DNA from: Geminicoccaceae bacterium
Lineage (GTDB): Bacteria; Pseudomonadota; Alphaproteobacteria; Geminicoccales; Geminicoccaceae
Assembly: GCA_028285265.1 (NCBI GenBank)
Contig: JANQPX010000079.1
Coordinates: forward strand, 109,006 to 173,005
Direction: 5' to 3'
Length of the DNA stretch: 64,000 bases
Shown: positions 1 to 64,000 of the stretch, in pieces
Layout: every line of letters starts with the position of its first letter
Position numbering within the stretch: position 1 is the first letter of the stretch
Notes under the pieces: model-generated
Told to the model about the DNA's origin: nothing
The model's input: the letters and a program-made list of their open reading frames with translations, nothing else
The model's database searches: none
Position numbers and translations under genes: made by a program

Positions 1-1
1 C

Positions 2-1510
2 GAAGATCCGCTTGCAGCTGCCGCCGCTTTCACCAAAGGACGCGGGATCGACGGCGTGATCATCACGGCCTCCACACGAAGCAACGAGCCGGTATCCCAA
101 GGGGCTCGTATGTGCCGAAAGCGTGGACGCATCATCCTCATCGGTGTCGTTGGGCCGGAAATTTCGCGGGCAGACTTCTACGAAAAGGAATTGAGTTTTC
201 AGGTCTCCTGCTCTTATGGGCCGGGCCGCTACGACGCTGCCTACGAGCAAAAGGGCCAGGACTATCCATTCGGCTTCGTGCGTTGGACCGAAAAGCGAAA
301 CTTCGAGGCGTTCTTGGATTGCCTCGCCGCCGGTACCATTGATATCACCCCGCTCATCTCTCATCGCTTTGAGATCGAGGACGCCGCTAAAGCTTATGAT
401 GTCTTGAATGGCAAAGGGCCCTATGAGGGGCTCATGCTCAACTATGCCAATGCATCGACCCTCAAAGATGGGGTTTTGACGCGGCAGGTCTCGCTCGGCT
501 CATCGACGCCAGGTCAATCCCCCGCCAGCGGTGGCAAGGCGGTCTTAGCGGTCATTGGTGCTGGAAACTATGCTGGTCGAAAGCTGATTCCCGCCTTTGT
601 AAAGACGCCGGCGTTGCGCCGAACGATTGTGAGCCAGCGCGGTGTGACCGCAAGCCACTTTGGCAAGAAGTTCGGCTTTGAGACGGCAAGCTCGGATGTC
701 GGCTCCGCTATCGATGATCCCGCGGTGAACGCCATTGTGATTGCGACTAGGCACGACAGTCATGCTGACCTTGTCTGCAAGGCGCTCCGTGCCGGCAAGC
801 ATGTGTTTGTCGAGAAACCATTAGCGCTCACCGAGGGGGAACTCGCCGAGATCGAGACTTGTTATCAGGCTCAAGTCGCCACGGGCCATCAGCGGCATTT
901 GATGGTTGGCTTCAATCGTCGATTTGCCCCACATCTCGTGAAGATCAAGTCGCTCTTGGAGCCGGTCCAGGCGCCGAAGACGATGATCATGACGGTGAAT
1001 GCTGGCGCCATCCCTGCTAATCACTGGACGCAGGATCGCACCATTGGTGGTGGTCGCATTATCGGTGAAGGTTGCCACTGGTTCGATCTGATGCGCCATC
1101 TCGTTGACGCGCCGATCGTTGGCATTCAGGCACGTTCGGTTGGCGGCGATCACGCCGGCGGCACACCTGAAGACAAGGCGACGATCACGCTTAGTTTTGC
1201 TGATGGCTCGATTGGCACGCTCCACTATTTTGCCAATGGCGCGAAGAGTTTTCCCAAGGAGCGTCTAGATGTTTTTGCAGAGGGGCGCATTCTACAGTTC
1301 GAGAACTTCAGGAAGGTCACCGGTTATGGCTGGCCCGGCTTCAGAAAACTATCGAGCTGGAGCCAAGACCGTGGCCAAGATGGGTGCGTGTCGGCCTTCA
1401 TCAATGCGGTGGAGCAAGGCGGTCCATCGCCGATTCCCTTTGCTGAACTGATGGATGTCAGCCGAGCCGTGATCGAGGCTGATCGTTTGCTGCGCGAGAA
1501 GTCAGCCTAG
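2..1510 (+). CDS. bi-domain oxidoreductase, 5'-truncated at window edge (C-terminal part of a Zn-type alcohol dehydrogenase domain fused to a Gfo/Idh/MocA oxidoreductase domain)
   Basis: The frame is open from base 2 (EDPLAAAAFTKGRGIDGVIITAST...) and continues the listed 56..1510 ORF. The second half has a Rossmann start (AVIGAGNYAGRKLIPAF) and a Gfo/Idh/MocA-like core (VFVEKPLALT, GFNRRFAP). Confidence 0.75.
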   Translation, partial: EDPLAAAAAFTKGRGIDGVIITASTRSNEPVSQGARMCRKRGRIILIGVVGPEISRADFYEKELSFQVSCSYGPGRYDAAYEQKGQDYPFGFVRWTEKRNFEAFLDCLAAGTIDITPLISHRFEIEDAAKAYDVLNGKGPYEGLMLNYANASTLKDGVLTRQVSLGSSTPGQSPASGGKAVLAVIGAGNYAGRKLIPAFVKTPALRRTIVSQRGVTASHFGKKFGFETASSDVGSAIDDPAVNAIVIATRHDSHADLVCKALRAGKHVFVEKPLALTEGELAEIETCYQAQVATGHQRHLMVGFNRRFAPHLVKIKSLLEPVQAPKTMIMTVNAGAIPANHWTQDRTIGGGRIIGEGCHWFDLMRHLVDAPIVGIQARSVGGDHAGGTPEDKATITLSFADGSIGTLHYFANGAKSFPKERLDVFAEGRILQFENFRKVTGYGWPGFRKLSSWSQDRGQDGCVSAFINAVEQGGPSPIPFAELMDVSRAVIEADRLLREKSA

Positions 1511-1806
1511 GTCGTCCAAGCGGTGCATTCCTGACCAGCTGAGCCATGTCCCATGGGACGTGATGCGTTGGACATGACATGACCATGTCTTGATCATGCC
1601 GATGCTCGACCGCCGTGTCGCGTTGACTTATGCCTGCCCTGACAGACGCCAAAAAAAGAATCTCAAGCTGACCTGCTATCCCGAAATGACATGATGTCCT
1701 GGCAGGTTTCTGTCGAAATATGTCGAGCACAAAGTGGGAACAGAGTCAGGAGCTGGGAATGTAAGAACAACATCGTAATTCGCGTCTATGGTGAAAATTA
1801 CAGATG

Positions 1807-1821
1807 TTAAAAAACCATTAA
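1807..1821. promoter_or_regulatory. CtrA-type box TTAA-N7-TTAA upstream of the glycan cluster
   Basis: TTAAaaaaccaTTAA in the AT-rich intergenic region, 206 nt upstream of the sugar transferase start. Motif match only. Confidence 0.25.
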
Positions 1822-2026
1822 TGCAAAGATATGAGACCGTAAAAACACGGGTAGGGGAAAATGAAGAACCCTCTGAGTCTTCTCCTTGACATGTGTAGGG
1901 CTGAAAAAGTTAGTAAGAACAAATTCGTATAAAAAACATGGACTTTGCAGGAAAACTTAAAGGCGAAACCCGCGAGTTGTTTTCAACGCTCTTCGGTTAT
2001 CGCCACGAGAACATCTTGCGAAAGTC

Positions 2027-3643
2027 TTGACTGCGCTTGGTCACGTTATGTTTGTTGGGAGTTCGACCTTGGAACAGGTCAGTTCAAATGGAGAAACACC
2101 GCCTAAGCGGTATTACTGGATGATCCAGGCGTTCGACGTGACGGTCACGGTCGCCGCCTTCGTCCTTGCATTCAGTCTCCGCACCGAGTTTCAGTTTTCC
2201 GACTCCTATTGGCTCGCCTTCAAATGGGGCATTCCCATCGTGGCGGTGGTGTCGCTGATCGCTTACCACGCGGTTGGACTGTTTCGGGGAACGTGGTCGC
2301 AGACGGCGGAAGCTGACCTTTTCGTGGTGGTGAAAGGCGCGACCCTGGTGAGCGCCCTTCTGATCACCGGCATGGTGCTGACTAACACCCTTGCCGAGAT
2401 CCCGCGTTCGATTCCGCTGATTCACTGGTTCATCACCGTGGTTGCCCTTTATGGCTCGCGCATGCTTTGGGCGAAGTATCGCGACGCCAAGGTGGCGGCT
2501 GATAAGTCGATCGCTCTTCTGGTCGGCTGTGATAAGGCCGCGTTTCGATTTCTGACCAGCATGCAGGTTCTTGCCGGCAGTCGTTTCCAGATTTTTGGCC
2601 TGCTCGACGACAGCGTTGATAGAATGCGCATCGGTCGGACCATCCGGGGGACGCCCGTCATTGGTCAGGTGGATCGTGCCGACGAATGCCTTGCGCATCT
2701 CGGTGTTCATGGCGTGTTTCCCGACCGCTTGATTGTCATGCAATCGTTTCGACAGGTCTCGCCAGAGCGGTTTACCAGATTGGAGCAACTGGCCGATCAA
2801 AAGGGCATTGGTATCGACGTCGTCAACGATAGCATTTGGGGCGACGATCGTGGTGACGCTCTGCCGAAAGAAACGGCGCCGTCGGCCAATCCGATTTTGA
2901 GTGCCAAGCGCTACCTACGTTGGCGACGCCCGGTGGAATGGCTGGTCGCGATGGTGCTGGTCGGGCTGCTGTCGCCGTTTTTCATTCTCCTCGCCGGGCT
3001 TTGCATGATCGATGTCGGTCGACCTGTGTTCTTCTGGCAGATGCGCCCCGGTCGCTATTTGAAGCCGATCAAACTGATCAAGTTCCGCACGATGCGAAGT
3101 GGTCTGGACAAAAACGGCAACGCGCTTTCCGATGACGAACGCACGTCGACACTTGGACGCTTAATCCGCCGCTCCAAGCTTGATGAATTGCCTCAGCTCT
3201 TGAGCATTCTTCGCGGTGATATGTCGTTCATTGGTCCACGCCCGCTCCTTCCTCGTGATCAGCCGGAGGATGCTGAGCTCAGGGCCATTGTTCGTCCGGG
3301 GGTCACGGGTTGGGCCCAAGTCAATGGCGGGCATCCCTTGGAGATCGAAGAGAAGTTCGCGCTTGATATTTGGTACATCCAGAACGCGTCGCTTTGGCTC
3401 GATATCAAGATCATGTGGCGTACGCTGCGGACGGTTCTCCTTGGCGATCGTGTGGATCGTGCTGCGATCAATCAAGCCAAAGTGACCCGCGAGAGTCTTC
3501 GTCCTACAGCTCGGAAGCTTCAAAAGGCCGGCTCAGAGCCTGCGTCGGTGGAGGAGGCTCTTGACGAGCACATCCAGCGCGGTAATCGGCCAGATGGCGT
3601 TTGGTGGTCAGGGTCAGCTGACACTCTTGATCGCGCTTCTTAA
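2027..3643 (+). CDS. polyprenyl-phosphate glycosyl-1-phosphate (priming) sugar transferase, WbaP/ExoY-type bacterial sugar transferase family
   Basis: Multi-TM N-terminus. The C-terminal domain carries PVFFWQMRPG, KFRTMR, DELPQLLSILRGDMSFIGPRP and GWAQVNG motifs. The TTG start at 2027 is uncertain; an in-frame ATG lies at 2048. Confidence 0.85.
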   Translation: MTALGHVMFVGSSTLEQVSSNGETPPKRYYWMIQAFDVTVTVAAFVLAFSLRTEFQFSDSYWLAFKWGIPIVAVVSLIAYHAVGLFRGTWSQTAEADLFVVVKGATLVSALLITGMVLTNTLAEIPRSIPLIHWFITVVALYGSRMLWAKYRDAKVAADKSIALLVGCDKAAFRFLTSMQVLAGSRFQIFGLLDDSVDRMRIGRTIRGTPVIGQVDRADECLAHLGVHGVFPDRLIVMQSFRQVSPERFTRLEQLADQKGIGIDVVNDSIWGDDRGDALPKETAPSANPILSAKRYLRWRRPVEWLVAMVLVGLLSPFFILLAGLCMIDVGRPVFFWQMRPGRYLKPIKLIKFRTMRSGLDKNGNALSDDERTSTLGRLIRRSKLDELPQLLSILRGDMSFIGPRPLLPRDQPEDAELRAIVRPGVTGWAQVNGGHPLEIEEKFALDIWYIQNASLWLDIKIMWRTLRTVLLGDRVDRAAINQAKVTRESLRPTARKLQKAGSEPASVEEALDEHIQRGNRPDGVWWSGSADTLDRAS

Positions 3644-3735
3644 GCTGGCACGCCGAGCCTTAGGGCTGGGTCGATAGAGCCAGGCCGACAATCCGGATGT
3701 GGCGACATCGTGCGAACCCAACGGGTCCTGCCAAT

Positions 3736-4938
3736 ATGAAGATTCTTATCTGCAACTATGAATACCCGCCGCTTGGTGGTGGCGGTGGAGTGGTCACGGC
3801 GCAGCTCGTCGAGCAACTGGCGAAACGGCATGATGTCACCGTGTTGACCTCAAAGGCGTTTGATCTTCCAGAAGAGCAACAAGAGAACGGTGCCCGTATC
3901 ATCCGGGTTCCGGTGTTCGGACGGACGAAAAAGGCCGCAGGTAGTCTGCCGTCTCTTCTCTCATATGTGCCCGCGGCGATCAAACGCGGGAAGGCGCTCA
4001 TGAAAACGGAGCGCTTCGACGTTATCAATACCCATTTTGCTGTGCCGACCGGCCCCGTTGGCGATGCGCTCGCCGGTCATGCCGGCATTCCGAACATCCT
4101 CTCGGTTCATGGCGGCGATCTCTACGATCCAAGCAAGTGGATGTCGCCCCATCGACATTGGATTCTGCGCCGTTTGATCCGAGGCTTACTCAGGCGTGCG
4201 GACCGGGTGGTCGGTCAGTCCAAGAACACCAACGCCAATGTTGGGACCTACTATACCAAGGATGTTGAGCCTGTTTTGGTGCCGCTTGGCATCGAACGCC
4301 CAACAATCCGGCCGGCGGATCGCCAAGCCTATGGGCTTTCGGATGACGATGTGCTTCTTGTGACCGTCGGTCGTTTGGTCGCGCGAAAGGGCCTCACACA
4401 ACTGGTCCAGCTGATGCCAGAGCTGACCGGACAACGCGCCAAACTGCTGGTCATCGGCACCGGCCCAGAGGAGGCGATGCTCAAGGCTGAGTCAGCCGAG
4501 CGAGGTCTCGATGAGCATGTGCGCTTCTTAGGTGCCCTGACCGATCAGGAAAAATTCGACGTGCTGGGCATGTCAGATCTCTATGTGTCCTCTAGTCAGC
4601 ATGAGGGTTTTGGTCTGGTCTTTCTCGAGGGTATGGCCGCCGGGCTTCCGGTGGTCTGTTACGACCATGGAGGACAGACCGATTTTCTCGTTGATGGTGA
4701 GACCGGTTACCTGGTCCGGCTGAATGACAAAGAAACGCTCGCTCGGCGCATCAGAGACCTTGTGATTGACGGCGCGCTCCGGCAAAAGATTGCTGAGAAT
4801 AATCGTGCGCTGGTCGAGCGTTACTTCATCGAATCCATGGCGCAAGCCTATGAGGCGCTTTTCGACAAGGCGCTTCGGGAGCGCGGTCTTCCGACCGGTT
4901 CGGACACACTCAAGGCAGACGATCGACAAGCAGCTTAA
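3736..4938 (+). CDS. glycosyltransferase family 4 (GT-B fold)
   Basis: N-terminal MKILICNYEYPPLGGGGGV and C-terminal EX7E-type motif (SSQHEGFGLVFLEGMAAGLPVV). Start moved from 3697 to the in-frame ATG at 3736, which matches the usual family N-terminus. Confidence 0.85.
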   Translation: MKILICNYEYPPLGGGGGVVTAQLVEQLAKRHDVTVLTSKAFDLPEEQQENGARIIRVPVFGRTKKAAGSLPSLLSYVPAAIKRGKALMKTERFDVINTHFAVPTGPVGDALAGHAGIPNILSVHGGDLYDPSKWMSPHRHWILRRLIRGLLRRADRVVGQSKNTNANVGTYYTKDVEPVLVPLGIERPTIRPADRQAYGLSDDDVLLVTVGRLVARKGLTQLVQLMPELTGQRAKLLVIGTGPEEAMLKAESAERGLDEHVRFLGALTDQEKFDVLGMSDLYVSSSQHEGFGLVFLEGMAAGLPVVCYDHGGQTDFLVDGETGYLVRLNDKETLARRIRDLVIDGALRQKIAENNRALVERYFIESMAQAYEALFDKALRERGLPTGSDTLKADDRQAA

Positions 4939-4991
4939 ACGGGATCATGGCCCGGTCGCGACGATATGCGGGCGCATGAAAGTGGAAACGC

Positions 4992-6239
4992 ATGGCAGAA
5001 AGCAGCACCATCACGGCAGACGACCTGCCGGGTCGACGGCGTCTTTTGCGTGTCGGTCTTCTTGTTTTGGTGGTTCCACTTGTCCTCGCTCTCGCTCTCT
5101 TCGCTTATCTTGTGCGCCCGACCTCGCTTGGGGCGGCGAAAACTGCGGTTGGCGAGGGATTGGATGAGGCGCGCCAGCTCTGGGTAGCGGTATCGCACTG
5201 GCCATCTGCTCCTTATCCCAAGAGCGACGTTTTGGCGGGTTTCGAACTCGATTGGACAAGCCATAAACGACTTGCCGAAGGCAGCGGCGATTGGGGGACG
5301 ACCTGGGCTGATGATGGCCATCTCTACACCGCCTGGGGAAATGGCGGTGGGTTTGGCGGGACCAATCTGGATGGACGGGTGATGCTTGGCTTTGCCCGGA
5401 TTGAAGGCGATCCCGACGACTATCAGGCGTTCAATGTTTGGGGCGGCGTCAACGCAGAGAATCCAGCTGAATTTGGCGGCAAGGCTTACAGCCTCTTGAG
5501 TGTCGATGGTGTCCTCTACACCTGGCGCTGCGGTGATGCTGATGGCGATACCGCTCTGGTTTCTCAAGAACTTTTCAGATCGACCAACCACAGCGCCACG
5601 TGGCGCCGTACCGGCGTCAGGTTCGAGCAGAATATGCTGGCGGAAGGCGATCCAGGTTTTTACTGTCCGGTGTTCCTCCAGTTTGGCAAGGATTATGAAG
5701 GCGCTCGGGACGGATACGCATATATCTATGCGCCGGAGATTCAACAAACCGACAGCCTCTACCCTCAAATTCCTGGCGAAGTCGCGCTGATGCGTGTGCC
5801 CGAGACAAAGATCAACGTGCGCTCCGCTTACGAATTTTTCGCGGGCTTCGATGCTGACGGCGAACCCATCTGGTCCTTCGACGGTCGTGCCCGCTCGGCC
5901 GTTTTTGAAGATGCGGAAAACGGCATCACGCAGCATATCGCCGCCGTCTATAACCCTGGTCTCGATCGATACATTTTGATCGCCGAGCATTCCACGCATG
6001 CTGAGGGAAACTTCGGCATGTATGAGGCACTGACGCCATGGGGACCCTGGCGCACTGTGCACTTTACCGACGGCTTTGGTCGTTTCGAAACGCTCGACAA
6101 CAGTTTTATGTGGGTGATCCCGAGCAAATGGCTGAGTGACGACGGTCAGTCCTTCACCATGATCTATACAGGCAAAGGGCGAAACGACAGCTGGAATACA
6201 GTGAATGGTCGCTTCCTGCTTGCGGATCGCAGCCAATGA
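4992..6239 (+). CDS. hypothetical membrane-anchored protein, possible beta-propeller or glycoside-hydrolase-like domain
   Basis: One N-terminal TM (LLRVGLLVLVVPLVLALALFAYLV) followed by a Gly/Trp/Asp-rich soluble domain (DGHLYTAWGNGGGFGG, DGVLYTWRCGD, PWGPWRTV). Third codon positions are GC-rich in this frame. Function was not recognised with confidence. Confidence 0.65.
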   Translation: MAESSTITADDLPGRRRLLRVGLLVLVVPLVLALALFAYLVRPTSLGAAKTAVGEGLDEARQLWVAVSHWPSAPYPKSDVLAGFELDWTSHKRLAEGSGDWGTTWADDGHLYTAWGNGGGFGGTNLDGRVMLGFARIEGDPDDYQAFNVWGGVNAENPAEFGGKAYSLLSVDGVLYTWRCGDADGDTALVSQELFRSTNHSATWRRTGVRFEQNMLAEGDPGFYCPVFLQFGKDYEGARDGYAYIYAPEIQQTDSLYPQIPGEVALMRVPETKINVRSAYEFFAGFDADGEPIWSFDGRARSAVFEDAENGITQHIAAVYNPGLDRYILIAEHSTHAEGNFGMYEALTPWGPWRTVHFTDGFGRFETLDNSFMWVIPSKWLSDDGQSFTMIYTGKGRNDSWNTVNGRFLLADRSQ

Positions 6240-6279
6240 TGGCCATTGACGCCGAGGGCAGGGATTTGCATGGCTGGGT

Positions 6280-7302
6280 ATGGCGCTCATGATCGCGAGC
6301 GACGTACAAGCCATGGGGCGGCCGAAGTCCACGGCGAAACGTTGGCTGATCGGCGGCGCCAAACTCGCTGTGACCTCGGGCCTTTGTTGGTTGATCATTG
6401 GGTGGATCGACTGGCCATTGTTTCTCACGACATTGCAGAACGCCCATTACGGACTGATGGTGATTGTCTTTGTCGTCGCGAGTGCCGACATCGTCGTCAG
6501 CGCCTGGAAGTGGCGGATCTTATTGCTTGGGCACGGTATTGATTTCCGGCTAACGGATCTCTCGCGCTGGTACTTTACAGCAGCGTTCTTCAACGCCTTC
6601 CTGCCTACGAATATCGGCGGTGACGGCTATCGGTTGTTAAAGACCTACGATAATCCAAGGGGCAAGGCGCGCGCATTGGGTGCCTTGTTACTCGAACGGA
6701 TAACAGGCGTTATCACGCTTGGCGGCCTCGGTTATCTTGCGGCGCTGATTGTCTGGTGGCGCACCGGGAACACGCTAGCTGGCTCGCTAGCTGTCATCGG
6801 GACCATTGGTGGCGTCGGCACGATCGTGTTGTTGCTGTTGATTTGGCGGGTTGGTTTGATTGGCCCCCTTGGGCGTATTCGGCTGCTGCGAACGATTGTC
6901 GACAAAAGTGCCGAAGTCATCTCGGATTGGAAAGGCCAAACCGGGCGCATGGTGGCGATCATGGCGCTGTCTTTGGCATTCCACGTCATCCGCATTGGCT
7001 TTATTTGGCTATTGATTTTTGCACTCGGCACGTCTGTCGATCCGGTGGAATTGACGGTCGCGCTTTTTGCGGTCGAAGTGGCCGCGATGATACCGATCAG
7101 TATTGGTGGAATCGGTGTGATGGAAGGATCTTTTGTCTATGTGATGAGCAGTTTTGGTCTAAACAGTGAGTCAGGGTTAGCTGCGATGCTGGTGCTCCGT
7201 GTGCTGACACTCGTGCTCGCCCTGATCGGTGCCGTCCTTTACCTTGCCGAGGACAAAGTTAGGCCAGTCGCCGTGAAATCATCGAGTCCTGTGAGCCCCT
7301 AG
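6280..7302 (+). CDS. UPF0104 / lysylphosphatidylglycerol-synthase-TM-region family membrane protein (flippase-like domain)
   Basis: Polytopic membrane protein with the family motif AWKWRILL...FFNAFLPTNIGGDGYR. Confidence 0.75.
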   Translation: MALMIASDVQAMGRPKSTAKRWLIGGAKLAVTSGLCWLIIGWIDWPLFLTTLQNAHYGLMVIVFVVASADIVVSAWKWRILLLGHGIDFRLTDLSRWYFTAAFFNAFLPTNIGGDGYRLLKTYDNPRGKARALGALLLERITGVITLGGLGYLAALIVWWRTGNTLAGSLAVIGTIGGVGTIVLLLLIWRVGLIGPLGRIRLLRTIVDKSAEVISDWKGQTGRMVAIMALSLAFHVIRIGFIWLLIFALGTSVDPVELTVALFAVEVAAMIPISIGGIGVMEGSFVYVMSSFGLNSESGLAAMLVLRVLTLVLALIGAVLYLAEDKVRPVAVKSSSPVSP

Positions 7303-7397
7303 AGAGTCATCGTGGTGCGATACCACGTAGGCTCGTAAGTCTTTAAGTCCGACAGATCTGAAAGATTGGACAAAGACCAAAACGAGGAGGAAGGCGC

Positions 7398-9167
7398 TTG
7401 ATCATACTTGGGATCAGCGACCATTATATAAGTGGCGCCGCCATCATTGTGGATGGCCGTATTGTCTCCGCCGTGGCCGAAGAACGGCTGGCGCGGAAGA
7501 AGATGGTGATGGGTTTTCCCTGGAAGGCGATTGGAAAGGCGATGGAGATCGCCGGCGTTGGCCCGGGAGACTTGACCGAAGTGGCGATTGCCTCGGATTG
7601 GGGGCATTTCCTAAAGGGCTATGTCGACTTTTCCGACGGCGTCTTTGGCGTCAAGGAAACCTTCGTCCGCTCGCTCTTCTTCCGGGTCGGCTCGCAACTC
7701 GGCTTCTTGCGTTCGAAGGTGCCTCTCTTAGAGAAGCTCTACTACGATCTTCGAAAGCCCGCTTTTGAAAAGAGAAAGCAGGCCATCCGCCAGGCGTTGC
7801 AATTGGATTTTGGCATTACGGTTCCGGTTTCTTTCGTGTCGCACCATTTCTGCCACGCCGCCGGCGCTTACTACGCTTCCGGCTATGACGATGCCTTGGT
7901 CGCGACCTTGGATGGAGCAGGCGACGGCGATAGCTCTCATGTCTATTCCGTTAAGAATGGACGCTTTGAGCTCCTGCACAACGTGCCGAGCTTCGACAGT
8001 CTCGGCGACTATTACGGTTACGTGACGCAGATCAGCGGCTTTAAGGCTGGCAAGCATGAGGGCAAGATCACCGGGCTTGCGGCTTATGGTCGACCGACGC
8101 TTCGCGGCGTCTTCGAAAAGTTCTTCCGTTACCAAGACGGCAGCATGCGCAATATCGGTAATTGCTTTCGTCATGCCGCCCTTCGCAAGCTGAGAAAGGC
8201 ATTGCCTGACGGCTATAAGCGCGAGGATCTTGCTGCAACGGTTCAGGACTTAGCGGAAGACGTTGCTCGCGCCTATATCGGCCATTGGTGCCAAAAAACT
8301 GGTCACCGCAACGTCGCGCTCGCGGGCGGCGTGTTCGCAAACGTCAAGATCAATCAACGTGTCTTGGAGACTGATGGTGTCTCGTCCGTCTTTGTCTTTC
8401 CCGCCATGTCCGATGAGGGCATCGCAGCAGGTGCTGCCTTGGTTCGGCATGCCGAACTAAGCGGATGGGAGCCGCAGGAGCGTGCGTGTATCGATCATGT
8501 CTATCTCGGGCCCGAATTCAGTGACGCGGAGATCGAAGAGGCGCTTGGCGCTGCTGATGTCGAGTTTACGAAGGCAGACGATATGGCCAAGGAAGTGGCC
8601 AAGTTGCTCGCGGATGGCAAGGTCGTCGCCCGTTTTGCCGGCCGCATGGAATATGGTCCACGCGCTCTTGGCAATCGGTCGATTCTCTATCGGCCCGATA
8701 GCCCGGCGGTGAATGATTGGCTGAACGAGCGCTTGAAGCGTACGGAGTTCATGCCCTTTGCGCCGTCAACACTGGCTGAGGATGCGGCTGGGTATTTCAT
8801 TGGTATTGAGGGTGCTGAGAACACAGCGCGCTTCATGACCATCACCTTCGACTGCACTGATGTGATGAAGAAGACTTGTCCAGGTGTCGTGCACATCGAT
8901 GGTACGGCACGCCCCCAGGTCGTACATGCCCATGACAACCCGGACTATCACCGCATCATCTCGGAATTCAAGCGTCTGACCGGGCTGTCTTGTGTGGTCA
9001 ACACCAGCTTCAATATCCATGAAGAACCGATCGTTTGCACGCCGCAGGATGCGATCCGCGCCTTTAAGGTCGGTCATCTGGACGTCCTTGCCATTGGAGC
9101 CTTTATTGCCATTAACCCGGCGGTGAAGGCAAAGGACGCTGAAAAACAAGAACTAGCCATCGCTTGA
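7398..9167 (+). CDS. carbamoyltransferase, NodU/CmcH family
   Basis: ILGISDHYISGAAIIVDGRIVSAVAEERLARKK N-terminus, HHFCHAAGAYYASG, and the C-terminal carbamoyltransferase domain (GRMEYGPRALGNRSIL, VNTSFN). TTG start is preceded by GAGGAGGAAGG. Confidence 0.9.
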   Translation: MIILGISDHYISGAAIIVDGRIVSAVAEERLARKKMVMGFPWKAIGKAMEIAGVGPGDLTEVAIASDWGHFLKGYVDFSDGVFGVKETFVRSLFFRVGSQLGFLRSKVPLLEKLYYDLRKPAFEKRKQAIRQALQLDFGITVPVSFVSHHFCHAAGAYYASGYDDALVATLDGAGDGDSSHVYSVKNGRFELLHNVPSFDSLGDYYGYVTQISGFKAGKHEGKITGLAAYGRPTLRGVFEKFFRYQDGSMRNIGNCFRHAALRKLRKALPDGYKREDLAATVQDLAEDVARAYIGHWCQKTGHRNVALAGGVFANVKINQRVLETDGVSSVFVFPAMSDEGIAAGAALVRHAELSGWEPQERACIDHVYLGPEFSDAEIEEALGAADVEFTKADDMAKEVAKLLADGKVVARFAGRMEYGPRALGNRSILYRPDSPAVNDWLNERLKRTEFMPFAPSTLAEDAAGYFIGIEGAENTARFMTITFDCTDVMKKTCPGVVHIDGTARPQVVHAHDNPDYHRIISEFKRLTGLSCVVNTSFNIHEEPIVCTPQDAIRAFKVGHLDVLAIGAFIAINPAVKAKDAEKQELAIA

Positions 9168-9208
9168 CGTCAATAAGTAACAACAACGTCTCGAGGAACG
9201 AAGAGAAC

Positions 9209-10198
9209 ATGACGACCCTGATCACCGGCGGCACCGGCTTCATCGGATCACGCCTTGCCCTCGATTACGCCGATCGCGGCGAGCCGGTCCGTGTCCTGGC
9301 CAAGATCAATAATGCCAATGAGCAGTTTTGCCATGATGAGGTCGCCAAAGCTGGCGCCGAAATGATCATTGGCGACATGTGTGATCCCGCAATCACCGCG
9401 AAAGCGATGGAGGGGGTGAAAACGCTTTATCATCTCGCGGCCGCGCAGCATGAAGCGAATGTCGACGACGACTATTTTCGCCGGAATAATGTCGGCGGCA
9501 CAAAGACCATTCTTGATGCCGCCGTCAATGCCAAGGTCGATCGTGTCGTTCATTCCAGCACGATTGGCGTCTATGGGCAGATGGATCAAGGCCATGTGCA
9601 TGACCAAACCCCGCTCTTTCCTGACAACATCTACGGCCAGACCAAGCTCGAAGGTGAACACCTGGTTCGAAGCTATCAGGATCGCTTGAAGCTGACGATC
9701 ATCCGCACTTGTGAGACATTCGGTCCTGGTGACTTTCGCCTGTTGAAGCTCTTCAAGGGTATCAAGTCGAAGAAATTCTTCATGATTGGCAAGGGTGAAA
9801 ATCTCCATCACCTTCTCTATATCGATGATCTCATCGACGGGCTGAAGCGCGCAGCCACTGCCGAAGAAGCCATCGGCGAGACGTTTGTGATTCCTGGCCA
9901 TCGCCCGGTCACCACGCAAGAGATGGTCGACGGCATTAGCCAGGCGCTCGGTACCTCCAGCCCGAAGATTCGCGTACCGCTTCCACTGATGATGGGCGCC
10001 GCAAAGGTGTGTGAGGATATTTGTCGTCCGATGGGGATCCAGCCGCCGCTTCATCGCCGTCGCATGAACTTCTTCGTGAAGAGTTTTAAATTTTCAGGCG
10101 ATAATATCCGTCAAAAACTCGCCTTTGAGGCAAAAACAGACTTCAACGAGGGTGCCAAGCGCACGGCAAAGTGGTATCAGGACGCCGGGATGATCTAA
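9209..10198 (+). CDS. NAD-dependent epimerase/dehydratase (SDR extended family)
   Basis: MTTLITGGTGFIGS Rossmann start and YGQTK catalytic motif. Start moved from 9164 to the ATG at 9209, which is preceded by GAGGAA. Confidence 0.85.
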   Translation: MTTLITGGTGFIGSRLALDYADRGEPVRVLAKINNANEQFCHDEVAKAGAEMIIGDMCDPAITAKAMEGVKTLYHLAAAQHEANVDDDYFRRNNVGGTKTILDAAVNAKVDRVVHSSTIGVYGQMDQGHVHDQTPLFPDNIYGQTKLEGEHLVRSYQDRLKLTIIRTCETFGPGDFRLLKLFKGIKSKKFFMIGKGENLHHLLYIDDLIDGLKRAATAEEAIGETFVIPGHRPVTTQEMVDGISQALGTSSPKIRVPLPLMMGAAKVCEDICRPMGIQPPLHRRRMNFFVKSFKFSGDNIRQKLAFEAKTDFNEGAKRTAKWYQDAGMI

Positions 10199-10238
10199 AC
10201 ACGCCCGAGTCAAGGAAAAACGCCCAAGGACCAGCACG

Positions 10239-11060
10239 ATGAGCAGCATGGCCAAAACAGCCGATGGTCACGGCCACGGCAAAGCGATGTCAGGACCGCG
10301 TTCCGACAAACTCGCTGCCCAAATGGAACCATTCGACAGCTTCTGGGAGGGCCCAGAAGATGTGCAGAAGGGCTATCGCACGTTCAAAGCCTTTTACCGT
10401 GCGAACTATCTAAAGCATCTCACGCCGAACAAAGATGCGAAAATCTTGGTGGTGAGTTGTGGTCCTGGTTACTTCGTCAACACTGTAAACCAAGTGGGCT
10501 ATCGCGATGTGACGGGGATCGATAGCTTCGAGGATAAGATCACCCATGCCGGATTTCACGGTCTGAACTGCATTCATGCTCGGGCCTTCGAGTATCTAGC
10601 TGAGCAACAAGATGATACCTATGACGTCATCTTTGGAGAGCAGGAACTCAATCACCTGACCAAAGATGAGATGATCGAGTTTCTCGAGCTGGCGTACAGG
10701 AAGCTGAAGCCAGGTGGCCAGTTAATTTGTCATGGGTTGAATGGTGCCAATCCGATCGTCGGTGCAGAAACGCTCGCTCAAAACTGGGATCATCAAAACA
10801 CCTTCACCAGCTATTCGCTGAACCAGGTCTTGGAACACACCGGGTATGAGGTCCAAAAGATCTTTGGCCTTCATCTCTACGTCTTCTACAAGAACCCGGC
10901 GAACTATGTTGCTTGGGGTATGACCGCTAGCTTCCATTTGCTGTTTCAAATCCTTTTCAAGATCTATGGCAAGTTCAACAAAATCTTCGAGAAGAAGATC
11001 GCCGCGGTCGCGATCAAGCCTGCCACTGATAAGGGCAGCAAGCATCTCAGAAGCGTCTGA
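10239..11060 (+). CDS. class I SAM-dependent methyltransferase
   Basis: SAM-binding motif I (ILVVSCGPGYF) and post-I acidic residue (GIDSFED), with a KLKPGG motif. Confidence 0.75.
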   Translation: MSSMAKTADGHGHGKAMSGPRSDKLAAQMEPFDSFWEGPEDVQKGYRTFKAFYRANYLKHLTPNKDAKILVVSCGPGYFVNTVNQVGYRDVTGIDSFEDKITHAGFHGLNCIHARAFEYLAEQQDDTYDVIFGEQELNHLTKDEMIEFLELAYRKLKPGGQLICHGLNGANPIVGAETLAQNWDHQNTFTSYSLNQVLEHTGYEVQKIFGLHLYVFYKNPANYVAWGMTASFHLLFQILFKIYGKFNKIFEKKIAAVAIKPATDKGSKHLRSV

Positions 11061-11065
11061 CCAAC

Positions 11066-13048
11066 GTGTGCGGTATTGCTGGACAGGTCGGCGCGCGGCT
11101 GTTGGACGAGGAGAGGATGCGGTCTGTGACCGCAGCCATTGCGCATCGCGGGCCCGATGGTTTCGATCATCTGCGCCGCTCGCAGGCTTGGCTTGGTCAT
11201 CGCCGGTTGAGCATCATTGATCTCGAAGGTGGCCGACAGCCAATTGGAAACGAAGACGGTAGCGTTTGGATCGTCTGCAATGGCGAGATCTACAACTACC
11301 GGGATCTTCGCCCGGCGCTGATCGCAAAGGGACATGTGTTTACCACGGAGAGTGACTGCGAGGTCATCCTTCATCTTTACGAAGAAGAGGGTGAGGACTG
11401 CCTTCAAAAACTGCGCGGCATGTTCGCCTTTGCCATCTGGGATGAGCGAAAGCAGCGTCTCTTCTGCGCCCGCGATCGATTGGGTCAAAAGCCGTTTTAT
11501 TATACCCATCACGACGGCGGCTTGCTGTTCGCGTCGGAAATCAAGGCGCTTTTGAAAGCGGATCCTAGCCTACGGCAGATGAATGCTGAGGCTTTTGACG
11601 AATATATGGCGCTTCGCCTTATCGGTGCGCCCAAGTCGATGTTTCAGGGCATCAGCAAGCTTTCGCCGGGTCACTTTATGACCTTTACGAGCGATGGGCG
11701 CTGCACGGTCCAGCGTTACTGGGATCTCGACTATGAACCGAAGAGTGTGCTGAGCGAGGCGGCGCTGCTTTCGGAGCTGGAAGAGAGGCTCGTTGATTGT
11801 CTGAAGTATCACCTCGTGAGCGATGTCCCAGTCGGCGCGTTCATGAGCGGCGGGCTCGATTCCACGTTGCTCGTCGCCCTGACGAAAAAGCACAAGCTTG
11901 CTGATGACCTTCAGACCTTCACCATTGGTCTACCCTATGATCGTTATGATGAAGCGCCGACGGCACGGTCCGTGGCCAAAGCCTTTGGTACAACCCATCG
12001 AGAAGAGACGATCACGCCGTCACTCCTGACGGAACTGCCGAGGCTTGTTGCGACGCTTGATGAACCCTCGGACAGCCTGGCGATCTGCATGGACAAGATT
12101 GCGGCTCTGGCATCGCGCCACGTCAAGGTGGTATTTGGTGGCGATGGAGGGGACGAGCTCTTCGGCGGTTATGATCGCTATTACGGCAACCGCATTGCGG
12201 GACACTACGCAAACATTCCTGCTTTTATCCGCCGCGGTATCATCCGTCCAATCGTTGACAGGCTTCCTGATGGCAAGTGGTACAAGAGTCTTGGTCATCA
12301 GCTGAAATGGCTGGATCGCTTGGCTGATGCCGAACCGGCCAGCGCTCGCTATCTGGAGAGTCTTGGTTACTTCTATATGCGACGCAGTTTCCGTGATGAT
12401 CTCTATAGTGACGACTTCAAGGCTCGATTAGCGACCAGCGCACCGGGCAGGGTCATGATGGACGCCTTTGATCGCGTGCCTGAACGCGCCCTTACGGACA
12501 AGATGCTCTATGCGGACGGCCATATGCGTCTTCCCGATCACCCCGTGCTGATTTCCGATCGTATGACGATGGCCCATGGTCTGGAAGCACGGTCACCATT
12601 CATGGACCATGAGCTCGTCGAGTTTGTCGCCAAGGCCCCGGCCTCATTAAAAGTTAAGGGGCGCACGCTTCGCCATTTGCAGGTCGAGCTTTGCAAGCGC
12701 GTCCTGCCAGCCGAGGTGCTGGAGCGCAAGAAGCAGGGGTTCTCATCAGCGCTGACGTATATGTTGAAGGACGAACTCAGCTTCTTACAATCCCACTATC
12801 TGAAGCAATCCACATTGGCGGCGGACGGCCTCCTGAACCAGCCGGTCATCGACAAGATGCGTGCCGAGCACAAGGCGGGAGCGGCCGATCATGGCCATCG
12901 CCTCTGGCTGCTTTTGAACAGCGAGGTTTGGTACCGCCATTACATCCGTGACGAATCGGTCGACGATCTCACGACAGAGATTTCGGAAGCGAAAGCGAAG
13001 TCTTTGGCTGATGGTAACACAAACATGAGGTTGGCCGATGCGGCGTGA
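11066..13048 (+). CDS. asparagine synthase (glutamine-hydrolysing) family amidotransferase, AsnB/WbpS-like
   Basis: N-terminal nucleophile MCGIAG, GHRRLSIIDL, and the PP-loop SGGLDS. Total 660 aa. Its position in a glycan cluster suggests an amidation role rather than housekeeping AsnB. Confidence 0.9.
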   Translation: MCGIAGQVGARLLDEERMRSVTAAIAHRGPDGFDHLRRSQAWLGHRRLSIIDLEGGRQPIGNEDGSVWIVCNGEIYNYRDLRPALIAKGHVFTTESDCEVILHLYEEEGEDCLQKLRGMFAFAIWDERKQRLFCARDRLGQKPFYYTHHDGGLLFASEIKALLKADPSLRQMNAEAFDEYMALRLIGAPKSMFQGISKLSPGHFMTFTSDGRCTVQRYWDLDYEPKSVLSEAALLSELEERLVDCLKYHLVSDVPVGAFMSGGLDSTLLVALTKKHKLADDLQTFTIGLPYDRYDEAPTARSVAKAFGTTHREETITPSLLTELPRLVATLDEPSDSLAICMDKIAALASRHVKVVFGGDGGDELFGGYDRYYGNRIAGHYANIPAFIRRGIIRPIVDRLPDGKWYKSLGHQLKWLDRLADAEPASARYLESLGYFYMRRSFRDDLYSDDFKARLATSAPGRVMMDAFDRVPERALTDKMLYADGHMRLPDHPVLISDRMTMAHGLEARSPFMDHELVEFVAKAPASLKVKGRTLRHLQVELCKRVLPAEVLERKKQGFSSALTYMLKDELSFLQSHYLKQSTLAADGLLNQPVIDKMRAEHKAGAADHGHRLWLLLNSEVWYRHYIRDESVDDLTTEISEAKAKSLADGNTNMRLADAA

Positions 13049-14765
13049 CCTAAAGGCATTGGCGGACAGCAAGTTCGATCTTGTCGTTATCGGTGGTGGC
13101 GTGTTTGGGGCCGCCGCTGCCTGGGAGGCTGTCCAGCGTGGCCTCTCCGTCGCCTTGATCGAGCGTGCGGACTTCGCCGGCTACACCAGCGCCAACTCCT
13201 ACAAAGTGGTGCATGGCGGGATACGCTATATCCAGCATGGCGACGTGTACCGCATCCGCCAGTCTGCCGGCGAGCGATCAGCCTTTCTCCGCATCGCACC
13301 CCATCTGGTGCGACCTTTACCGATTGCCATCCCGACCTATGGCTATGGCATGAAAGGCAAAGCTGCTCTTCGTGCCGGGGTGGGTGCCTATGATCTGCTC
13401 ACGGTCGACCGCAATCGCGGCATTGCTGATCCCGAACGTCGCATACCGTTCGGCAGAGGACTGTCAAAAAAGGACACCCTTGAGCTCTTCCCGAACTTAC
13501 AATCCCAAGGTCTGACGGGATCCGTCATTTTCAACGACGGACAGATGCTCAACCCGCCACGTCTCGTCCTGGCCTTTGTGCAGAGTGCGGTTCAAGCAGG
13601 TGCTGTCGCTGCCAACTATGTTGAGGCAACCGGTCTCATTCAAGACGGTGATGCCGTCACTGGCGTGTTGGCAAGGGACGTCCTCTGCGACGCGGAATTC
13701 GCGATCAAGGCCAAGATGGTCTTGAACGCTGCCGGCCCCTATGCCGAAGGGTTTGTCGCAAAGGTTTTGAACAAAGACCGGTCACATGCGGCTCGCACCT
13801 ATTCCAGAGATGCGTGTTTTGTTGTGAACCGGCGGCTTTTTGATCATGACATTGCCCTTGCGGCACAGGGGCAAACGCATGATCCCGATGCTGTGATCAG
13901 CCGGGGTAATCGCCATCTCTTTATCGCGCCCTGGCGCGACTATACCTTGATCGGAACATGGCATGTGGTCTGGACGAAAGACCCCGCCGCAATTCGGGTC
14001 GAGGACGATGAGTTGCAGTCCTTTATCGACGAGGTGCAGGCCGGCTATCCCGGCTTGGATCTTTCGCTGGACGATGTTGGTATCTGGAACTGTGGTCTGG
14101 TTCCGTTTGGTGAAAATGAAGAAGGTGCGACCCATTTGCGCTACGGCCACCGCTCGAGTTTGATCGATCATGGTCGTGAGGACGGTGTTCAGAATCTTCT
14201 GACGTTGATTGGTGTGCGATTCACCACCGGGCGCTATGAGGCGGAAAAGGCCATTGATGTCATCGCGGAACGACTGGGTGCCGGACGGGGCGTGTCGCAG
14301 ACCTCGATGACGCCGCTCCACGGCGGTAATCTCCCGTCGACCATAGACTCCGCTGTTCAGCAAGCGATCCGTGACCACGGCAAGCATTGCTCGCCGGACG
14401 TCCTACGCTCGCTCGTCCATCACTATGGCGCGACCTTGAATGACGTGATGCACGAGGCTAGTGGCGCGCCGGATCTACTCGCGCCTGTTGGCATGAGCAA
14501 CGTGATCGCAGCGCAGGCGGTGCATGCGATCAGGCATGAGATGGCGCAAACGCTTGGCGACATCGTATTTCGTCGGACGGACCTCGCCACCGGTGCCTAT
14601 CCCGGCGAAGTTGCACTTCGTCGTATCGCGCATGTCGTTGCCCCGATGCTTGGTTGGGACAAGGCGACGATTGCCGCAGAAATCGAGCAGGTGAAGGCAC
14701 GCTTTCCCAAGCGCGCTGTTGGCGCTATCGATCAGGATGACAGCGCAACCATCGAAGCGGCCTGA
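13038..14765 (+). CDS. FAD-dependent oxidoreductase, glycerol-3-phosphate dehydrogenase/oxidase (GlpD-like) family
   Basis: DLVVIGGGVFGAAAAWEAVQRGLSVALIERADFAGYTSANSYKVVHGGIRYIQ matches the GlpD N-terminus. The start overlaps the asnB-like stop by 11 nt. Confidence 0.8.
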   Translation: MRRDLKALADSKFDLVVIGGGVFGAAAAWEAVQRGLSVALIERADFAGYTSANSYKVVHGGIRYIQHGDVYRIRQSAGERSAFLRIAPHLVRPLPIAIPTYGYGMKGKAALRAGVGAYDLLTVDRNRGIADPERRIPFGRGLSKKDTLELFPNLQSQGLTGSVIFNDGQMLNPPRLVLAFVQSAVQAGAVAANYVEATGLIQDGDAVTGVLARDVLCDAEFAIKAKMVLNAAGPYAEGFVAKVLNKDRSHAARTYSRDACFVVNRRLFDHDIALAAQGQTHDPDAVISRGNRHLFIAPWRDYTLIGTWHVVWTKDPAAIRVEDDELQSFIDEVQAGYPGLDLSLDDVGIWNCGLVPFGENEEGATHLRYGHRSSLIDHGREDGVQNLLTLIGVRFTTGRYEAEKAIDVIAERLGAGRGVSQTSMTPLHGGNLPSTIDSAVQQAIRDHGKHCSPDVLRSLVHHYGATLNDVMHEASGAPDLLAPVGMSNVIAAQAVHAIRHEMAQTLGDIVFRRTDLATGAYPGEVALRRIAHVVAPMLGWDKATIAAEIEQVKARFPKRAVGAIDQDDSATIEAA

Positions 14766-14845
14766 CCCGAGCTGTCGTTCGGCGACCTTCCCGAGCGGCG
14801 GTTCATCGCGCTATAGTTTCTCCAAGCAACAACGGTCCTTGGGAG

Positions 14846-15886
14846 ATGACGATGGCGACAGGCATTCGGGCTGGTGTAATCGGATGCGGCTTCTTCGCGC
14901 AAAACCATCTCCATGCCTGGCGGGATATCGATGACGTCGAGCTTGTGGCGGTTTGCGATCTCGATCGTGCCAAGGCGGAGACCGCCGCCGCCAACTTCGG
15001 GGTCCCTTCTGTCTATGATGACGCCGAAGCGATGTTGACGTCGGAGACGCTCGATTTTGTCGATATCATTACGACCATGCCCACCCATCGGCCGATCGCA
15101 GAACTGGCAGCGCGATGTCGTGTGCCCATGATTGTGCAAAAGCCATTCGCGCCCACGATCGAGGATTGTCGCGCGATCGTTCAAGCGGCGGCTGACGCCG
15201 GTGTGCCCTTGATGGTCCATGAAAATTTCCGTTTCCAGGGTCCGATCAGAGCGGTGCGAGACGTCTTGCAAAGCGGGGTTATCGGCCAACCTTTTTTCGG
15301 CCGCATCGCCTGGCGGACCGCATATGATGTCTATGCTAATCAACCCTATCTCGCCGAGGAAGAACGCTTTTTGCTGTTGGATCTTGTCATCCATCTCGCC
15401 GATGTGGATCGCTTTCTCTTCGGCGAGGTGGAAAGGCTCACCTGCCATACCCAAAGCATCAAGCCGGGCATTAAAGGGGAGGACTCTGCCGTTCTCCTGC
15501 TCCGTCACGAGAACGGTGTCACCTCTGTGCTGGATGCAACTTACAGCAGCAAGAGGGATCCCGACCCCTTCCCTCAAACCTTGATCGAAATCGATGGTAG
15601 TGAGGGATCGGTGCGGCTGGATTTCGGCTTTGAACTGACGACCGTCAGTCCGGCGGGCACCGAGCGCCGAACCGTTGAGCCGCTTTTATTGCCTTGGGCT
15701 GCCAAGCCTTGGCATGGGATTCAGGAGAGTGTGCTCCGAACGCAAGAGCACTGGGTCGATTGTCTCAAGGCTGGTCGCGAGCCTGACATCTCGGGGGCCG
15801 ACAATCTCAAGACCTACGCTCTTTGTGAAGCGGCTTATGCCTCGCAATCAAGCGGGCAGACCGTCGATCCCCGCGTGTTCGCGTAG
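14846..15886 (+). CDS. Gfo/Idh/MocA family oxidoreductase
   Basis: IRAGVIGCGFFAQNHLHAW Rossmann start and IVQKPFAPT motif. Confidence 0.85.
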   Translation: MTMATGIRAGVIGCGFFAQNHLHAWRDIDDVELVAVCDLDRAKAETAAANFGVPSVYDDAEAMLTSETLDFVDIITTMPTHRPIAELAARCRVPMIVQKPFAPTIEDCRAIVQAAADAGVPLMVHENFRFQGPIRAVRDVLQSGVIGQPFFGRIAWRTAYDVYANQPYLAEEERFLLLDLVIHLADVDRFLFGEVERLTCHTQSIKPGIKGEDSAVLLLRHENGVTSVLDATYSSKRDPDPFPQTLIEIDGSEGSVRLDFGFELTTVSPAGTERRTVEPLLLPWAAKPWHGIQESVLRTQEHWVDCLKAGREPDISGADNLKTYALCEAAYASQSSGQTVDPRVFA

Positions 15887-15891
15887 GTCCC

Positions 15892-16734
15892 ATGAGCGAT
15901 CCTGATCACCAGCATACGGTCGTTACCTATTACGACACGCATCCCATCAACGAGCAGCAGATTCTTGAGAAGTTGGAGCGCGATGATATCGCGTTGGAGG
16001 GCCTGACCGAGCGCGACCTTCAGGCCTATGACCAGGATCATTATGGCGGCATTGAGATCACAGAGCAGCTCGCCAATGACGCCGGCATGGCAGCCGATCA
16101 TCGCGTGCTGGATGTCTGTAGCGGCATGGGGGGGCCTGCCCGCTATTTTGCTTACCATCGCGGTTGCAGCGTGATGGGGTTGGACTTGACCGCAAGTAGG
16201 GTGGCGAGCGCTCAAAGGCTGACCGAGCTTGTCGGGCTGGATCATCTCGTCGATTTTCGCCAAGGGGACGCGCAAGCGATGCCCTTGGACGATGCGCAGT
16301 TCGATATTGCCATCAGCCAAGAAGCTCTGCTTCATGTGCCTGATAAGCGTGCCGTGATTGAGGAGTGCGCTCGTGTCCTGAAGTTGGGAGGTACCCTGGC
16401 GTTTACCGACCTTACCCAACGAACGGACATCGCCCATGATGATATGCGTCTGCTCAGCAAGGCACTAGCGTCCGTGAACTTTGCCACTGCAGACCAATAT
16501 CGTGAGTGGCTGCGTGGCGCCGGCTTTGAGATGATGGTCGATGTTGATCGCAGTGAGGACCTCAAGCAGATTCTGACCGAACGACTTGCTATGTATAAGT
16601 CGCTTGGCGATCAAACTCGTGCGCGCTTCGGCAAAGGACGTGAGAAGGAATGGGAGGACGGCTACAGCTTCTTCGTTGAAAGCGTGGTCAGGGGGCGCCT
16701 CGGTGGCTGCCGCTTTGTGGCACGGCGGGTTTAA
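15892..16734 (+). CDS. class I SAM-dependent methyltransferase
   Basis: VLDVCSGMGGPARYFA (motif I), GLDLT, FDIAISQEALLHV and VLKLGGTLAF. Confidence 0.8.
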   Translation: MSDPDHQHTVVTYYDTHPINEQQILEKLERDDIALEGLTERDLQAYDQDHYGGIEITEQLANDAGMAADHRVLDVCSGMGGPARYFAYHRGCSVMGLDLTASRVASAQRLTELVGLDHLVDFRQGDAQAMPLDDAQFDIAISQEALLHVPDKRAVIEECARVLKLGGTLAFTDLTQRTDIAHDDMRLLSKALASVNFATADQYREWLRGAGFEMMVDVDRSEDLKQILTERLAMYKSLGDQTRARFGKGREKEWEDGYSFFVESVVRGRLGGCRFVARRV

Positions 16735-16825
16735 TCACGGCATCGTGACACAAAAAGACCAACACGCTTGTTTGTTCACGACGATGGCCAACCGTGCGCC
16801 GGGAGCAGCCCAACGATGGACGTCG

Positions 16826-17860
16826 TTAGGTCTTCGCGCCGACGGTCGGTTCGTCGATATGCTCATGATCAACGAGGTTGGGCGTGACCCCGACTTGTCG
16901 ATAGATGCGCTTTTTAAGTCGCGGATAATCACCAACATCATAAGCAAGGCGCTCGCCGACAACGATACAACGAAGGATGTCATTGCCGGTGTTCTCGATG
17001 GTGTGGGCTAGGCCGCCTTTGCGGTACCCGATGAAGTCACCTGCTTTGATCGCATGCTCCCGACCACCGATGGTCGCCGTCGCCCGGCCCGACAAAATGT
17101 AGATGCATTCGTCTTCGTGATAGTGGCGGTGATACTCGGTGGTTTCTCGGCCGGGGTCGACCTCGATGATGTGGAATCCAAGACCGGTGAGCCCGGTAAG
17201 ATCGCCGAGCGACTTATTGATGCGCACGGCACGGCTATTGAGGAAATGGGTCTTTTTGAGGCCGTCCATCGCCTCAATCTCTTTCTTGGTGATCAGATAT
17301 GTATCGTTGCCCATCCCTGGCTCTGTTCCCTGGACGATCGCGACCTGCTCGGCTTCGTTTTGATTGGCCCCAGCTTCAGCCTTGGGATTCTTTTCGCTGC
17401 CGATATGGGCAAACGCCACGACTCCAGGCTGGAGACCGGTGTGGATATAGAGTCGCGTGTGCTTTCTGGGATAATCGACGACGTCACAAGCGCGGCGCTC
17501 ACCGACAACGATACAACGGAGGCTCGCCTCACCGCAGTTGGTGATCACATGTGACAAGCCACCCTTTCGGTAGCCGATGAAGTCACCGGCCTGAACGAGA
17601 AAGCGGTCGTTGCCGACAATGGCCTCTCCTTGGCCTGACAGCACATAAACCGCTTCGTCTTCACTTTGATGATGGTGGTACTCGGTGGTCTCGCGTCCTG
17701 GTGCTGTTTCGACAATGTTGAAGCCGAAGCCGGAAAGACCGGCTACATCACCAAGTGACTTCGTGACGCGCTGGGCGTTCGAATTGAGGAAATGCTCAAA
17801 GGGCACGCCTTGCATCATCTCGATGTCCTCGCGCGGGATCAGGTAGGTCTCCTCTGTCAT
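16826..17860 (-). CDS. bicupin protein (two tandem cupin domains)
   Basis: Two homologous halves each carry PGRETTEYH.H...DE..Y.LSG....IG......AGDFIGYRKGGL.H.I.N.G...LRCIVVGER. Confidence 0.85.
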   Translation of the reverse strand: MTEETYLIPREDIEMMQGVPFEHFLNSNAQRVTKSLGDVAGLSGFGFNIVETAPGRETTEYHHHQSEDEAVYVLSGQGEAIVGNDRFLVQAGDFIGYRKGGLSHVITNCGEASLRCIVVGERRACDVVDYPRKHTRLYIHTGLQPGVVAFAHIGSEKNPKAEAGANQNEAEQVAIVQGTEPGMGNDTYLITKKEIEAMDGLKKTHFLNSRAVRINKSLGDLTGLTGLGFHIIEVDPGRETTEYHRHYHEDECIYILSGRATATIGGREHAIKAGDFIGYRKGGLAHTIENTGNDILRCIVVGERLAYDVGDYPRLKKRIYRQVGVTPNLVDHEHIDEPTVGAKT

Positions 17861-18070
17861 CGGCTAGGCTTTCCCAAGAAATGGTCGCTCTGATGCGAGG
17901 TTACGGCAGAACATGGCATCACGGCTATGACAACGTCGCGGATCCTCTTGCCGATGAGCCGGCGGTTTGATCCGGGCGTTGAGCTTGAGCGGCGGCGCGT
18001 TTGATGTCACATCTTCTTCTTGCGTCATCAGTCAGATGTCGCCCACTCAAGTGCATTCAGGGAGCCACAC

Positions 18071-18778
18071 ATGTCCGACCAGCCTTTGACCCAAGACGAA
18101 CTCTCGGCACTTGCTGCGTTCGATACGCCGACCATCTGTAACGCTCTTGAGGTTGTCGCGCCGGAACGTCGGACACAAGGCTTCACCACGGAGACCATGG
18201 TGTGTCCGTTCCCTGATCGAAAGCCCATGGTCGGCTATGCCCGGACGGGTATGATTCGTGCGATGGAGAAACCAGCCCTCGACAAGGCTGCGATGCGCAA
18301 GGGGCGGCTCGACTACTATCGATACATGGCTGATGGCGATGTCCCGAAGATCGTGGTGCTCCAGGATCTGGACAGCAAGAAGGGCTTTGGTTGCTATTGG
18401 GGCGAAGTGAACACTGCTATTCATCTTGGGCTGGGTTGTGATGGTCTTGTGACCGACGGCGGGGTACGCGATCTGGACGCGGTGGCGCCAGGGTTTGGCA
18501 TTCTTTGTGGCAAGGTAACGCCATCCCATGCTTGGGTGCATCCTGTAGCATTTGGCAATGAGGTCGACATTTTTGGCATGGTCGTACGTTCCAATGACTT
18601 GATCCATGCCGACCGCCACGGTGCCGTGGTCATCCCCCATGGGGTCGCCCGTGATGTCGCAGAAGCGGCTGAGCTCTGCGGCCGCCGCGAAGAGCCGATT
18701 CTCGCTGCAGCAAGGCGTTCTGATTTCTCGATCGAGAAGCTTGAACAAGCGCTGGCGGCTGCCGACGAGATCCATTGA
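18071..18778 (+). CDS. RraA family protein (4-hydroxy-4-methyl-2-oxoglutarate aldolase / oxaloacetate decarboxylase-like)
   Basis: FDTPTICNALE, GEVNT and DGGVRD motifs. Start moved to the ATG at 18071, which is preceded by CAGGGAG. Confidence 0.75.
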   Translation: MSDQPLTQDELSALAAFDTPTICNALEVVAPERRTQGFTTETMVCPFPDRKPMVGYARTGMIRAMEKPALDKAAMRKGRLDYYRYMADGDVPKIVVLQDLDSKKGFGCYWGEVNTAIHLGLGCDGLVTDGGVRDLDAVAPGFGILCGKVTPSHAWVHPVAFGNEVDIFGMVVRSNDLIHADRHGAVVIPHGVARDVAEAAELCGRREEPILAAARRSDFSIEKLEQALAAADEIH

Positions 18779-18782
18779 CGCG

Positions 18783-19412
18783 ATGCCTGGTCTCGATCTG
18801 CTGATTCCTTTCGCCGTCGCTACCGCGCTGTTCGCCTATTTCCCGGGGCCAGCCTTGCTCTATACCGCGGCCCAGACCATCGCGCGCGGTCGACGAGCTG
18901 GCTTCATGGCGGCACTCGGCATTCATCTCGGCTGCTACCTGCACGTCATTGCCGCCGCGTTGGGGCTTTCCGCGGTCCTCCACTATGTGCCGACGCTCTA
19001 TGTGGTGCTGAAGCTTGCTGGAGCGGCCTATTTGATCTGGCTCGGTGTCTCGATGTGGCGGCAGGAGACAGGAGGCTCCCAAGCGACGGCGCCGCCGGCG
19101 AAGACCACACGGCGAGCCCTTGTTGAGAGTATGCTGGTCGAGATTTTGAACCCCAAGGTCGCGCTCTTCTTCTTGGCGTTCTTGCCCCAATTCGTCGATC
19201 CCAGCGCCAGCCTGCCTGTGGCGATCCAATTTCTCATTCTTGGCATCATCGTCAACCTGTCCTTTAGCTCCGCCGACGTCATCACCGTACTTCTGGCGGA
19301 CAAAGTCGTCAGTGTCGCCAAGGGGTCACGTACCGGTATGCGCATCGCCCAATGGCTTGGCGGCGGGCTGCTCGTCGCGCTCGGCATCCGTCTTGCGCTC
19401 AGTCGTCAATAG
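18783..19412 (+). CDS. LysE family amino-acid/metabolite exporter
   Basis: MPGLDLLIPFAVATALFAYFPGPALL N-terminus, LNPKVALFFLAFLPQF, and about 6 TM helices. The listed 18606 start lies inside the upstream gene and was rejected. Confidence 0.85.
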   Translation: MPGLDLLIPFAVATALFAYFPGPALLYTAAQTIARGRRAGFMAALGIHLGCYLHVIAAALGLSAVLHYVPTLYVVLKLAGAAYLIWLGVSMWRQETGGSQATAPPAKTTRRALVESMLVEILNPKVALFFLAFLPQFVDPSASLPVAIQFLILGIIVNLSFSSADVITVLLADKVVSVAKGSRTGMRIAQWLGGGLLVALGIRLALSRQ

Positions 19413-19675
19413 GGCTGTTGATCCATTTGCTCGTGAAAAGAATCCGGTGAACTGACTGGGAATTGACGACCGGCCTTGTACCAGCCAAAGTTAGCGTAGA
19501 GCTGGCGATTGGCCGCAGAAGCTACTCGCGAGGAATGAACGGGGGAGGCGAGGCGATCATTGGTATCGCGTCGAAGCGTCGAAAGGCAGGTCCGGTATCG
19601 TGGGCTTTGCTCTGGTTTCTTCGCTGTCCGTTCGCACAGACCCCACACAAGCATCGAGAATAGGAGCGTACCGGT

Positions 19676-20542
19676 ATGGCGGTGCCCACCCTTAGAGCCA
19701 TGGTCCGATCGAAAGACGTTAAGGTCGGTCACTTTGTTGTCGAGTTCGCCACGCCTGGCATCGGGCAGATTCTAAAGGGGGCGGGTTGCGATTTTGTGCT
19801 TTTTGACACCGAACACTCCGGTTTTGGCTTCGAGACCATCAAGAGCGTCCTTCGCTATATGCAGGCAGCCGATCTTCCTACAATCGTTCGTGTTCCATCG
19901 ATCGAATACAATCATATTGCCCGCGCTGCCGACATGGGGGCAGAGGGCGTGATGGTGCCGATGATCGGCAATGCGGATCAAGCCAAAGAAGTGGTGAACA
20001 GCCTCAAATACCATCCAGAAGGAGGACGTGGCGTCGCGCTCGGCATCGCCCATGACCGCTACGTGCAGGGACCGGTCATGGACAAGTTATCCGCTGCCAA
20101 CAAGCGGACGACGGTCTTTGCTCAAATCGAAACGGCGGAGGGTGTTGCCAATGCCGACGAGATTGCCGCTGTTAGTGGTGTCGATTGTCTTTGGATTGGC
20201 CATTTCGATCTTTCCGCTTCACTCGGCATCCCTGGTGAGTTTGAGCACAAGCTCTTTAAGGATGCTGTGCGGGCGGTGACCAAAGCTTGTGAGACGCACA
20301 AAAAGGCGCTTGGCCGCTTGGTACCGACGGCTGAAGAGGGGATCAAGCTCAATCGGGCCGGCCATGATTTCATCTGCTATTCCGGTGATGTCTGGGCGTT
20401 GCAGCAAGCGGTTGCTGCCGGCGTGACGGCGATCAGGGATGCGGCGGAAAAGAGAAAGGCGCGCGCGAGGCCTGCCGCCAAGGGCGCCGCTGGCGCGAAG
20501 CGCGGTCCGGCGAAGAGCCGTCCCCGGACAAAGAAGGCGTAG
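19676..20542 (+). CDS. HpcH/HpaI family 2-keto-3-deoxy-acid aldolase with a C-terminal Lys/Arg/Ala/Pro-rich tail
   Basis: GAGCDFVLFDTEHSGF, MVPMI and AQIET motifs, followed by a 35-aa basic tail (AEKRKARARPAAKGAAGAKRGPAKSRPRTKKA). An alternative start lies at 19700. Confidence 0.8.
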   Translation: MAVPTLRAMVRSKDVKVGHFVVEFATPGIGQILKGAGCDFVLFDTEHSGFGFETIKSVLRYMQAADLPTIVRVPSIEYNHIARAADMGAEGVMVPMIGNADQAKEVVNSLKYHPEGGRGVALGIAHDRYVQGPVMDKLSAANKRTTVFAQIETAEGVANADEIAAVSGVDCLWIGHFDLSASLGIPGEFEHKLFKDAVRAVTKACETHKKALGRLVPTAEEGIKLNRAGHDFICYSGDVWALQQAVAAGVTAIRDAAEKRKARARPAAKGAAGAKRGPAKSRPRTKKA

Positions 20543-20691
20543 GCCGTATGGTACGAGCGCCAGGTCGTTCTGCCGGCCCCGATGTTGGGCTGTTTATGGT
20601 CGGCATGCTTGATGATCTGGTCTGACTGCAAAAGGATGATAAGAGACCGGCGCCGGCGTAGGTATAGGGCGTCGCTAGGGAGAAAACCGGC

Positions 20692-21738
20692 ATGAGCAGC
20701 TTTCGCGTAGCGTTAAGCGGCGACTTTAAAAAAACTGACGGTAGTCCAGCCTTTCCTGATTTTGATCTATCACCGCTTGAGCAACAAGCTGACCTCGACT
20801 TCGACTACATCCCTGCCGATGGGGTGATCAAGGCGAAGGATCTTGAGGGATTCGACGCGTTAATCCTTCTGGTGCCAAGGATCGAGCAGTCAAGCTTTCC
20901 AAACGATGGGCGGCTTGCCGTGATCGCGCGTTTCGGTGTTGGTTACGACAATGTCGACCTCAAAGCCTGCTCCGACCATGGCTGCGCCTTGGCGATCACG
21001 CCGGATGGTGTGCGCCGTCCTGTTGCTGTTTCGGTGATCACCTTCATGCTGGCGTTGACTGGCAAGCTGCTGATTAAGGATAAGCTCACCCGGGAGGGCC
21101 CCCAAGGCTGGGCCCAGCGGAATGACCATATGGGCATAGGACTTGTTGGCCGCACACTTGGCCAACTCGGCATTGGTAATATCGGCGCCGAGGTGTTTCG
21201 TATGGCGAAACCTTTCGATATGAAGTTTATCGCCCATGATCCCTATGCCAACAAAAAGGTGGCCAAGGAGCTCGGTATTCGCCTGGTTTCGTTGGAGGAA
21301 CTGTTTCTCGAATCGGACGTGCTTTCCGTGAGTTGTCCGTTGACGGAAGAGACCCATCACATCGTTAATGCCGAACGCCTGGCGCTCATGAAGCCGACAG
21401 CCTACGTCATCAACACGGCGCGGGGGCCGGTGGTCGATCAGGTCGCCCTAACCCAAGCCTTACAGGCGGGCAAAATCGCGGGTGCAGGTCTCGATGTTTT
21501 CGAGGAAGAGCCAAGCGTCGCCGATGACCCACTCTATCAGCTCGACAATGTCATCCTTGCCCCCCATTCGCTTTGCTGGACAGATCAATGCTTTGCCGGC
21601 AATGGCGCTGCCGACATTAGGGTGGTTCTGGATGTCATGCGGGGTCGCGTACCGACGGGCATCGTTAACAAAGATATTCTTGATCATAAGCCCTGGTTAA
21701 AGAAGCTCGACGAGTTCAAGTCTCAATTTGGCGGCTAG
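20692..21738 (+). CDS. D-isomer-specific 2-hydroxyacid dehydrogenase family NAD(P)-dependent oxidoreductase
   Basis: GQLGIGNIGAEV nucleotide-binding loop, NTARGPVVD and ILAPHS motifs. Confidence 0.85.
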   Translation: MSSFRVALSGDFKKTDGSPAFPDFDLSPLEQQADLDFDYIPADGVIKAKDLEGFDALILLVPRIEQSSFPNDGRLAVIARFGVGYDNVDLKACSDHGCALAITPDGVRRPVAVSVITFMLALTGKLLIKDKLTREGPQGWAQRNDHMGIGLVGRTLGQLGIGNIGAEVFRMAKPFDMKFIAHDPYANKKVAKELGIRLVSLEELFLESDVLSVSCPLTEETHHIVNAERLALMKPTAYVINTARGPVVDQVALTQALQAGKIAGAGLDVFEEEPSVADDPLYQLDNVILAPHSLCWTDQCFAGNGAADIRVVLDVMRGRVPTGIVNKDILDHKPWLKKLDEFKSQFGG

Positions 21739-21908
21739 ATCCGTCCTTTTATTTCGTTCTTAGAAGCCAGCCAAATCGCGGCAGCCAAGTCGTCCACTTA
21801 CGTCCTGGCGCGATGCTAGATGCTTGCTGGTTGAATTCGATCGCTACGATAGATGAAGTTTTAGGAAAACAATACACTAAAGCAAAATGATTACTAAAGT
21901 GTTTCCCG

Positions 21909-21923
21909 TTAAGCGTTTCTTAA
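21909..21923. promoter_or_regulatory. CtrA-type box TTAA-N7-TTAA
   Basis: TTAAgcgtttcTTAA, 62 nt upstream of the ATG at 21985 in an AT-rich intergenic region. Motif match only. Confidence 0.25.
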
Positions 21924-21984
21924 TGTTTTGGCTTTAAAAAATGCTCAACAATACGATCAACAAGCCTAAGTCGAGAGTACCAGC

Positions 21985-22407
21985 ATGTCCCATCTCCCAG
22001 CCGCCGCGGCGTTCGTTGCTTTGATGGGCCCTTTGTCAGCTGCAGCCATTTCTCCTTTACCTCTGGCGAAGCCCGTTATCGACGAGGCCGTCGAACTCCT
22101 GGTCATCGAGCAAGCTGACGAAGCTATGGACATGAACATCGATGTTTCGATCACCGAGCGTCAGGCGAGCGAACAACCTGCTGGAATCGACCTTGAACCT
22201 GCAGCACCCGAGGCAGGCTGGGATCACGAGAGCCAGTCTGGCGTTGCGTTCCCGATTGTTGACGGGCTCTCGCTCGGCGTGGACTACGAAATCGAGGAGA
22301 TCGAGGATCTCGCTGCTGGCGGGATCAGTCCTGGAACCGCCAGCGACGAGCATGAAAGCCACAACGTCTTGATCCGCGCCAATATCCAGTTCGACCTGAC
22401 ACAGTAG
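21985..22407 (+). CDS. hypothetical acidic secreted protein
   Basis: Signal-peptide-like N-terminus (AAAAFVALMGPLSAAAISP) followed by a very Asp/Glu-rich sequence. RBS is weak and no family was recognised. Confidence 0.5.
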   Translation: MSHLPAAAAFVALMGPLSAAAISPLPLAKPVIDEAVELLVIEQADEAMDMNIDVSITERQASEQPAGIDLEPAAPEAGWDHESQSGVAFPIVDGLSLGVDYEIEEIEDLAAGGISPGTASDEHESHNVLIRANIQFDLTQ

Positions 22408-22452
22408 CCATGCGATCTCGAGCCTGACCCGGCGCGCGTCGAGATTGCAACG

Positions 22453-24789
22453 TTACTCCGCGGCGATGGACCCCTGATGCGCCTGAAGGACCTGCCAGAC
22501 TGCTTGAGGTGTCGCAGGCATATCAACCTCGGTGACGCCTAAATCCTTGAGGGCGTCGATAATGGCGTTAATCACGGCCGCTGGGGAGGCTACCGAACCC
22601 GCTTCACCACAGCCCTTGACACCCATCTCATTGTTCTTACAGGGGACTTCGAGAGTCGAGACGGCCATCGGGGGGACGCCATCGGCACGAGGCATGCAGT
22701 AGTCCATGAGCGAGCCCGAGAGAAGCTGGCCGCTGTCGTCGTAGACCGCATGTTCGTAGAGAGCCTGGCCGATGCCCTGGACGACACCGCCATGAACTTG
22801 GCCCGCCACCAGCATCGGGTTGACCACCACGCCGAAATCATCGACGGCGGTGTAGCGTTCGATGGTGACCACGCCGGTTTCTGGATCGACTTCGACCTCG
22901 GCAATATGACAGCCATTGGGGAAGGTCCATTGGGGGATATCGGCGATCGCTTCGGCGTCCATACCCGGCTCCTGGTTGCCCACCGGAGGCATGGTCTTCG
23001 CTTTGGCAGCAAGCTCCATAATGCCGATCGTTCGATCCGTGCCGGTCACCTTGAACTCACCGTCATCGCGTGAGAATTCGATGTCGGCTACTGCTGTTTC
23101 GAATTCCTGCGAGGCGAAGTGCTTGCCTCGATCGATCACAATGTCGGAGGCCTTTCGGATCGCAAGCCCCTCTGCAGTGAGTGAACGTGAGCCGCCGGTG
23201 CCGCCGCCCTGCTTGAGCTCGCGTGTGTCGCCCTCCACCATCTGGATCTTATCGAAGGGCACGCCCAGCCGATCCACCAAGACCTGAGCATAGGCCGTGG
23301 CGTGACCTTGACCATTGGATTGGGTGCCAACGACGATGGAGACCGTACCGTCTTCCTCAAAGCGGATCTTGGCGGCCTCTTGGGGGTCGCCCATGGTGCT
23401 TTCGATATAATAGCTCATACCGATGCCGCGGTATTTCCCTGATTTTGCCGAGTCCGCCTTCCGCGCATCGAAGCCTGCGACGTCGCCGACAGTTCTTGCT
23501 TCGTCCGTGACCTTGGCGAATTCGCCGCTGTCATAGGTTTCGCCGGCCGTTGTCTGAAACGGCATGGCGGCAGCACCGATATAGTTTTGGCGACGAAGCT
23601 CCACGGGCTCGACACCGAGTTGACGGGCGGCCTTATCGATTAAGCGCTCCATGAGGTAAATGCTTTCTGGCCGCCCAGCCCCGCGATATGCATCAACGGG
23701 CGTTGTATTGGTGAGCACGCCGAGTACGCGGTAGACCATTGCCTTGACGTCATAAACACCTGGCAGGACCTTGAGCGCGGCTCCCGTCGGGATAAAGGGC
23801 GCGAACATGTTGCAGTAGGCCCCCATATTCGCCGTGGTTTCGACGCCCATGCCGACGATGTTGTGGTCGGCGTCCAGGCCGAGCTTGGCCGTCGTGATGT
23901 GGTCGCGACCCATCACATCGGACACAAACACATCGGCCGAGCGCTCGGCCGTCCACTTGACCGGGCGGCCGACCATGCGCGATGCCACGGCGGCCAGCGC
24001 ATATTCAGGATAGAAGAAGGCCTTCGTGCCAAAGCCGCCGCCAACATCCGGGGTGAGCACCGTGATCTTATCACGATCCATGCCCATGACCGCGGCGAGC
24101 GGGTCCAAAAAGAGCCAGCCGCCCTGGGTGCAGACATGCATGGTCAAAGCGTCGTCCCGATAGTCGGCGACGGCAGCACGTGGCTCCATCGGGTTCGAGA
24201 TCAGTCGATTGTTGACGATGCTGAGCTCGACGACATGGGCAGCCGTCGATAGTGCACTTTCCGTCGCGGCACGATCACCGAACTCCCAATCAAAGGCGAG
24301 ATTGTTCGGCACGTCATCGTGGACCAAGGGCTGGCCTGTATCAGCGGCGGTCGCGGTATGCGTTGCGGCCGGGAGGCTCTCGTAGTCGACCTCGACCAAT
24401 TCGGCGGCATCCTTGGCCTGGACGGCCGTTTCGGCGACGACGAAGGCGATGTGATCGCCGACATGGCGGGCGCGGTCCTTGCAAAGCACTGGACGCAGCG
24501 GGTTGATCCCTGCACTGCCATCCCGGTTCTCCATCGGGATGGCGCAAGGCAGCTCATTCGAGCCGTGGGCGATGATGTCATCAGCCAGAATGACCGCCAG
24601 CACGCCCGGTGCTGCTTTCGCAGCATCGACATCGATGCGCCGTATGTTGGCGTGGGCTTCCGGGGATCTTACGGCAACACCGTAGGCCTGGCCATCCAGA
24701 CTGATGTCGTCGGTATAGCGGCCCGTTCCGGTTATAAAACGCTGATCTTCGACCCGAAGAACCGATTGCCCAACGCCAAACTTCGCCAT
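22453..24789 (-). CDS. xanthine dehydrogenase family molybdopterin-binding large subunit, form-II CoxL-like
   Basis: 778 aa. N-terminus MAKFGVGQSVLRVEDQRFITGTGRYTDDI. The active-site loop reads AYRGAGR (form II) rather than the AYRCSFR of true CO dehydrogenases. Confidence 0.9.
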   Translation of the reverse strand: MAKFGVGQSVLRVEDQRFITGTGRYTDDISLDGQAYGVAVRSPEAHANIRRIDVDAAKAAPGVLAVILADDIIAHGSNELPCAIPMENRDGSAGINPLRPVLCKDRARHVGDHIAFVVAETAVQAKDAAELVEVDYESLPAATHTATAADTGQPLVHDDVPNNLAFDWEFGDRAATESALSTAAHVVELSIVNNRLISNPMEPRAAVADYRDDALTMHVCTQGGWLFLDPLAAVMGMDRDKITVLTPDVGGGFGTKAFFYPEYALAAVASRMVGRPVKWTAERSADVFVSDVMGRDHITTAKLGLDADHNIVGMGVETTANMGAYCNMFAPFIPTGAALKVLPGVYDVKAMVYRVLGVLTNTTPVDAYRGAGRPESIYLMERLIDKAARQLGVEPVELRRQNYIGAAAMPFQTTAGETYDSGEFAKVTDEARTVGDVAGFDARKADSAKSGKYRGIGMSYYIESTMGDPQEAAKIRFEEDGTVSIVVGTQSNGQGHATAYAQVLVDRLGVPFDKIQMVEGDTRELKQGGGTGGSRSLTAEGLAIRKASDIVIDRGKHFASQEFETAVADIEFSRDDGEFKVTGTDRTIGIMELAAKAKTMPPVGNQEPGMDAEAIADIPQWTFPNGCHIAEVEVDPETGVVTIERYTAVDDFGVVVNPMLVAGQVHGGVVQGIGQALYEHAVYDDSGQLLSGSLMDYCMPRADGVPPMAVSTLEVPCKNNEMGVKGCGEAGSVASPAAVINAIIDALKDLGVTEVDMPATPQAVWQVLQAHQGSIAAE

Positions 24790-25122
24790 GTTTCTTTCCC
24801 CGTATCTGTAACGGTCACATTGCGAGTAACATAGCTCACCTTGGTGCAGACGCCAGAGGGTGAGCTCCAGATCGACAGGAATTTTGGCGCAACATGAAGG
24901 TGGCGTTCCTCGCCTTTCGCGGTGACAGTGCCCCGGAAGGGGGGAGCCTGCTTGCTTTGTCCTTGGCCGAAAGGACCGCGGTGAGGATGATCAAGGCTGG
25001 TCTAAGGGCCGAGTCGGTCGCTCGATCAGGGCAGGGCAACGATCATTGCGGCGCGTCGTATCCGTGCGGTGTCAGTTCGTCCCACCAGCCTTGTACGGTG
25101 CTGTTGTCACGACCAGCGGGCC

Positions 25123-25548
25123 TTATGCAGCCCCCGTCTCTTGAAACCCCCAGATTTTGGGCGTCGCGAGCTCCAAGCTATTGCCGGCAGGGTCGCGGAA
25201 ATAGAATGACTTAGCGCCATTCGGCCAAGTGACCTCTTGCTCAATTCTGATGCCGTGATCTTTTAATCGGGCTTGCCAGGCCTTGTGTTGGTCCTCTGCC
25301 ATCGCGAAACAGACATGGCCCGGTCCTTTCGCGCCATGGGCTGGGATCGACTCGTTGCTCAGGGCGGCGTCTGGGTTGAACAACAAAAGCATGCCGCTTT
25401 CACACTTGAAGAACACGAACACGCCATGCTTTTGGCTATAGAGTTCCAGGCCCAGCACCACCTGATAGAACGCGCGCGCCGCTTCAAGATCGTCGACATA
25501 GAGAATGGTCTCGAGGACGCCGCTGATCGGAGTTGCGGTCGTTACCAT
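25123..25548 (-). CDS. VOC family protein (glyoxalase/bleomycin-resistance/dioxygenase fold)
   Basis: ILYVDDLEAARAFYQVVLGLE start and FRDPAGNSLEL end are typical of the VOC fold. The ATG shares one base with the upstream gene's stop (TGATG). Confidence 0.8.
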   Translation of the reverse strand: MVTTATPISGVLETILYVDDLEAARAFYQVVLGLELYSQKHGVFVFFKCESGMLLLFNPDAALSNESIPAHGAKGPGHVCFAMAEDQHKAWQARLKDHGIRIEQEVTWPNGAKSFYFRDPAGNSLELATPKIWGFQETGAA

Positions 25549-26054
25549 CAGCTCGCGTCGGCATTGGCCGGTAGGTCGACACGCAGGTTTTCCTCACCGA
25601 AGAAGCACTGGTAGTCGACGAGGCAATAGGCATACTCCACAAGGATATCGACGGGTTGGTTGGCACTCGACTTAAACGGCAGGCGGATCGTTGCCGGTGG
25701 CTCGAAATACACGATCGAAAAGTCTTGATGCCGGTGAGGTAAAGCAACGCCCCAATCCACGGCGGCGGGCTCGCCAGGCGTCACCGTGATACCGGGATCG
25801 GCATTCAACTTAGTCTCGCCTTCAGGAAGGACGGTGATCACAACTTCGTCCTGACCACCCGCGACCTCAGCCCGATCGACCCATGCGTCGATGCGGACTT
25901 CGGCCTCTATTTGCGGGGCGTCGCTCTGAAATTGCTGGATCAACGAGTCGAGCGACGGCTTGGCCTCTTGCGCCACGGCTATGGTGGCTACGTTTAGCAC
26001 CGCCAGCACGGCAAGGCATGATGTCATTTTGACCATCGGCATCTCACAATCCAC
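25548..26054 (-). CDS. hypothetical secreted protein (weak resemblance to the DsbD N-terminal-like fold, unverified)
   Basis: Signal peptide (MVKMTSCLAVLAVLNVATIAVAQE), a beta-rich body and a C-terminal Cys pair (YAYCLVDYQCFF). The true start may be 26036. Confidence 0.55.
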   Translation of the reverse strand: MDCEMPMVKMTSCLAVLAVLNVATIAVAQEAKPSLDSLIQQFQSDAPQIEAEVRIDAWVDRAEVAGGQDEVVITVLPEGETKLNADPGITVTPGEPAAVDWGVALPHRHQDFSIVYFEPPATIRLPFKSSANQPVDILVEYAYCLVDYQCFFGEENLRVDLPANADAS

Positions 26055-26203
26055 GAAACGTCATCTCGGCCCACGGACCCCTAGGCTGCATGGTAGTCGA
26101 GTGAGCCGGGAAACACGCCATGACATCGCCCATTCGTGAACAAGCGTCACCGAGGTTCGCCCAGGCAGCACTAGGCTTTGTTCCATCGGTCGTCGCTCGT
26201 TGC

Positions 26204-26863
26204 TTAGCCGAGGATGGATTGGCCGGTGGCCTCCCAATCCTTCAAGAAGGCCGCGAGGCCCTTATCGGTCAGTGGGTGGTTGAAGAGCTTTTTGATCACA
26301 TCCGGTGGTAAGGTTGCAACATCGGCGCCCAGGCGAGCGCTCTCGACGAGATGGGGAACGGAGCGAATGGACGCGACCAGAACTTCGGTCTGAATATGCT
26401 CGTAATTCCGGTAGATCTGCACGGTATCCGAGATCAGATCCATGCCGTCCTGACCGATATCATCGAGCCGGCCGACAAAGGGCGAGATGAAGGTCGCGCC
26501 CGCTTTGGCAGCCAGCAGGGCCTGAGCGGGCGAGAAGCAGAGGGTGACGTTGACCTTTGTGCCTTCATCCGAGAGCGCTTTGCAGGTTTTGAGCCCATCG
26601 ATCGTGAGCGGCACCTTGACGCAAACATTGGCGGCGATCGTCGCCAGCTTTCGACCTTCGGCCAGCATGGTTTCATGATCAGTTGCCGCGACTTCTGCGC
26701 TGACGGGACCCGGCACGATGCTGCAGATATCGGCAATGACTTCGAAAAAATTGCGTCCGGATTTCGCAATGAGCGATGGGTTGGTGGTCACACCATCGAT
26801 CAAGCCGGTGGCGGCAAGATCGCTGATAGCGTTGACGTCAGCGGTATCCACGAAGAATTTCAT
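26204..26863 (-). CDS. fsa: fructose-6-phosphate aldolase / short (type 3B) transaldolase
   Basis: [34 protein letters not shown], 219 aa, with the Schiff-base lysine context (VCVKVP). Confidence 0.9.
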
Positions 26864-27021
26864 GACCTCAGGCCTCTTTTCGATAGCCCCAATCGGGGGC
26901 GATGCATTCGCGACTTGTAGGAAGATGATGCTGGAGAAATCCTATCACAACCTCGACCGCAAGGAAAAAAGAGGGCAAAACAGGCCGATCCAAATGCTGA
27001 AGGACCACGGAGAGGGCGAAA

Positions 27022-28536
27022 ATGTCTGGAGAGAACGCGATCTTGCTCGGCAAGGGCGAGACGCATCAATACCTGAACCTCGGGCTAGCCAATCGTCACG
27101 GCCTGATCGCAGGCGCAACCGGCACGGGCAAAACCGTGTCGCTCCAGGTCTTGGCTGAGGGTTTTTCCAAGAACGGCGTTCCGGTCTTTCTCGCTGACGT
27201 CAAAGGGGATCTCTCCGGCCTCTCCCGAGCGGGCAATCCGCATCCGAAGATTGACGAGCGCATCGAGACGATCGGAATCGAGGGATATCATCAAAAGCCC
27301 TTTCCCGTCGTCTTTTGGGACCTCTTTGGCGAGCAAGGTCACCCGATTCGGACGACCATTTCCGAGATGGGGCCCCTCCTGCTGGCCCGTCTGCTTGACC
27401 TGAATGAGACCCAAGAAGGCGTGCTCTCGGTCGTGTTCGAGGTGGCCGATGATCAGGGCATGCTGCTGCTCGATTTGAATGATTTGCGGGCCTTGCTGCA
27501 TTATGTCGGCGAGCACCGAAAAGAGTTCTCGCTTGAATACGGCAATGTCAGCAGCGCATCCGTCGGCGCGATCCAGCGACGTTTGTTGACCCTCGAGCAG
27601 CAGGGTGGGGAAGGGTTTTTCGGCGAACCTGCGCTCAAGATTGAGGATCTGATGCGCGCGGATCTGTCGGGACAAGGCATCGTGAATATCCTGGCGGCAG
27701 ATCAGCTGATGCAGTCGCCTAAACTCTATGCGACCTTTCTGCTCTGGCTTCTATCCGAACTCTTCGAGGAACTGCCCGAGGTGGGCGATCCCGACAAGCC
27801 GAAGTTGGTGTTCTTTTTCGATGAGGCCCATCTGCTGTTCGACGAAGCGCCCAAAGCCCTTCTCGAAAAGGTTGAGCAGGTGGTGCGCTTGATCCGCTCC
27901 AAAGGGGTCGGGGTGTATTTCATCACGCAGAACCCGTTGGATGTTCCGGACAGCGTTTTGGGGCAGCTCGGCAATCGCATCCAGCACGCTCTCAGGGCCT
28001 TCACACCACGCGATCAAAAGGCTGTCAAAGCCGCGGCAAGCACCTTTCGGCAAAACCCAAACTTCGATACCGAGGAGGTCATCACGCAACTCGGAGTCGG
28101 CGAAGCGTTGGTTTCGACGCTGCAGAAAAAGGGCATACCATCCGTCGTTGATCAGACATTGATCTGCCCGCCGATGTCCAGAATAGGCCCGGCAACACCT
28201 GACGAGCGGTCGCAGACGCGCTCCGCTAGTCCGGTAGGCGGACTTTATGATGAAACCGTTGATCGCGAGTCCGCGTATGAAATTTTGACCCGTCGCGCTG
28301 AAGAAGAGAAAGCGTTTGAAGAGGCGGAGAAGCGTCGTCGCGAACAGGAAAAGGAGCAAAAGCGGTTGGACAAGGAACGGGCCAAAGCCGAACGCGCCGC
28401 CCGTCCGCGCCGGAGCAACCGCCAAACCGTCTTCGAAGCTGCAGCCAAGAGCGTGGTCCGCAGCGTTGGCAGCCAGGTTGGTCGACAAATCGGCCGCTCG
28501 CTCCTTCGCGGCATATTGGGCTCGTTCATGCGTTAG
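27022..28536 (+). CDS. DUF853 family ATPase (YjgR / HerA-like P-loop NTPase)
   Basis: Walker [11 protein letters not shown], Walker [10 protein letters not shown], and the family's typical basic C-terminal tail. Confidence 0.85.
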
Positions 28537-28586
28537 TTGATCGAGCGTCGACATCACGGATATCTAACAGCAGGCAATCACCTATC

Positions 28587-29732
28587 ATGAAAAGTCTTAC
28601 AGCGATCTCGACCTTCGCCGCCTTTCTCGTGCTCGGATGTAGTGCCCAGACGGCCCAGGTTCCTCCTGCTGACGCGGTCGTGTCCGAGCAGGCGACCTTC
28701 AAGGTCGAGCTTGTGACCGACGGTCTCCGCTATCCCTGGGGAATGGCCTTCTTACCAGACGGCGCCATGTTGGTGACGGAACGGCCTGGGACGCTTCGCC
28801 TCGTCAGCAGCAATGGTGTGCTGGCGCCGGCACCGATCGGTGGCACGCCTGATGTGTTCGCCAAAGGGCAGGGTGGTCTGCTGGACGTTGCCATCGATCC
28901 TGCCTTTAGTCAGACGAATCTCGTCTATCTCTCCTATGCCGGTGTTGACGAAGACGGCCGATCCAGCACGCGTGTGGCGCGCGGGCGTTTGCTCGACGGT
29001 AATCTCCAGGACCTCGAGGTGATCTTCCGGTCGAACAGTGCGTCGTCCGGCGGTGTTCACTGGGGCTCAAGGCTCGGCTTTGATCCGAGCGGACATCTTT
29101 ATGTAACCGCAGGCGATCGTGGCAATCAGGATCAGGCGCAGAGTCTTTCGCGTCATGCCGGCAGTGTGATCAGGATCAATCCCGATGGCAGTGTGCCGGA
29201 CGACAATCCCTTTGTCGGCGACAGCCAAGCGCTCCCTGAGATCTACAGCTATGGCCACCGCAATCCGCAAGGCCTCGCCGTTCATCCTGAAACGGGGCGA
29301 ATTTGGACCCAGGAGCATGGCCCTCAGGGTGGTGATGAAGTCAATCTCATCGATGCCGCGGTCAACTATGGCTGGCCAGAGATCACATGGGGTGTGAACT
29401 ATGGCGGACGACCGATCAATGGTGGTCTGCGGGAGCAGGACGGCATGGCCCAGCCCGTGCACTTTTGGGATCCCTCAATCGCACCCTCTGGAATGACGTT
29501 TTACGACGGCGATGCCTTTCCTGCGTGGCAGGGCGATCTCTTTGTTGGCGCGCTGAAATACCAACTCATCACGCGGCTCGAGATGGAGGGAGATGAGATC
29601 GTGGCCGAAGAGCGACTGCTCGAGGGCGAACTCGGCCGAGTCCGTGATGTCAGAACCGGCCCTGATGGCCTCCTCTACATCCTGACGGACGATTCCAACG
29701 GCGGCCTCTATCGCCTGTCGCCTGCGGGGTGA
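28587..29732 (+). CDS. PQQ-dependent soluble sugar (aldose) dehydrogenase, YliI/Asd-like
   Basis: Signal peptide, then LRYPWGMAFLPDG..LVTERPG, HRNPQGLA and NYGWP motifs. Confidence 0.85.
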   Translation: MKSLTAISTFAAFLVLGCSAQTAQVPPADAVVSEQATFKVELVTDGLRYPWGMAFLPDGAMLVTERPGTLRLVSSNGVLAPAPIGGTPDVFAKGQGGLLDVAIDPAFSQTNLVYLSYAGVDEDGRSSTRVARGRLLDGNLQDLEVIFRSNSASSGGVHWGSRLGFDPSGHLYVTAGDRGNQDQAQSLSRHAGSVIRINPDGSVPDDNPFVGDSQALPEIYSYGHRNPQGLAVHPETGRIWTQEHGPQGGDEVNLIDAAVNYGWPEITWGVNYGGRPINGGLREQDGMAQPVHFWDPSIAPSGMTFYDGDAFPAWQGDLFVGALKYQLITRLEMEGDEIVAEERLLEGELGRVRDVRTGPDGLLYILTDDSNGGLYRLSPAG

Positions 29733-29790
29733 CCGACCTTTGATACGCGCCTTGTGTTGGCACGAAGTGAAAAAGTTTAAGGACGTCGTT

Positions 29791-30852
29791 ATGGTTCATT
29801 GTCGGTTTGGGAAGGTTGTTCTAAGCGTGGTTCTCTTGTCGGCGCTGCCGTTGGTTGAGGCTGTTGCTACAGATCCTAAGGGGGCGCTGGCTTGCGAAAA
29901 GGCAGCGGCGCTAGGCGGTAAGGTCGACTATGCGGCAGCACTAGAGGCCTGCTCTTTCATCAACGACACGCTGACCCTGGATGATCCAGAGCGTGCCAAG
30001 GTGCTCTCCTTCCGTTCTGCGGCTCATCGTGGGCTCGGCGATTTTAGCCAGGCACTTGCCGATGCCGAAAAGGCCGCCAGGTTGGATCCAAATCTGGCGC
30101 TCGCCCATTTCTACCAGGGGGCGGCTCATGGGGAGCTTGGCGAAATCGGCGAAGCCATGGAGTCCCTCAACAAAGCGCTCGAGATCGATCCGACCTTTGC
30201 GCCAGCTTTGCACAGCCGCGGCGTCGCGAAGATGATGCAGGATGATATTGAGGGGGCTCTTGCTGATCAAAACGAAGCGATACGCCTCGTTCCCAATTTT
30301 GCCTTCGCCTATAACGACCGCGGTCTAACCTGGTTCGCGATCGGTGAATTTGAGAAGGCGATCGCTGACTATGACAAGGCCATCGAACTTGACGGTACGC
30401 TCGCGCTCGCCTTTCGAAATCGTGGCAGTGCCCATGGCGGGCAGGGCGATCTCGACAAGGCGATCGCTGACTTCGATAAAGCGATCGAGCTCGATCCTGA
30501 TTACGCTCATACCTACAAGGACCGCGGTCTCGCTTATTTGAACCAGCAACATTATGACCAGGCGATCGCCGACTATGATAAGGCGCTTTCGTTGCAACAA
30601 GGCCTTGTCACGGCCCATTTCGGTCGTGCTGTCGCCTATCTCGAAAAAGGCGAACATGCCGCCGCGCTTTTGGACCTTGAACGAACGCTCTTGGTCTACC
30701 CCAACGACCCACAAGTCTACACCAAACGCGCCGAAGCGCATGTACAGGCCGGCGATATCGCAGCCGCCCGTGCCGATTATGAAAAGGTGCTCAGCCTCAA
30801 CCCGACAGATGAGGGTGCGAAGGCGAAACTTAATGCGCTCGGGGAATCGTGA
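29791..30852 (+). CDS. tetratricopeptide (TPR) repeat protein, secreted
   Basis: Signal peptide followed by about 8 TPR units with a recurring AIADYDKAIELDP signature. Start moved to the ATG at 29791. Confidence 0.85.
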   Translation: MVHCRFGKVVLSVVLLSALPLVEAVATDPKGALACEKAAALGGKVDYAAALEACSFINDTLTLDDPERAKVLSFRSAAHRGLGDFSQALADAEKAARLDPNLALAHFYQGAAHGELGEIGEAMESLNKALEIDPTFAPALHSRGVAKMMQDDIEGALADQNEAIRLVPNFAFAYNDRGLTWFAIGEFEKAIADYDKAIELDGTLALAFRNRGSAHGGQGDLDKAIADFDKAIELDPDYAHTYKDRGLAYLNQQHYDQAIADYDKALSLQQGLVTAHFGRAVAYLEKGEHAAALLDLERTLLVYPNDPQVYTKRAEAHVQAGDIAAARADYEKVLSLNPTDEGAKAKLNALGES

Positions 30853-30929
30853 CGGCGCAGATTTGAGCTTCAAGCAAGTGTTCGCTGCTTATCCCGTGCC
30901 CGACCGATGCAACGACGAGGGGCGGGACC

Positions 30930-31874
30930 TCACCATTGGGTCGCTGCGCCGCCTCGTTCCCGGACCCGTCGAAGCAGCAGATCCAATTCGGCAAGATCGT
31001 CCTGGTCCAGCTTGGGGCCGGGCGCCCGAAGGGTAGGACACGCAATGATACCTCGCCGATAGAGGATTTGTTTTCGGATCGCCAGGCCGATCCCGGGCTG
31101 CTGCTCATAACGAATGAGTGGCAGATAGTCGTCGAACAGATCGAAGGCCTCATCGACATCGCCGTCATTGAAGCGTGCATAAACCTCAACCAGGAGTTCA
31201 GGAAAAGCAAAGCCGGTCATTGCACCATCGGCACTGCGAGCCAACTCTAGTGGGAAGTAAAGTCCGCCATTCCCCACCAGGATGGCGATGCGTCGCTTGC
31301 CGTCGCGTGCTGCGGTTTTGCGGATGCGGCTGATCTTCGTGAGGCCTGGGCAGTCCTCGTGTTTCAAGACTTTGATCTGAGGCAGCGCGTCGACCAACTG
31401 ATTGAAGAGAGGCACGGAGAGATGCACGCCGGTCGCTTGCGGATAGTCTTGCAGCACCACCGGTACATCATAGCCAACGGAATCGACGGCCTGACGCACA
31501 TAGCCTTCGATCTGTTCATCGGTCGAAAGACCGGGCGGCGGGGCGATCATGACGCCGGCAGCGCCTTCCGACATTGCTTCGTCGGCCAGAGCGCCGAGCG
31601 CAGCGAGACCCGGCGCGCTGACGCCGACAACGACGGGGATTTCGCCTGCTACCTGCTTGAGCACCCGATCGATCACGCGTTTTTGTTCATCAAAGGTGAG
31701 CTTTTGCGCCTCGCCCATCATGCCGAGAATGGTAATGCCGTGAACGCCGGCCTCGATGTAAAAGCCGACCAGCCGATCGAGGCTTGCCAGATCCAGCTTA
31801 CCCTCTAGGTCAAAGGGCGTTGCCGCGATGATAAAGACACCTTTGGCACTTTCGTCGATAAGGTGGCCGGCCAT
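30930..31874 (-). CDS. dihydrodipicolinate synthase (DapA/NAL) family lyase
   Basis: GVFIIAATPF, GVHGITILGMMGEAQKLT, and TIM-barrel lyase family layout. Substrate unknown. Confidence 0.8.
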   Translation of the reverse strand: MAGHLIDESAKGVFIIAATPFDLEGKLDLASLDRLVGFYIEAGVHGITILGMMGEAQKLTFDEQKRVIDRVLKQVAGEIPVVVGVSAPGLAALGALADEAMSEGAAGVMIAPPPGLSTDEQIEGYVRQAVDSVGYDVPVVLQDYPQATGVHLSVPLFNQLVDALPQIKVLKHEDCPGLTKISRIRKTAARDGKRRIAILVGNGGLYFPLELARSADGAMTGFAFPELLVEVYARFNDGDVDEAFDLFDDYLPLIRYEQQPGIGLAIRKQILYRRGIIACPTLRAPGPKLDQDDLAELDLLLRRVRERGGAATQW

Positions 31875-32062
31875 GCTCGATCCTCATGTCTTGAGCCTTT
31901 GTCTCCCTTTCTGCGCCTGGCACCATGGAAGTGCAAGCCGATGAGCATGAAGGCTGTCGTCCGGCCAACCGACATTTCGGTATCCGGTCTTTTCCAAAGC
32001 GCCCTCTATCGCTAGGATGCGCGCGGAAAACGTCGCTTTCTTATTTCCAGGAGAATTCACGG

Positions 32063-32872
32063 ATGGCTGAGGCTTCCCTGATGGCCGGCAAGAAAGGTCT
32101 GGTCATGGGCATCGCCAATGATCGATCCCTCGCATACGGCATCGCGAAATCTGCGGCCGATCACGGCGCTGAGCTTGCGCTGACCTATCAAGGTGATGCA
32201 CTGGCTAAGCGTGTCTTGCCGATTGCTGAGAAGCTTGGCGCGCCTATCGTTGCGCCGGCTGATGTCACCGATGCCGATAGTTTGGATCATCTGTTCGCGC
32301 ATATTCGTGAGACTTGGGGGCGGCTCGATTTTATCGTTCACGCGATCGCTTTTTCCGACAAGGAGGAGCTCAAAGGGAAATACCTCGATACATCGGCTGA
32401 GAACTTCCAGCGTTCGATGATGATCTCCTGCTACTCCTTCACCGATCTTTGCCGTCGGGCTGCTCCTTTGATGACCGAAGGCGGGAGTGCGTTGACGCTC
32501 ACCTATGCTGGCGCAGAACGCGTTGTTCCTCACTATAATGTGATGGGGGTCGCCAAGGCTGCGTTAGAGGCGAGTGTTCGCTATCTCGCGGTCGATCTCG
32601 GCGGTCAAGCGATCCGTGTCAATGCGATTTCAGCGGGTCCCGTCAAGACACTTGCTGCGTCGGGCATTGGTGACTTCCGCTATATTCTGAAGTGGAACGA
32701 ATACAACTCGCCCTTGAAGCGCAACACGACGCTCGACGACGTTGGCGGTGCTGGCCTTTATCTGTTGTCCGATCTTGGCGCTGGCACCACGGGAGAGGTG
32801 CTCCACGTCGATAGCGGTTATCATGTCGTCGGCATGAAAGCGGTCGACGCGCCCGATATCTCGACGGTTTAG
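32063..32872 (+). CDS. fabI: enoyl-[acyl-carrier-protein] reductase (NADH)
   Basis: GKKGLVMGIANDRSLAYGIAK, YNVMGVAKAALEASVRYLA and HVDSGYH. ATG at 32063 is preceded by AGGAGA. The upstream extension to 31925 was rejected. Confidence 0.9.
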   Translation: MAEASLMAGKKGLVMGIANDRSLAYGIAKSAADHGAELALTYQGDALAKRVLPIAEKLGAPIVAPADVTDADSLDHLFAHIRETWGRLDFIVHAIAFSDKEELKGKYLDTSAENFQRSMMISCYSFTDLCRRAAPLMTEGGSALTLTYAGAERVVPHYNVMGVAKAALEASVRYLAVDLGGQAIRVNAISAGPVKTLAASGIGDFRYILKWNEYNSPLKRNTTLDDVGGAGLYLLSDLGAGTTGEVLHVDSGYHVVGMKAVDAPDISTV

Positions 32873-32884
32873 AGTTCCAAGACA

Positions 32885-33961
32885 TTGGCAGGCAACAGCT
32901 TCGGCAGCGTCTTCCGCTTCACCACCTTCGGTGAAAGCCACGGTCCAGCCATCGGCTGTGTCGTCGATGGCGTTCCGCCTAGGCTCGATTTAGCCGAGAG
33001 CGACATTCAGCACTGGCTTGACCGGCGGCGGCCAGGGCAATCCAAATTCACCACGCAGCGGCAAGAGCCGGACCAGGTGAAGATCCTATCCGGGGTCTTT
33101 GAGGGGCAGACGACCGGCACGCCGATCGGCCTCCTTGTCGAGAATGTTGACCAGCGTTCCAAAGACTACGGCGACATCAAGGATCGCTTTCGTCCCGGCC
33201 ATGCTGATCTCACTTACGAGGCCAAGTACGGCATTCGCGACTATCGCGGCGGTGGCCGCTCGTCGGCTCGGGAAACGGCGATGCGGGTGGCCGCCGGTGC
33301 GGTGGCCCGCAAGGTGCTGGGTGATGAGATCACGATCCGAGGTGCACTTGTGCAAATCGGTGATGATCGGATTGATCGCGGGGGCTGGAACTGGGATGTG
33401 GTTGAGCAGAACCCGTTTTGGTGCCCCGACGCCAAAGCCTCTTTGCGCTGGGAGGAGCAGCTCCTGGCGATTCGGAAGTCGGGCTCGTCGGTCGGCGCCG
33501 TGATCGAAGTCGTTGCCACGGGTGTACCACCAGGATGGGGTGATCCGATTTACGATAAGCTCGATGCCGATCTTGCTAAAGCAATGATGAGCATCAATGC
33601 CGTGAAGGGTGTCGAGATCGGGGCTGGCTTTGCGAGCGCTTGCTTAAGCGGCGAAGAGAACGCCGATGAAATACGGGCGGGCGAAGGCGGCAAGCCGCGC
33701 TTTTTGTCGAACCAGGCAGGCGGGATTTTGGGCGGTATTTCGACGGGGCAGGACATTGTCGTCCGCTTCGCCGTCAAGCCGACCAGTTCGATCCTGACGC
33801 CACGCCGTTCGATCGACCGCCGCGGCAACGAGGTCGAGGTGATGACCAAAGGCCGTCATGATCCCTGCGTCGGGATACGAGCCGTGCCTGTGGGCGAGGC
33901 GATGATGGCGATCGTCCTCGCCGATCACTGCCTTCGGCAGCGGGCGATTACAGAGGGCTAG
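32885..33961 (+). CDS. aroC: chorismate synthase
   Basis: [45 protein letters not shown] and GRHDPCV motifs. TTG start. Confidence 0.92.
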
Positions 33962-33982
33962 GAGTGACAAGCTGACGTTGGC

Positions 33983-34201
33983 TCAGCTGTCGTCCCAATC
34001 GCCCTCCTGCGCCGCAGACACGAGGTCGTCATAGTCGTCCAGCGACTGCTCGAAAAAGTCTTCATCCAACAGGGTGTCGCGCTCCAAATACAGCCCTTCC
34101 TCAAGCTGCCGTTCGCGCTCCAGCGCATCGGCTGCGATCACCGTCTGCATCAGATCACCGAACATCGGATTGCCGTTTCGATCAAAGCTCATCGCTGACA
34201 T
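33983..34201 (-). CDS. small acidic hypothetical protein (72 aa)
   Basis: Strong SD (GGAGGA) 6-7 nt upstream of the ATG and GC-rich third positions. No family recognised. Confidence 0.6.
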   Translation of the reverse strand: MSAMSFDRNGNPMFGDLMQTVIAADALERERQLEEGLYLERDTLLDEDFFEQSLDDYDDLVSAAQEGDWDDS

Positions 34202-34488
34202 TGTCTTTCCTCCATCAGCCTTGTTACACCGACATCAAAGGCAGATTCGCCGGTAAAGTCTGTGACCGACGTCACGCTCGGACGCCGGTTATCAGGAGCC
34301 TAGCGATGGCACGATGAACGGCAGCCGAACGACCAGAGGGAGGGGGAGGGCGAAGCGCGCCGGGTGGCCGATTCCGGCCTTTGCTCGTCAAGCTTGTCGC
34401 ACGGACGACAGTTGTTGGCCCAATTCCTGGGATAATGGCCGTCTGGCCGGATATAACGGGTGAATGTGAGTAAGCTCGGAGATCGGCG

Positions 34489-35397
34489 ATGCCGCTTCAA
34501 ATGAACCGCGAGGTTTTCATTACCTGTGCTGTCACCGGCTCGGGAGGGACGCAGGACCGATCACCTCATGTACCGCGAAGTCCAGAAGCGATTGCTGCTT
34601 CAGCCATCGCCGCAGCGAAGGCGGGCGCAGCGATCGTTCATTGTCATGTGCGTGATCCTGAGACAGGCGCGCCATCGCGGGATCTCAAACTCTATCGAGA
34701 GGTGACGGAGCGGATCCGCGACGCTGACGTCGACGCCGTTCTCAATCTTACTGCAGGGATGGGCGGCGACCTGGTCTTCGGTCCGCCCTCAACGCCGCTG
34801 CCGCTCGCTGAAGGGACGGACATGGCGAGCGCCGAAGAGCGGCTGGAGCACATCGCAGCCTGCGTACCAGAGATCTGTACGCTCGATTGCGGCACCATGA
34901 ATTTCGCTGAAGCCGATTACGTCATGACCAACACGCCGGGCATGCTACAGGCCATGGGCAGCCTGATCACGGAGCTTGGTGTCCAGCCTGAAATCGAGGC
35001 GTTCGACAGCGGTCAACTCTGGTACGCCAAGCGGTTGGTGGCCGACGGGATCTTGAAGGAACCGGCCCTTGTCCAGCTCTGTATGGGGGTCCCTTGGGGC
35101 GCGCCCGATGATCTCAATACTTTTCTGGCGATGGTCAACAACATCCCCACCGGTTGGACGTGGTCCGCTTTCTCGCTCGGTCGAAACGAGCTTCCCTATG
35201 TCGCTGCCGCCGTGCTCGCCGGCGGCAATGTACGGGTCGGCCTGGAGGATAATCTCTGGCTCGCCAAGGGTGAGCTCGCCACCAATGAGGCATTGGTCGC
35301 ACGAGCCGTCACCATCATTGAAGCGATGGGCGCCGAGGTGATCGGACCTGATGCCGTGCGCGAACGCCTCAAGCTCACCAAGCGGGCACCACAATGA
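34489..35397 (+). CDS. 3-keto-5-aminohexanoate cleavage enzyme family (BKACE/DUF849), dehydrocarnitine-cleavage type by context
   Basis: REVFITCAVTGSGG, AAIVHCHVRD and NVRVGLEDNLW motifs. Confidence 0.85.
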   Translation: MPLQMNREVFITCAVTGSGGTQDRSPHVPRSPEAIAASAIAAAKAGAAIVHCHVRDPETGAPSRDLKLYREVTERIRDADVDAVLNLTAGMGGDLVFGPPSTPLPLAEGTDMASAEERLEHIAACVPEICTLDCGTMNFAEADYVMTNTPGMLQAMGSLITELGVQPEIEAFDSGQLWYAKRLVADGILKEPALVQLCMGVPWGAPDDLNTFLAMVNNIPTGWTWSAFSLGRNELPYVAAAVLAGGNVRVGLEDNLWLAKGELATNEALVARAVTIIEAMGAEVIGPDAVRERLKLTKRAPQ

Positions 35398-36815
35398 GCG
35401 AGAAAGCAGCGATCATTGGTGGAGGTGTTATTGGTGGAGGCTGGGCAGCAAGATTTCTTATGAACGGCTGGGACGTCTCGGTGTTCGATCCTGCGGTCGA
35501 TGCTGAACGCAAAGTCAATGAGGTCATTGCCAATGCGCGTCGATCATTGCCGGCGCTCTTTGAAGCAAGCCTGCCGTCCGAAGGGACGCTCACGTTCGCG
35601 AGAGGCCTGTCAGAGGCGGTCGACGGCGCTGCTTGGATTCAAGAAAGCGTGCCGGAGCGGCTCGCGATCAAGCACAGTGTGCTCCGTGACATCATGCGTG
35701 ATGCGTCTGACGAAGCGTTGGTGGGATCGTCGACATCGGGCTTTAAGCCGTCAGAGTTGAATACTGGCGTTGCCACGCCGCCTCGCGTCTTCGTCGCGCA
35801 TCCCTTCAACCCGGTCTATCTTTTGCCACTGGTGGAGTTGGTTGGCGCGGCCACGATTGTGGCCAAGGCGTCAGATGTCTTGACGTCGATAGCGATGAAG
35901 CCACTCATCGTCCGCAAGGAAATCGACGCGCACATCGCCGATCGTTTTCTCGAAGCTGTTTGGCGCGAGGCGCTCTGGCTGATCAAGGACGACATTGCGA
36001 CCACCGAGGAAATCGATCATGCGATCCGCTATGGCTTTGGGCTTCGCTGGGCGCAAATGGGGCTTTTCGAGACCTATCGGATTGCCGGCGGCGAGGACGG
36101 CATGGCGCACTTTATTGAGCAGTTTGGTCCGTGCCTGACATGGCCCTGGACCAAGCTCATGGATGTGCCGGATCTCACCCAGGAGCTGGTCCAGACGATC
36201 GCCGATCAGTCCGATCGGCAATCCGGGCACCATACAATCCGTGAGCTTGAACGCATCCGGGATGACAATCTGGTGTCGATCATGCGCGCGCTAAAAGGGC
36301 GTGACTGGGGAGCTGGAGCCGTCCTGAATGAGCATGACGGCAGGCTTCGTGCAAAGCCTGAAGGTGGCTTAAGCAAAGAGCCAATTCGATCGGTCGAGCG
36401 GAGCATTCCCATCGACTGGACCGACTATAACGGCCATATGAACGAAAGCCGCTATGGCCAGGTTTTTTCGGATGCCGCCGACACCATCATGGCGATGATC
36501 GGTGCGGATGCTGCCTATATCGACGCGGGCATGAGCTACTTCACCGTCGATACCCATACGAAATTCATCGATGAATGCCGTGCTGGCGACGCGATCCATG
36601 TGGACACCTTCATTCTGCAAGGCGAGGGCAAGAAGCTTCGTCTATTTCACCGGATGATACGCGACCATGATGTCGTCGCCACCTGCACCCAACTGCTGAT
36701 CCATGTCAGCCTAGAGACGCGGCGATCCTGTGCGCCGACCGTGGCCGTCGCGGCAAAGCTGGCCTCACTCGTCGAAGCCATGGCGCATGTTGAGCTTCCG
36801 GAGGATGTTGGATGA
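35394..36815 (+). CDS. L-carnitine 3-dehydrogenase (3-hydroxyacyl-CoA dehydrogenase fold) fused to a C-terminal hotdog thioesterase domain
   Basis: KAAIIGGGVIGGGWAARFLMNGWDVSVFDP N-terminus and HPFNPVYLLPLVE. The C-terminal about 140 aa look like a 4HBT-type thioesterase (IDWTDYNGHMNESRY). ATGA overlap with the upstream gene. Confidence 0.8.
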   Translation: MSEKAAIIGGGVIGGGWAARFLMNGWDVSVFDPAVDAERKVNEVIANARRSLPALFEASLPSEGTLTFARGLSEAVDGAAWIQESVPERLAIKHSVLRDIMRDASDEALVGSSTSGFKPSELNTGVATPPRVFVAHPFNPVYLLPLVELVGAATIVAKASDVLTSIAMKPLIVRKEIDAHIADRFLEAVWREALWLIKDDIATTEEIDHAIRYGFGLRWAQMGLFETYRIAGGEDGMAHFIEQFGPCLTWPWTKLMDVPDLTQELVQTIADQSDRQSGHHTIRELERIRDDNLVSIMRALKGRDWGAGAVLNEHDGRLRAKPEGGLSKEPIRSVERSIPIDWTDYNGHMNESRYGQVFSDAADTIMAMIGADAAYIDAGMSYFTVDTHTKFIDECRAGDAIHVDTFILQGEGKKLRLFHRMIRDHDVVATCTQLLIHVSLETRRSCAPTVAVAAKLASLVEAMAHVELPEDVG

Positions 36816-37972
36816 ATTTTGGGCTCAGCGAAGAACAAGGGATGATCGTCTCGACCGTCAGGGAGTTCGTCGAGAACGAGATCTACCCTCACGAGACCAC
36901 GGTCGAACGCAGCGGCGAGGTTCCGACAGAGATTGCTGCGGGAATCAAGGATAAGACCAAGCAGCTCGGTTTCTATGCCTGCAATTTTCCGGAAAGCGTC
37001 GGTGGTGCCGGTCTTTCTCATCTCGATTTTGCGCTCGTGGAACGCGAACTTGGTCGGGGCTCCATGGCACTGACCCATTTCTTCGGCCGCCCGCAAAACA
37101 TCTTAATGGCTTGCAAGGGTGAGCAGATCGAACGCTATCTCTTGCCGGCGGTGCGTGGCGACAAAATGGACGCGCTGGCCATGACCGAACCGGAGGCAGG
37201 CTCGGATATCAGAAGTATGCGGTGCTCGGCAAAGCGCGATGGCGACGACTGGGTGCTCAACGGTACGAAACATTTCATCTCCGGTGCCGAGCATGCGGAC
37301 TTCGTGATCGTTTTTGTTGCCACAGGCGAAGAAGAGACGACCAAAGGCAAGAAGAAAAAGATCACGACCTTTTTGGTCGATCGCGGCGCGGCCGGGTTCA
37401 CCATCCGGGAAGGTTATGCGTCGGTTTCACATCGCGGCTACAAGAACATGATCTTGGAGTTCGATGGCTGTCGACTGCCCGGCACGCAGGTGTTGGGTGA
37501 GGTCGATGGTGGCTTTGATGTGATGAACGATTGGCTGTATGCGACCCGGATCACGGTCGCTGCCATGTGTGTCGGTCGAGCTCGTCGCTGTTTCGATCTT
37601 GCACTGAGTTATGCCGCAGATCGAAAACAGTTTGGGCAACAGATCGGTAAGTTCCAAGGCGTGAGTTTTCAGATCGCCGATATGGTGACGGAGATCGATG
37701 CGGCCGACTATCTGACATTGGCGGCTGCCTGGCGGCTCGATCAAGGCTTGCCAGCGAATCGGGAGATCGCCAGTGCCAAGGTTTTTGCATCAGAGATGTT
37801 GGCGCGGGTCACCGATGCCACGCTTCAGATCTTCGGTGGCATGGGCCTCATGGATGATTTTCCTGTGGAGCGCTTTTGGCGGGATGCGCGCGTCGAGCGT
37901 ATTTGGGACGGCACGTCGGAAATCCAGCGTCACATCATCAGCCGTGATCTTTTGCGTCCGCTAGGAGCCTAG
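36812..37972 (+). CDS. acyl-CoA dehydrogenase
   Basis: ALAMTEPEAGSD, FISGA and QIFGGMG motifs. ATGA overlap with the upstream gene. Confidence 0.88.
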   Translation: MNFGLSEEQGMIVSTVREFVENEIYPHETTVERSGEVPTEIAAGIKDKTKQLGFYACNFPESVGGAGLSHLDFALVERELGRGSMALTHFFGRPQNILMACKGEQIERYLLPAVRGDKMDALAMTEPEAGSDIRSMRCSAKRDGDDWVLNGTKHFISGAEHADFVIVFVATGEEETTKGKKKKITTFLVDRGAAGFTIREGYASVSHRGYKNMILEFDGCRLPGTQVLGEVDGGFDVMNDWLYATRITVAAMCVGRARRCFDLALSYAADRKQFGQQIGKFQGVSFQIADMVTEIDAADYLTLAAAWRLDQGLPANREIASAKVFASEMLARVTDATLQIFGGMGLMDDFPVERFWRDARVERIWDGTSEIQRHIISRDLLRPLGA

Positions 37973-37973
37973 C

Positions 37974-39986
37974 GTGCGTCTCGAGCGCTTGCTTCGCCCG
38001 CGATCGATCGCGGTTATCGGCGGTGGTGCTTGGTGTACGTCAGTGATCGAGCGTTGCCGGGACAGCGGTTTCAAGGGGCCCATATGGCCGGTGCATCAAC
38101 GACACGAGTCCGTCGGAGGTTTGCCTGCGTTTCCGAGCGTTGCGGCGCTGCCGGATGGTCCGGATGCGAGCTTCATCGGAGTTAATCGACGCACCACGAT
38201 CGATATCGTCCGAGCACTCAGCAAGCGAATGGCGGGCGGTGCCGTCTGCTTCGCCAGTGGCTTTAAGGAAGCCAAGGACGGTGAGGTTCTTCAACAAGAC
38301 TTGCTCAATGCCGCCGGCGATATGCCGGTCTTGGGGCCGAATTGCTACGGTTTCATCAACAATCTTGACGGTGCTGCGCTTTGGCCCGACGTCCATGGAT
38401 TGACGCCCGCTGCCACGGGGGTGGCGATTCTTGGGCAGTCCTCGAATGTCCTGCTCAATCTCACGATGCAGCGACGTGGTTTGCCCATCGCCTATCTCGT
38501 TGCTGCAGGCAATCAGGCACAGCAATCCATGGCGGCCATCGCTATGGACCTGCTTACCGATGCGCGCGTCACGGCCATCGGTCTGCATGTCGAGGGGTTC
38601 AGCGACCTGTCGTGCTTCGAGAGCTTGGCCGATCTCGCACGAAAGCACGGCAAAGCCATTGTCGTCTTGAAGTCGGGTCGATCGGCAGCAGCACAACGAG
38701 CCACCTTGTCTCATACGGCGTCTCTCGCCGGTAGCGATGCTGGTGCTGGCGCCTTGATTGCGCGACTGGGCATGATCCGTGCCGACAGCCTGACGCAATT
38801 CTTGTCGATTCTCGGGATCGCGCATCTCCATGGCCGACGGCATTTCCGGCGTATTGCGTCGCTCAGCTGTTCCGGTGGCGAGGCTGGCCTTATGGCCGAT
38901 GCAGCCCACGGACTGCCGCTCGAGTTTCCACCGCTCACTGATGACCAAAAGCAGAGTCTCAAGGCCCATCTCGGGGACGATGTGGCCTTAGCCAATCCGC
39001 TCGACTATCACACCGCAATCTGGCGAAATGCCGAAGCCCTGCAAGGCGTTTACGCCGCCATGACTGGGCCGGCCATCGATATGGCTTGCCTGGTGCTTGA
39101 CTATCCGCGCGGCGATCGTTGTGGCCATGGTGAGTGGGATATCGCGCTGGATGCGTTAATCGCTGCCAAGAGGGTGCGCCGTGATGCGTACGCGCTCGTG
39201 ACATCCTTGCCTGAGAATATGCCGGAACACGTTGCCGAACGGGCAATGGCTGCTGGGATTGTTCCGTTATTCGGCCTGGAGGACGCGCTCGCCAGCCTGG
39301 CGGCGACGTTGCAGACCTGTTCGCGTCCATCGGAGTCCGTCTTGCGAGGGCGAGGGATCGGCAGATCGGTCACCCTCTCCGAAGGCGAGGCCAAGACGGT
39401 GCTCAGCGGCTTCGGCCTGAACGTACCGAGATCAGCCCTGGCGCATTCCATCGAGGAGGTCTTGGATCGCGCGACCGATATCGGCTTTCCCGTCGCGCTC
39501 AAGGGTGAGGGCGCTGCCCATAAGTCCGAGCAGGGTTTGGTGCGGATTGGCCTTCCAGACGGGGCCAGTGTGCGCGAAGCGGCGTCGGCGATGCAGACGC
39601 GACGCTTCTTGGTGGAGAGCATGATAACGGACGTCGTCGCTGAACTCTTGATCGGTGTGGTTCACGATCCTGCCCATGGCTTTGTCCTGACGCTCGGCGC
39701 TGGCGGAACCATCACGGAGTTGCTGGAGGATCGCACGTCGCTCCTCGTGCCGTCGCCGCGCGAAGCGATTGAAGATGCTCTGTCCAGGCTTAAAATAGCG
39801 CGGCTGCTGCAGGGGTACCGCGGGCGACCAACGGTCGGCTCGCATCTCGTCCTTGATGCCGTTGACGCTATTCAGGCCTATGTTATCGCCCATGCCGAGA
39901 GCGTTATCGAAGTTGAAGTCAATCCACTCCTTTTGACCCCGAACATGGCGATAGCCGTCGATGCCCTGATTGTGAGGACAGAATGA
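37974..39986 (+). CDS. ADP-forming acyl-CoA synthetase (acetate--CoA ligase family: CoA-binding, ligase-CoA and ATP-grasp domains)
   Basis: SIAVIGGGAW CoA-binding start, LGPNCYG, and a C-terminal ATP-grasp region (LSEGEAKTVLSGFGLNVP...GFPVALKG). GTG start lies 2 nt after the upstream stop. Confidence 0.8.
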   Translation: MRLERLLRPRSIAVIGGGAWCTSVIERCRDSGFKGPIWPVHQRHESVGGLPAFPSVAALPDGPDASFIGVNRRTTIDIVRALSKRMAGGAVCFASGFKEAKDGEVLQQDLLNAAGDMPVLGPNCYGFINNLDGAALWPDVHGLTPAATGVAILGQSSNVLLNLTMQRRGLPIAYLVAAGNQAQQSMAAIAMDLLTDARVTAIGLHVEGFSDLSCFESLADLARKHGKAIVVLKSGRSAAAQRATLSHTASLAGSDAGAGALIARLGMIRADSLTQFLSILGIAHLHGRRHFRRIASLSCSGGEAGLMADAAHGLPLEFPPLTDDQKQSLKAHLGDDVALANPLDYHTAIWRNAEALQGVYAAMTGPAIDMACLVLDYPRGDRCGHGEWDIALDALIAAKRVRRDAYALVTSLPENMPEHVAERAMAAGIVPLFGLEDALASLAATLQTCSRPSESVLRGRGIGRSVTLSEGEAKTVLSGFGLNVPRSALAHSIEEVLDRATDIGFPVALKGEGAAHKSEQGLVRIGLPDGASVREAASAMQTRRFLVESMITDVVAELLIGVVHDPAHGFVLTLGAGGTITELLEDRTSLLVPSPREAIEDALSRLKIARLLQGYRGRPTVGSHLVLDAVDAIQAYVIAHAESVIEVEVNPLLLTPNMAIAVDALIVRTE

Positions 39987-40777
39987 CAATGTACCCGGCC
40001 GAAGGTCCGATCACGTGCCGTGTTGACGGCGCAGTCCTTGAGGTCACGCTCGATCGGCCGAAGGCGAATGCGATCGATCTCGCCACCAGCCGTATCATGG
40101 GGGATGTCTTTGCCGCATTTCGTGATGATGACCTGCGCGTCGCCTTGCTCCGTGCAGAAGGCGACAAGTTCTTTTGTCCCGGTTGGGATCTCAAAGCTGC
40201 GGCCGAGGGCGATGCGGTCGATGGCGACTATGGCGTTGGCGGGTTTGGCGGGCTTCAGGAACTGCGTGATCTCAACAAGCCGGTCATTGTTGCGGTGAAT
40301 GGTATCTGCTGTGGCGGCGGTCTTGAGCTGGCCCTTTCCGCGGACATCATCCTTGCTTCGGATAACGCCAGCTTTGCGTTACCGGAGATTCGATCGGGTA
40401 CGGTCGCCGATGCAGCGAGCATCAAGCTGCCAAAACGGATCCCCTATCACATCGCAATGGAGATGCTGTTGACGGGTCGTTGGCTCGACGCCGACGAAGC
40501 CCATCGCTGGGGCTTCGTCAACCAGATTTGCGATCAGGGTGTATTGCTCGATAACGCGCGGGCCCTGGCCCAAACGCTCGCTGATGGACCGCCGCTTGTC
40601 TATGCGGCCATTAAAGAAATTGTCCGTGATGCGGAGGACAGTAAGTTCCAGGACTGTATGAACCGCATCACCAAACGACAACTGAAGACGGTGGATGTCC
40701 TCTACGGCTCTGAGGACAATCTCGAAGGAGCACGCGCTTTTGCTGAAAAGCGCGACCCGGTGTGGAAGGGACGTTAG
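39983..40777 (+). CDS. enoyl-CoA hydratase/isomerase (crotonase) family, carnitinyl-CoA dehydratase-like by context
   Basis: FCPGWDLK, VNGICCGGGLELALSADI and LPEIRSG motifs. ATGA overlap with the upstream gene. Confidence 0.85.
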   Translation: MTMYPAEGPITCRVDGAVLEVTLDRPKANAIDLATSRIMGDVFAAFRDDDLRVALLRAEGDKFFCPGWDLKAAAEGDAVDGDYGVGGFGGLQELRDLNKPVIVAVNGICCGGGLELALSADIILASDNASFALPEIRSGTVADAASIKLPKRIPYHIAMEMLLTGRWLDADEAHRWGFVNQICDQGVLLDNARALAQTLADGPPLVYAAIKEIVRDAEDSKFQDCMNRITKRQLKTVDVLYGSEDNLEGARAFAEKRDPVWKGR

Positions 40778-40817
40778 GCGACACTGTTCCGGCCCGCTCT
40801 GGCCTACGTCGCGTTAA

Positions 40818-40858
40818 GGGGGTGATTCCGCGATGGTTCAGGCCACATCATCACCCCC
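40818..40858. terminator. possible bidirectional terminator hairpin between convergent genes
   Basis: 9-bp perfect inverted repeat, GGGGGTGAT (40818-40826) and ATCACCCCC (40850-40858), with a 23-nt loop. No clear U-tract. Confidence 0.3.
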
Positions 40859-40869
40859 CAAAGTAACGC

Positions 40870-41220
40870 TTAAAGCGCAGCAATGACGCCGATTTCGACG
40901 GTGAATTTCGGGCTTGCGAGCTTGCTCTCGACACAGGCGCGACAGGGGGTATTGCCGGGTGAAACCCAAGCGTCCCAGACCGCATTCATCTCGTCGAAAT
41001 CGCTGATATCGGCGAGCCAAATATTGGCGCTTAGAAGCTTCGACTTGTCGGTGCCTGCCTCGGCCAAGAGGCGGTCGATGGCGGCCAAAATGTCCTTTGT
41101 TTGCTCGGTGACCGAGGCGCCTGGCGCGTTTTGCGCCACCTGGCCTGCCGTATAAACCGTGTCGCCGTGGACCACCGCTTGACTCATGCGTGGGCCGATG
41201 TCGATGCGTTTGATGCTCAT
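40870..41220 (-). CDS. RidA/YjgF family reactive-intermediate deaminase
   Basis: MSIKRIDIGPRMSQAVVHGDTVYTAGQVA, and the C-terminal RACVE...VEI motif. Start moved to the ATG at 41220. Confidence 0.85.
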   Translation of the reverse strand: MSIKRIDIGPRMSQAVVHGDTVYTAGQVAQNAPGASVTEQTKDILAAIDRLLAEAGTDKSKLLSANIWLADISDFDEMNAVWDAWVSPGNTPCRACVESKLASPKFTVEIGVIAAL

Positions 41221-41311
41221 GGATGCGTCCTTTGAAAGTCGAAAAGCGCTGGCGCGAAGACTAGGGGGACAAAGCGAATGGCTCAAGTCGTCGAGCGAAC
41301 CATAGGCTCTT

Positions 41312-41941
41312 TTGCCCAGCGCAATCTTGCTGTCTTATCGCGCAGACACTGATCTTGTCGCAGGAGTGGATGTATTGCCGTCGCTTCAGGACCTTGCCGA
41401 TGGCGTAAACCGGCTGAACAACCATCTTGGCCAGGCGCTCGCCTGGCTGACACTCGGCATGGTTTTGCTGCAATTCGCGATCGTGGTGATGCGCTATATC
41501 TTCGGTATCGGCTCCGTGATGGCGCAGGAGGCGATGGTCTACATGCATGCCACCGCATTTCTCCTTGGGGCGTCCTATACGCTTTTGGAGAACGGCCATG
41601 TTCGCTGCGACATCTTCTATCGTGATGCACAGCCCAAGAGGCGGGCGCTTATCGATCTGGTTGGTGCCTTTGTCTTTCTCTTGCCGGTATGTGCGATGAT
41701 CCTTTGGGTGTCCTTGCCCTATGTGCTCAATGCTTGGGCGGTCTTTGAGGGCTCACCCGAAGGACGTTTGGGAATCCCGGCAGTGTTTCTCCTGAAAACG
41801 GCGATGCCGATCTGTGCTGTCCTCTTGGGTCTGCAAGGCCTGTCGATGGCCTTGTCGGCCAGCCTCCGGCTCGGCGGATGGGAGGGGCTTTCTGACCTTG
41901 AAGATTTTGTTGGCGACTCCGAACAGGAGCGCGGCCGGTGA
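41312..41941 (+). CDS. TRAP transporter small permease subunit (DctQ family)
   Basis: Four TM helices with the DctQ-like layout (AWLTLGMVLLQFAIVVMRY). Directly coupled to the large permease through a GTGA overlap. Start uncertain; a TTG at 41375 with an AGGAG 8 nt upstream is an alternative. Confidence 0.75.
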   Translation: MPSAILLSYRADTDLVAGVDVLPSLQDLADGVNRLNNHLGQALAWLTLGMVLLQFAIVVMRYIFGIGSVMAQEAMVYMHATAFLLGASYTLLENGHVRCDIFYRDAQPKRRALIDLVGAFVFLLPVCAMILWVSLPYVLNAWAVFEGSPEGRLGIPAVFLLKTAMPICAVLLGLQGLSMALSASLRLGGWEGLSDLEDFVGDSEQERGR

Positions 41942-43509
41942 GCGAGATCGTCGGATCCCTCGATCTTGTGATGGTCTTTGCCCTTTGCCTGCTCATCCTG
42001 TTCGGTTACCCCGTCGCCTTCACCCTTGCTGGCACGGCACTTCTATTTGCCCTTGTCGGTTATCTCGTCGGCATGTTCGACCTCACGTTTCTTGCGCTTT
42101 TCCCGAGCCGCATTTACGGCGTGATGACGAACGACGTCCTAATCGCGGTTCCGCTCTTCATCTTTATGGGGGTGATGCTCGAACGCTCCAAGATTGCCGA
42201 CGAGCTTCTGGACAGCATGGGAGCGCTCTTTGGCCGTCTTCATGGCGGCCTAGGCATCTCAGTTTTGTTGGTCGGCGCCCTGCTGGCAGCATCCACGGGC
42301 ATTGTCGGCGCAACTGTGGTCACGATGGGGCTTCTCTCGCTCCCGACCATGCTGAAGCGTGGCTATGATCCGTCGCTCGCCTGTGGCTCGATCGCTGCTG
42401 CCGGGACCCTTGGTCAGATCATTCCACCGTCGATCGTCCTCGTCGTCCTTGGCGATCAGATTTCCAATGCTCATCAAGAGGCTGAGCGAGCTCTCGGGAA
42501 TTGGGCGCCAGACCCCGTCTCGGTCGGTCATCTTTTTGCGGGCGCGCTTTTTCCGGGGCTCGTGTTGGTGGGACTTTATGTCGTGTATCTGGCCACCTTG
42601 GCCTTCCTCCGTCCCGAGCACGCGCCGCCGATTGCCAGCAGCGATGTCGGCGGTGAGGTGAGGGTGAGCCGAGTCGCAAAGGCTCTCGTGGCACCGTTGG
42701 TGTTGATTCTCGCGGTCTTGGGGTCGATTCTAACAGGCGTTGCCACACCGACGGAGGCAGCAAGCGTCGGTGCGATCGGCGCCATTTTGCTCGCCGGCGA
42801 TCGTCTTGTTCCGGCAAAGCCTCTCCCTCTGTATCTCACGGTTCTGAGCGTTATCGGCCTCATTCTACTCAGCGCCCATCTCGATCTGCGGGTTGGGCGA
42901 CATGAGATCTCCGATCTTGACCGATATGGCATGGTGGCCGCCACCATGATGTGCCTCATCATTGCTTATGGCCTGTTCGTTGCGCTAATCCGCGCCCATA
43001 AGCGTGGCATCCTTAGCCAGGTCATGCAGAGCACGCTGAAGATCACTGCCATGGTTTTTATCATCGTCATCGGCGCTCAATTGTTTTCTCTGGTCTTTCG
43101 AGGATTCGGTGGGGATGAAACGGTCCATGCCCTATTGAGTGACCTGCCTGGGGGCGCCGTCGGTGCGATGATCGTGGTGATGGCGTTGATGTTTGTCCTC
43201 GGCTTCTTTTTAGACTTCATCGAGATCGCCTTTGTCGTCGTTCCCATCATTGGGCCGGTCCTTTTACAGCTCGGCCTTGATCCCGTTTGGTTAGGGGTGA
43301 TGATTGCGATGAATCTTCAGACCTCGTTCCTGACGCCGCCATTCGGCTTCGCGTTGTTCTATTTGCGTGGGGTTGCTCCGTCGTCGATCACGACGATGCA
43401 GATCTACCGGGGCGCTTTGCCATTTGTGCTCATTCAGCTGCTGATGCTGGTGTGCCTATCCTTGTTCCCGGGCCTGGCCACTTGGCTGCCGACATGGATC
43501 TTCGGTTAG
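41938..43509 (+). CDS. TRAP transporter large permease subunit (DctM family)
   Basis: 523-aa polytopic permease with typical DctM blocks (PLFIFMGVMLE, GTLGQIIPPS, TPPFGFALFYLRGV). Confidence 0.88.
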   Translation: MSEIVGSLDLVMVFALCLLILFGYPVAFTLAGTALLFALVGYLVGMFDLTFLALFPSRIYGVMTNDVLIAVPLFIFMGVMLERSKIADELLDSMGALFGRLHGGLGISVLLVGALLAASTGIVGATVVTMGLLSLPTMLKRGYDPSLACGSIAAAGTLGQIIPPSIVLVVLGDQISNAHQEAERALGNWAPDPVSVGHLFAGALFPGLVLVGLYVVYLATLAFLRPEHAPPIASSDVGGEVRVSRVAKALVAPLVLILAVLGSILTGVATPTEAASVGAIGAILLAGDRLVPAKPLPLYLTVLSVIGLILLSAHLDLRVGRHEISDLDRYGMVAATMMCLIIAYGLFVALIRAHKRGILSQVMQSTLKITAMVFIIVIGAQLFSLVFRGFGGDETVHALLSDLPGGAVGAMIVVMALMFVLGFFLDFIEIAFVVVPIIGPVLLQLGLDPVWLGVMIAMNLQTSFLTPPFGFALFYLRGVAPSSITTMQIYRGALPFVLIQLLMLVCLSLFPGLATWLPTWIFG

Positions 43510-43510
43510 G

Positions 43511-44413
43511 TCACCAACATCCGGCACGCTTGAGGGATCGGATGAGCGGCCGCCAGGGACGGCTGAACTGCGATGAACAAAAGCGATAGAACAGCAGCCA
43601 AGAGCGCTTATAGCTGGATCCGAGATAGTGACGCAGGAAGCGCTCGCCTTCGATCGGTGTTAGGTTCAGACGTCTAAGCGCATTGATTTCTCTGATCCTT
43701 GAGAAAAGCGGCCATCGAAACCGGCGTTCACTCACGCCATCAGTATCGATGACATAGATCGGGTTGGGATGGTTCTGATCATCCTGGCCGACATGATCGC
43801 CTGGATGCGGGAGCAGGAAGTTGCTCAGCGACAAATCGTGGTGCCAAAGGCCCTGTTGGTGAAGGTCGCGGACGAGGTGGGCGAGCGGTTCCACGGCCGG
43901 TGTCTCCGGACTGCCGGTCGATTGTTGGGTCTGCAATTTTAGATCACGCACGCTGCCAACGGCATCGATCTTCTCATAGAGAAGGTAGCTTTCTCGACCC
44001 GCGAAGGATGGTTCGTAGGTCCAGCAGGCAATGGGTTTGATCGTCGGTACACCGGCGCGAAGCAGGGTTAAGGCGCCCAGGAAGGCCGCTTCGCTGCGAT
44101 CCCAAAAAACTTCCGCGAGACGGATCACAAGCCGTCGCCATTTCGGATAGGCGGGGTTGTCCCAGGAGACCTTCATCACCGCATCGATACCGGTCGATGG
44201 AATGGGGAACATGTAGAGCCGATAGCGGCGATTTCGTGTGACAATCCGGTTGGATTCGTCAACATCGAGGAACGCACGATCCCGGATATAGCGTTCGATT
44301 TCGTCTTGGCCCTCAACGCCGGCACGCAAGAGCAAGGTGCCATGATCATATCGCTTGCAGACGCAGTCAGCGCTGAGCGTCTTTTTTATGCGGAAGCTTA
44401 GTTTGGCGAGCAT
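43511..44413 (-). CDS. lipopolysaccharide kinase (Kdo/WaaP/InaA) family protein-kinase-like protein
   Basis: Catalytic-loop-like HHDLSLSNFLL and metal-binding-like YVIDTDG. The stop lies 1 nt from the convergent DctM stop. Confidence 0.65.
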   Translation of the reverse strand: MLAKLSFRIKKTLSADCVCKRYDHGTLLLRAGVEGQDEIERYIRDRAFLDVDESNRIVTRNRRYRLYMFPIPSTGIDAVMKVSWDNPAYPKWRRLVIRLAEVFWDRSEAAFLGALTLLRAGVPTIKPIACWTYEPSFAGRESYLLYEKIDAVGSVRDLKLQTQQSTGSPETPAVEPLAHLVRDLHQQGLWHHDLSLSNFLLPHPGDHVGQDDQNHPNPIYVIDTDGVSERRFRWPLFSRIREINALRRLNLTPIEGERFLRHYLGSSYKRSWLLFYRFCSSQFSRPWRPLIRSLKRAGCW

Positions 44414-44660
44414 GACCCGTTTCGCCCGAGTCGGTGAAGATGACGCTCATATGACAGTTTTGTTGCGGATGGAAGGTACTCGGTTGTGCAGGGCGTGTCG
44501 GTGGTCGCTTCTGTGGTAAATTTGCCGCGGCGTGATGGGAAGAGGTTTGGCCTGATCTCGACTTGGATGCGCCGCACGCACCGAACGGACCCCGTGATCG
44601 TGTCCCACTGGTTTTTGCTGGTACTCCTCTCGTCATTGTGGGTGTCGATCGTCACAGGCC

Positions 44661-45845
44661 TTAGAAGAATTGGCCGACGACCTTCTCGTCCTTCCGCAGG
44701 CGTTCATATTGATCCTGAATGAAGCTGAACGTTTTGGCTGGATATTTGACCCGAGACGCGCGCACCTCGTTGACGCCCATATCGGCCAAATCGAGGGCCA
44801 TCCGTATCGCCATATATTGCGGCGTCCCGAGCTCGCAGCGTATGCAAAGCGCGGCAAGGGCTCGTTTGTCCATATTGTAGAGAAGCCGCTTGGTTTTTTT
44901 GCTATCGATTTTTGCCAGGGTGGCAAGCGCGGCCTCAAACTTGCCAACATTGCCATCTCGAAGGAAGCGAAGGATATCGAGGGGTTCGAGCGCGCCCTTT
45001 GTCATGCGCGCTTGCATGGCCGCTGCGGTTGCTTGCTCAACACCGCCGCGGGTGGCGATGGCTTTGGCAGCTTGGCTTTTCATCGCTTTCGCAATTTGGC
45101 GCGCTTCGATCGGTTCGATCGATCGGCTCTTGACCAGATCCCACTCGAGCGCATCGCCGATACCGTCAATCAGACGTTCGACCACGACGGCCGGTAAATC
45201 GGGCAACTTAATGAGCTGGGCCTGAATGCTCTTGACGCCGCTGAAGTCGTCGGCGAGGCGACAGAGCCCCTGCTCCGAGAATTGCGCACCGTCATTGGTA
45301 AGGAGGCGAAGGATGGCATCGATGTTTTCGGTATCGATCAAGGCATCACTGACCACATCGCTGATCTCCGCCCTGCCGGCGACCGCATAAGCGTGATACA
45401 TGGCCTGCGCCTGGATGATGCCGACGAGTTCGGGGTCCTCCAGGACCCTGCACTTCTCAAGGATTGGTTGTGCGATGTTGATGTCATCATTGGCGAGATC
45501 GATCGCCAGCGTCTTCGGTAGATTGGGGCTTCCTGCGACGGTTTCGGCAAGCGCCTTTCGAACAACCGCTTCGACATCTTTTGCGAGATGAAAGAGGATG
45601 GTGTCGGCGAATTCTTTGGAACTCGTGGCGGCAAAGGCGTCGTATTGGCGCCCGAATTTGGCGGCGAAGGCCGAGCGTGTGGCGGTCGACGGGTTGGACC
45701 GCAAGATTTCCAGATCTGCCGGTGTGATCTTTTCGTCCCGCGTCGCCGTCGAATCCGTGGTGTTCGCGTCTCGCTTCCGGTTGGATCGGCTTGCGTTGCG
45801 TGGTGGACGGCTCTGATGATGCGCCTCGGAGGCGACAGCAGCCAT
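44661..45845 (-). CDS. DUF2336 domain-containing protein (helical-repeat protein)
   Basis: Repeat-rich helical protein. VRKALAETVAGSPNLPKTLAIDLANDDINIAQPILEKCRVLEDPELVGI matches my recollection of DUF2336. Confidence 0.6.
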   Translation of the reverse strand: MAAVASEAHHQSRPPRNASRSNRKRDANTTDSTATRDEKITPADLEILRSNPSTATRSAFAAKFGRQYDAFAATSSKEFADTILFHLAKDVEAVVRKALAETVAGSPNLPKTLAIDLANDDINIAQPILEKCRVLEDPELVGIIQAQAMYHAYAVAGRAEISDVVSDALIDTENIDAILRLLTNDGAQFSEQGLCRLADDFSGVKSIQAQLIKLPDLPAVVVERLIDGIGDALEWDLVKSRSIEPIEARQIAKAMKSQAAKAIATRGGVEQATAAAMQARMTKGALEPLDILRFLRDGNVGKFEAALATLAKIDSKKTKRLLYNMDKRALAALCIRCELGTPQYMAIRMALDLADMGVNEVRASRVKYPAKTFSFIQDQYERLRKDEKVVGQFF

Positions 45846-45996
45846 GTCTGGCTCCTTCGGATCGGCCTGATCGTCGATTTCTGGAATGGTCCCGAGACCA
45901 CGATGACAGCAACGCGTTAATTTTCTCTAACAGGCGGCTGGAAGGCACGACGCGCCCCTGATCACGTCCGCCCTTTCTTCTGTCCGCGCCGTCGAC

Positions 45997-46734
45997 CTAG
46001 CGGTAGGTCTCGACGAACTGCCGAAGGATGAGTTCCGGGGCGCGTACATCCTCCTCGCGGCATTGTTCGATCAGGTGGTCGGCCTCGCCCGGCTGGAAAT
46101 AGCCGTGATCGCGGTAGAAGCGAATGCGCAATTCGAACACATCGGGATCGGCTTCAGGGTGGAACTGAGTCGCATAGACATTCTGGCCAAAGCGGATCAT
46201 TTGAAAGGGGCAGGGATCAGAGGCCAGAAGATGGACACAGCCGTTGGGCAGAGCCTGTACAGCTTCTTTGTGACCGACAAACGCGCTGAATGTTGCGGGC
46301 AAATCCCCGAGGAGCCGATCTTGTTGTCCTGCCTCGGTGACCCGGCAGGTCACGGCACCCACGCCCTCAGCGTAGCGGTCTTTGCCGACCCAACCGCCGA
46401 GATGGTGGGCAAGAATCCCGATGCCATAGCAACAGCCCATAAAGGGGAGATCATGCCGCGTGACCTCAGGCATCAGCGAAAGAACGGCATCCTCCATCCG
46501 GCGTTCCAGCACGCTTTTTTTGGTGGGAGCATCGCTGACGCATCCCGGGCCCCCGCCCACGATCGTGCCGGCAAACTCTCCGAGATTCAGATCAGCAGGC
46601 AGGGGCTCCTGGTCGAGCCTGATTCGTCGAACCTCGGACTCATTGAGTCCGCCTTTGGTTAAGAAAGCTTGGAACTCGTCGTCCGACACTTCGGTTTCCG
46701 GACGAAGCTGCAGAATCAAAAAGGGTTTCATCAC
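45997..46734 (-). CDS. class I glutamine amidotransferase (GuaA-like GATase1 domain protein)
   Basis: Nucleophile context PFMGCCYGIGILAHHLGG and catalytic His context ATQFHPEA. Confidence 0.8.
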   Translation of the reverse strand: MMKPFLILQLRPETEVSDDEFQAFLTKGGLNESEVRRIRLDQEPLPADLNLGEFAGTIVGGGPGCVSDAPTKKSVLERRMEDAVLSLMPEVTRHDLPFMGCCYGIGILAHHLGGWVGKDRYAEGVGAVTCRVTEAGQQDRLLGDLPATFSAFVGHKEAVQALPNGCVHLLASDPCPFQMIRFGQNVYATQFHPEADPDVFELRIRFYRDHGYFQPGEADHLIEQCREEDVRAPELILRQFVETYR

Positions 46735-46804
46735 CGTCGCCTAAGGACGTCCAGCCGTCGGCCTTGCAGGCCGGGTCGTGCGTGTTGTCGAGCCGAAACC
46801 AGCC

Positions 46805-48532
46805 TTAGATGTCAGCGTAGGCTTTCACCTCAGCCTTGCCCCCTGGATGGGTGACAGCCCCTTTCTCTGCGGATCCAACAGTCTGGGCGTATTTCCAAAG
46901 CGTTCCCGAGGTATAGTCGTTCGGCAGGCTTTGGAAGGCTTGGCGTCGAGCGTTGAGCTCGTCTTCTGAGAGCTCCACATCCATCGTGCCGGCATCCGCA
47001 TCGATGGCGATGATGTCACCGTCCCGAAGAAGGCCGATCGGACCACCGACCGCAGCTTCCGGCCCGACATGGCCAATGCAAAAGCCGCGGGTGGCGCCCG
47101 AAAAACGTCCATCGGTGATCAAGGCAACCTTGTCACCATTGCCCTGACCGTAGATGGCTGATGTCACACCCAGCATCTCGCGCATGCCGGGCCCTCCTTT
47201 GGGGCCCTCATGGCGAATCACGATGACCTCGCCAGCTTCATAGTTGCGGGACTGGACAGCTGCCATGGCGGCCTCTTCCGAATCGAAGCAGCGTGCCGGC
47301 CCTCTAAATTTCAGTGACGCCAACCCGGCGATCTTCACGATTGCGCCCTCCGGCGCAAGGCTGCCTTTGAGCCCGACGACGCCGCCAACCTGCATGATCG
47401 GATTGGAGGTCGGGCGGATGATTGGCTGGTCAGGATTGAAGCTGACCGGTTCAAGGTTTTCGGCAATCGTTTTGCCGGTCACCGTGATACAGTCGCCGTG
47501 GAGGTACCCACCTTCCATCAGGGCTTTCATCAACAGCGGCACACCACCAATGTCGTGGAGATCGCGCATCACATATTGGCCCGCTGGCTTCAGATCCGCG
47601 ATATAGGGCGTACTGCGAAAGATCTCGCAAACATCGTGAAGATCAAAATCGATGCCGCATTCATGGGCGATCGCCGGCAGATGAAGTCCGCCATTGGTCG
47701 AACCGCCGGACGCTGCGATAACTCGAGCGGCATTCTCCAGCGATTTTCGCGTGACGATGTCGCGCGGGCGGATGTTCTTGGCGAGGAGATCCATGACAGC
47801 CTCACCGGAGGCCTCGGCCCACTGATCTCGGGTTTCATAGGGCGCAGGCGTGCCGGCAGAGCCGGGAAGCGCCAAGCCAATGGCCTCGGAAACACACGCC
47901 ATCGTGTTCGCCGTGAACTGGCCGCCGCAGGAGCCGCCGGACGGGCAAGCAACTTGCTCGAGCTCGTGCAAGTCCTCCTCGCTCATGTCGCCGACGGCAT
48001 GACGCCCGACCGCCTCAAACACGTCTTGAACGGTCACATCCTTACCGCGAAACTTACCGGGCAGGATCGACCCGCCATACATGAAGACCGACGGAACATT
48101 GAGCCGCACCATGGCCATCATGATGCCCGGTAGGGTTTTGTCGCAGCCGGCTAAGCCGACCAGCGCATCATAGGCGTGGCCGCGCATGGTGAGCTCGGTG
48201 CTGTCGGCGATCACTTCCCGGGAGATCAAGGACGATTTCATGCCCTGATGACCCATGGCGATGCCGTCGGTCACCGTGATTGTCGTGAACTCCCGGGGGG
48301 TGCCGCCGGATTTGGCCACACCGCGTTTCGCGGCTTGAGCCTGCCGTGCGAGCGTAATGTTGCACGGCGCCGCTTCGTTCCAGGTGGTAACCACGCCGAC
48401 AAAGGGCTGCTCGATATCGGCGGTCGTGAGGCCCATCGCATAATAATAGGAGCGGTGTGGTGCACGGTCCGGGCCAACTGTCGAATAGCGGCTCGGCAGC
48501 TTGGATTTGTCGAAAACGGTGCGGGTGGCCAT
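46805..48532 (-). CDS. ilvD: dihydroxy-acid dehydratase (IlvD/Edd family, short type)
   Basis: [38 protein letters not shown] and [11 protein letters not shown] motifs, 575 aa. A sugar-acid dehydratase of the same family cannot be excluded. Confidence 0.85.
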
Positions 48533-48768
48533 GGTGATTTCCTAGCTCAGCTTGGCTTTTCTTGTGATGAAGTTGCCAGAACATAGGCCGAGCCCGTCGC
48601 TATGCCTAGGCGAAGAATTCGCCGGTTTGCCTTCAATCTGTCAAATTTTTCCCGGAATCAGGGGGGCTAAGGGTCAAAACCTCGCTCAATGCGGAATTTG
48701 ATCCGTCCCTAGGACGTTTATTGTTCAAGGGAGCAAAGCGGGGGATGGATCAACAACGCTGGCGTTGA

Positions 48769-49650
48769 ATGTCAATGGCCACCAACCCACCGATGAAAGG
48801 GCGCGCGGCAGCGCTCAAATCCTGGTTCGATGTTCAGATCGACAAACCGTCACACATCGTCGACCTTTTGATCGAGGAACGGGCCGGGCGGCTAATCCAG
48901 CATCCGTTGCTTTGGCAGGCGGTTCGCCAAGTCTTCTATCCGCTCTTGAAGTATGAAGATGCCATACGACTGGCGGATGCCGTTGCCAATCTCTCTGGAT
49001 TTGAGGCCTTCAGCTTGGTGAGCCGAGAGCTTGCCATCAAAACGGAGGTGAGGGGCCTCAACCATGTTCCTTCAAGGGGGTTCGTCTTCGTCGTCGCAAA
49101 CCATCCGACGGGTATCGCCGATGGCATCGCGGTATTCGACGGCCTGGCACCCCTAAGGCCGGATCTTTGCTTCATGGCCAACCGCGACGCCATCCGTGTG
49201 GCCAAAGGGCTCTCGGATATCATCATTCCGGTGGACTGGCGCCCGGCCTATCGCACAACAGCAAAGACCAGGGAGACGGTGCAGGGTCTAACAAGAGCCG
49301 CACGTGACCAGCGTCCTGTGGTCATCTTTCCGTCCGGTCGCCTCGCCTATATGACCATGAATGGGCTTCGCGAACGCCCCTGGCTATCGACCACGGTTTC
49401 GCTCGCCCGGCGCTATGGAGCGCCGATCATTCCCCTTCGAATTAGCAGCCGAAACTCCTGGCTCTACTACAGCCTTGCCCAGGTCAGCAACGAGCTGCGT
49501 GATATCACCGTGTTTAACGAGCTCCTCAACAAGCGCTATGCGCGGGTCGGATTGACCTTTGGCGCGCCGATCGATCCATCGGCGCTTCCGGACGACCCGG
49601 ATGTCGCAACAGACCAGCTTCAGCATCTGGTCGAATGCGAGATGGCCTGA
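48769..49650 (+). CDS. lysophospholipid/PlsC-like acyltransferase family protein
   Basis: FVFVVANHPTGIADG acyltransferase motif, and VVIFPSGRL. Confidence 0.6.
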   Translation: MSMATNPPMKGRAAALKSWFDVQIDKPSHIVDLLIEERAGRLIQHPLLWQAVRQVFYPLLKYEDAIRLADAVANLSGFEAFSLVSRELAIKTEVRGLNHVPSRGFVFVVANHPTGIADGIAVFDGLAPLRPDLCFMANRDAIRVAKGLSDIIIPVDWRPAYRTTAKTRETVQGLTRAARDQRPVVIFPSGRLAYMTMNGLRERPWLSTTVSLARRYGAPIIPLRISSRNSWLYYSLAQVSNELRDITVFNELLNKRYARVGLTFGAPIDPSALPDDPDVATDQLQHLVECEMA

Positions 49651-50008
49651 TCTAAAAAAAATCATGAAGCGTGACGTGGTTCACACTTTTTTAGGTTAAC
49701 CGATGGCATGATGCTCGTGGATAGAGCGTCGCTGATCGGCGTAAGACAAGGCATTTTAAGCCTAGCCGTTCGACTTTGATCCGCTGAATTTAAGCCAGTG
49801 CTTTTGAAAGTAACGAGAGCCGTGTCGGCGACCTTTGGCCGGGCGGCGGCAGTTTTCAAAACCGGGTACGGCGCGGTGCGGGACCATGTCCCGCACCGTG
49901 ACCGGTTAGCCTTCCCCCTCCAATCCAGTCTTGGCAAACCGCCGACCATACAAGGGCCCATGAGGTGGCCGAAACTGATCTATCTGACATCGCCATCTGG
50001 CTGATGCA

Positions 50009-51574
50009 TCATGCATAGCGGAAGGGGTGATATTGGTAGAGCCAGGTTTCGGTGAGCGTTTTCTCGCCCAATTGCAGATAAAGTCGTAAGTTGACGGGTT
50101 CATTCCCCTCGACCTCAAGGTCGAAAAACGCGCGCCAGTTTTTGGTACCCACGACCTGAAGCGCATAGTCATTGCTGATGGTGCCGGTCGATGTGCTAAT
50201 GACCGGCTTGACCTCATCAAGCTTCTCAACGTCCTTAAGGGGACCGCCCTCAAAATCGATCACGAACTTCTTGATCCCTTCGGGCCGCGGTTGGCCTGGA
50301 ACGCCACCATTACCGAGGCGGGTGTGGATCACCCGGGCCACGGATTCCGGAGGATAGGGCTCCTCGGCATTCCAAAAGAGGCGGTAATTGAAGGTCCATT
50401 CCGACCCTGCTTTCACGTTCTCTTCCGGCAGCCAGTACATCACGATGTTGTCATGGATCTCATCGTCGGTCGGGATCTCGACTAGCTGAACCGCGCCTTT
50501 CCCCCAATCGTCCGTGGGCTCGATCCAAACACTTGGACGGCGCTCGTAAAAGACTCCGTCATCCTCATAATTGTGGAATGCACGGTCCCGCTGCATCAGG
50601 CCGAAGCCGCGAGGATTGTCGTCAACGAAGCTATTGGTCATGACCGTCGTTGGGTTGTTCAGCGGTCGCCAAAGCCGCTCACCTGACCCCGTCCACATAG
50701 CGAGCCCATCGCTATCATGGATTTCCGGGCGCCAGTCTCTCGCTTGATGGCGGTTGTGTTCGCCAAACCAGAACATCGAGGTCAACGGGGCGATCCCCAA
50801 GCGTTGAATGTCCTTTCGGGCGAAGAACCGGGTCTCGATATCCTGCTGCACGGTGCCGTCATTCACATTGGACATGCGAATGGCACCGGTGACGCTCGGA
50901 CCGTCGACGAGCGCGTAGATCGTGAACTCTTTACTGTTGGCCGTTCCTGGCTGCAGCCAAAAGGCCGTAAACCGAGGAAATTCCTCCGGCGTCGAGAGGG
51001 CTGTGTCGATCGCAATCGCCCGTGCCGAAAGGCCGTATTGATCGAGCTCACCCGAACTTCGGAAATAGGCACCGCCTAAAAGTGCCAGCCAGTCCGTCGT
51101 CGCATCCTGACCATCCTGGAGGCGAAACCCGGCAAAACCGAGATCATCTGGGAGCTTTTCGTCAAGGCCCGTATCGCCAAAGGTAAAGTAATCGGGATGG
51201 TAGATAACCCGACGCGCCTGGCCCTGTTCCAGCCAGTGGATTTTCACCGGCGCTTGAAAGTAGCGTCCGAGATGAAACAGCTGCACCGGGAAGTTGACAT
51301 TGGTACCTTCGCCGAGCCCAAGTTCGCGTTTGAAGACAATCTGCTGAAAGGCATCATAGTCAATCGTCTGCAATATATCGGGGTGGCGAATTTCAGGGTC
51401 CTGATAGTCCGCCTGGGCAAGCGCTTTAGCTTCAGCGATGAGTTCATCGAAGCTAAAAGGGGCTGGCTCGCCGAGTTCGACCTTGGCCCGATCGGCAAAG
51501 GCCGCTTTGGCCCCAAGGCCCGACGCTGCACCGATCACGGCAGCTGTCTCCAAAAAGTGGCGTCTGTTCAGCAT
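50009..51574 (-). CDS. opgD: periplasmic glucan biosynthesis protein, MdoG/OpgG-OpgD family, Tat-exported
   Basis: Twin-arginine leader MLNRRHFLETAAVIGAASGLGAKAAFA, and family blocks (FRSSGELDQYGLSARAIAIDT, DNPRGFGLMQRDR). No opgH is adjacent. Confidence 0.8.
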   Translation of the reverse strand: MLNRRHFLETAAVIGAASGLGAKAAFADRAKVELGEPAPFSFDELIAEAKALAQADYQDPEIRHPDILQTIDYDAFQQIVFKRELGLGEGTNVNFPVQLFHLGRYFQAPVKIHWLEQGQARRVIYHPDYFTFGDTGLDEKLPDDLGFAGFRLQDGQDATTDWLALLGGAYFRSSGELDQYGLSARAIAIDTALSTPEEFPRFTAFWLQPGTANSKEFTIYALVDGPSVTGAIRMSNVNDGTVQQDIETRFFARKDIQRLGIAPLTSMFWFGEHNRHQARDWRPEIHDSDGLAMWTGSGERLWRPLNNPTTVMTNSFVDDNPRGFGLMQRDRAFHNYEDDGVFYERRPSVWIEPTDDWGKGAVQLVEIPTDDEIHDNIVMYWLPEENVKAGSEWTFNYRLFWNAEEPYPPESVARVIHTRLGNGGVPGQPRPEGIKKFVIDFEGGPLKDVEKLDEVKPVISTSTGTISNDYALQVVGTKNWRAFFDLEVEGNEPVNLRLYLQLGEKTLTETWLYQYHPFRYA

Positions 51575-51703
51575 CGATTTGGTGTATCCCGATAATTGAG
51601 AAGAACCCTCGAGGACGAGGGGTTGGGCAACAAGCGCCTCAACAATAGATAAAATGCCCTGAGGTCAAGCCTGATGAGGGCTGAACCTGAATTTCTGGAA
51701 CGA

Positions 51704-51735
51704 GAAAAGCGGGCTAGGAGACCAGCCCGCTTTTC
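51704..51735 (-). terminator. intrinsic (bidirectional-type) terminator downstream of the TAXI-OmpA gene
   Basis: GAAAAGCGGGCT (51704-51715), 8-nt loop, AGCCCGCTTTTC (51724-51735). This is a perfect 12-bp stem with A-tract and T-tract arms, 52 nt past the stop at 51787. Confidence 0.7.
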
Positions 51736-51786
51736 ACTCGTGGCAGGGTTTAGGGCGTTACCAGTAACGCCGCAGCCGAGCGCTCA

Positions 51787-53379
51787 TCAGATCGAGGCTC
51801 TTGCTTTCCATGCCGGTACATCGTCATCAGCCCCCGGCGATGCTGCTTGCGCAGGCTCGCCCGGCGTCTCGATAACTTTGGGTGTGACCCTGATCTCAAC
51901 CCGTCGGTTTTGCGGCTGATATTCCCGTCCATCGTCAATGGCAGGTGTATCGGCACCATGTGTTTCCAGAGTGATGTCATGTCCAGCGACGCCGAAAGTG
52001 TCCTTGAGGACGTTCATGACTGCTGTGGCGCGAACCTCGGCGAGATAGGCGTTGTAGGCTGGATCGCCGGAACGATCAGCATGGCCACTGATCTCGATAT
52101 TGGCGTTGGTGAGGTTGTCGGCAAACGCGCTGACTTCAGCCAGTTCTTGAACGCCGACCCCACTGACGGCCTTCTCATTCAAACCGAAATAGACAACGAA
52201 GGTCTTGCCGTTGTCATCGCGCGGCAAACCTGGTGACGGTGCTGGGCTCCAGGCCGCGGTCGCTGATGAATCCAATGTTGCTGCGATCTGGCTTACCCTG
52301 GCTTTGAGCGCACCGTTGGGGTCGTAGGCTGCCGATCCGGCGCCGCGAACATCGTCGGCGAGAGCGACTTCGAGATTGGCGTCAGGTCCGAGAAGACCCA
52401 CCTCTTGGAAATAGCGAAGAGCGCCGGGGTGGAGTGGCATTGGCACGCCGACCAAGGCCCGATCCAACGATGTCTCGTACATCGCGTCATGGATCGTACG
52501 AAGGAAGTCGAGATTTTCGAAAACCGACTTTGTCACCTGGTAGACGACCTCATCGTCAACATCAGAGCGGGCCACCAGGAGGTTCGACTTTGCCACGGTT
52601 TGGATGTCTTCCGTCTGACCGGGATAGGTCGCGGCTGGTATGACATAAGGAGTCCAAAGACCCAGGCCGCCGTCGGCTTGAGCGATCTGATCATCGGTAA
52701 ACGACAGGAGCGTATGGCGTCCATCAGAACCGGCTAGCAGTTTCTCGACATGCGGGGCAGGTGGGCGTATCGGCGTGCTCATCGCCATGATTTCACCCCG
52801 TGCCAGCGCTTCTGAGCTTTGCAAGTAGTTGAGGTGAGTCAGACTAAAGCTGCTGTCGACATCAATGCCCAAATGCGAGAGCAAGAGCCGATTGGACTCA
52901 ATCGGTCCCGGGCCTTCCACGCCCATGGAGACGGGCATGCCCTCCAACTCATCAAGGTCGGCGATGGTGCCGGACTTCTCATAAGTCTTATCGATCACGA
53001 AATGATCGGCATCCCGCCACAGCATGGCGACGGCGCGTAAGGAGTCGTCGGGAGGTTCGCCGGCAAAGGTGCCTGTTCCGGTCCTTGCGAAGTGACCGAA
53101 CATCGCCTGGAGGATAGCGAACTGCGCCTGGTCGTTTTGCAACATGCGCACGTTTTGGACAAAGCCTTGGCTTTCGACCGCGGAGAGGTCCATTTTGTAT
53201 TGTGGCATGAGTTTGACTTTGGCGAGCGATGAAATGCCCACGCCGACGGCAAAGGACTTGCCGGATGTCCGACCTGTCGCGAGCGTATATCCGTCCGCTG
53301 CGGCTAAGGTCGACTGACTTACGAACGCCATGGCAAGCATGGCCGTCAACATTCCGTTACCTAACCTACTCAATGGCAT
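51787..53379 (-). CDS. TAXI-family TRAP solute-binding protein fused to a C-terminal OmpA-like peptidoglycan-binding domain
   Basis: Signal peptide. TAXI blocks (IPAATYPGQTEDIQTV, VVYQVTKSVFENL, PLHPGALRYFQEVGLL). After a linker of about 60 aa comes an OmpA_C-like domain (ISGHADRSGDPAYNAYLAEVRATAV, QPQNRRVEIRV). Confidence 0.8.
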   Translation of the reverse strand: MPLSRLGNGMLTAMLAMAFVSQSTLAAADGYTLATGRTSGKSFAVGVGISSLAKVKLMPQYKMDLSAVESQGFVQNVRMLQNDQAQFAILQAMFGHFARTGTGTFAGEPPDDSLRAVAMLWRDADHFVIDKTYEKSGTIADLDELEGMPVSMGVEGPGPIESNRLLLSHLGIDVDSSFSLTHLNYLQSSEALARGEIMAMSTPIRPPAPHVEKLLAGSDGRHTLLSFTDDQIAQADGGLGLWTPYVIPAATYPGQTEDIQTVAKSNLLVARSDVDDEVVYQVTKSVFENLDFLRTIHDAMYETSLDRALVGVPMPLHPGALRYFQEVGLLGPDANLEVALADDVRGAGSAAYDPNGALKARVSQIAATLDSSATAAWSPAPSPGLPRDDNGKTFVVYFGLNEKAVSGVGVQELAEVSAFADNLTNANIEISGHADRSGDPAYNAYLAEVRATAVMNVLKDTFGVAGHDITLETHGADTPAIDDGREYQPQNRRVEIRVTPKVIETPGEPAQAASPGADDDVPAWKARASI

Positions 53380-53548
53380 CTCTAAGGCCCCCTATTGCGT
53401 TGCCGGTCGTGCCCAAATGCGCTCGGCCCCGTCGTCGTTGATCGATCCTGCATCGACCTTTTGCAGCCTTGCCGCAGTTTATCCTGCAAGCTTGTCGTCT
53501 CTGGGTTGCAAAACTTTCTGCCAGATCTACTTCTCAGAAAAACAAAAA

Positions 53549-53578
53549 AATATCCGCAAAATTTGCCATGAATGTCAA
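53549..53578 (-). promoter_or_regulatory. candidate sigma70-type promoter for the TAXI-OmpA gene
   Basis: On the minus strand: TTGACA (53578-53573), an 18-nt spacer, then GATATT (53554-49). Motif match only. Confidence 0.25.
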
Positions 53579-53837
53579 GCGATCCTTGAGTTTTCCACAG
53601 GAAATCGCAGCAAATGCGCAGCAAGGCTGCCCAATAAGACACAAATCGATTGGTTCGGGACTTTAAGCGGTGAAAGTCACGGGGTGGAAACAATCTTGAC
53701 GCGTTTGAAAATGCCGCCTTGATTAATTGACGAAATGACCTCGTCTACATCAGCAACTCTTGATCAGAACCTCCTGCCGCATCTCGAGATTTTCGTCCTA
53801 GAGCACGACGTTGTTGTCATGCTGAGGTGGGACACGA

Positions 53838-55094
53838 TCAAAGCATGGCGCGCCGCCGCCAATGGGAGGGGGGAGTCCACCAATTGCCTTGAGGTTGGCG
53901 TTGAAGCGTCTCTGCCGGTGGGACAGTGGCTTCCGCGTCAACATCATCGTCATCAGGAGCGGCTGGAAGTAAGGGGCCACCAATACCCGGACGACCGGCG
54001 GTCGCAACATCTTCATCAGGATAGTGTTCGGTCGGAAATTTCAGCGGTGTGTCATCGTCTCCTGGAAGCGGCGTTCCGGCGGGGGTCGAGGGGGTATTGC
54101 TCGCAGCTGGCGTCGGGATCAGCCCGGTCTCTTGGTAATAGCGGAGGGCACCGGGGTGCAGGGGGAGAACCACGCCGGCGAGTGCCGTTTCCAGTGAGAG
54201 ATTGGCCAGGATCGGATCGACATGTTCAAGATAGGCCAGATTTTCAAAGACACTCTTGGTCAGCGCATAGACGACATCGTCACCGATATCCGTCCGAACC
54301 ACCAAGAGGTTGGAAAGCGCTATCGTGGCAATGTCCTCATTTTGTCCGGGATAGGTGTCGACGGGGATGGTGAAGGGAGTCCAGAGCCAGTGATTACCAT
54401 TCACACGCGCGAGCTGGTCTTCATCGACATCGAGAATGCGAAGCGCCAAGTCGGAGGCTTCGAAGACCTCATTGAACATCGGCTCTGGCGCCATCGCCAT
54501 CACGCTCAACGCATCGATGTCGCCTCGTTTGATCGCCTGGATCTCGTCCCCAATCCGCACCGGGGCGAGATCGGCAGGCTGACCGGCATCCATGCCAAGG
54601 TCGGCAAACAAAAGGCGATTCGCATCGATCATGCCTGTCGAGGCATCGCCAAAGAACATCCTCGGGTCGGTCAAGGCAGCGACATCGTCGATGGTACCCG
54701 TTTTGACATCGTCGGCGCGAATGATGAGATGAAGGGCATCCAGCCAAAGTCCTGCCACAGCGCGAAAGCCCGTTGCTGGTGCGTTGCCATGAAACGAGCC
54801 GATTCCCAGTCTCGCGGTGTGACCGATGGCCGATGGCAAAATGGCGAGATCGGCATCGCCATTGCGCAGCAAACCCACCGTTTCAATTGGCCCGTCGGAG
54901 GAGAGCGTTTTGACGTCGATACCGTTGTTCGGCAGGAGCTCCATCTTGATCAATGAAGACAGCGCAACGCCAGCGTTGTGGGCAGGAGCATTAGCGTGAC
55001 CGTTGGCCAAGACTAACATTTCTCCGGCTGATGCGGCACTTGCGCTTATCAGGACCCATAAGCCTAGCATGCGCCGAGAGATCGCGACGATCAT
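53838..55094 (-). CDS. TAXI-family TRAP solute-binding protein paralogue with a Pro/Asp-rich C-terminal tail
   Basis: Signal peptide. TAXI blocks (IPVDTYPGQNEDIATI, VVYALTKSVFENL, PLHPGALRYYQETGLI). These are followed by about 100 aa of low-complexity P/D/T-rich sequence. Confidence 0.8.
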   Translation of the reverse strand: MIVAISRRMLGLWVLISASAASAGEMLVLANGHANAPAHNAGVALSSLIKMELLPNNGIDVKTLSSDGPIETVGLLRNGDADLAILPSAIGHTARLGIGSFHGNAPATGFRAVAGLWLDALHLIIRADDVKTGTIDDVAALTDPRMFFGDASTGMIDANRLLFADLGMDAGQPADLAPVRIGDEIQAIKRGDIDALSVMAMAPEPMFNEVFEASDLALRILDVDEDQLARVNGNHWLWTPFTIPVDTYPGQNEDIATIALSNLLVVRTDIGDDVVYALTKSVFENLAYLEHVDPILANLSLETALAGVVLPLHPGALRYYQETGLIPTPAASNTPSTPAGTPLPGDDDTPLKFPTEHYPDEDVATAGRPGIGGPLLPAAPDDDDVDAEATVPPAETLQRQPQGNWWTPPSHWRRRAML

Positions 55095-55592
55095 AATTTG
55101 TCTCCCGATACGCCCTGGATAAGACCATCACATGCGCTGATGGGGCTCTCATCCCGTTAAAACGTAGGGTTGTTGATTGGTTGTGGATTAAACTACCTGA
55201 AGGGGTAGTTACTGTGGTCGCTGAGATATTGTCAATATCAACTATAAAATAAATATATTTCGAATTTTATTTGATTTTTAATTGAGAACGCATGCTGGTA
55301 GCGAGCCGTTACGACAGTAGCCAGGAGGGTCGGTGCATCGTGATCCCGTATCGCTCTATCACCACTCTCGAGTCGGTAATGCGATTCTTTACCAGTCTTT
55401 CCAAGAGGTTCCGCGCCAGGCTCAAGACGAGATTGTTGCGATGACGGCCACTCATCGTCCTGCCTGTTGCTGTGATGCTTCAGCAATAAATAAAATTTTA
55501 TATAAATCCAACTTTACGATGGCATGATTTGGGTATTCAGGTGTTCACATGTGGATGTTGCCTAAAGATCGTTAGCGCTGCTGGGAGTAGGA

Positions 55593-55805
55593 ATGATGCT
55601 TTTGCAGATGGCGGTTCGTTCAGGTTGTCGTATTCGACATAGAGATTGGCCGCCTTATCATTACGCGGAGATGCGGAAGACTGGAGATGGGGAAGTGCGG
55701 CTTTGCCGGATTATCCCGCAAAGCGATTTGCCACCGATTGAGGTCCAGATCGATTCGCTTTCCGATGATACCAATTGGAAAATTCTCGATTTGCCGCCGG
55801 AGTGA
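55593..55805 (+). CDS. small hypothetical protein (70 aa), tentatively DUF2829-like
   Basis: AVRSGCRIRHRDW near the N-terminus and DDTNWKIL near the C-terminus recall the DUF2829 pattern (from memory, unverified). GC3 counted by hand is 37 of 70 codons. It overlaps an equally unconvincing antisense ORF. Confidence 0.35.
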   Translation: MMLLQMAVRSGCRIRHRDWPPYHYAEMRKTGDGEVRLCRIIPQSDLPPIEVQIDSLSDDTNWKILDLPPE

Positions 55806-56327
55806 TCCGCGCCTGCGGGTCGTAACGGAAGGGGGGCAGACCTGATCATGGGGGATGACGAGCTGATGAGAGGGGGATCTCATCGGCTCATCATGTCGGG
55901 TGCATGTGACGACTGGTCTCTCATCAATCAGGTCTAAAACCGACCGCTGCCATCTTTTGATCGCGGGCCGCATCATCGGCAGCTCGACCGGTCATTGTCG
56001 ACGTGCTCTTTGGTGTTGAACAGTCCCTCGGACAGGAGGGGTGCAAGCGTCCTCCGCTCTCGGCTTCTTTACCGGCGGCGATGCTGATGAGCGATCTGAG
56101 CTAGGCGTACTGGCAGTGGTTTGGGCCAAGCTTTGCACTGACGTCGTTTTGACCGGCATCGAACAGAGTCGCTGACGAACTCTTCAATCTCTTTTCCTTG
56201 GGTCTCCAGCAAACCCCTTCATCCCGTTCGATGATCGACGGCCAACGTCGTGACAATTCGGGCTGGACCCTTGGCATGCTCAGAATTCGTCCTACCCTCA
56301 ACAAAGAACGACAATAAAAGAGGCGAG

Positions 56328-56465
56328 ATGGTTGTGGAGGCAGTGTTGTGCGACACCGAACCCGCCGCTGACCGCTCCGGTGTCTTGATCGGCATGGCGG
56401 CTTGTGCGCTAAGCGGCGGCATTATGGGCTTTATCGCTGGATTCCTTGTCGGGGTTTGGTTTTAG
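56328..56465 (+). CDS. small membrane peptide (45 aa) with a glycine-zipper TM helix
   Basis: ATG is preceded by AAGAGG. The C-terminal TM GVLIGMAACALSGGIMGFIAGFLVGVWF contains a GxxxGxxxGxxxG motif. Confidence 0.4.
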   Translation: MVVEAVLCDTEPAADRSGVLIGMAACALSGGIMGFIAGFLVGVWF

Positions 56466-56613
56466 GCTCTTTGTCTGGATCGACGGTCCGGGTCTAACGA
56501 GCTCGGCTCCTATGGTTTAGGGCGTTTGCCGCCTTTCAGGCCTTAACCTTTGATTTACCCTGTTCTGGCAAAGTGGTCAGATCGAGCTGTTCGTTTCGGG
56601 ATGACCATCTGCT

Positions 56614-64000: not shown

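Follow-up and report, generated by a model that had tools for sequence, protein, structure and literature searches.

TAXI proteins form the least understood branch of TRAP transport and were described in 2025 as invariably two-lobed and single-module, one extra domain being deemed unprecedented (PMC12344293). The window analysed here, a 64-kb stretch of DNA from a Geminicoccaceae bacterium, contains a gene that joins a TAXI-type binding domain to a C-terminal OmpA-like domain. This raises the question of whether such a gene is real and whether its product serves a transporter or has another task at the cell wall.

A TAXI-OmpA fusion gene

The first-pass annotation had described a TAXI plus OmpA_C two-domain protein. 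The gene and its parts are listed from the N- to the C-terminus.

51787..53379, minus strand: TAXI-OmpA fusion gene, 530 aa plus stop, ATG start; both Pfam domains above gathering cut-offs
53296..53379, minus strand: predicted Sec-type signal peptide, aa 1-28 (MPLSRLGNGMLTAMLAMAFVSQSTLAAA/DG), read from the sequence
52396..53295, minus strand: TAXI Venus-flytrap domain (NMT1_3 / TIGR02122), aa 29-328, from profiles, AF2 and Foldseek
within 52396..53295, minus strand: predicted pocket residues R37, K41, S42, F43, F73, Q91, W121, D123, T202, P203, I204 and R205, mapped from VcGluP
52300..52395, minus strand: conserved post-TAXI segment, aa 329-360 (mean pairwise identity within the family 0.68, pLDDT 80-97)
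52207..52299, minus strand: disordered spacer, aa 361-391, variable in sequence (mean pairwise identity 0.20) and length
51880..52206, minus strand: OmpA-like (Pal-type), predicted peptidoglycan-binding domain, aa 392-500, from PF00691, phmmer and the model
52075-52077, minus strand: D435, predicted diaminopimelate (DAP)-binding pair with R450
52030-52032, minus strand: R450, predicted DAP-binding pair with D435
51790..51879, minus strand: disordered acidic/Pro-rich tail, aa 501-530, from alignment and AF2
51790-51813, minus strand: conserved C-terminal motif P-x-W-K-[KR]-R-A-S-I, aa 523-530

PF16868 (NMT1_3/TAXI) matched aa 33-328 (E=1e-78, 265 bits against a cut-off of 27) and PF00691 (OmpA) matched aa 410-486 (E=5.8e-12, 46.3 bits against 27.2). 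TIGR02122 (TRAP_TAXI) scored 214 bits against a cut-off of 84.35, and the OmpA-like models of NCBIfam covered aa 396-498. Both peptides quoted in the annotation, PLHPGALRYFQEVGLL and GHADRSGDPAYNAYLAEVRA...NRRVEIRV, were found in the protein, and its two-domain description was thus borne out.

A frameshift or a chimeric assembly could have fused a TAXI gene with a separate OmpA-family gene, and a few database entries indeed list the TAXI and OmpA parts as separate ORFs (P0058 and P0294, P0045, P0057, P0174). However, the breaks in these rare entries fall within domains and not at the domain boundary; they are frameshifts and do not represent a natural two-gene state. The reading frame is unbroken through the linker, which the annotation had named as a possible site of artificial joining, and one frame is kept across a spacer of variable length in 57 independent protein clusters with this architecture (98-45% identity), which stem from Geminicoccales MAGs in NCBI, JGI, ENA and Logan assemblies. 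Conservation is seen in both domains and at the extreme C-terminus, mean pairwise identities in the family being 0.80 for the TAXI domain, 0.67 for the OmpA domain and 0.20 for the spacer. This leaves a practically negligible probability for an artefact. It is a genuine fusion that has been maintained within one group of uncultured Alphaproteobacteria.

A literature search on TAXI plus OmpA, PstS plus OmpA and binding protein plus OmpA-like fusions retrieved proteome lists but no paper describing such proteins, and databases give the TAXI-OmpA architecture generic names only. A lead is provided by the NCBI product name 'Phosphate ABC transporter substrate-binding/OmpA family protein'. This PstS-like plus OmpA combination would be an analogous fusion of binding protein and anchor, although from a different branch of the binding-protein superfamily.

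Domain organization

The N-terminus shows a basic n-region, a hydrophobic core and an A-x-A site and harbors no lipobox Cys; aa 10-18 form a helix at low pLDDT in the AF2 model. The TAXI region is modelled with high confidence (pLDDT > 90 over aa 30-350). It is followed by the segment LGPDANLEVALADDVRxAxxAAYDPNGALKA, in which G356 is invariant in the fusion family and the first ~12 residues are similar to the C-terminal end of unfused relatives. Judged by conservation and model confidence, aa 329-360 are more than a simple linker. The disordered spacer proper (pLDDT < 50 over aa 362-387) measures 25-50 residues in the family and ~30 in the window protein. Within the tail, the C-terminal 8 aa have an identity of 0.66 compared with 0.28 for the remainder, and a counterpart of the C-terminal motif, W-[RK]-x-R-A-[TM]-[LI], occurs in four of six orthologues of a TAXI paralogue encoded upstream. 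The pTM of 0.65 for the whole model suggests that the domains have no fixed mutual orientation.

The OmpA-like domain as a putative anchor

The C-terminal domain is modelled as a beta-alpha-beta-alpha-beta-beta fold (strands 391-397, 426-433, 468-474 and 493-500, helices 408-421 and 440-460; pLDDT 86-96). It was matched by phmmer to 27 solved OmpA-like domains, including structures of Pal, OprF and AbOmpA, and its GHAD...EVRA aligned with GHAD...ERRA of Pal and GHTD...ERRA of OprF. D435, R450 and R492-E495 are invariant across 19 diverse fusion members. By motif, D435 and R450 were equated with Asp271 and Arg286 of AbOmpA, which bind diaminopimelate (PMC5974059), and the intact Asp/Arg pair predicts that the domain binds peptidoglycan. 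The annotation had left room for the C-terminal region lacking an OmpA fold in profile searches; the PF00691 match above its cut-off and the intact fold and motif speak against this.

YiaD, Pal, YfiB, TssL and MotB models of NCBIfam matched, but all equivalog models scored below their own cut-offs. Identity with Pal (TIGR02802) was ruled out by a score of 44.8 bits against a cut-off of 125 and by the lack of a Cys in the signal region. The fusion shares the Pfam family, the topology and the GHxD...R and NRRVE motifs, including the DAP-binding Asp/Arg, with Pal, YiaD and the C-terminal domains of OprF and AbOmpA. Whereas in these known members the domain is tied to the membrane through an outer-membrane barrel, a lipid anchor or an inner-membrane helix, the domain of the fusion carries a soluble binding-protein domain without membrane attachment. 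A search with the C-terminal module alone for the origin of the anchor or for other binding-protein families carrying it, limited by its word index to 390 candidates, yielded fragments and generic OmpA proteins only. A candidate for an independent fusion from Steroidobacteraceae (L012) was rejected because it lacks a TAXI domain and consists of an outer-membrane barrel, a Pro-rich region and an OmpA domain.

The TAXI domain and its predicted ligand pocket

Nearest in sequence and fold are VCA0144/VCA0146 of Vibrio cholerae (9IBP, PMC12718363) and unfused homologues such as Pelagibius P0079. Foldseek superposed the TAXI domain on VCA0144 with a TM of 0.93, an rmsd of 1.9 A and 43% identity (phmmer E=2e-77), and with TM values of 0.76-0.82 on VcGluP, TtGluBP and 4DDD. 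In this superposition the TAXI structure matched by the model is open and free of ligand, and the bilobal fold is unobstructed. Proteins of the VCA0144 type share the bilobal TAXI fold and many invariant residues with the fusion, for which a signal peptide like theirs is predicted. However, they are single-domain proteins of ~340 aa whose genes directly precede that of a fused QM permease, whereas the fusion additionally has the conserved segment, the spacer, the OmpA domain and the tail, lacks a permease neighbour and differs at eight of 12 predicted pocket positions.

These 12 positions, which are the equivalents of VcGluP ligand contacts transferred by alignment at only ~25% identity, show the same residue in at least 48 of 53 fusion members. 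Because of this transfer, single assignments, especially at 200-203, may be off. At eight of the 12 the fusion departs from a set that is invariant in 38/38 unfused relatives (unfused to fusion: S to R37, T to K41, Y to S42, S to F73, N to D123, A to I204, G to R205), and three basic residues are added. Columns that are conserved but different between the two groups account for 7/12 pocket positions compared with 20/291 elsewhere (Fisher p=1.2e-5). From these patterns we infer that the domain binds a small ligand and that this ligand is anionic. The ligand of VCA0144, the nearest solved relative, is not known either (PMC12718363).

Absence of a linked permease

VCA0144 is directly followed by the permease gene VCA0146 (PMC12718363), and in the unfused relatives P0079 and P0070 a DctM-family fused permease of 721-740 aa is encoded immediately downstream. 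In contrast, no permease was found next to the fusion in 13 distinct contexts from three subfamilies, surveyed over flanks of about 10 kb on both sides of the homologues. The survey covered the window, L001/6, L002/8, L003, L004/5, L007, L009, L010, L020 and L021 for the core family and L013-L017, L022 and L023 for other subfamilies. No fused TRAP permease was found among the window ORFs of at least 470 aa. The annotated lack of an adjacent TRAP membrane component therefore holds in the window and in all 13 contexts.

The sole TRAP membrane genes in the window are a split DctQ/DctM pair, 8.3 kb from the fusion on the opposite strand and within a carnitine/acyl-CoA operon. Its DctM scores 307 bits with TIGR00786 but 48 bits with TRAP_fused (cut-off 321) and is thus of the split type, and no DctP gene for the pair was found in the screened window ORFs. 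As TAXI systems reportedly use fused permeases invariably (PMC12344293), the pair was rejected as the cognate permease: it is of the split DctM type, belongs to an unrelated operon and is not a conserved neighbor, since it is missing around L001.

The argument in the annotation that tethering would keep the receptor from reaching a permease in the usual way is overstated. Anchored binding proteins are functional in ABC systems. Membrane-anchored TAXI binding proteins exist as well (Roden et al. 2023, cited by PMC12718363) and function, and lipoprotein forms are discussed in PMC12344293. The disordered spacer of 25-50 residues between the domains of the fusion makes tethering alone compatible with delivery to an inner-membrane partner. 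The proteins of Roden et al., as cited there, resemble the fusion in that the receptor is immobilised, but they are fixed to the cytoplasmic membrane next to their transporter, whereas the fusion has a predicted peptidoglycan anchor and no transporter gene nearby. The TAXI-GltS protein BP0403 of Bordetella pertussis, which shows that TAXI domains work outside canonical TRAP systems (PMC12344293), also has extra domains and is unlinked to a TRAP permease. BP0403 is, however, a lipoprotein whose additional domains are a globular one at the N-terminus and a helical one for dimerisation, and its translation is coupled to that of a GltS symporter, whereas the additional domain of the fusion is C-terminal and OmpA-like, with neither a lipobox nor a linked carrier gene.

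A conserved three-gene module

The genes adjacent to the fusion are both related to the envelope, as had been annotated.

53838..55094, minus strand: TAXI paralogue of 418 aa, composed of a signal peptide, a TAXI domain and a ~95-aa Pro/Asp-rich tail, without an OmpA domain
50009..51574, minus strand: predicted OpgD-like MdoG-family (GH186) periplasmic glucan enzyme, PF04349; conserved downstream neighbour

The product of 50009-51574 is of the OpgD/OpgG type (MdoG superfamily, GH186) according to a full-length profile match (PF04349, E=5.5e-190, 633 bits, 478/478 profile positions), and its catalytic activity is predicted from the biochemistry of this family (PMC10514313, PMC11228985). Its N-terminus carries a twin-arginine RRHFL (TAT_signal E=7e-4, 19.8 bits, below the 22.7 cut-off). 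The order TAXI paralogue, TAXI-OmpA fusion, OpgD-type GH186 is kept while the flanks rearrange. MdoG is syntenic with the fusion in L001-L009 and L021, and this linkage persists to about 55% identity. The synteny could partly reflect inheritance, because all OpgD-linked fusion loci belong to one order.

The paralogue is syntenic in all Geminicoccaceae loci examined and shares 42% identity with the TAXI domain of the fusion. Its pocket positions vary among orthologues, and Q91 is replaced by P in 6/6. In a neighbor-joining tree of the TAXI domain it forms a separate, longer-branched clade. P0060, representing an upstream type of fusion whose orthologue the tail-only paralogue might have been after loss of the OmpA domain, fell inside the fusion clade in 100/100 replicates and with the paralogues in 0/100, and this origin was therefore rejected. 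The branching among the fusion, unfused and paralogue clades received a support of 19/100.

The TAXI-OmpA architecture recurs in further subfamilies, the fusion loci spanning three in total. The OpgD neighbor is absent from the subfamilies outside the core family (L013-L017, L022, L023), one of which has a different pocket and a cytochrome P460 neighbor.

Possible functions of the fusion

The lack of a transporter gene beside the fusion, together with the neighboring glucan enzyme, indicates that the protein is probably a wall-tethered receptor and not a normal transporter subunit. Our preferred reading, held tentatively at a probability of about 45%, is a receptor immobilised at the wall that recognises a small anionic ligand independently of a permease and would act in an envelope module with the paralogue and the OpgD-type enzyme. 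The protein would be exported by Sec and consist of a periplasmic TAXI Venus-flytrap domain and a C-terminal OmpA/Pal-type domain, the latter holding it non-covalently to peptidoglycan diaminopimelate, and a flexible spacer of ~30 residues would limit the radius of action of the TAXI domain. The family may have descended from TAXI-TRAP binding proteins of the VCA0144 type, losing the linkage to a TRAP permease and rebuilding the pocket with three added basic residues. The module would thus combine the fusion, a TAXI paralogue with a variable pocket and an OpgD-type beta-1,2-glucan enzyme, and the fusion is possibly tied to periplasmic glucan physiology. We infer its independence of any transporter. 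The non-canonical sensory, scaffolding or capture role proposed in the annotation fits these data, because the fusions lack a permease neighbor in all contexts surveyed whereas their closest unfused relatives have one; the function itself stays a prediction.

The protein could also be a transporter subunit that hands its ligand over to a permease of the inner membrane whose gene lies elsewhere; the anchor would then only retain or position the receptor. The partner might be a fused TRAP QM protein, a non-TRAP carrier as in TAXI-GltS or, as a minor variant, the DctQ/DctM pair of the window, for which none of the screened ORFs encodes a DctP. A fully intact TAXI domain that is nearest to transporter-associated proteins and a strongly constrained pocket agree with this, the spacer could bridge part of the gap between peptidoglycan and inner membrane, and orphan TRAP binding proteins as well as partners outside the TRAP family have been described (PMC12344293). 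However, a permease is absent beside 13 distinct fusion loci of three subfamilies while the nearest unfused relatives have one. The DctQ/DctM variant further conflicts with the invariable use of fused permeases by TAXI systems (PMC12344293), with the split TIGR00786 type of DctM and with the location of the pair in a carnitine/acyl-CoA operon on the opposite strand, a proximity not found around L001. We regard a transporter role as unlikely, albeit a serious contender. A mainly structural role as an envelope tether or scaffold, in which the TAXI fold is a protein-protein module for the paralogue, OpgD or a membrane protein and not a small-molecule receptor, as in Pal-TolB or YfiB-YfiR, appears quite improbable. 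The near-invariant pocket of the fusion (at least 48/53), in which functional divergence is concentrated as expected for a ligand site, and the unobstructed bilobal fold superposing on open, ligand-free TAXI argue against it, even though the pocket positions vary among paralogue orthologues and OmpA-like domains often anchor envelope complexes (as YiaD, Pal, YfiB, TssL and MotB among the NCBIfam matches). The conserved aa 329-360 and the C-terminal W-K-K-R-A-S-I motif, common to the paralogue tail, suggest peptide-mediated contacts.

If the conserved family is indeed held at the wall, has rebuilt its pocket and lacks a permease partner, the TAXI fold would have been recruited to a cell-wall job, and the family would be a concrete, testable example of a periplasmic binding protein acting outside transport. 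More speculatively, and with a low probability, peptidoglycan-anchored TAXI proteins might form a class of transporter-independent receptors partnering periplasmic enzymes, the cationic pocket binding an anionic glucan substituent (succinyl/phosphoglycerol) or a related metabolite. If so, the core family would hold glucans, or the substrate or product of the OpgD-type enzyme, at the cell wall, and the fusion could even be the cofactor that OpgG-family enzymes have been proposed to need in the periplasm (PMC10514313). An analogous role beside cytochrome P460 would fall to the second subfamily. The pairing with OpgD may bear on the open issue of OpgG/OpgD partners, and both pairings offer a handle on the supply or organisation of periplasmic enzymes. 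The hosts are uncultured and represented by MAGs, and function is deduced here from sequence and synteny only.

Regulatory elements of the locus

Two regulatory elements had been annotated for the fusion gene, and both were recovered.

51704..51735, minus strand: intrinsic terminator of the fusion gene, a 14-bp GC-rich stem followed by UUUUCUCGUU
53578-53549, minus strand: promoter-like TTGACA-18-GATATT in the spacer between paralogue and fusion, a consensus match only

The 101-nt region containing the terminator (51690-51790) folds with -43 kcal/mol (z=-4.2 compared with shuffles). The fusion gene thus ends in a terminator of its own, and opgD is probably located on a separate transcript, which speaks against a joint module. 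A search of 49600-57000 against Rfam for riboswitches and sRNAs returned only one sub-threshold chance match, on the terminator. The promoter-like site lies within a nucleotide block that is conserved in L004 and L007.

Domain architecture of the fusion protein

A TAXI-type binding protein joined to an OmpA-like peptidoglycan-binding domain had been proposed in the first-pass annotation for the following gene, and this architecture was borne out by profile matches above the cut-offs.

51787-53379 (-): TAXI-OmpA fusion, 530 aa

In Pfam, NMT1_3 (TAXI family) matches aa 33-328 (E=1e-78) and OmpA matches aa 410-486 (E=5.8e-12), both above gathering cut-off. Among the NCBIfam models, TIGR02122 TRAP_TAXI scores 214 bits (cut-off 84) and several OmpA-like models align with aa 396-498, but none is specific for a TAXI-OmpA family. 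The N-terminus, MPLSRLGNGMLTAMLAMAFVSQSTLAAA/DG, reads as a Sec signal peptide in shape and lacks a lipobox cysteine. An AlphaFold2 model (91-sequence alignment, mean pLDDT 85) is confident for the TAXI domain with the following segment to about aa 360 and for a beta-alpha-beta-alpha-beta-beta unit at aa 388-504; disorder is predicted at aa 362-387 and aa 505-530. Its TAXI part superimposes on VCA0144 of V. cholerae (9IBP; TM 0.93, rmsd 1.9 Å), the crystal structure of which is ligand-free (PMC12718363). The OmpA-like part aligns with Pal and OprF and has intact GHxD...RA and NRRVE motifs. The Asp and Arg of the former bind peptidoglycan diaminopimelate in A. baumannii OmpA (PMC5974059); the equivalent D435 and R450 are invariant in an alignment of 19 diverse members. 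Identity with Pal was rejected, given the missing lipobox and an equivalog score far under the cut-off. Outside the domains, LGPDANLEVALADDVRxAxxAAYDPNGALKA is conserved after the TAXI domain and P-x-W-K-[KR]-R-A-S-I at the extreme C-terminus.

Conservation and distribution

A homologue search covering 5.8 billion proteins returned 57 clusters with both Pfam domains, at 98% down to 45% identity, from NCBI, JGI, ENA and Logan assemblies. Named members come from Geminicoccaceae, Geminicoccales or Alphaproteobacteria MAGs and are labeled plainly as "TAXI family TRAP transporter solute-binding subunit". A frameshift or assembly join of two genes is effectively excluded by these clusters and by the 19-member alignment, in which one reading frame is kept across the length-variable spacer. 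The few split database entries are frameshifted within a domain, never at the domain boundary. Those in ENA assemblies (P0058 plus P0294, P0045, P0057 and P0174), broken within TAXI or OmpA, are probably long-read indel errors or pseudogenes and could mislead architecture counts. With one genome per GTDB species, the core family occurs in at least five species representatives, all Geminicoccales MAGs and one with two copies, a lower bound since two exact peptide patterns were used.

Mean pairwise identity by region (53 members)
TAXI domain: 0.80
aa 328-360: 0.68
Spacer, aa 361-391: 0.20
OmpA domain: 0.67
Most of the tail: 0.28
Last eight residues: 0.66

Predicted ligand pocket

Twelve pocket positions were carried over by MAFFT alignment from the ligand contacts of VcGluP (PMC11574862), a template only about 25% identical.

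Residues at the 12 predicted pocket positions
Fusion family (each in at least 48 of 53 members): R37 K41 S42 F43 F73 Q91 W121 D123 T202 P203 I204 R205
Closest unfused relatives (38/38) and VCA0144: S T Y Y S Q W N T P A G
Upstream paralogue: variable among six orthologues; the otherwise universal Gln is Pro in 6/6

Of 303 columns, 27 are conserved in both the fusion and the unfused group yet different between them, and the 12 pocket columns account for seven of the 27 (Fisher p=1.2e-5). The predicted fusion pocket thus appears strongly constrained yet rebuilt, with three basic side chains added, which points to retained binding of a changed and probably more anionic ligand.

Genomic context and expression signals

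The fusion lies between a second TAXI gene and an OpgD-type gene of the Pfam MdoG family, as had been claimed.

53838-55094 (-): TAXI paralogue upstream of the fusion, 418 aa
50009-51574 (-): MdoG-family protein (OpgD) downstream of the fusion, twin-arginine N-terminus RRHFL
51704-51735: hairpin with a GC-rich stem of 14 bp, then a U tract
53578-53549: promoter-like TTGACA-18-GATATT

The hairpin is a convincing intrinsic terminator (folding z=-4.2 versus shuffles for the surrounding 101 nt, 51690-51790), and the promoter-like site falls inside a stretch that two further genomes conserve at the nucleotide level; both signals had been anticipated.

The one-strand order TAXI paralogue, TAXI-OmpA, MdoG/OpgD is conserved, and the flanks are rearranged around it: an ILVD-acyltransferase pair lies downstream in some genomes, upstream in locus L004 and is absent around L001. 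The lineage that diverges most (45-56% identity) has two fusions ahead of MdoG, first a P0060-type and then a P0056-type TAXI-OmpA. Because MdoG keeps its place even there, the OpgD linkage runs deep. The tandem full fusions of this lineage (L020 3296-6440, L021 3-4819; 567 and 566 aa) share 60% identity over the TAXI domain; of the two, the upstream copy has lost most of the family pocket signature. Orthology of P0060 with the tail-only paralogue was rejected (0/100 bootstraps). A second fusion copy in MAG PBSalp20 (L010 4585-6360, 60% identical) lacks the upstream paralogue and adjoins genes for a DUF2336/SpbR-like protein, a fatty-acid desaturase and a patatin; its contig breaks off short of the next gene downstream. 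A DUF2336/SpbR-family gene is also present in the window (44661-45845).

Permease linkage and possible role

The unfused relatives P0079 (Pelagibius) and P0070 have a DctM-family fused permease (721-740 aa) directly downstream, and VCA0144 is likewise paired with VCA0146 (PMC12718363). In contrast, the fusion has no adjoining permease. The first-pass annotation had noted this for the window, where no fused permease occurs among all ORFs of at least 470 aa, and it holds for all 13 distinct fusion contexts examined; none flanks the gene in the homologous loci L001/6, L002/8, L003, L004/5, L007, L009, L010, L020 or L021. The accompanying statement that a tethered receptor "cannot shuttle" to a permease was too strong, because other systems have working tethered binding proteins and the spacer provides a certain reach. 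The same two points speak for the main rival reading, that the fusion is still a transporter subunit with its permease encoded elsewhere, which we consider rather unlikely. The conserved peptide motifs would suit a protein that serves only as a structural element or scaffold, but the near-invariant pocket speaks against this reading, which seems improbable. OpgD and OpgG are GH186 beta-1,2-glucanases or transglycosylases whose substrates, osmoregulated periplasmic glucans, bear phosphoglycerol, succinate and phosphoethanolamine groups, and a periplasmic cofactor requirement is suspected for OpgG (PMC10514313, PMC11228985). Our tentative preference, at a probability of roughly 0.45, is that the fusion acts as a periplasmic receptor that is anchored to the wall, works without a permease, binds a small anionic ligand and belongs to an envelope module with OpgD.

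Other TAXI-OmpA proteins

When 1.84 billion representatives were searched exhaustively with HMMER, the core family formed one 50% cluster, and P0142, P0143, P0161, P0150 and P0135 emerged as further Pfam-confirmed TAXI-OmpA proteins. The P0142-like subfamily (13 clusters) is tailless, with a conserved interdomain motif of its own, a different pocket and an intact GHxD...RA; one member shares a 1.28-Mb Geminicoccaceae contig with a core-family member. With differing pockets on the same anchor, the peptidoglycan anchor appears to be joined to TAXI domains of several specificities. A convergent cytochrome P460 gene lies directly downstream of the P0142-like gene in L013/L014, L022 and L023 and one gene further off, beside a cytochrome c', in L017; no permease adjoins at these loci. 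Upstream there is often a DoxX-like or Pfam-less membrane protein, and L013/L014 carry two divergent copies of the P0142-like gene. P0135 (644 aa; L015 8001-9935, L016 6245-8179; JGI metagenomes) has an additional, C-terminal Calx-beta domain and neighbours encoding SoxYZ, BenE and an SBP_bac_1 protein.

TAXI binding proteins are described as invariably two-lobed single modules in the 2024-2025 specialist papers, which do not mention OmpA (PMC12344293, PMC11574862). A targeted literature search found no publication on TAXI-OmpA-type fusions. Precomputed Pfam annotations do show the two domains together, so the architecture is catalogued implicitly, though neither named nor studied. An analogous NCBI product name may exist for PstS-like proteins with an OmpA domain. 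The case, built entirely on MAG sequences and inference, would be notable to TRAP and envelope specialists.

Other genes in the neighbourhood

53838-54122 (-): Pro/Asp-rich tail of the paralogue, C-terminal ~95 aa
55593-55805 (+): small ORF, 70 aa
56250-56465 (+): small ORF, 71 aa
56614-57477 (+): predicted two-TM protein, 287 aa
41312-43509 (+): split DctQ/DctM TRAP permease
48769-49650 (+): acyltransferase adjoining opgD

The paralogue tail, also present in L001, L004 and L007, has the conserved motifs YP[DN]xDVA and GGPLL. Its end, W-[RK]-x-R-A-[TM]-[LI] (missing or disrupted by a frameshift in L002 and L009), resembles the W-K-K-R-A-S-I of the fusion; both may represent a shared C-terminal recognition peptide, such as a PDZ/protease or partner-binding site. 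The small ORFs, in a 1.5-kb AT-richer gap upstream of the paralogue, have no Pfam match and are conserved in L001, L002, L004 and L007 at 60-73% and 55-72% identity, with blastp E-values as low as 1e-40 and 1e-23, respectively. The 71-aa ORF carries a glycine-zipper-like TM helix (GGIMGFIAGFLVGVWF) at its C-terminal end. The 287-aa protein, divergent from the TAXI genes and without Pfam or NCBIfam match, is found at this site in four of the six Geminicoccales genomes compared (L001/6, L002/8, L007 and the window). The split permease closes a carnitine/acyl-CoA-type operon (preceding context 34489-40777) with genes for BKACE, 3-hydroxyacyl-CoA dehydrogenase-thioesterase, acyl-CoA dehydrogenase, ADP-forming CoA ligase and a crotonobetainyl-CoA-hydratase-like protein; the 523-aa DctM is long and contains an insertion of ~45 aa, and no DctP-type binding-protein gene was seen among the screened ORFs of the 64-kb window. 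The acyltransferase resembles the N-terminal half of OlsF (ornithine-lipid synthase) and GlsA (glycine-lipid) at E=3e-38, below cut-off, and would be a further envelope-lipid gene in the neighbourhood.
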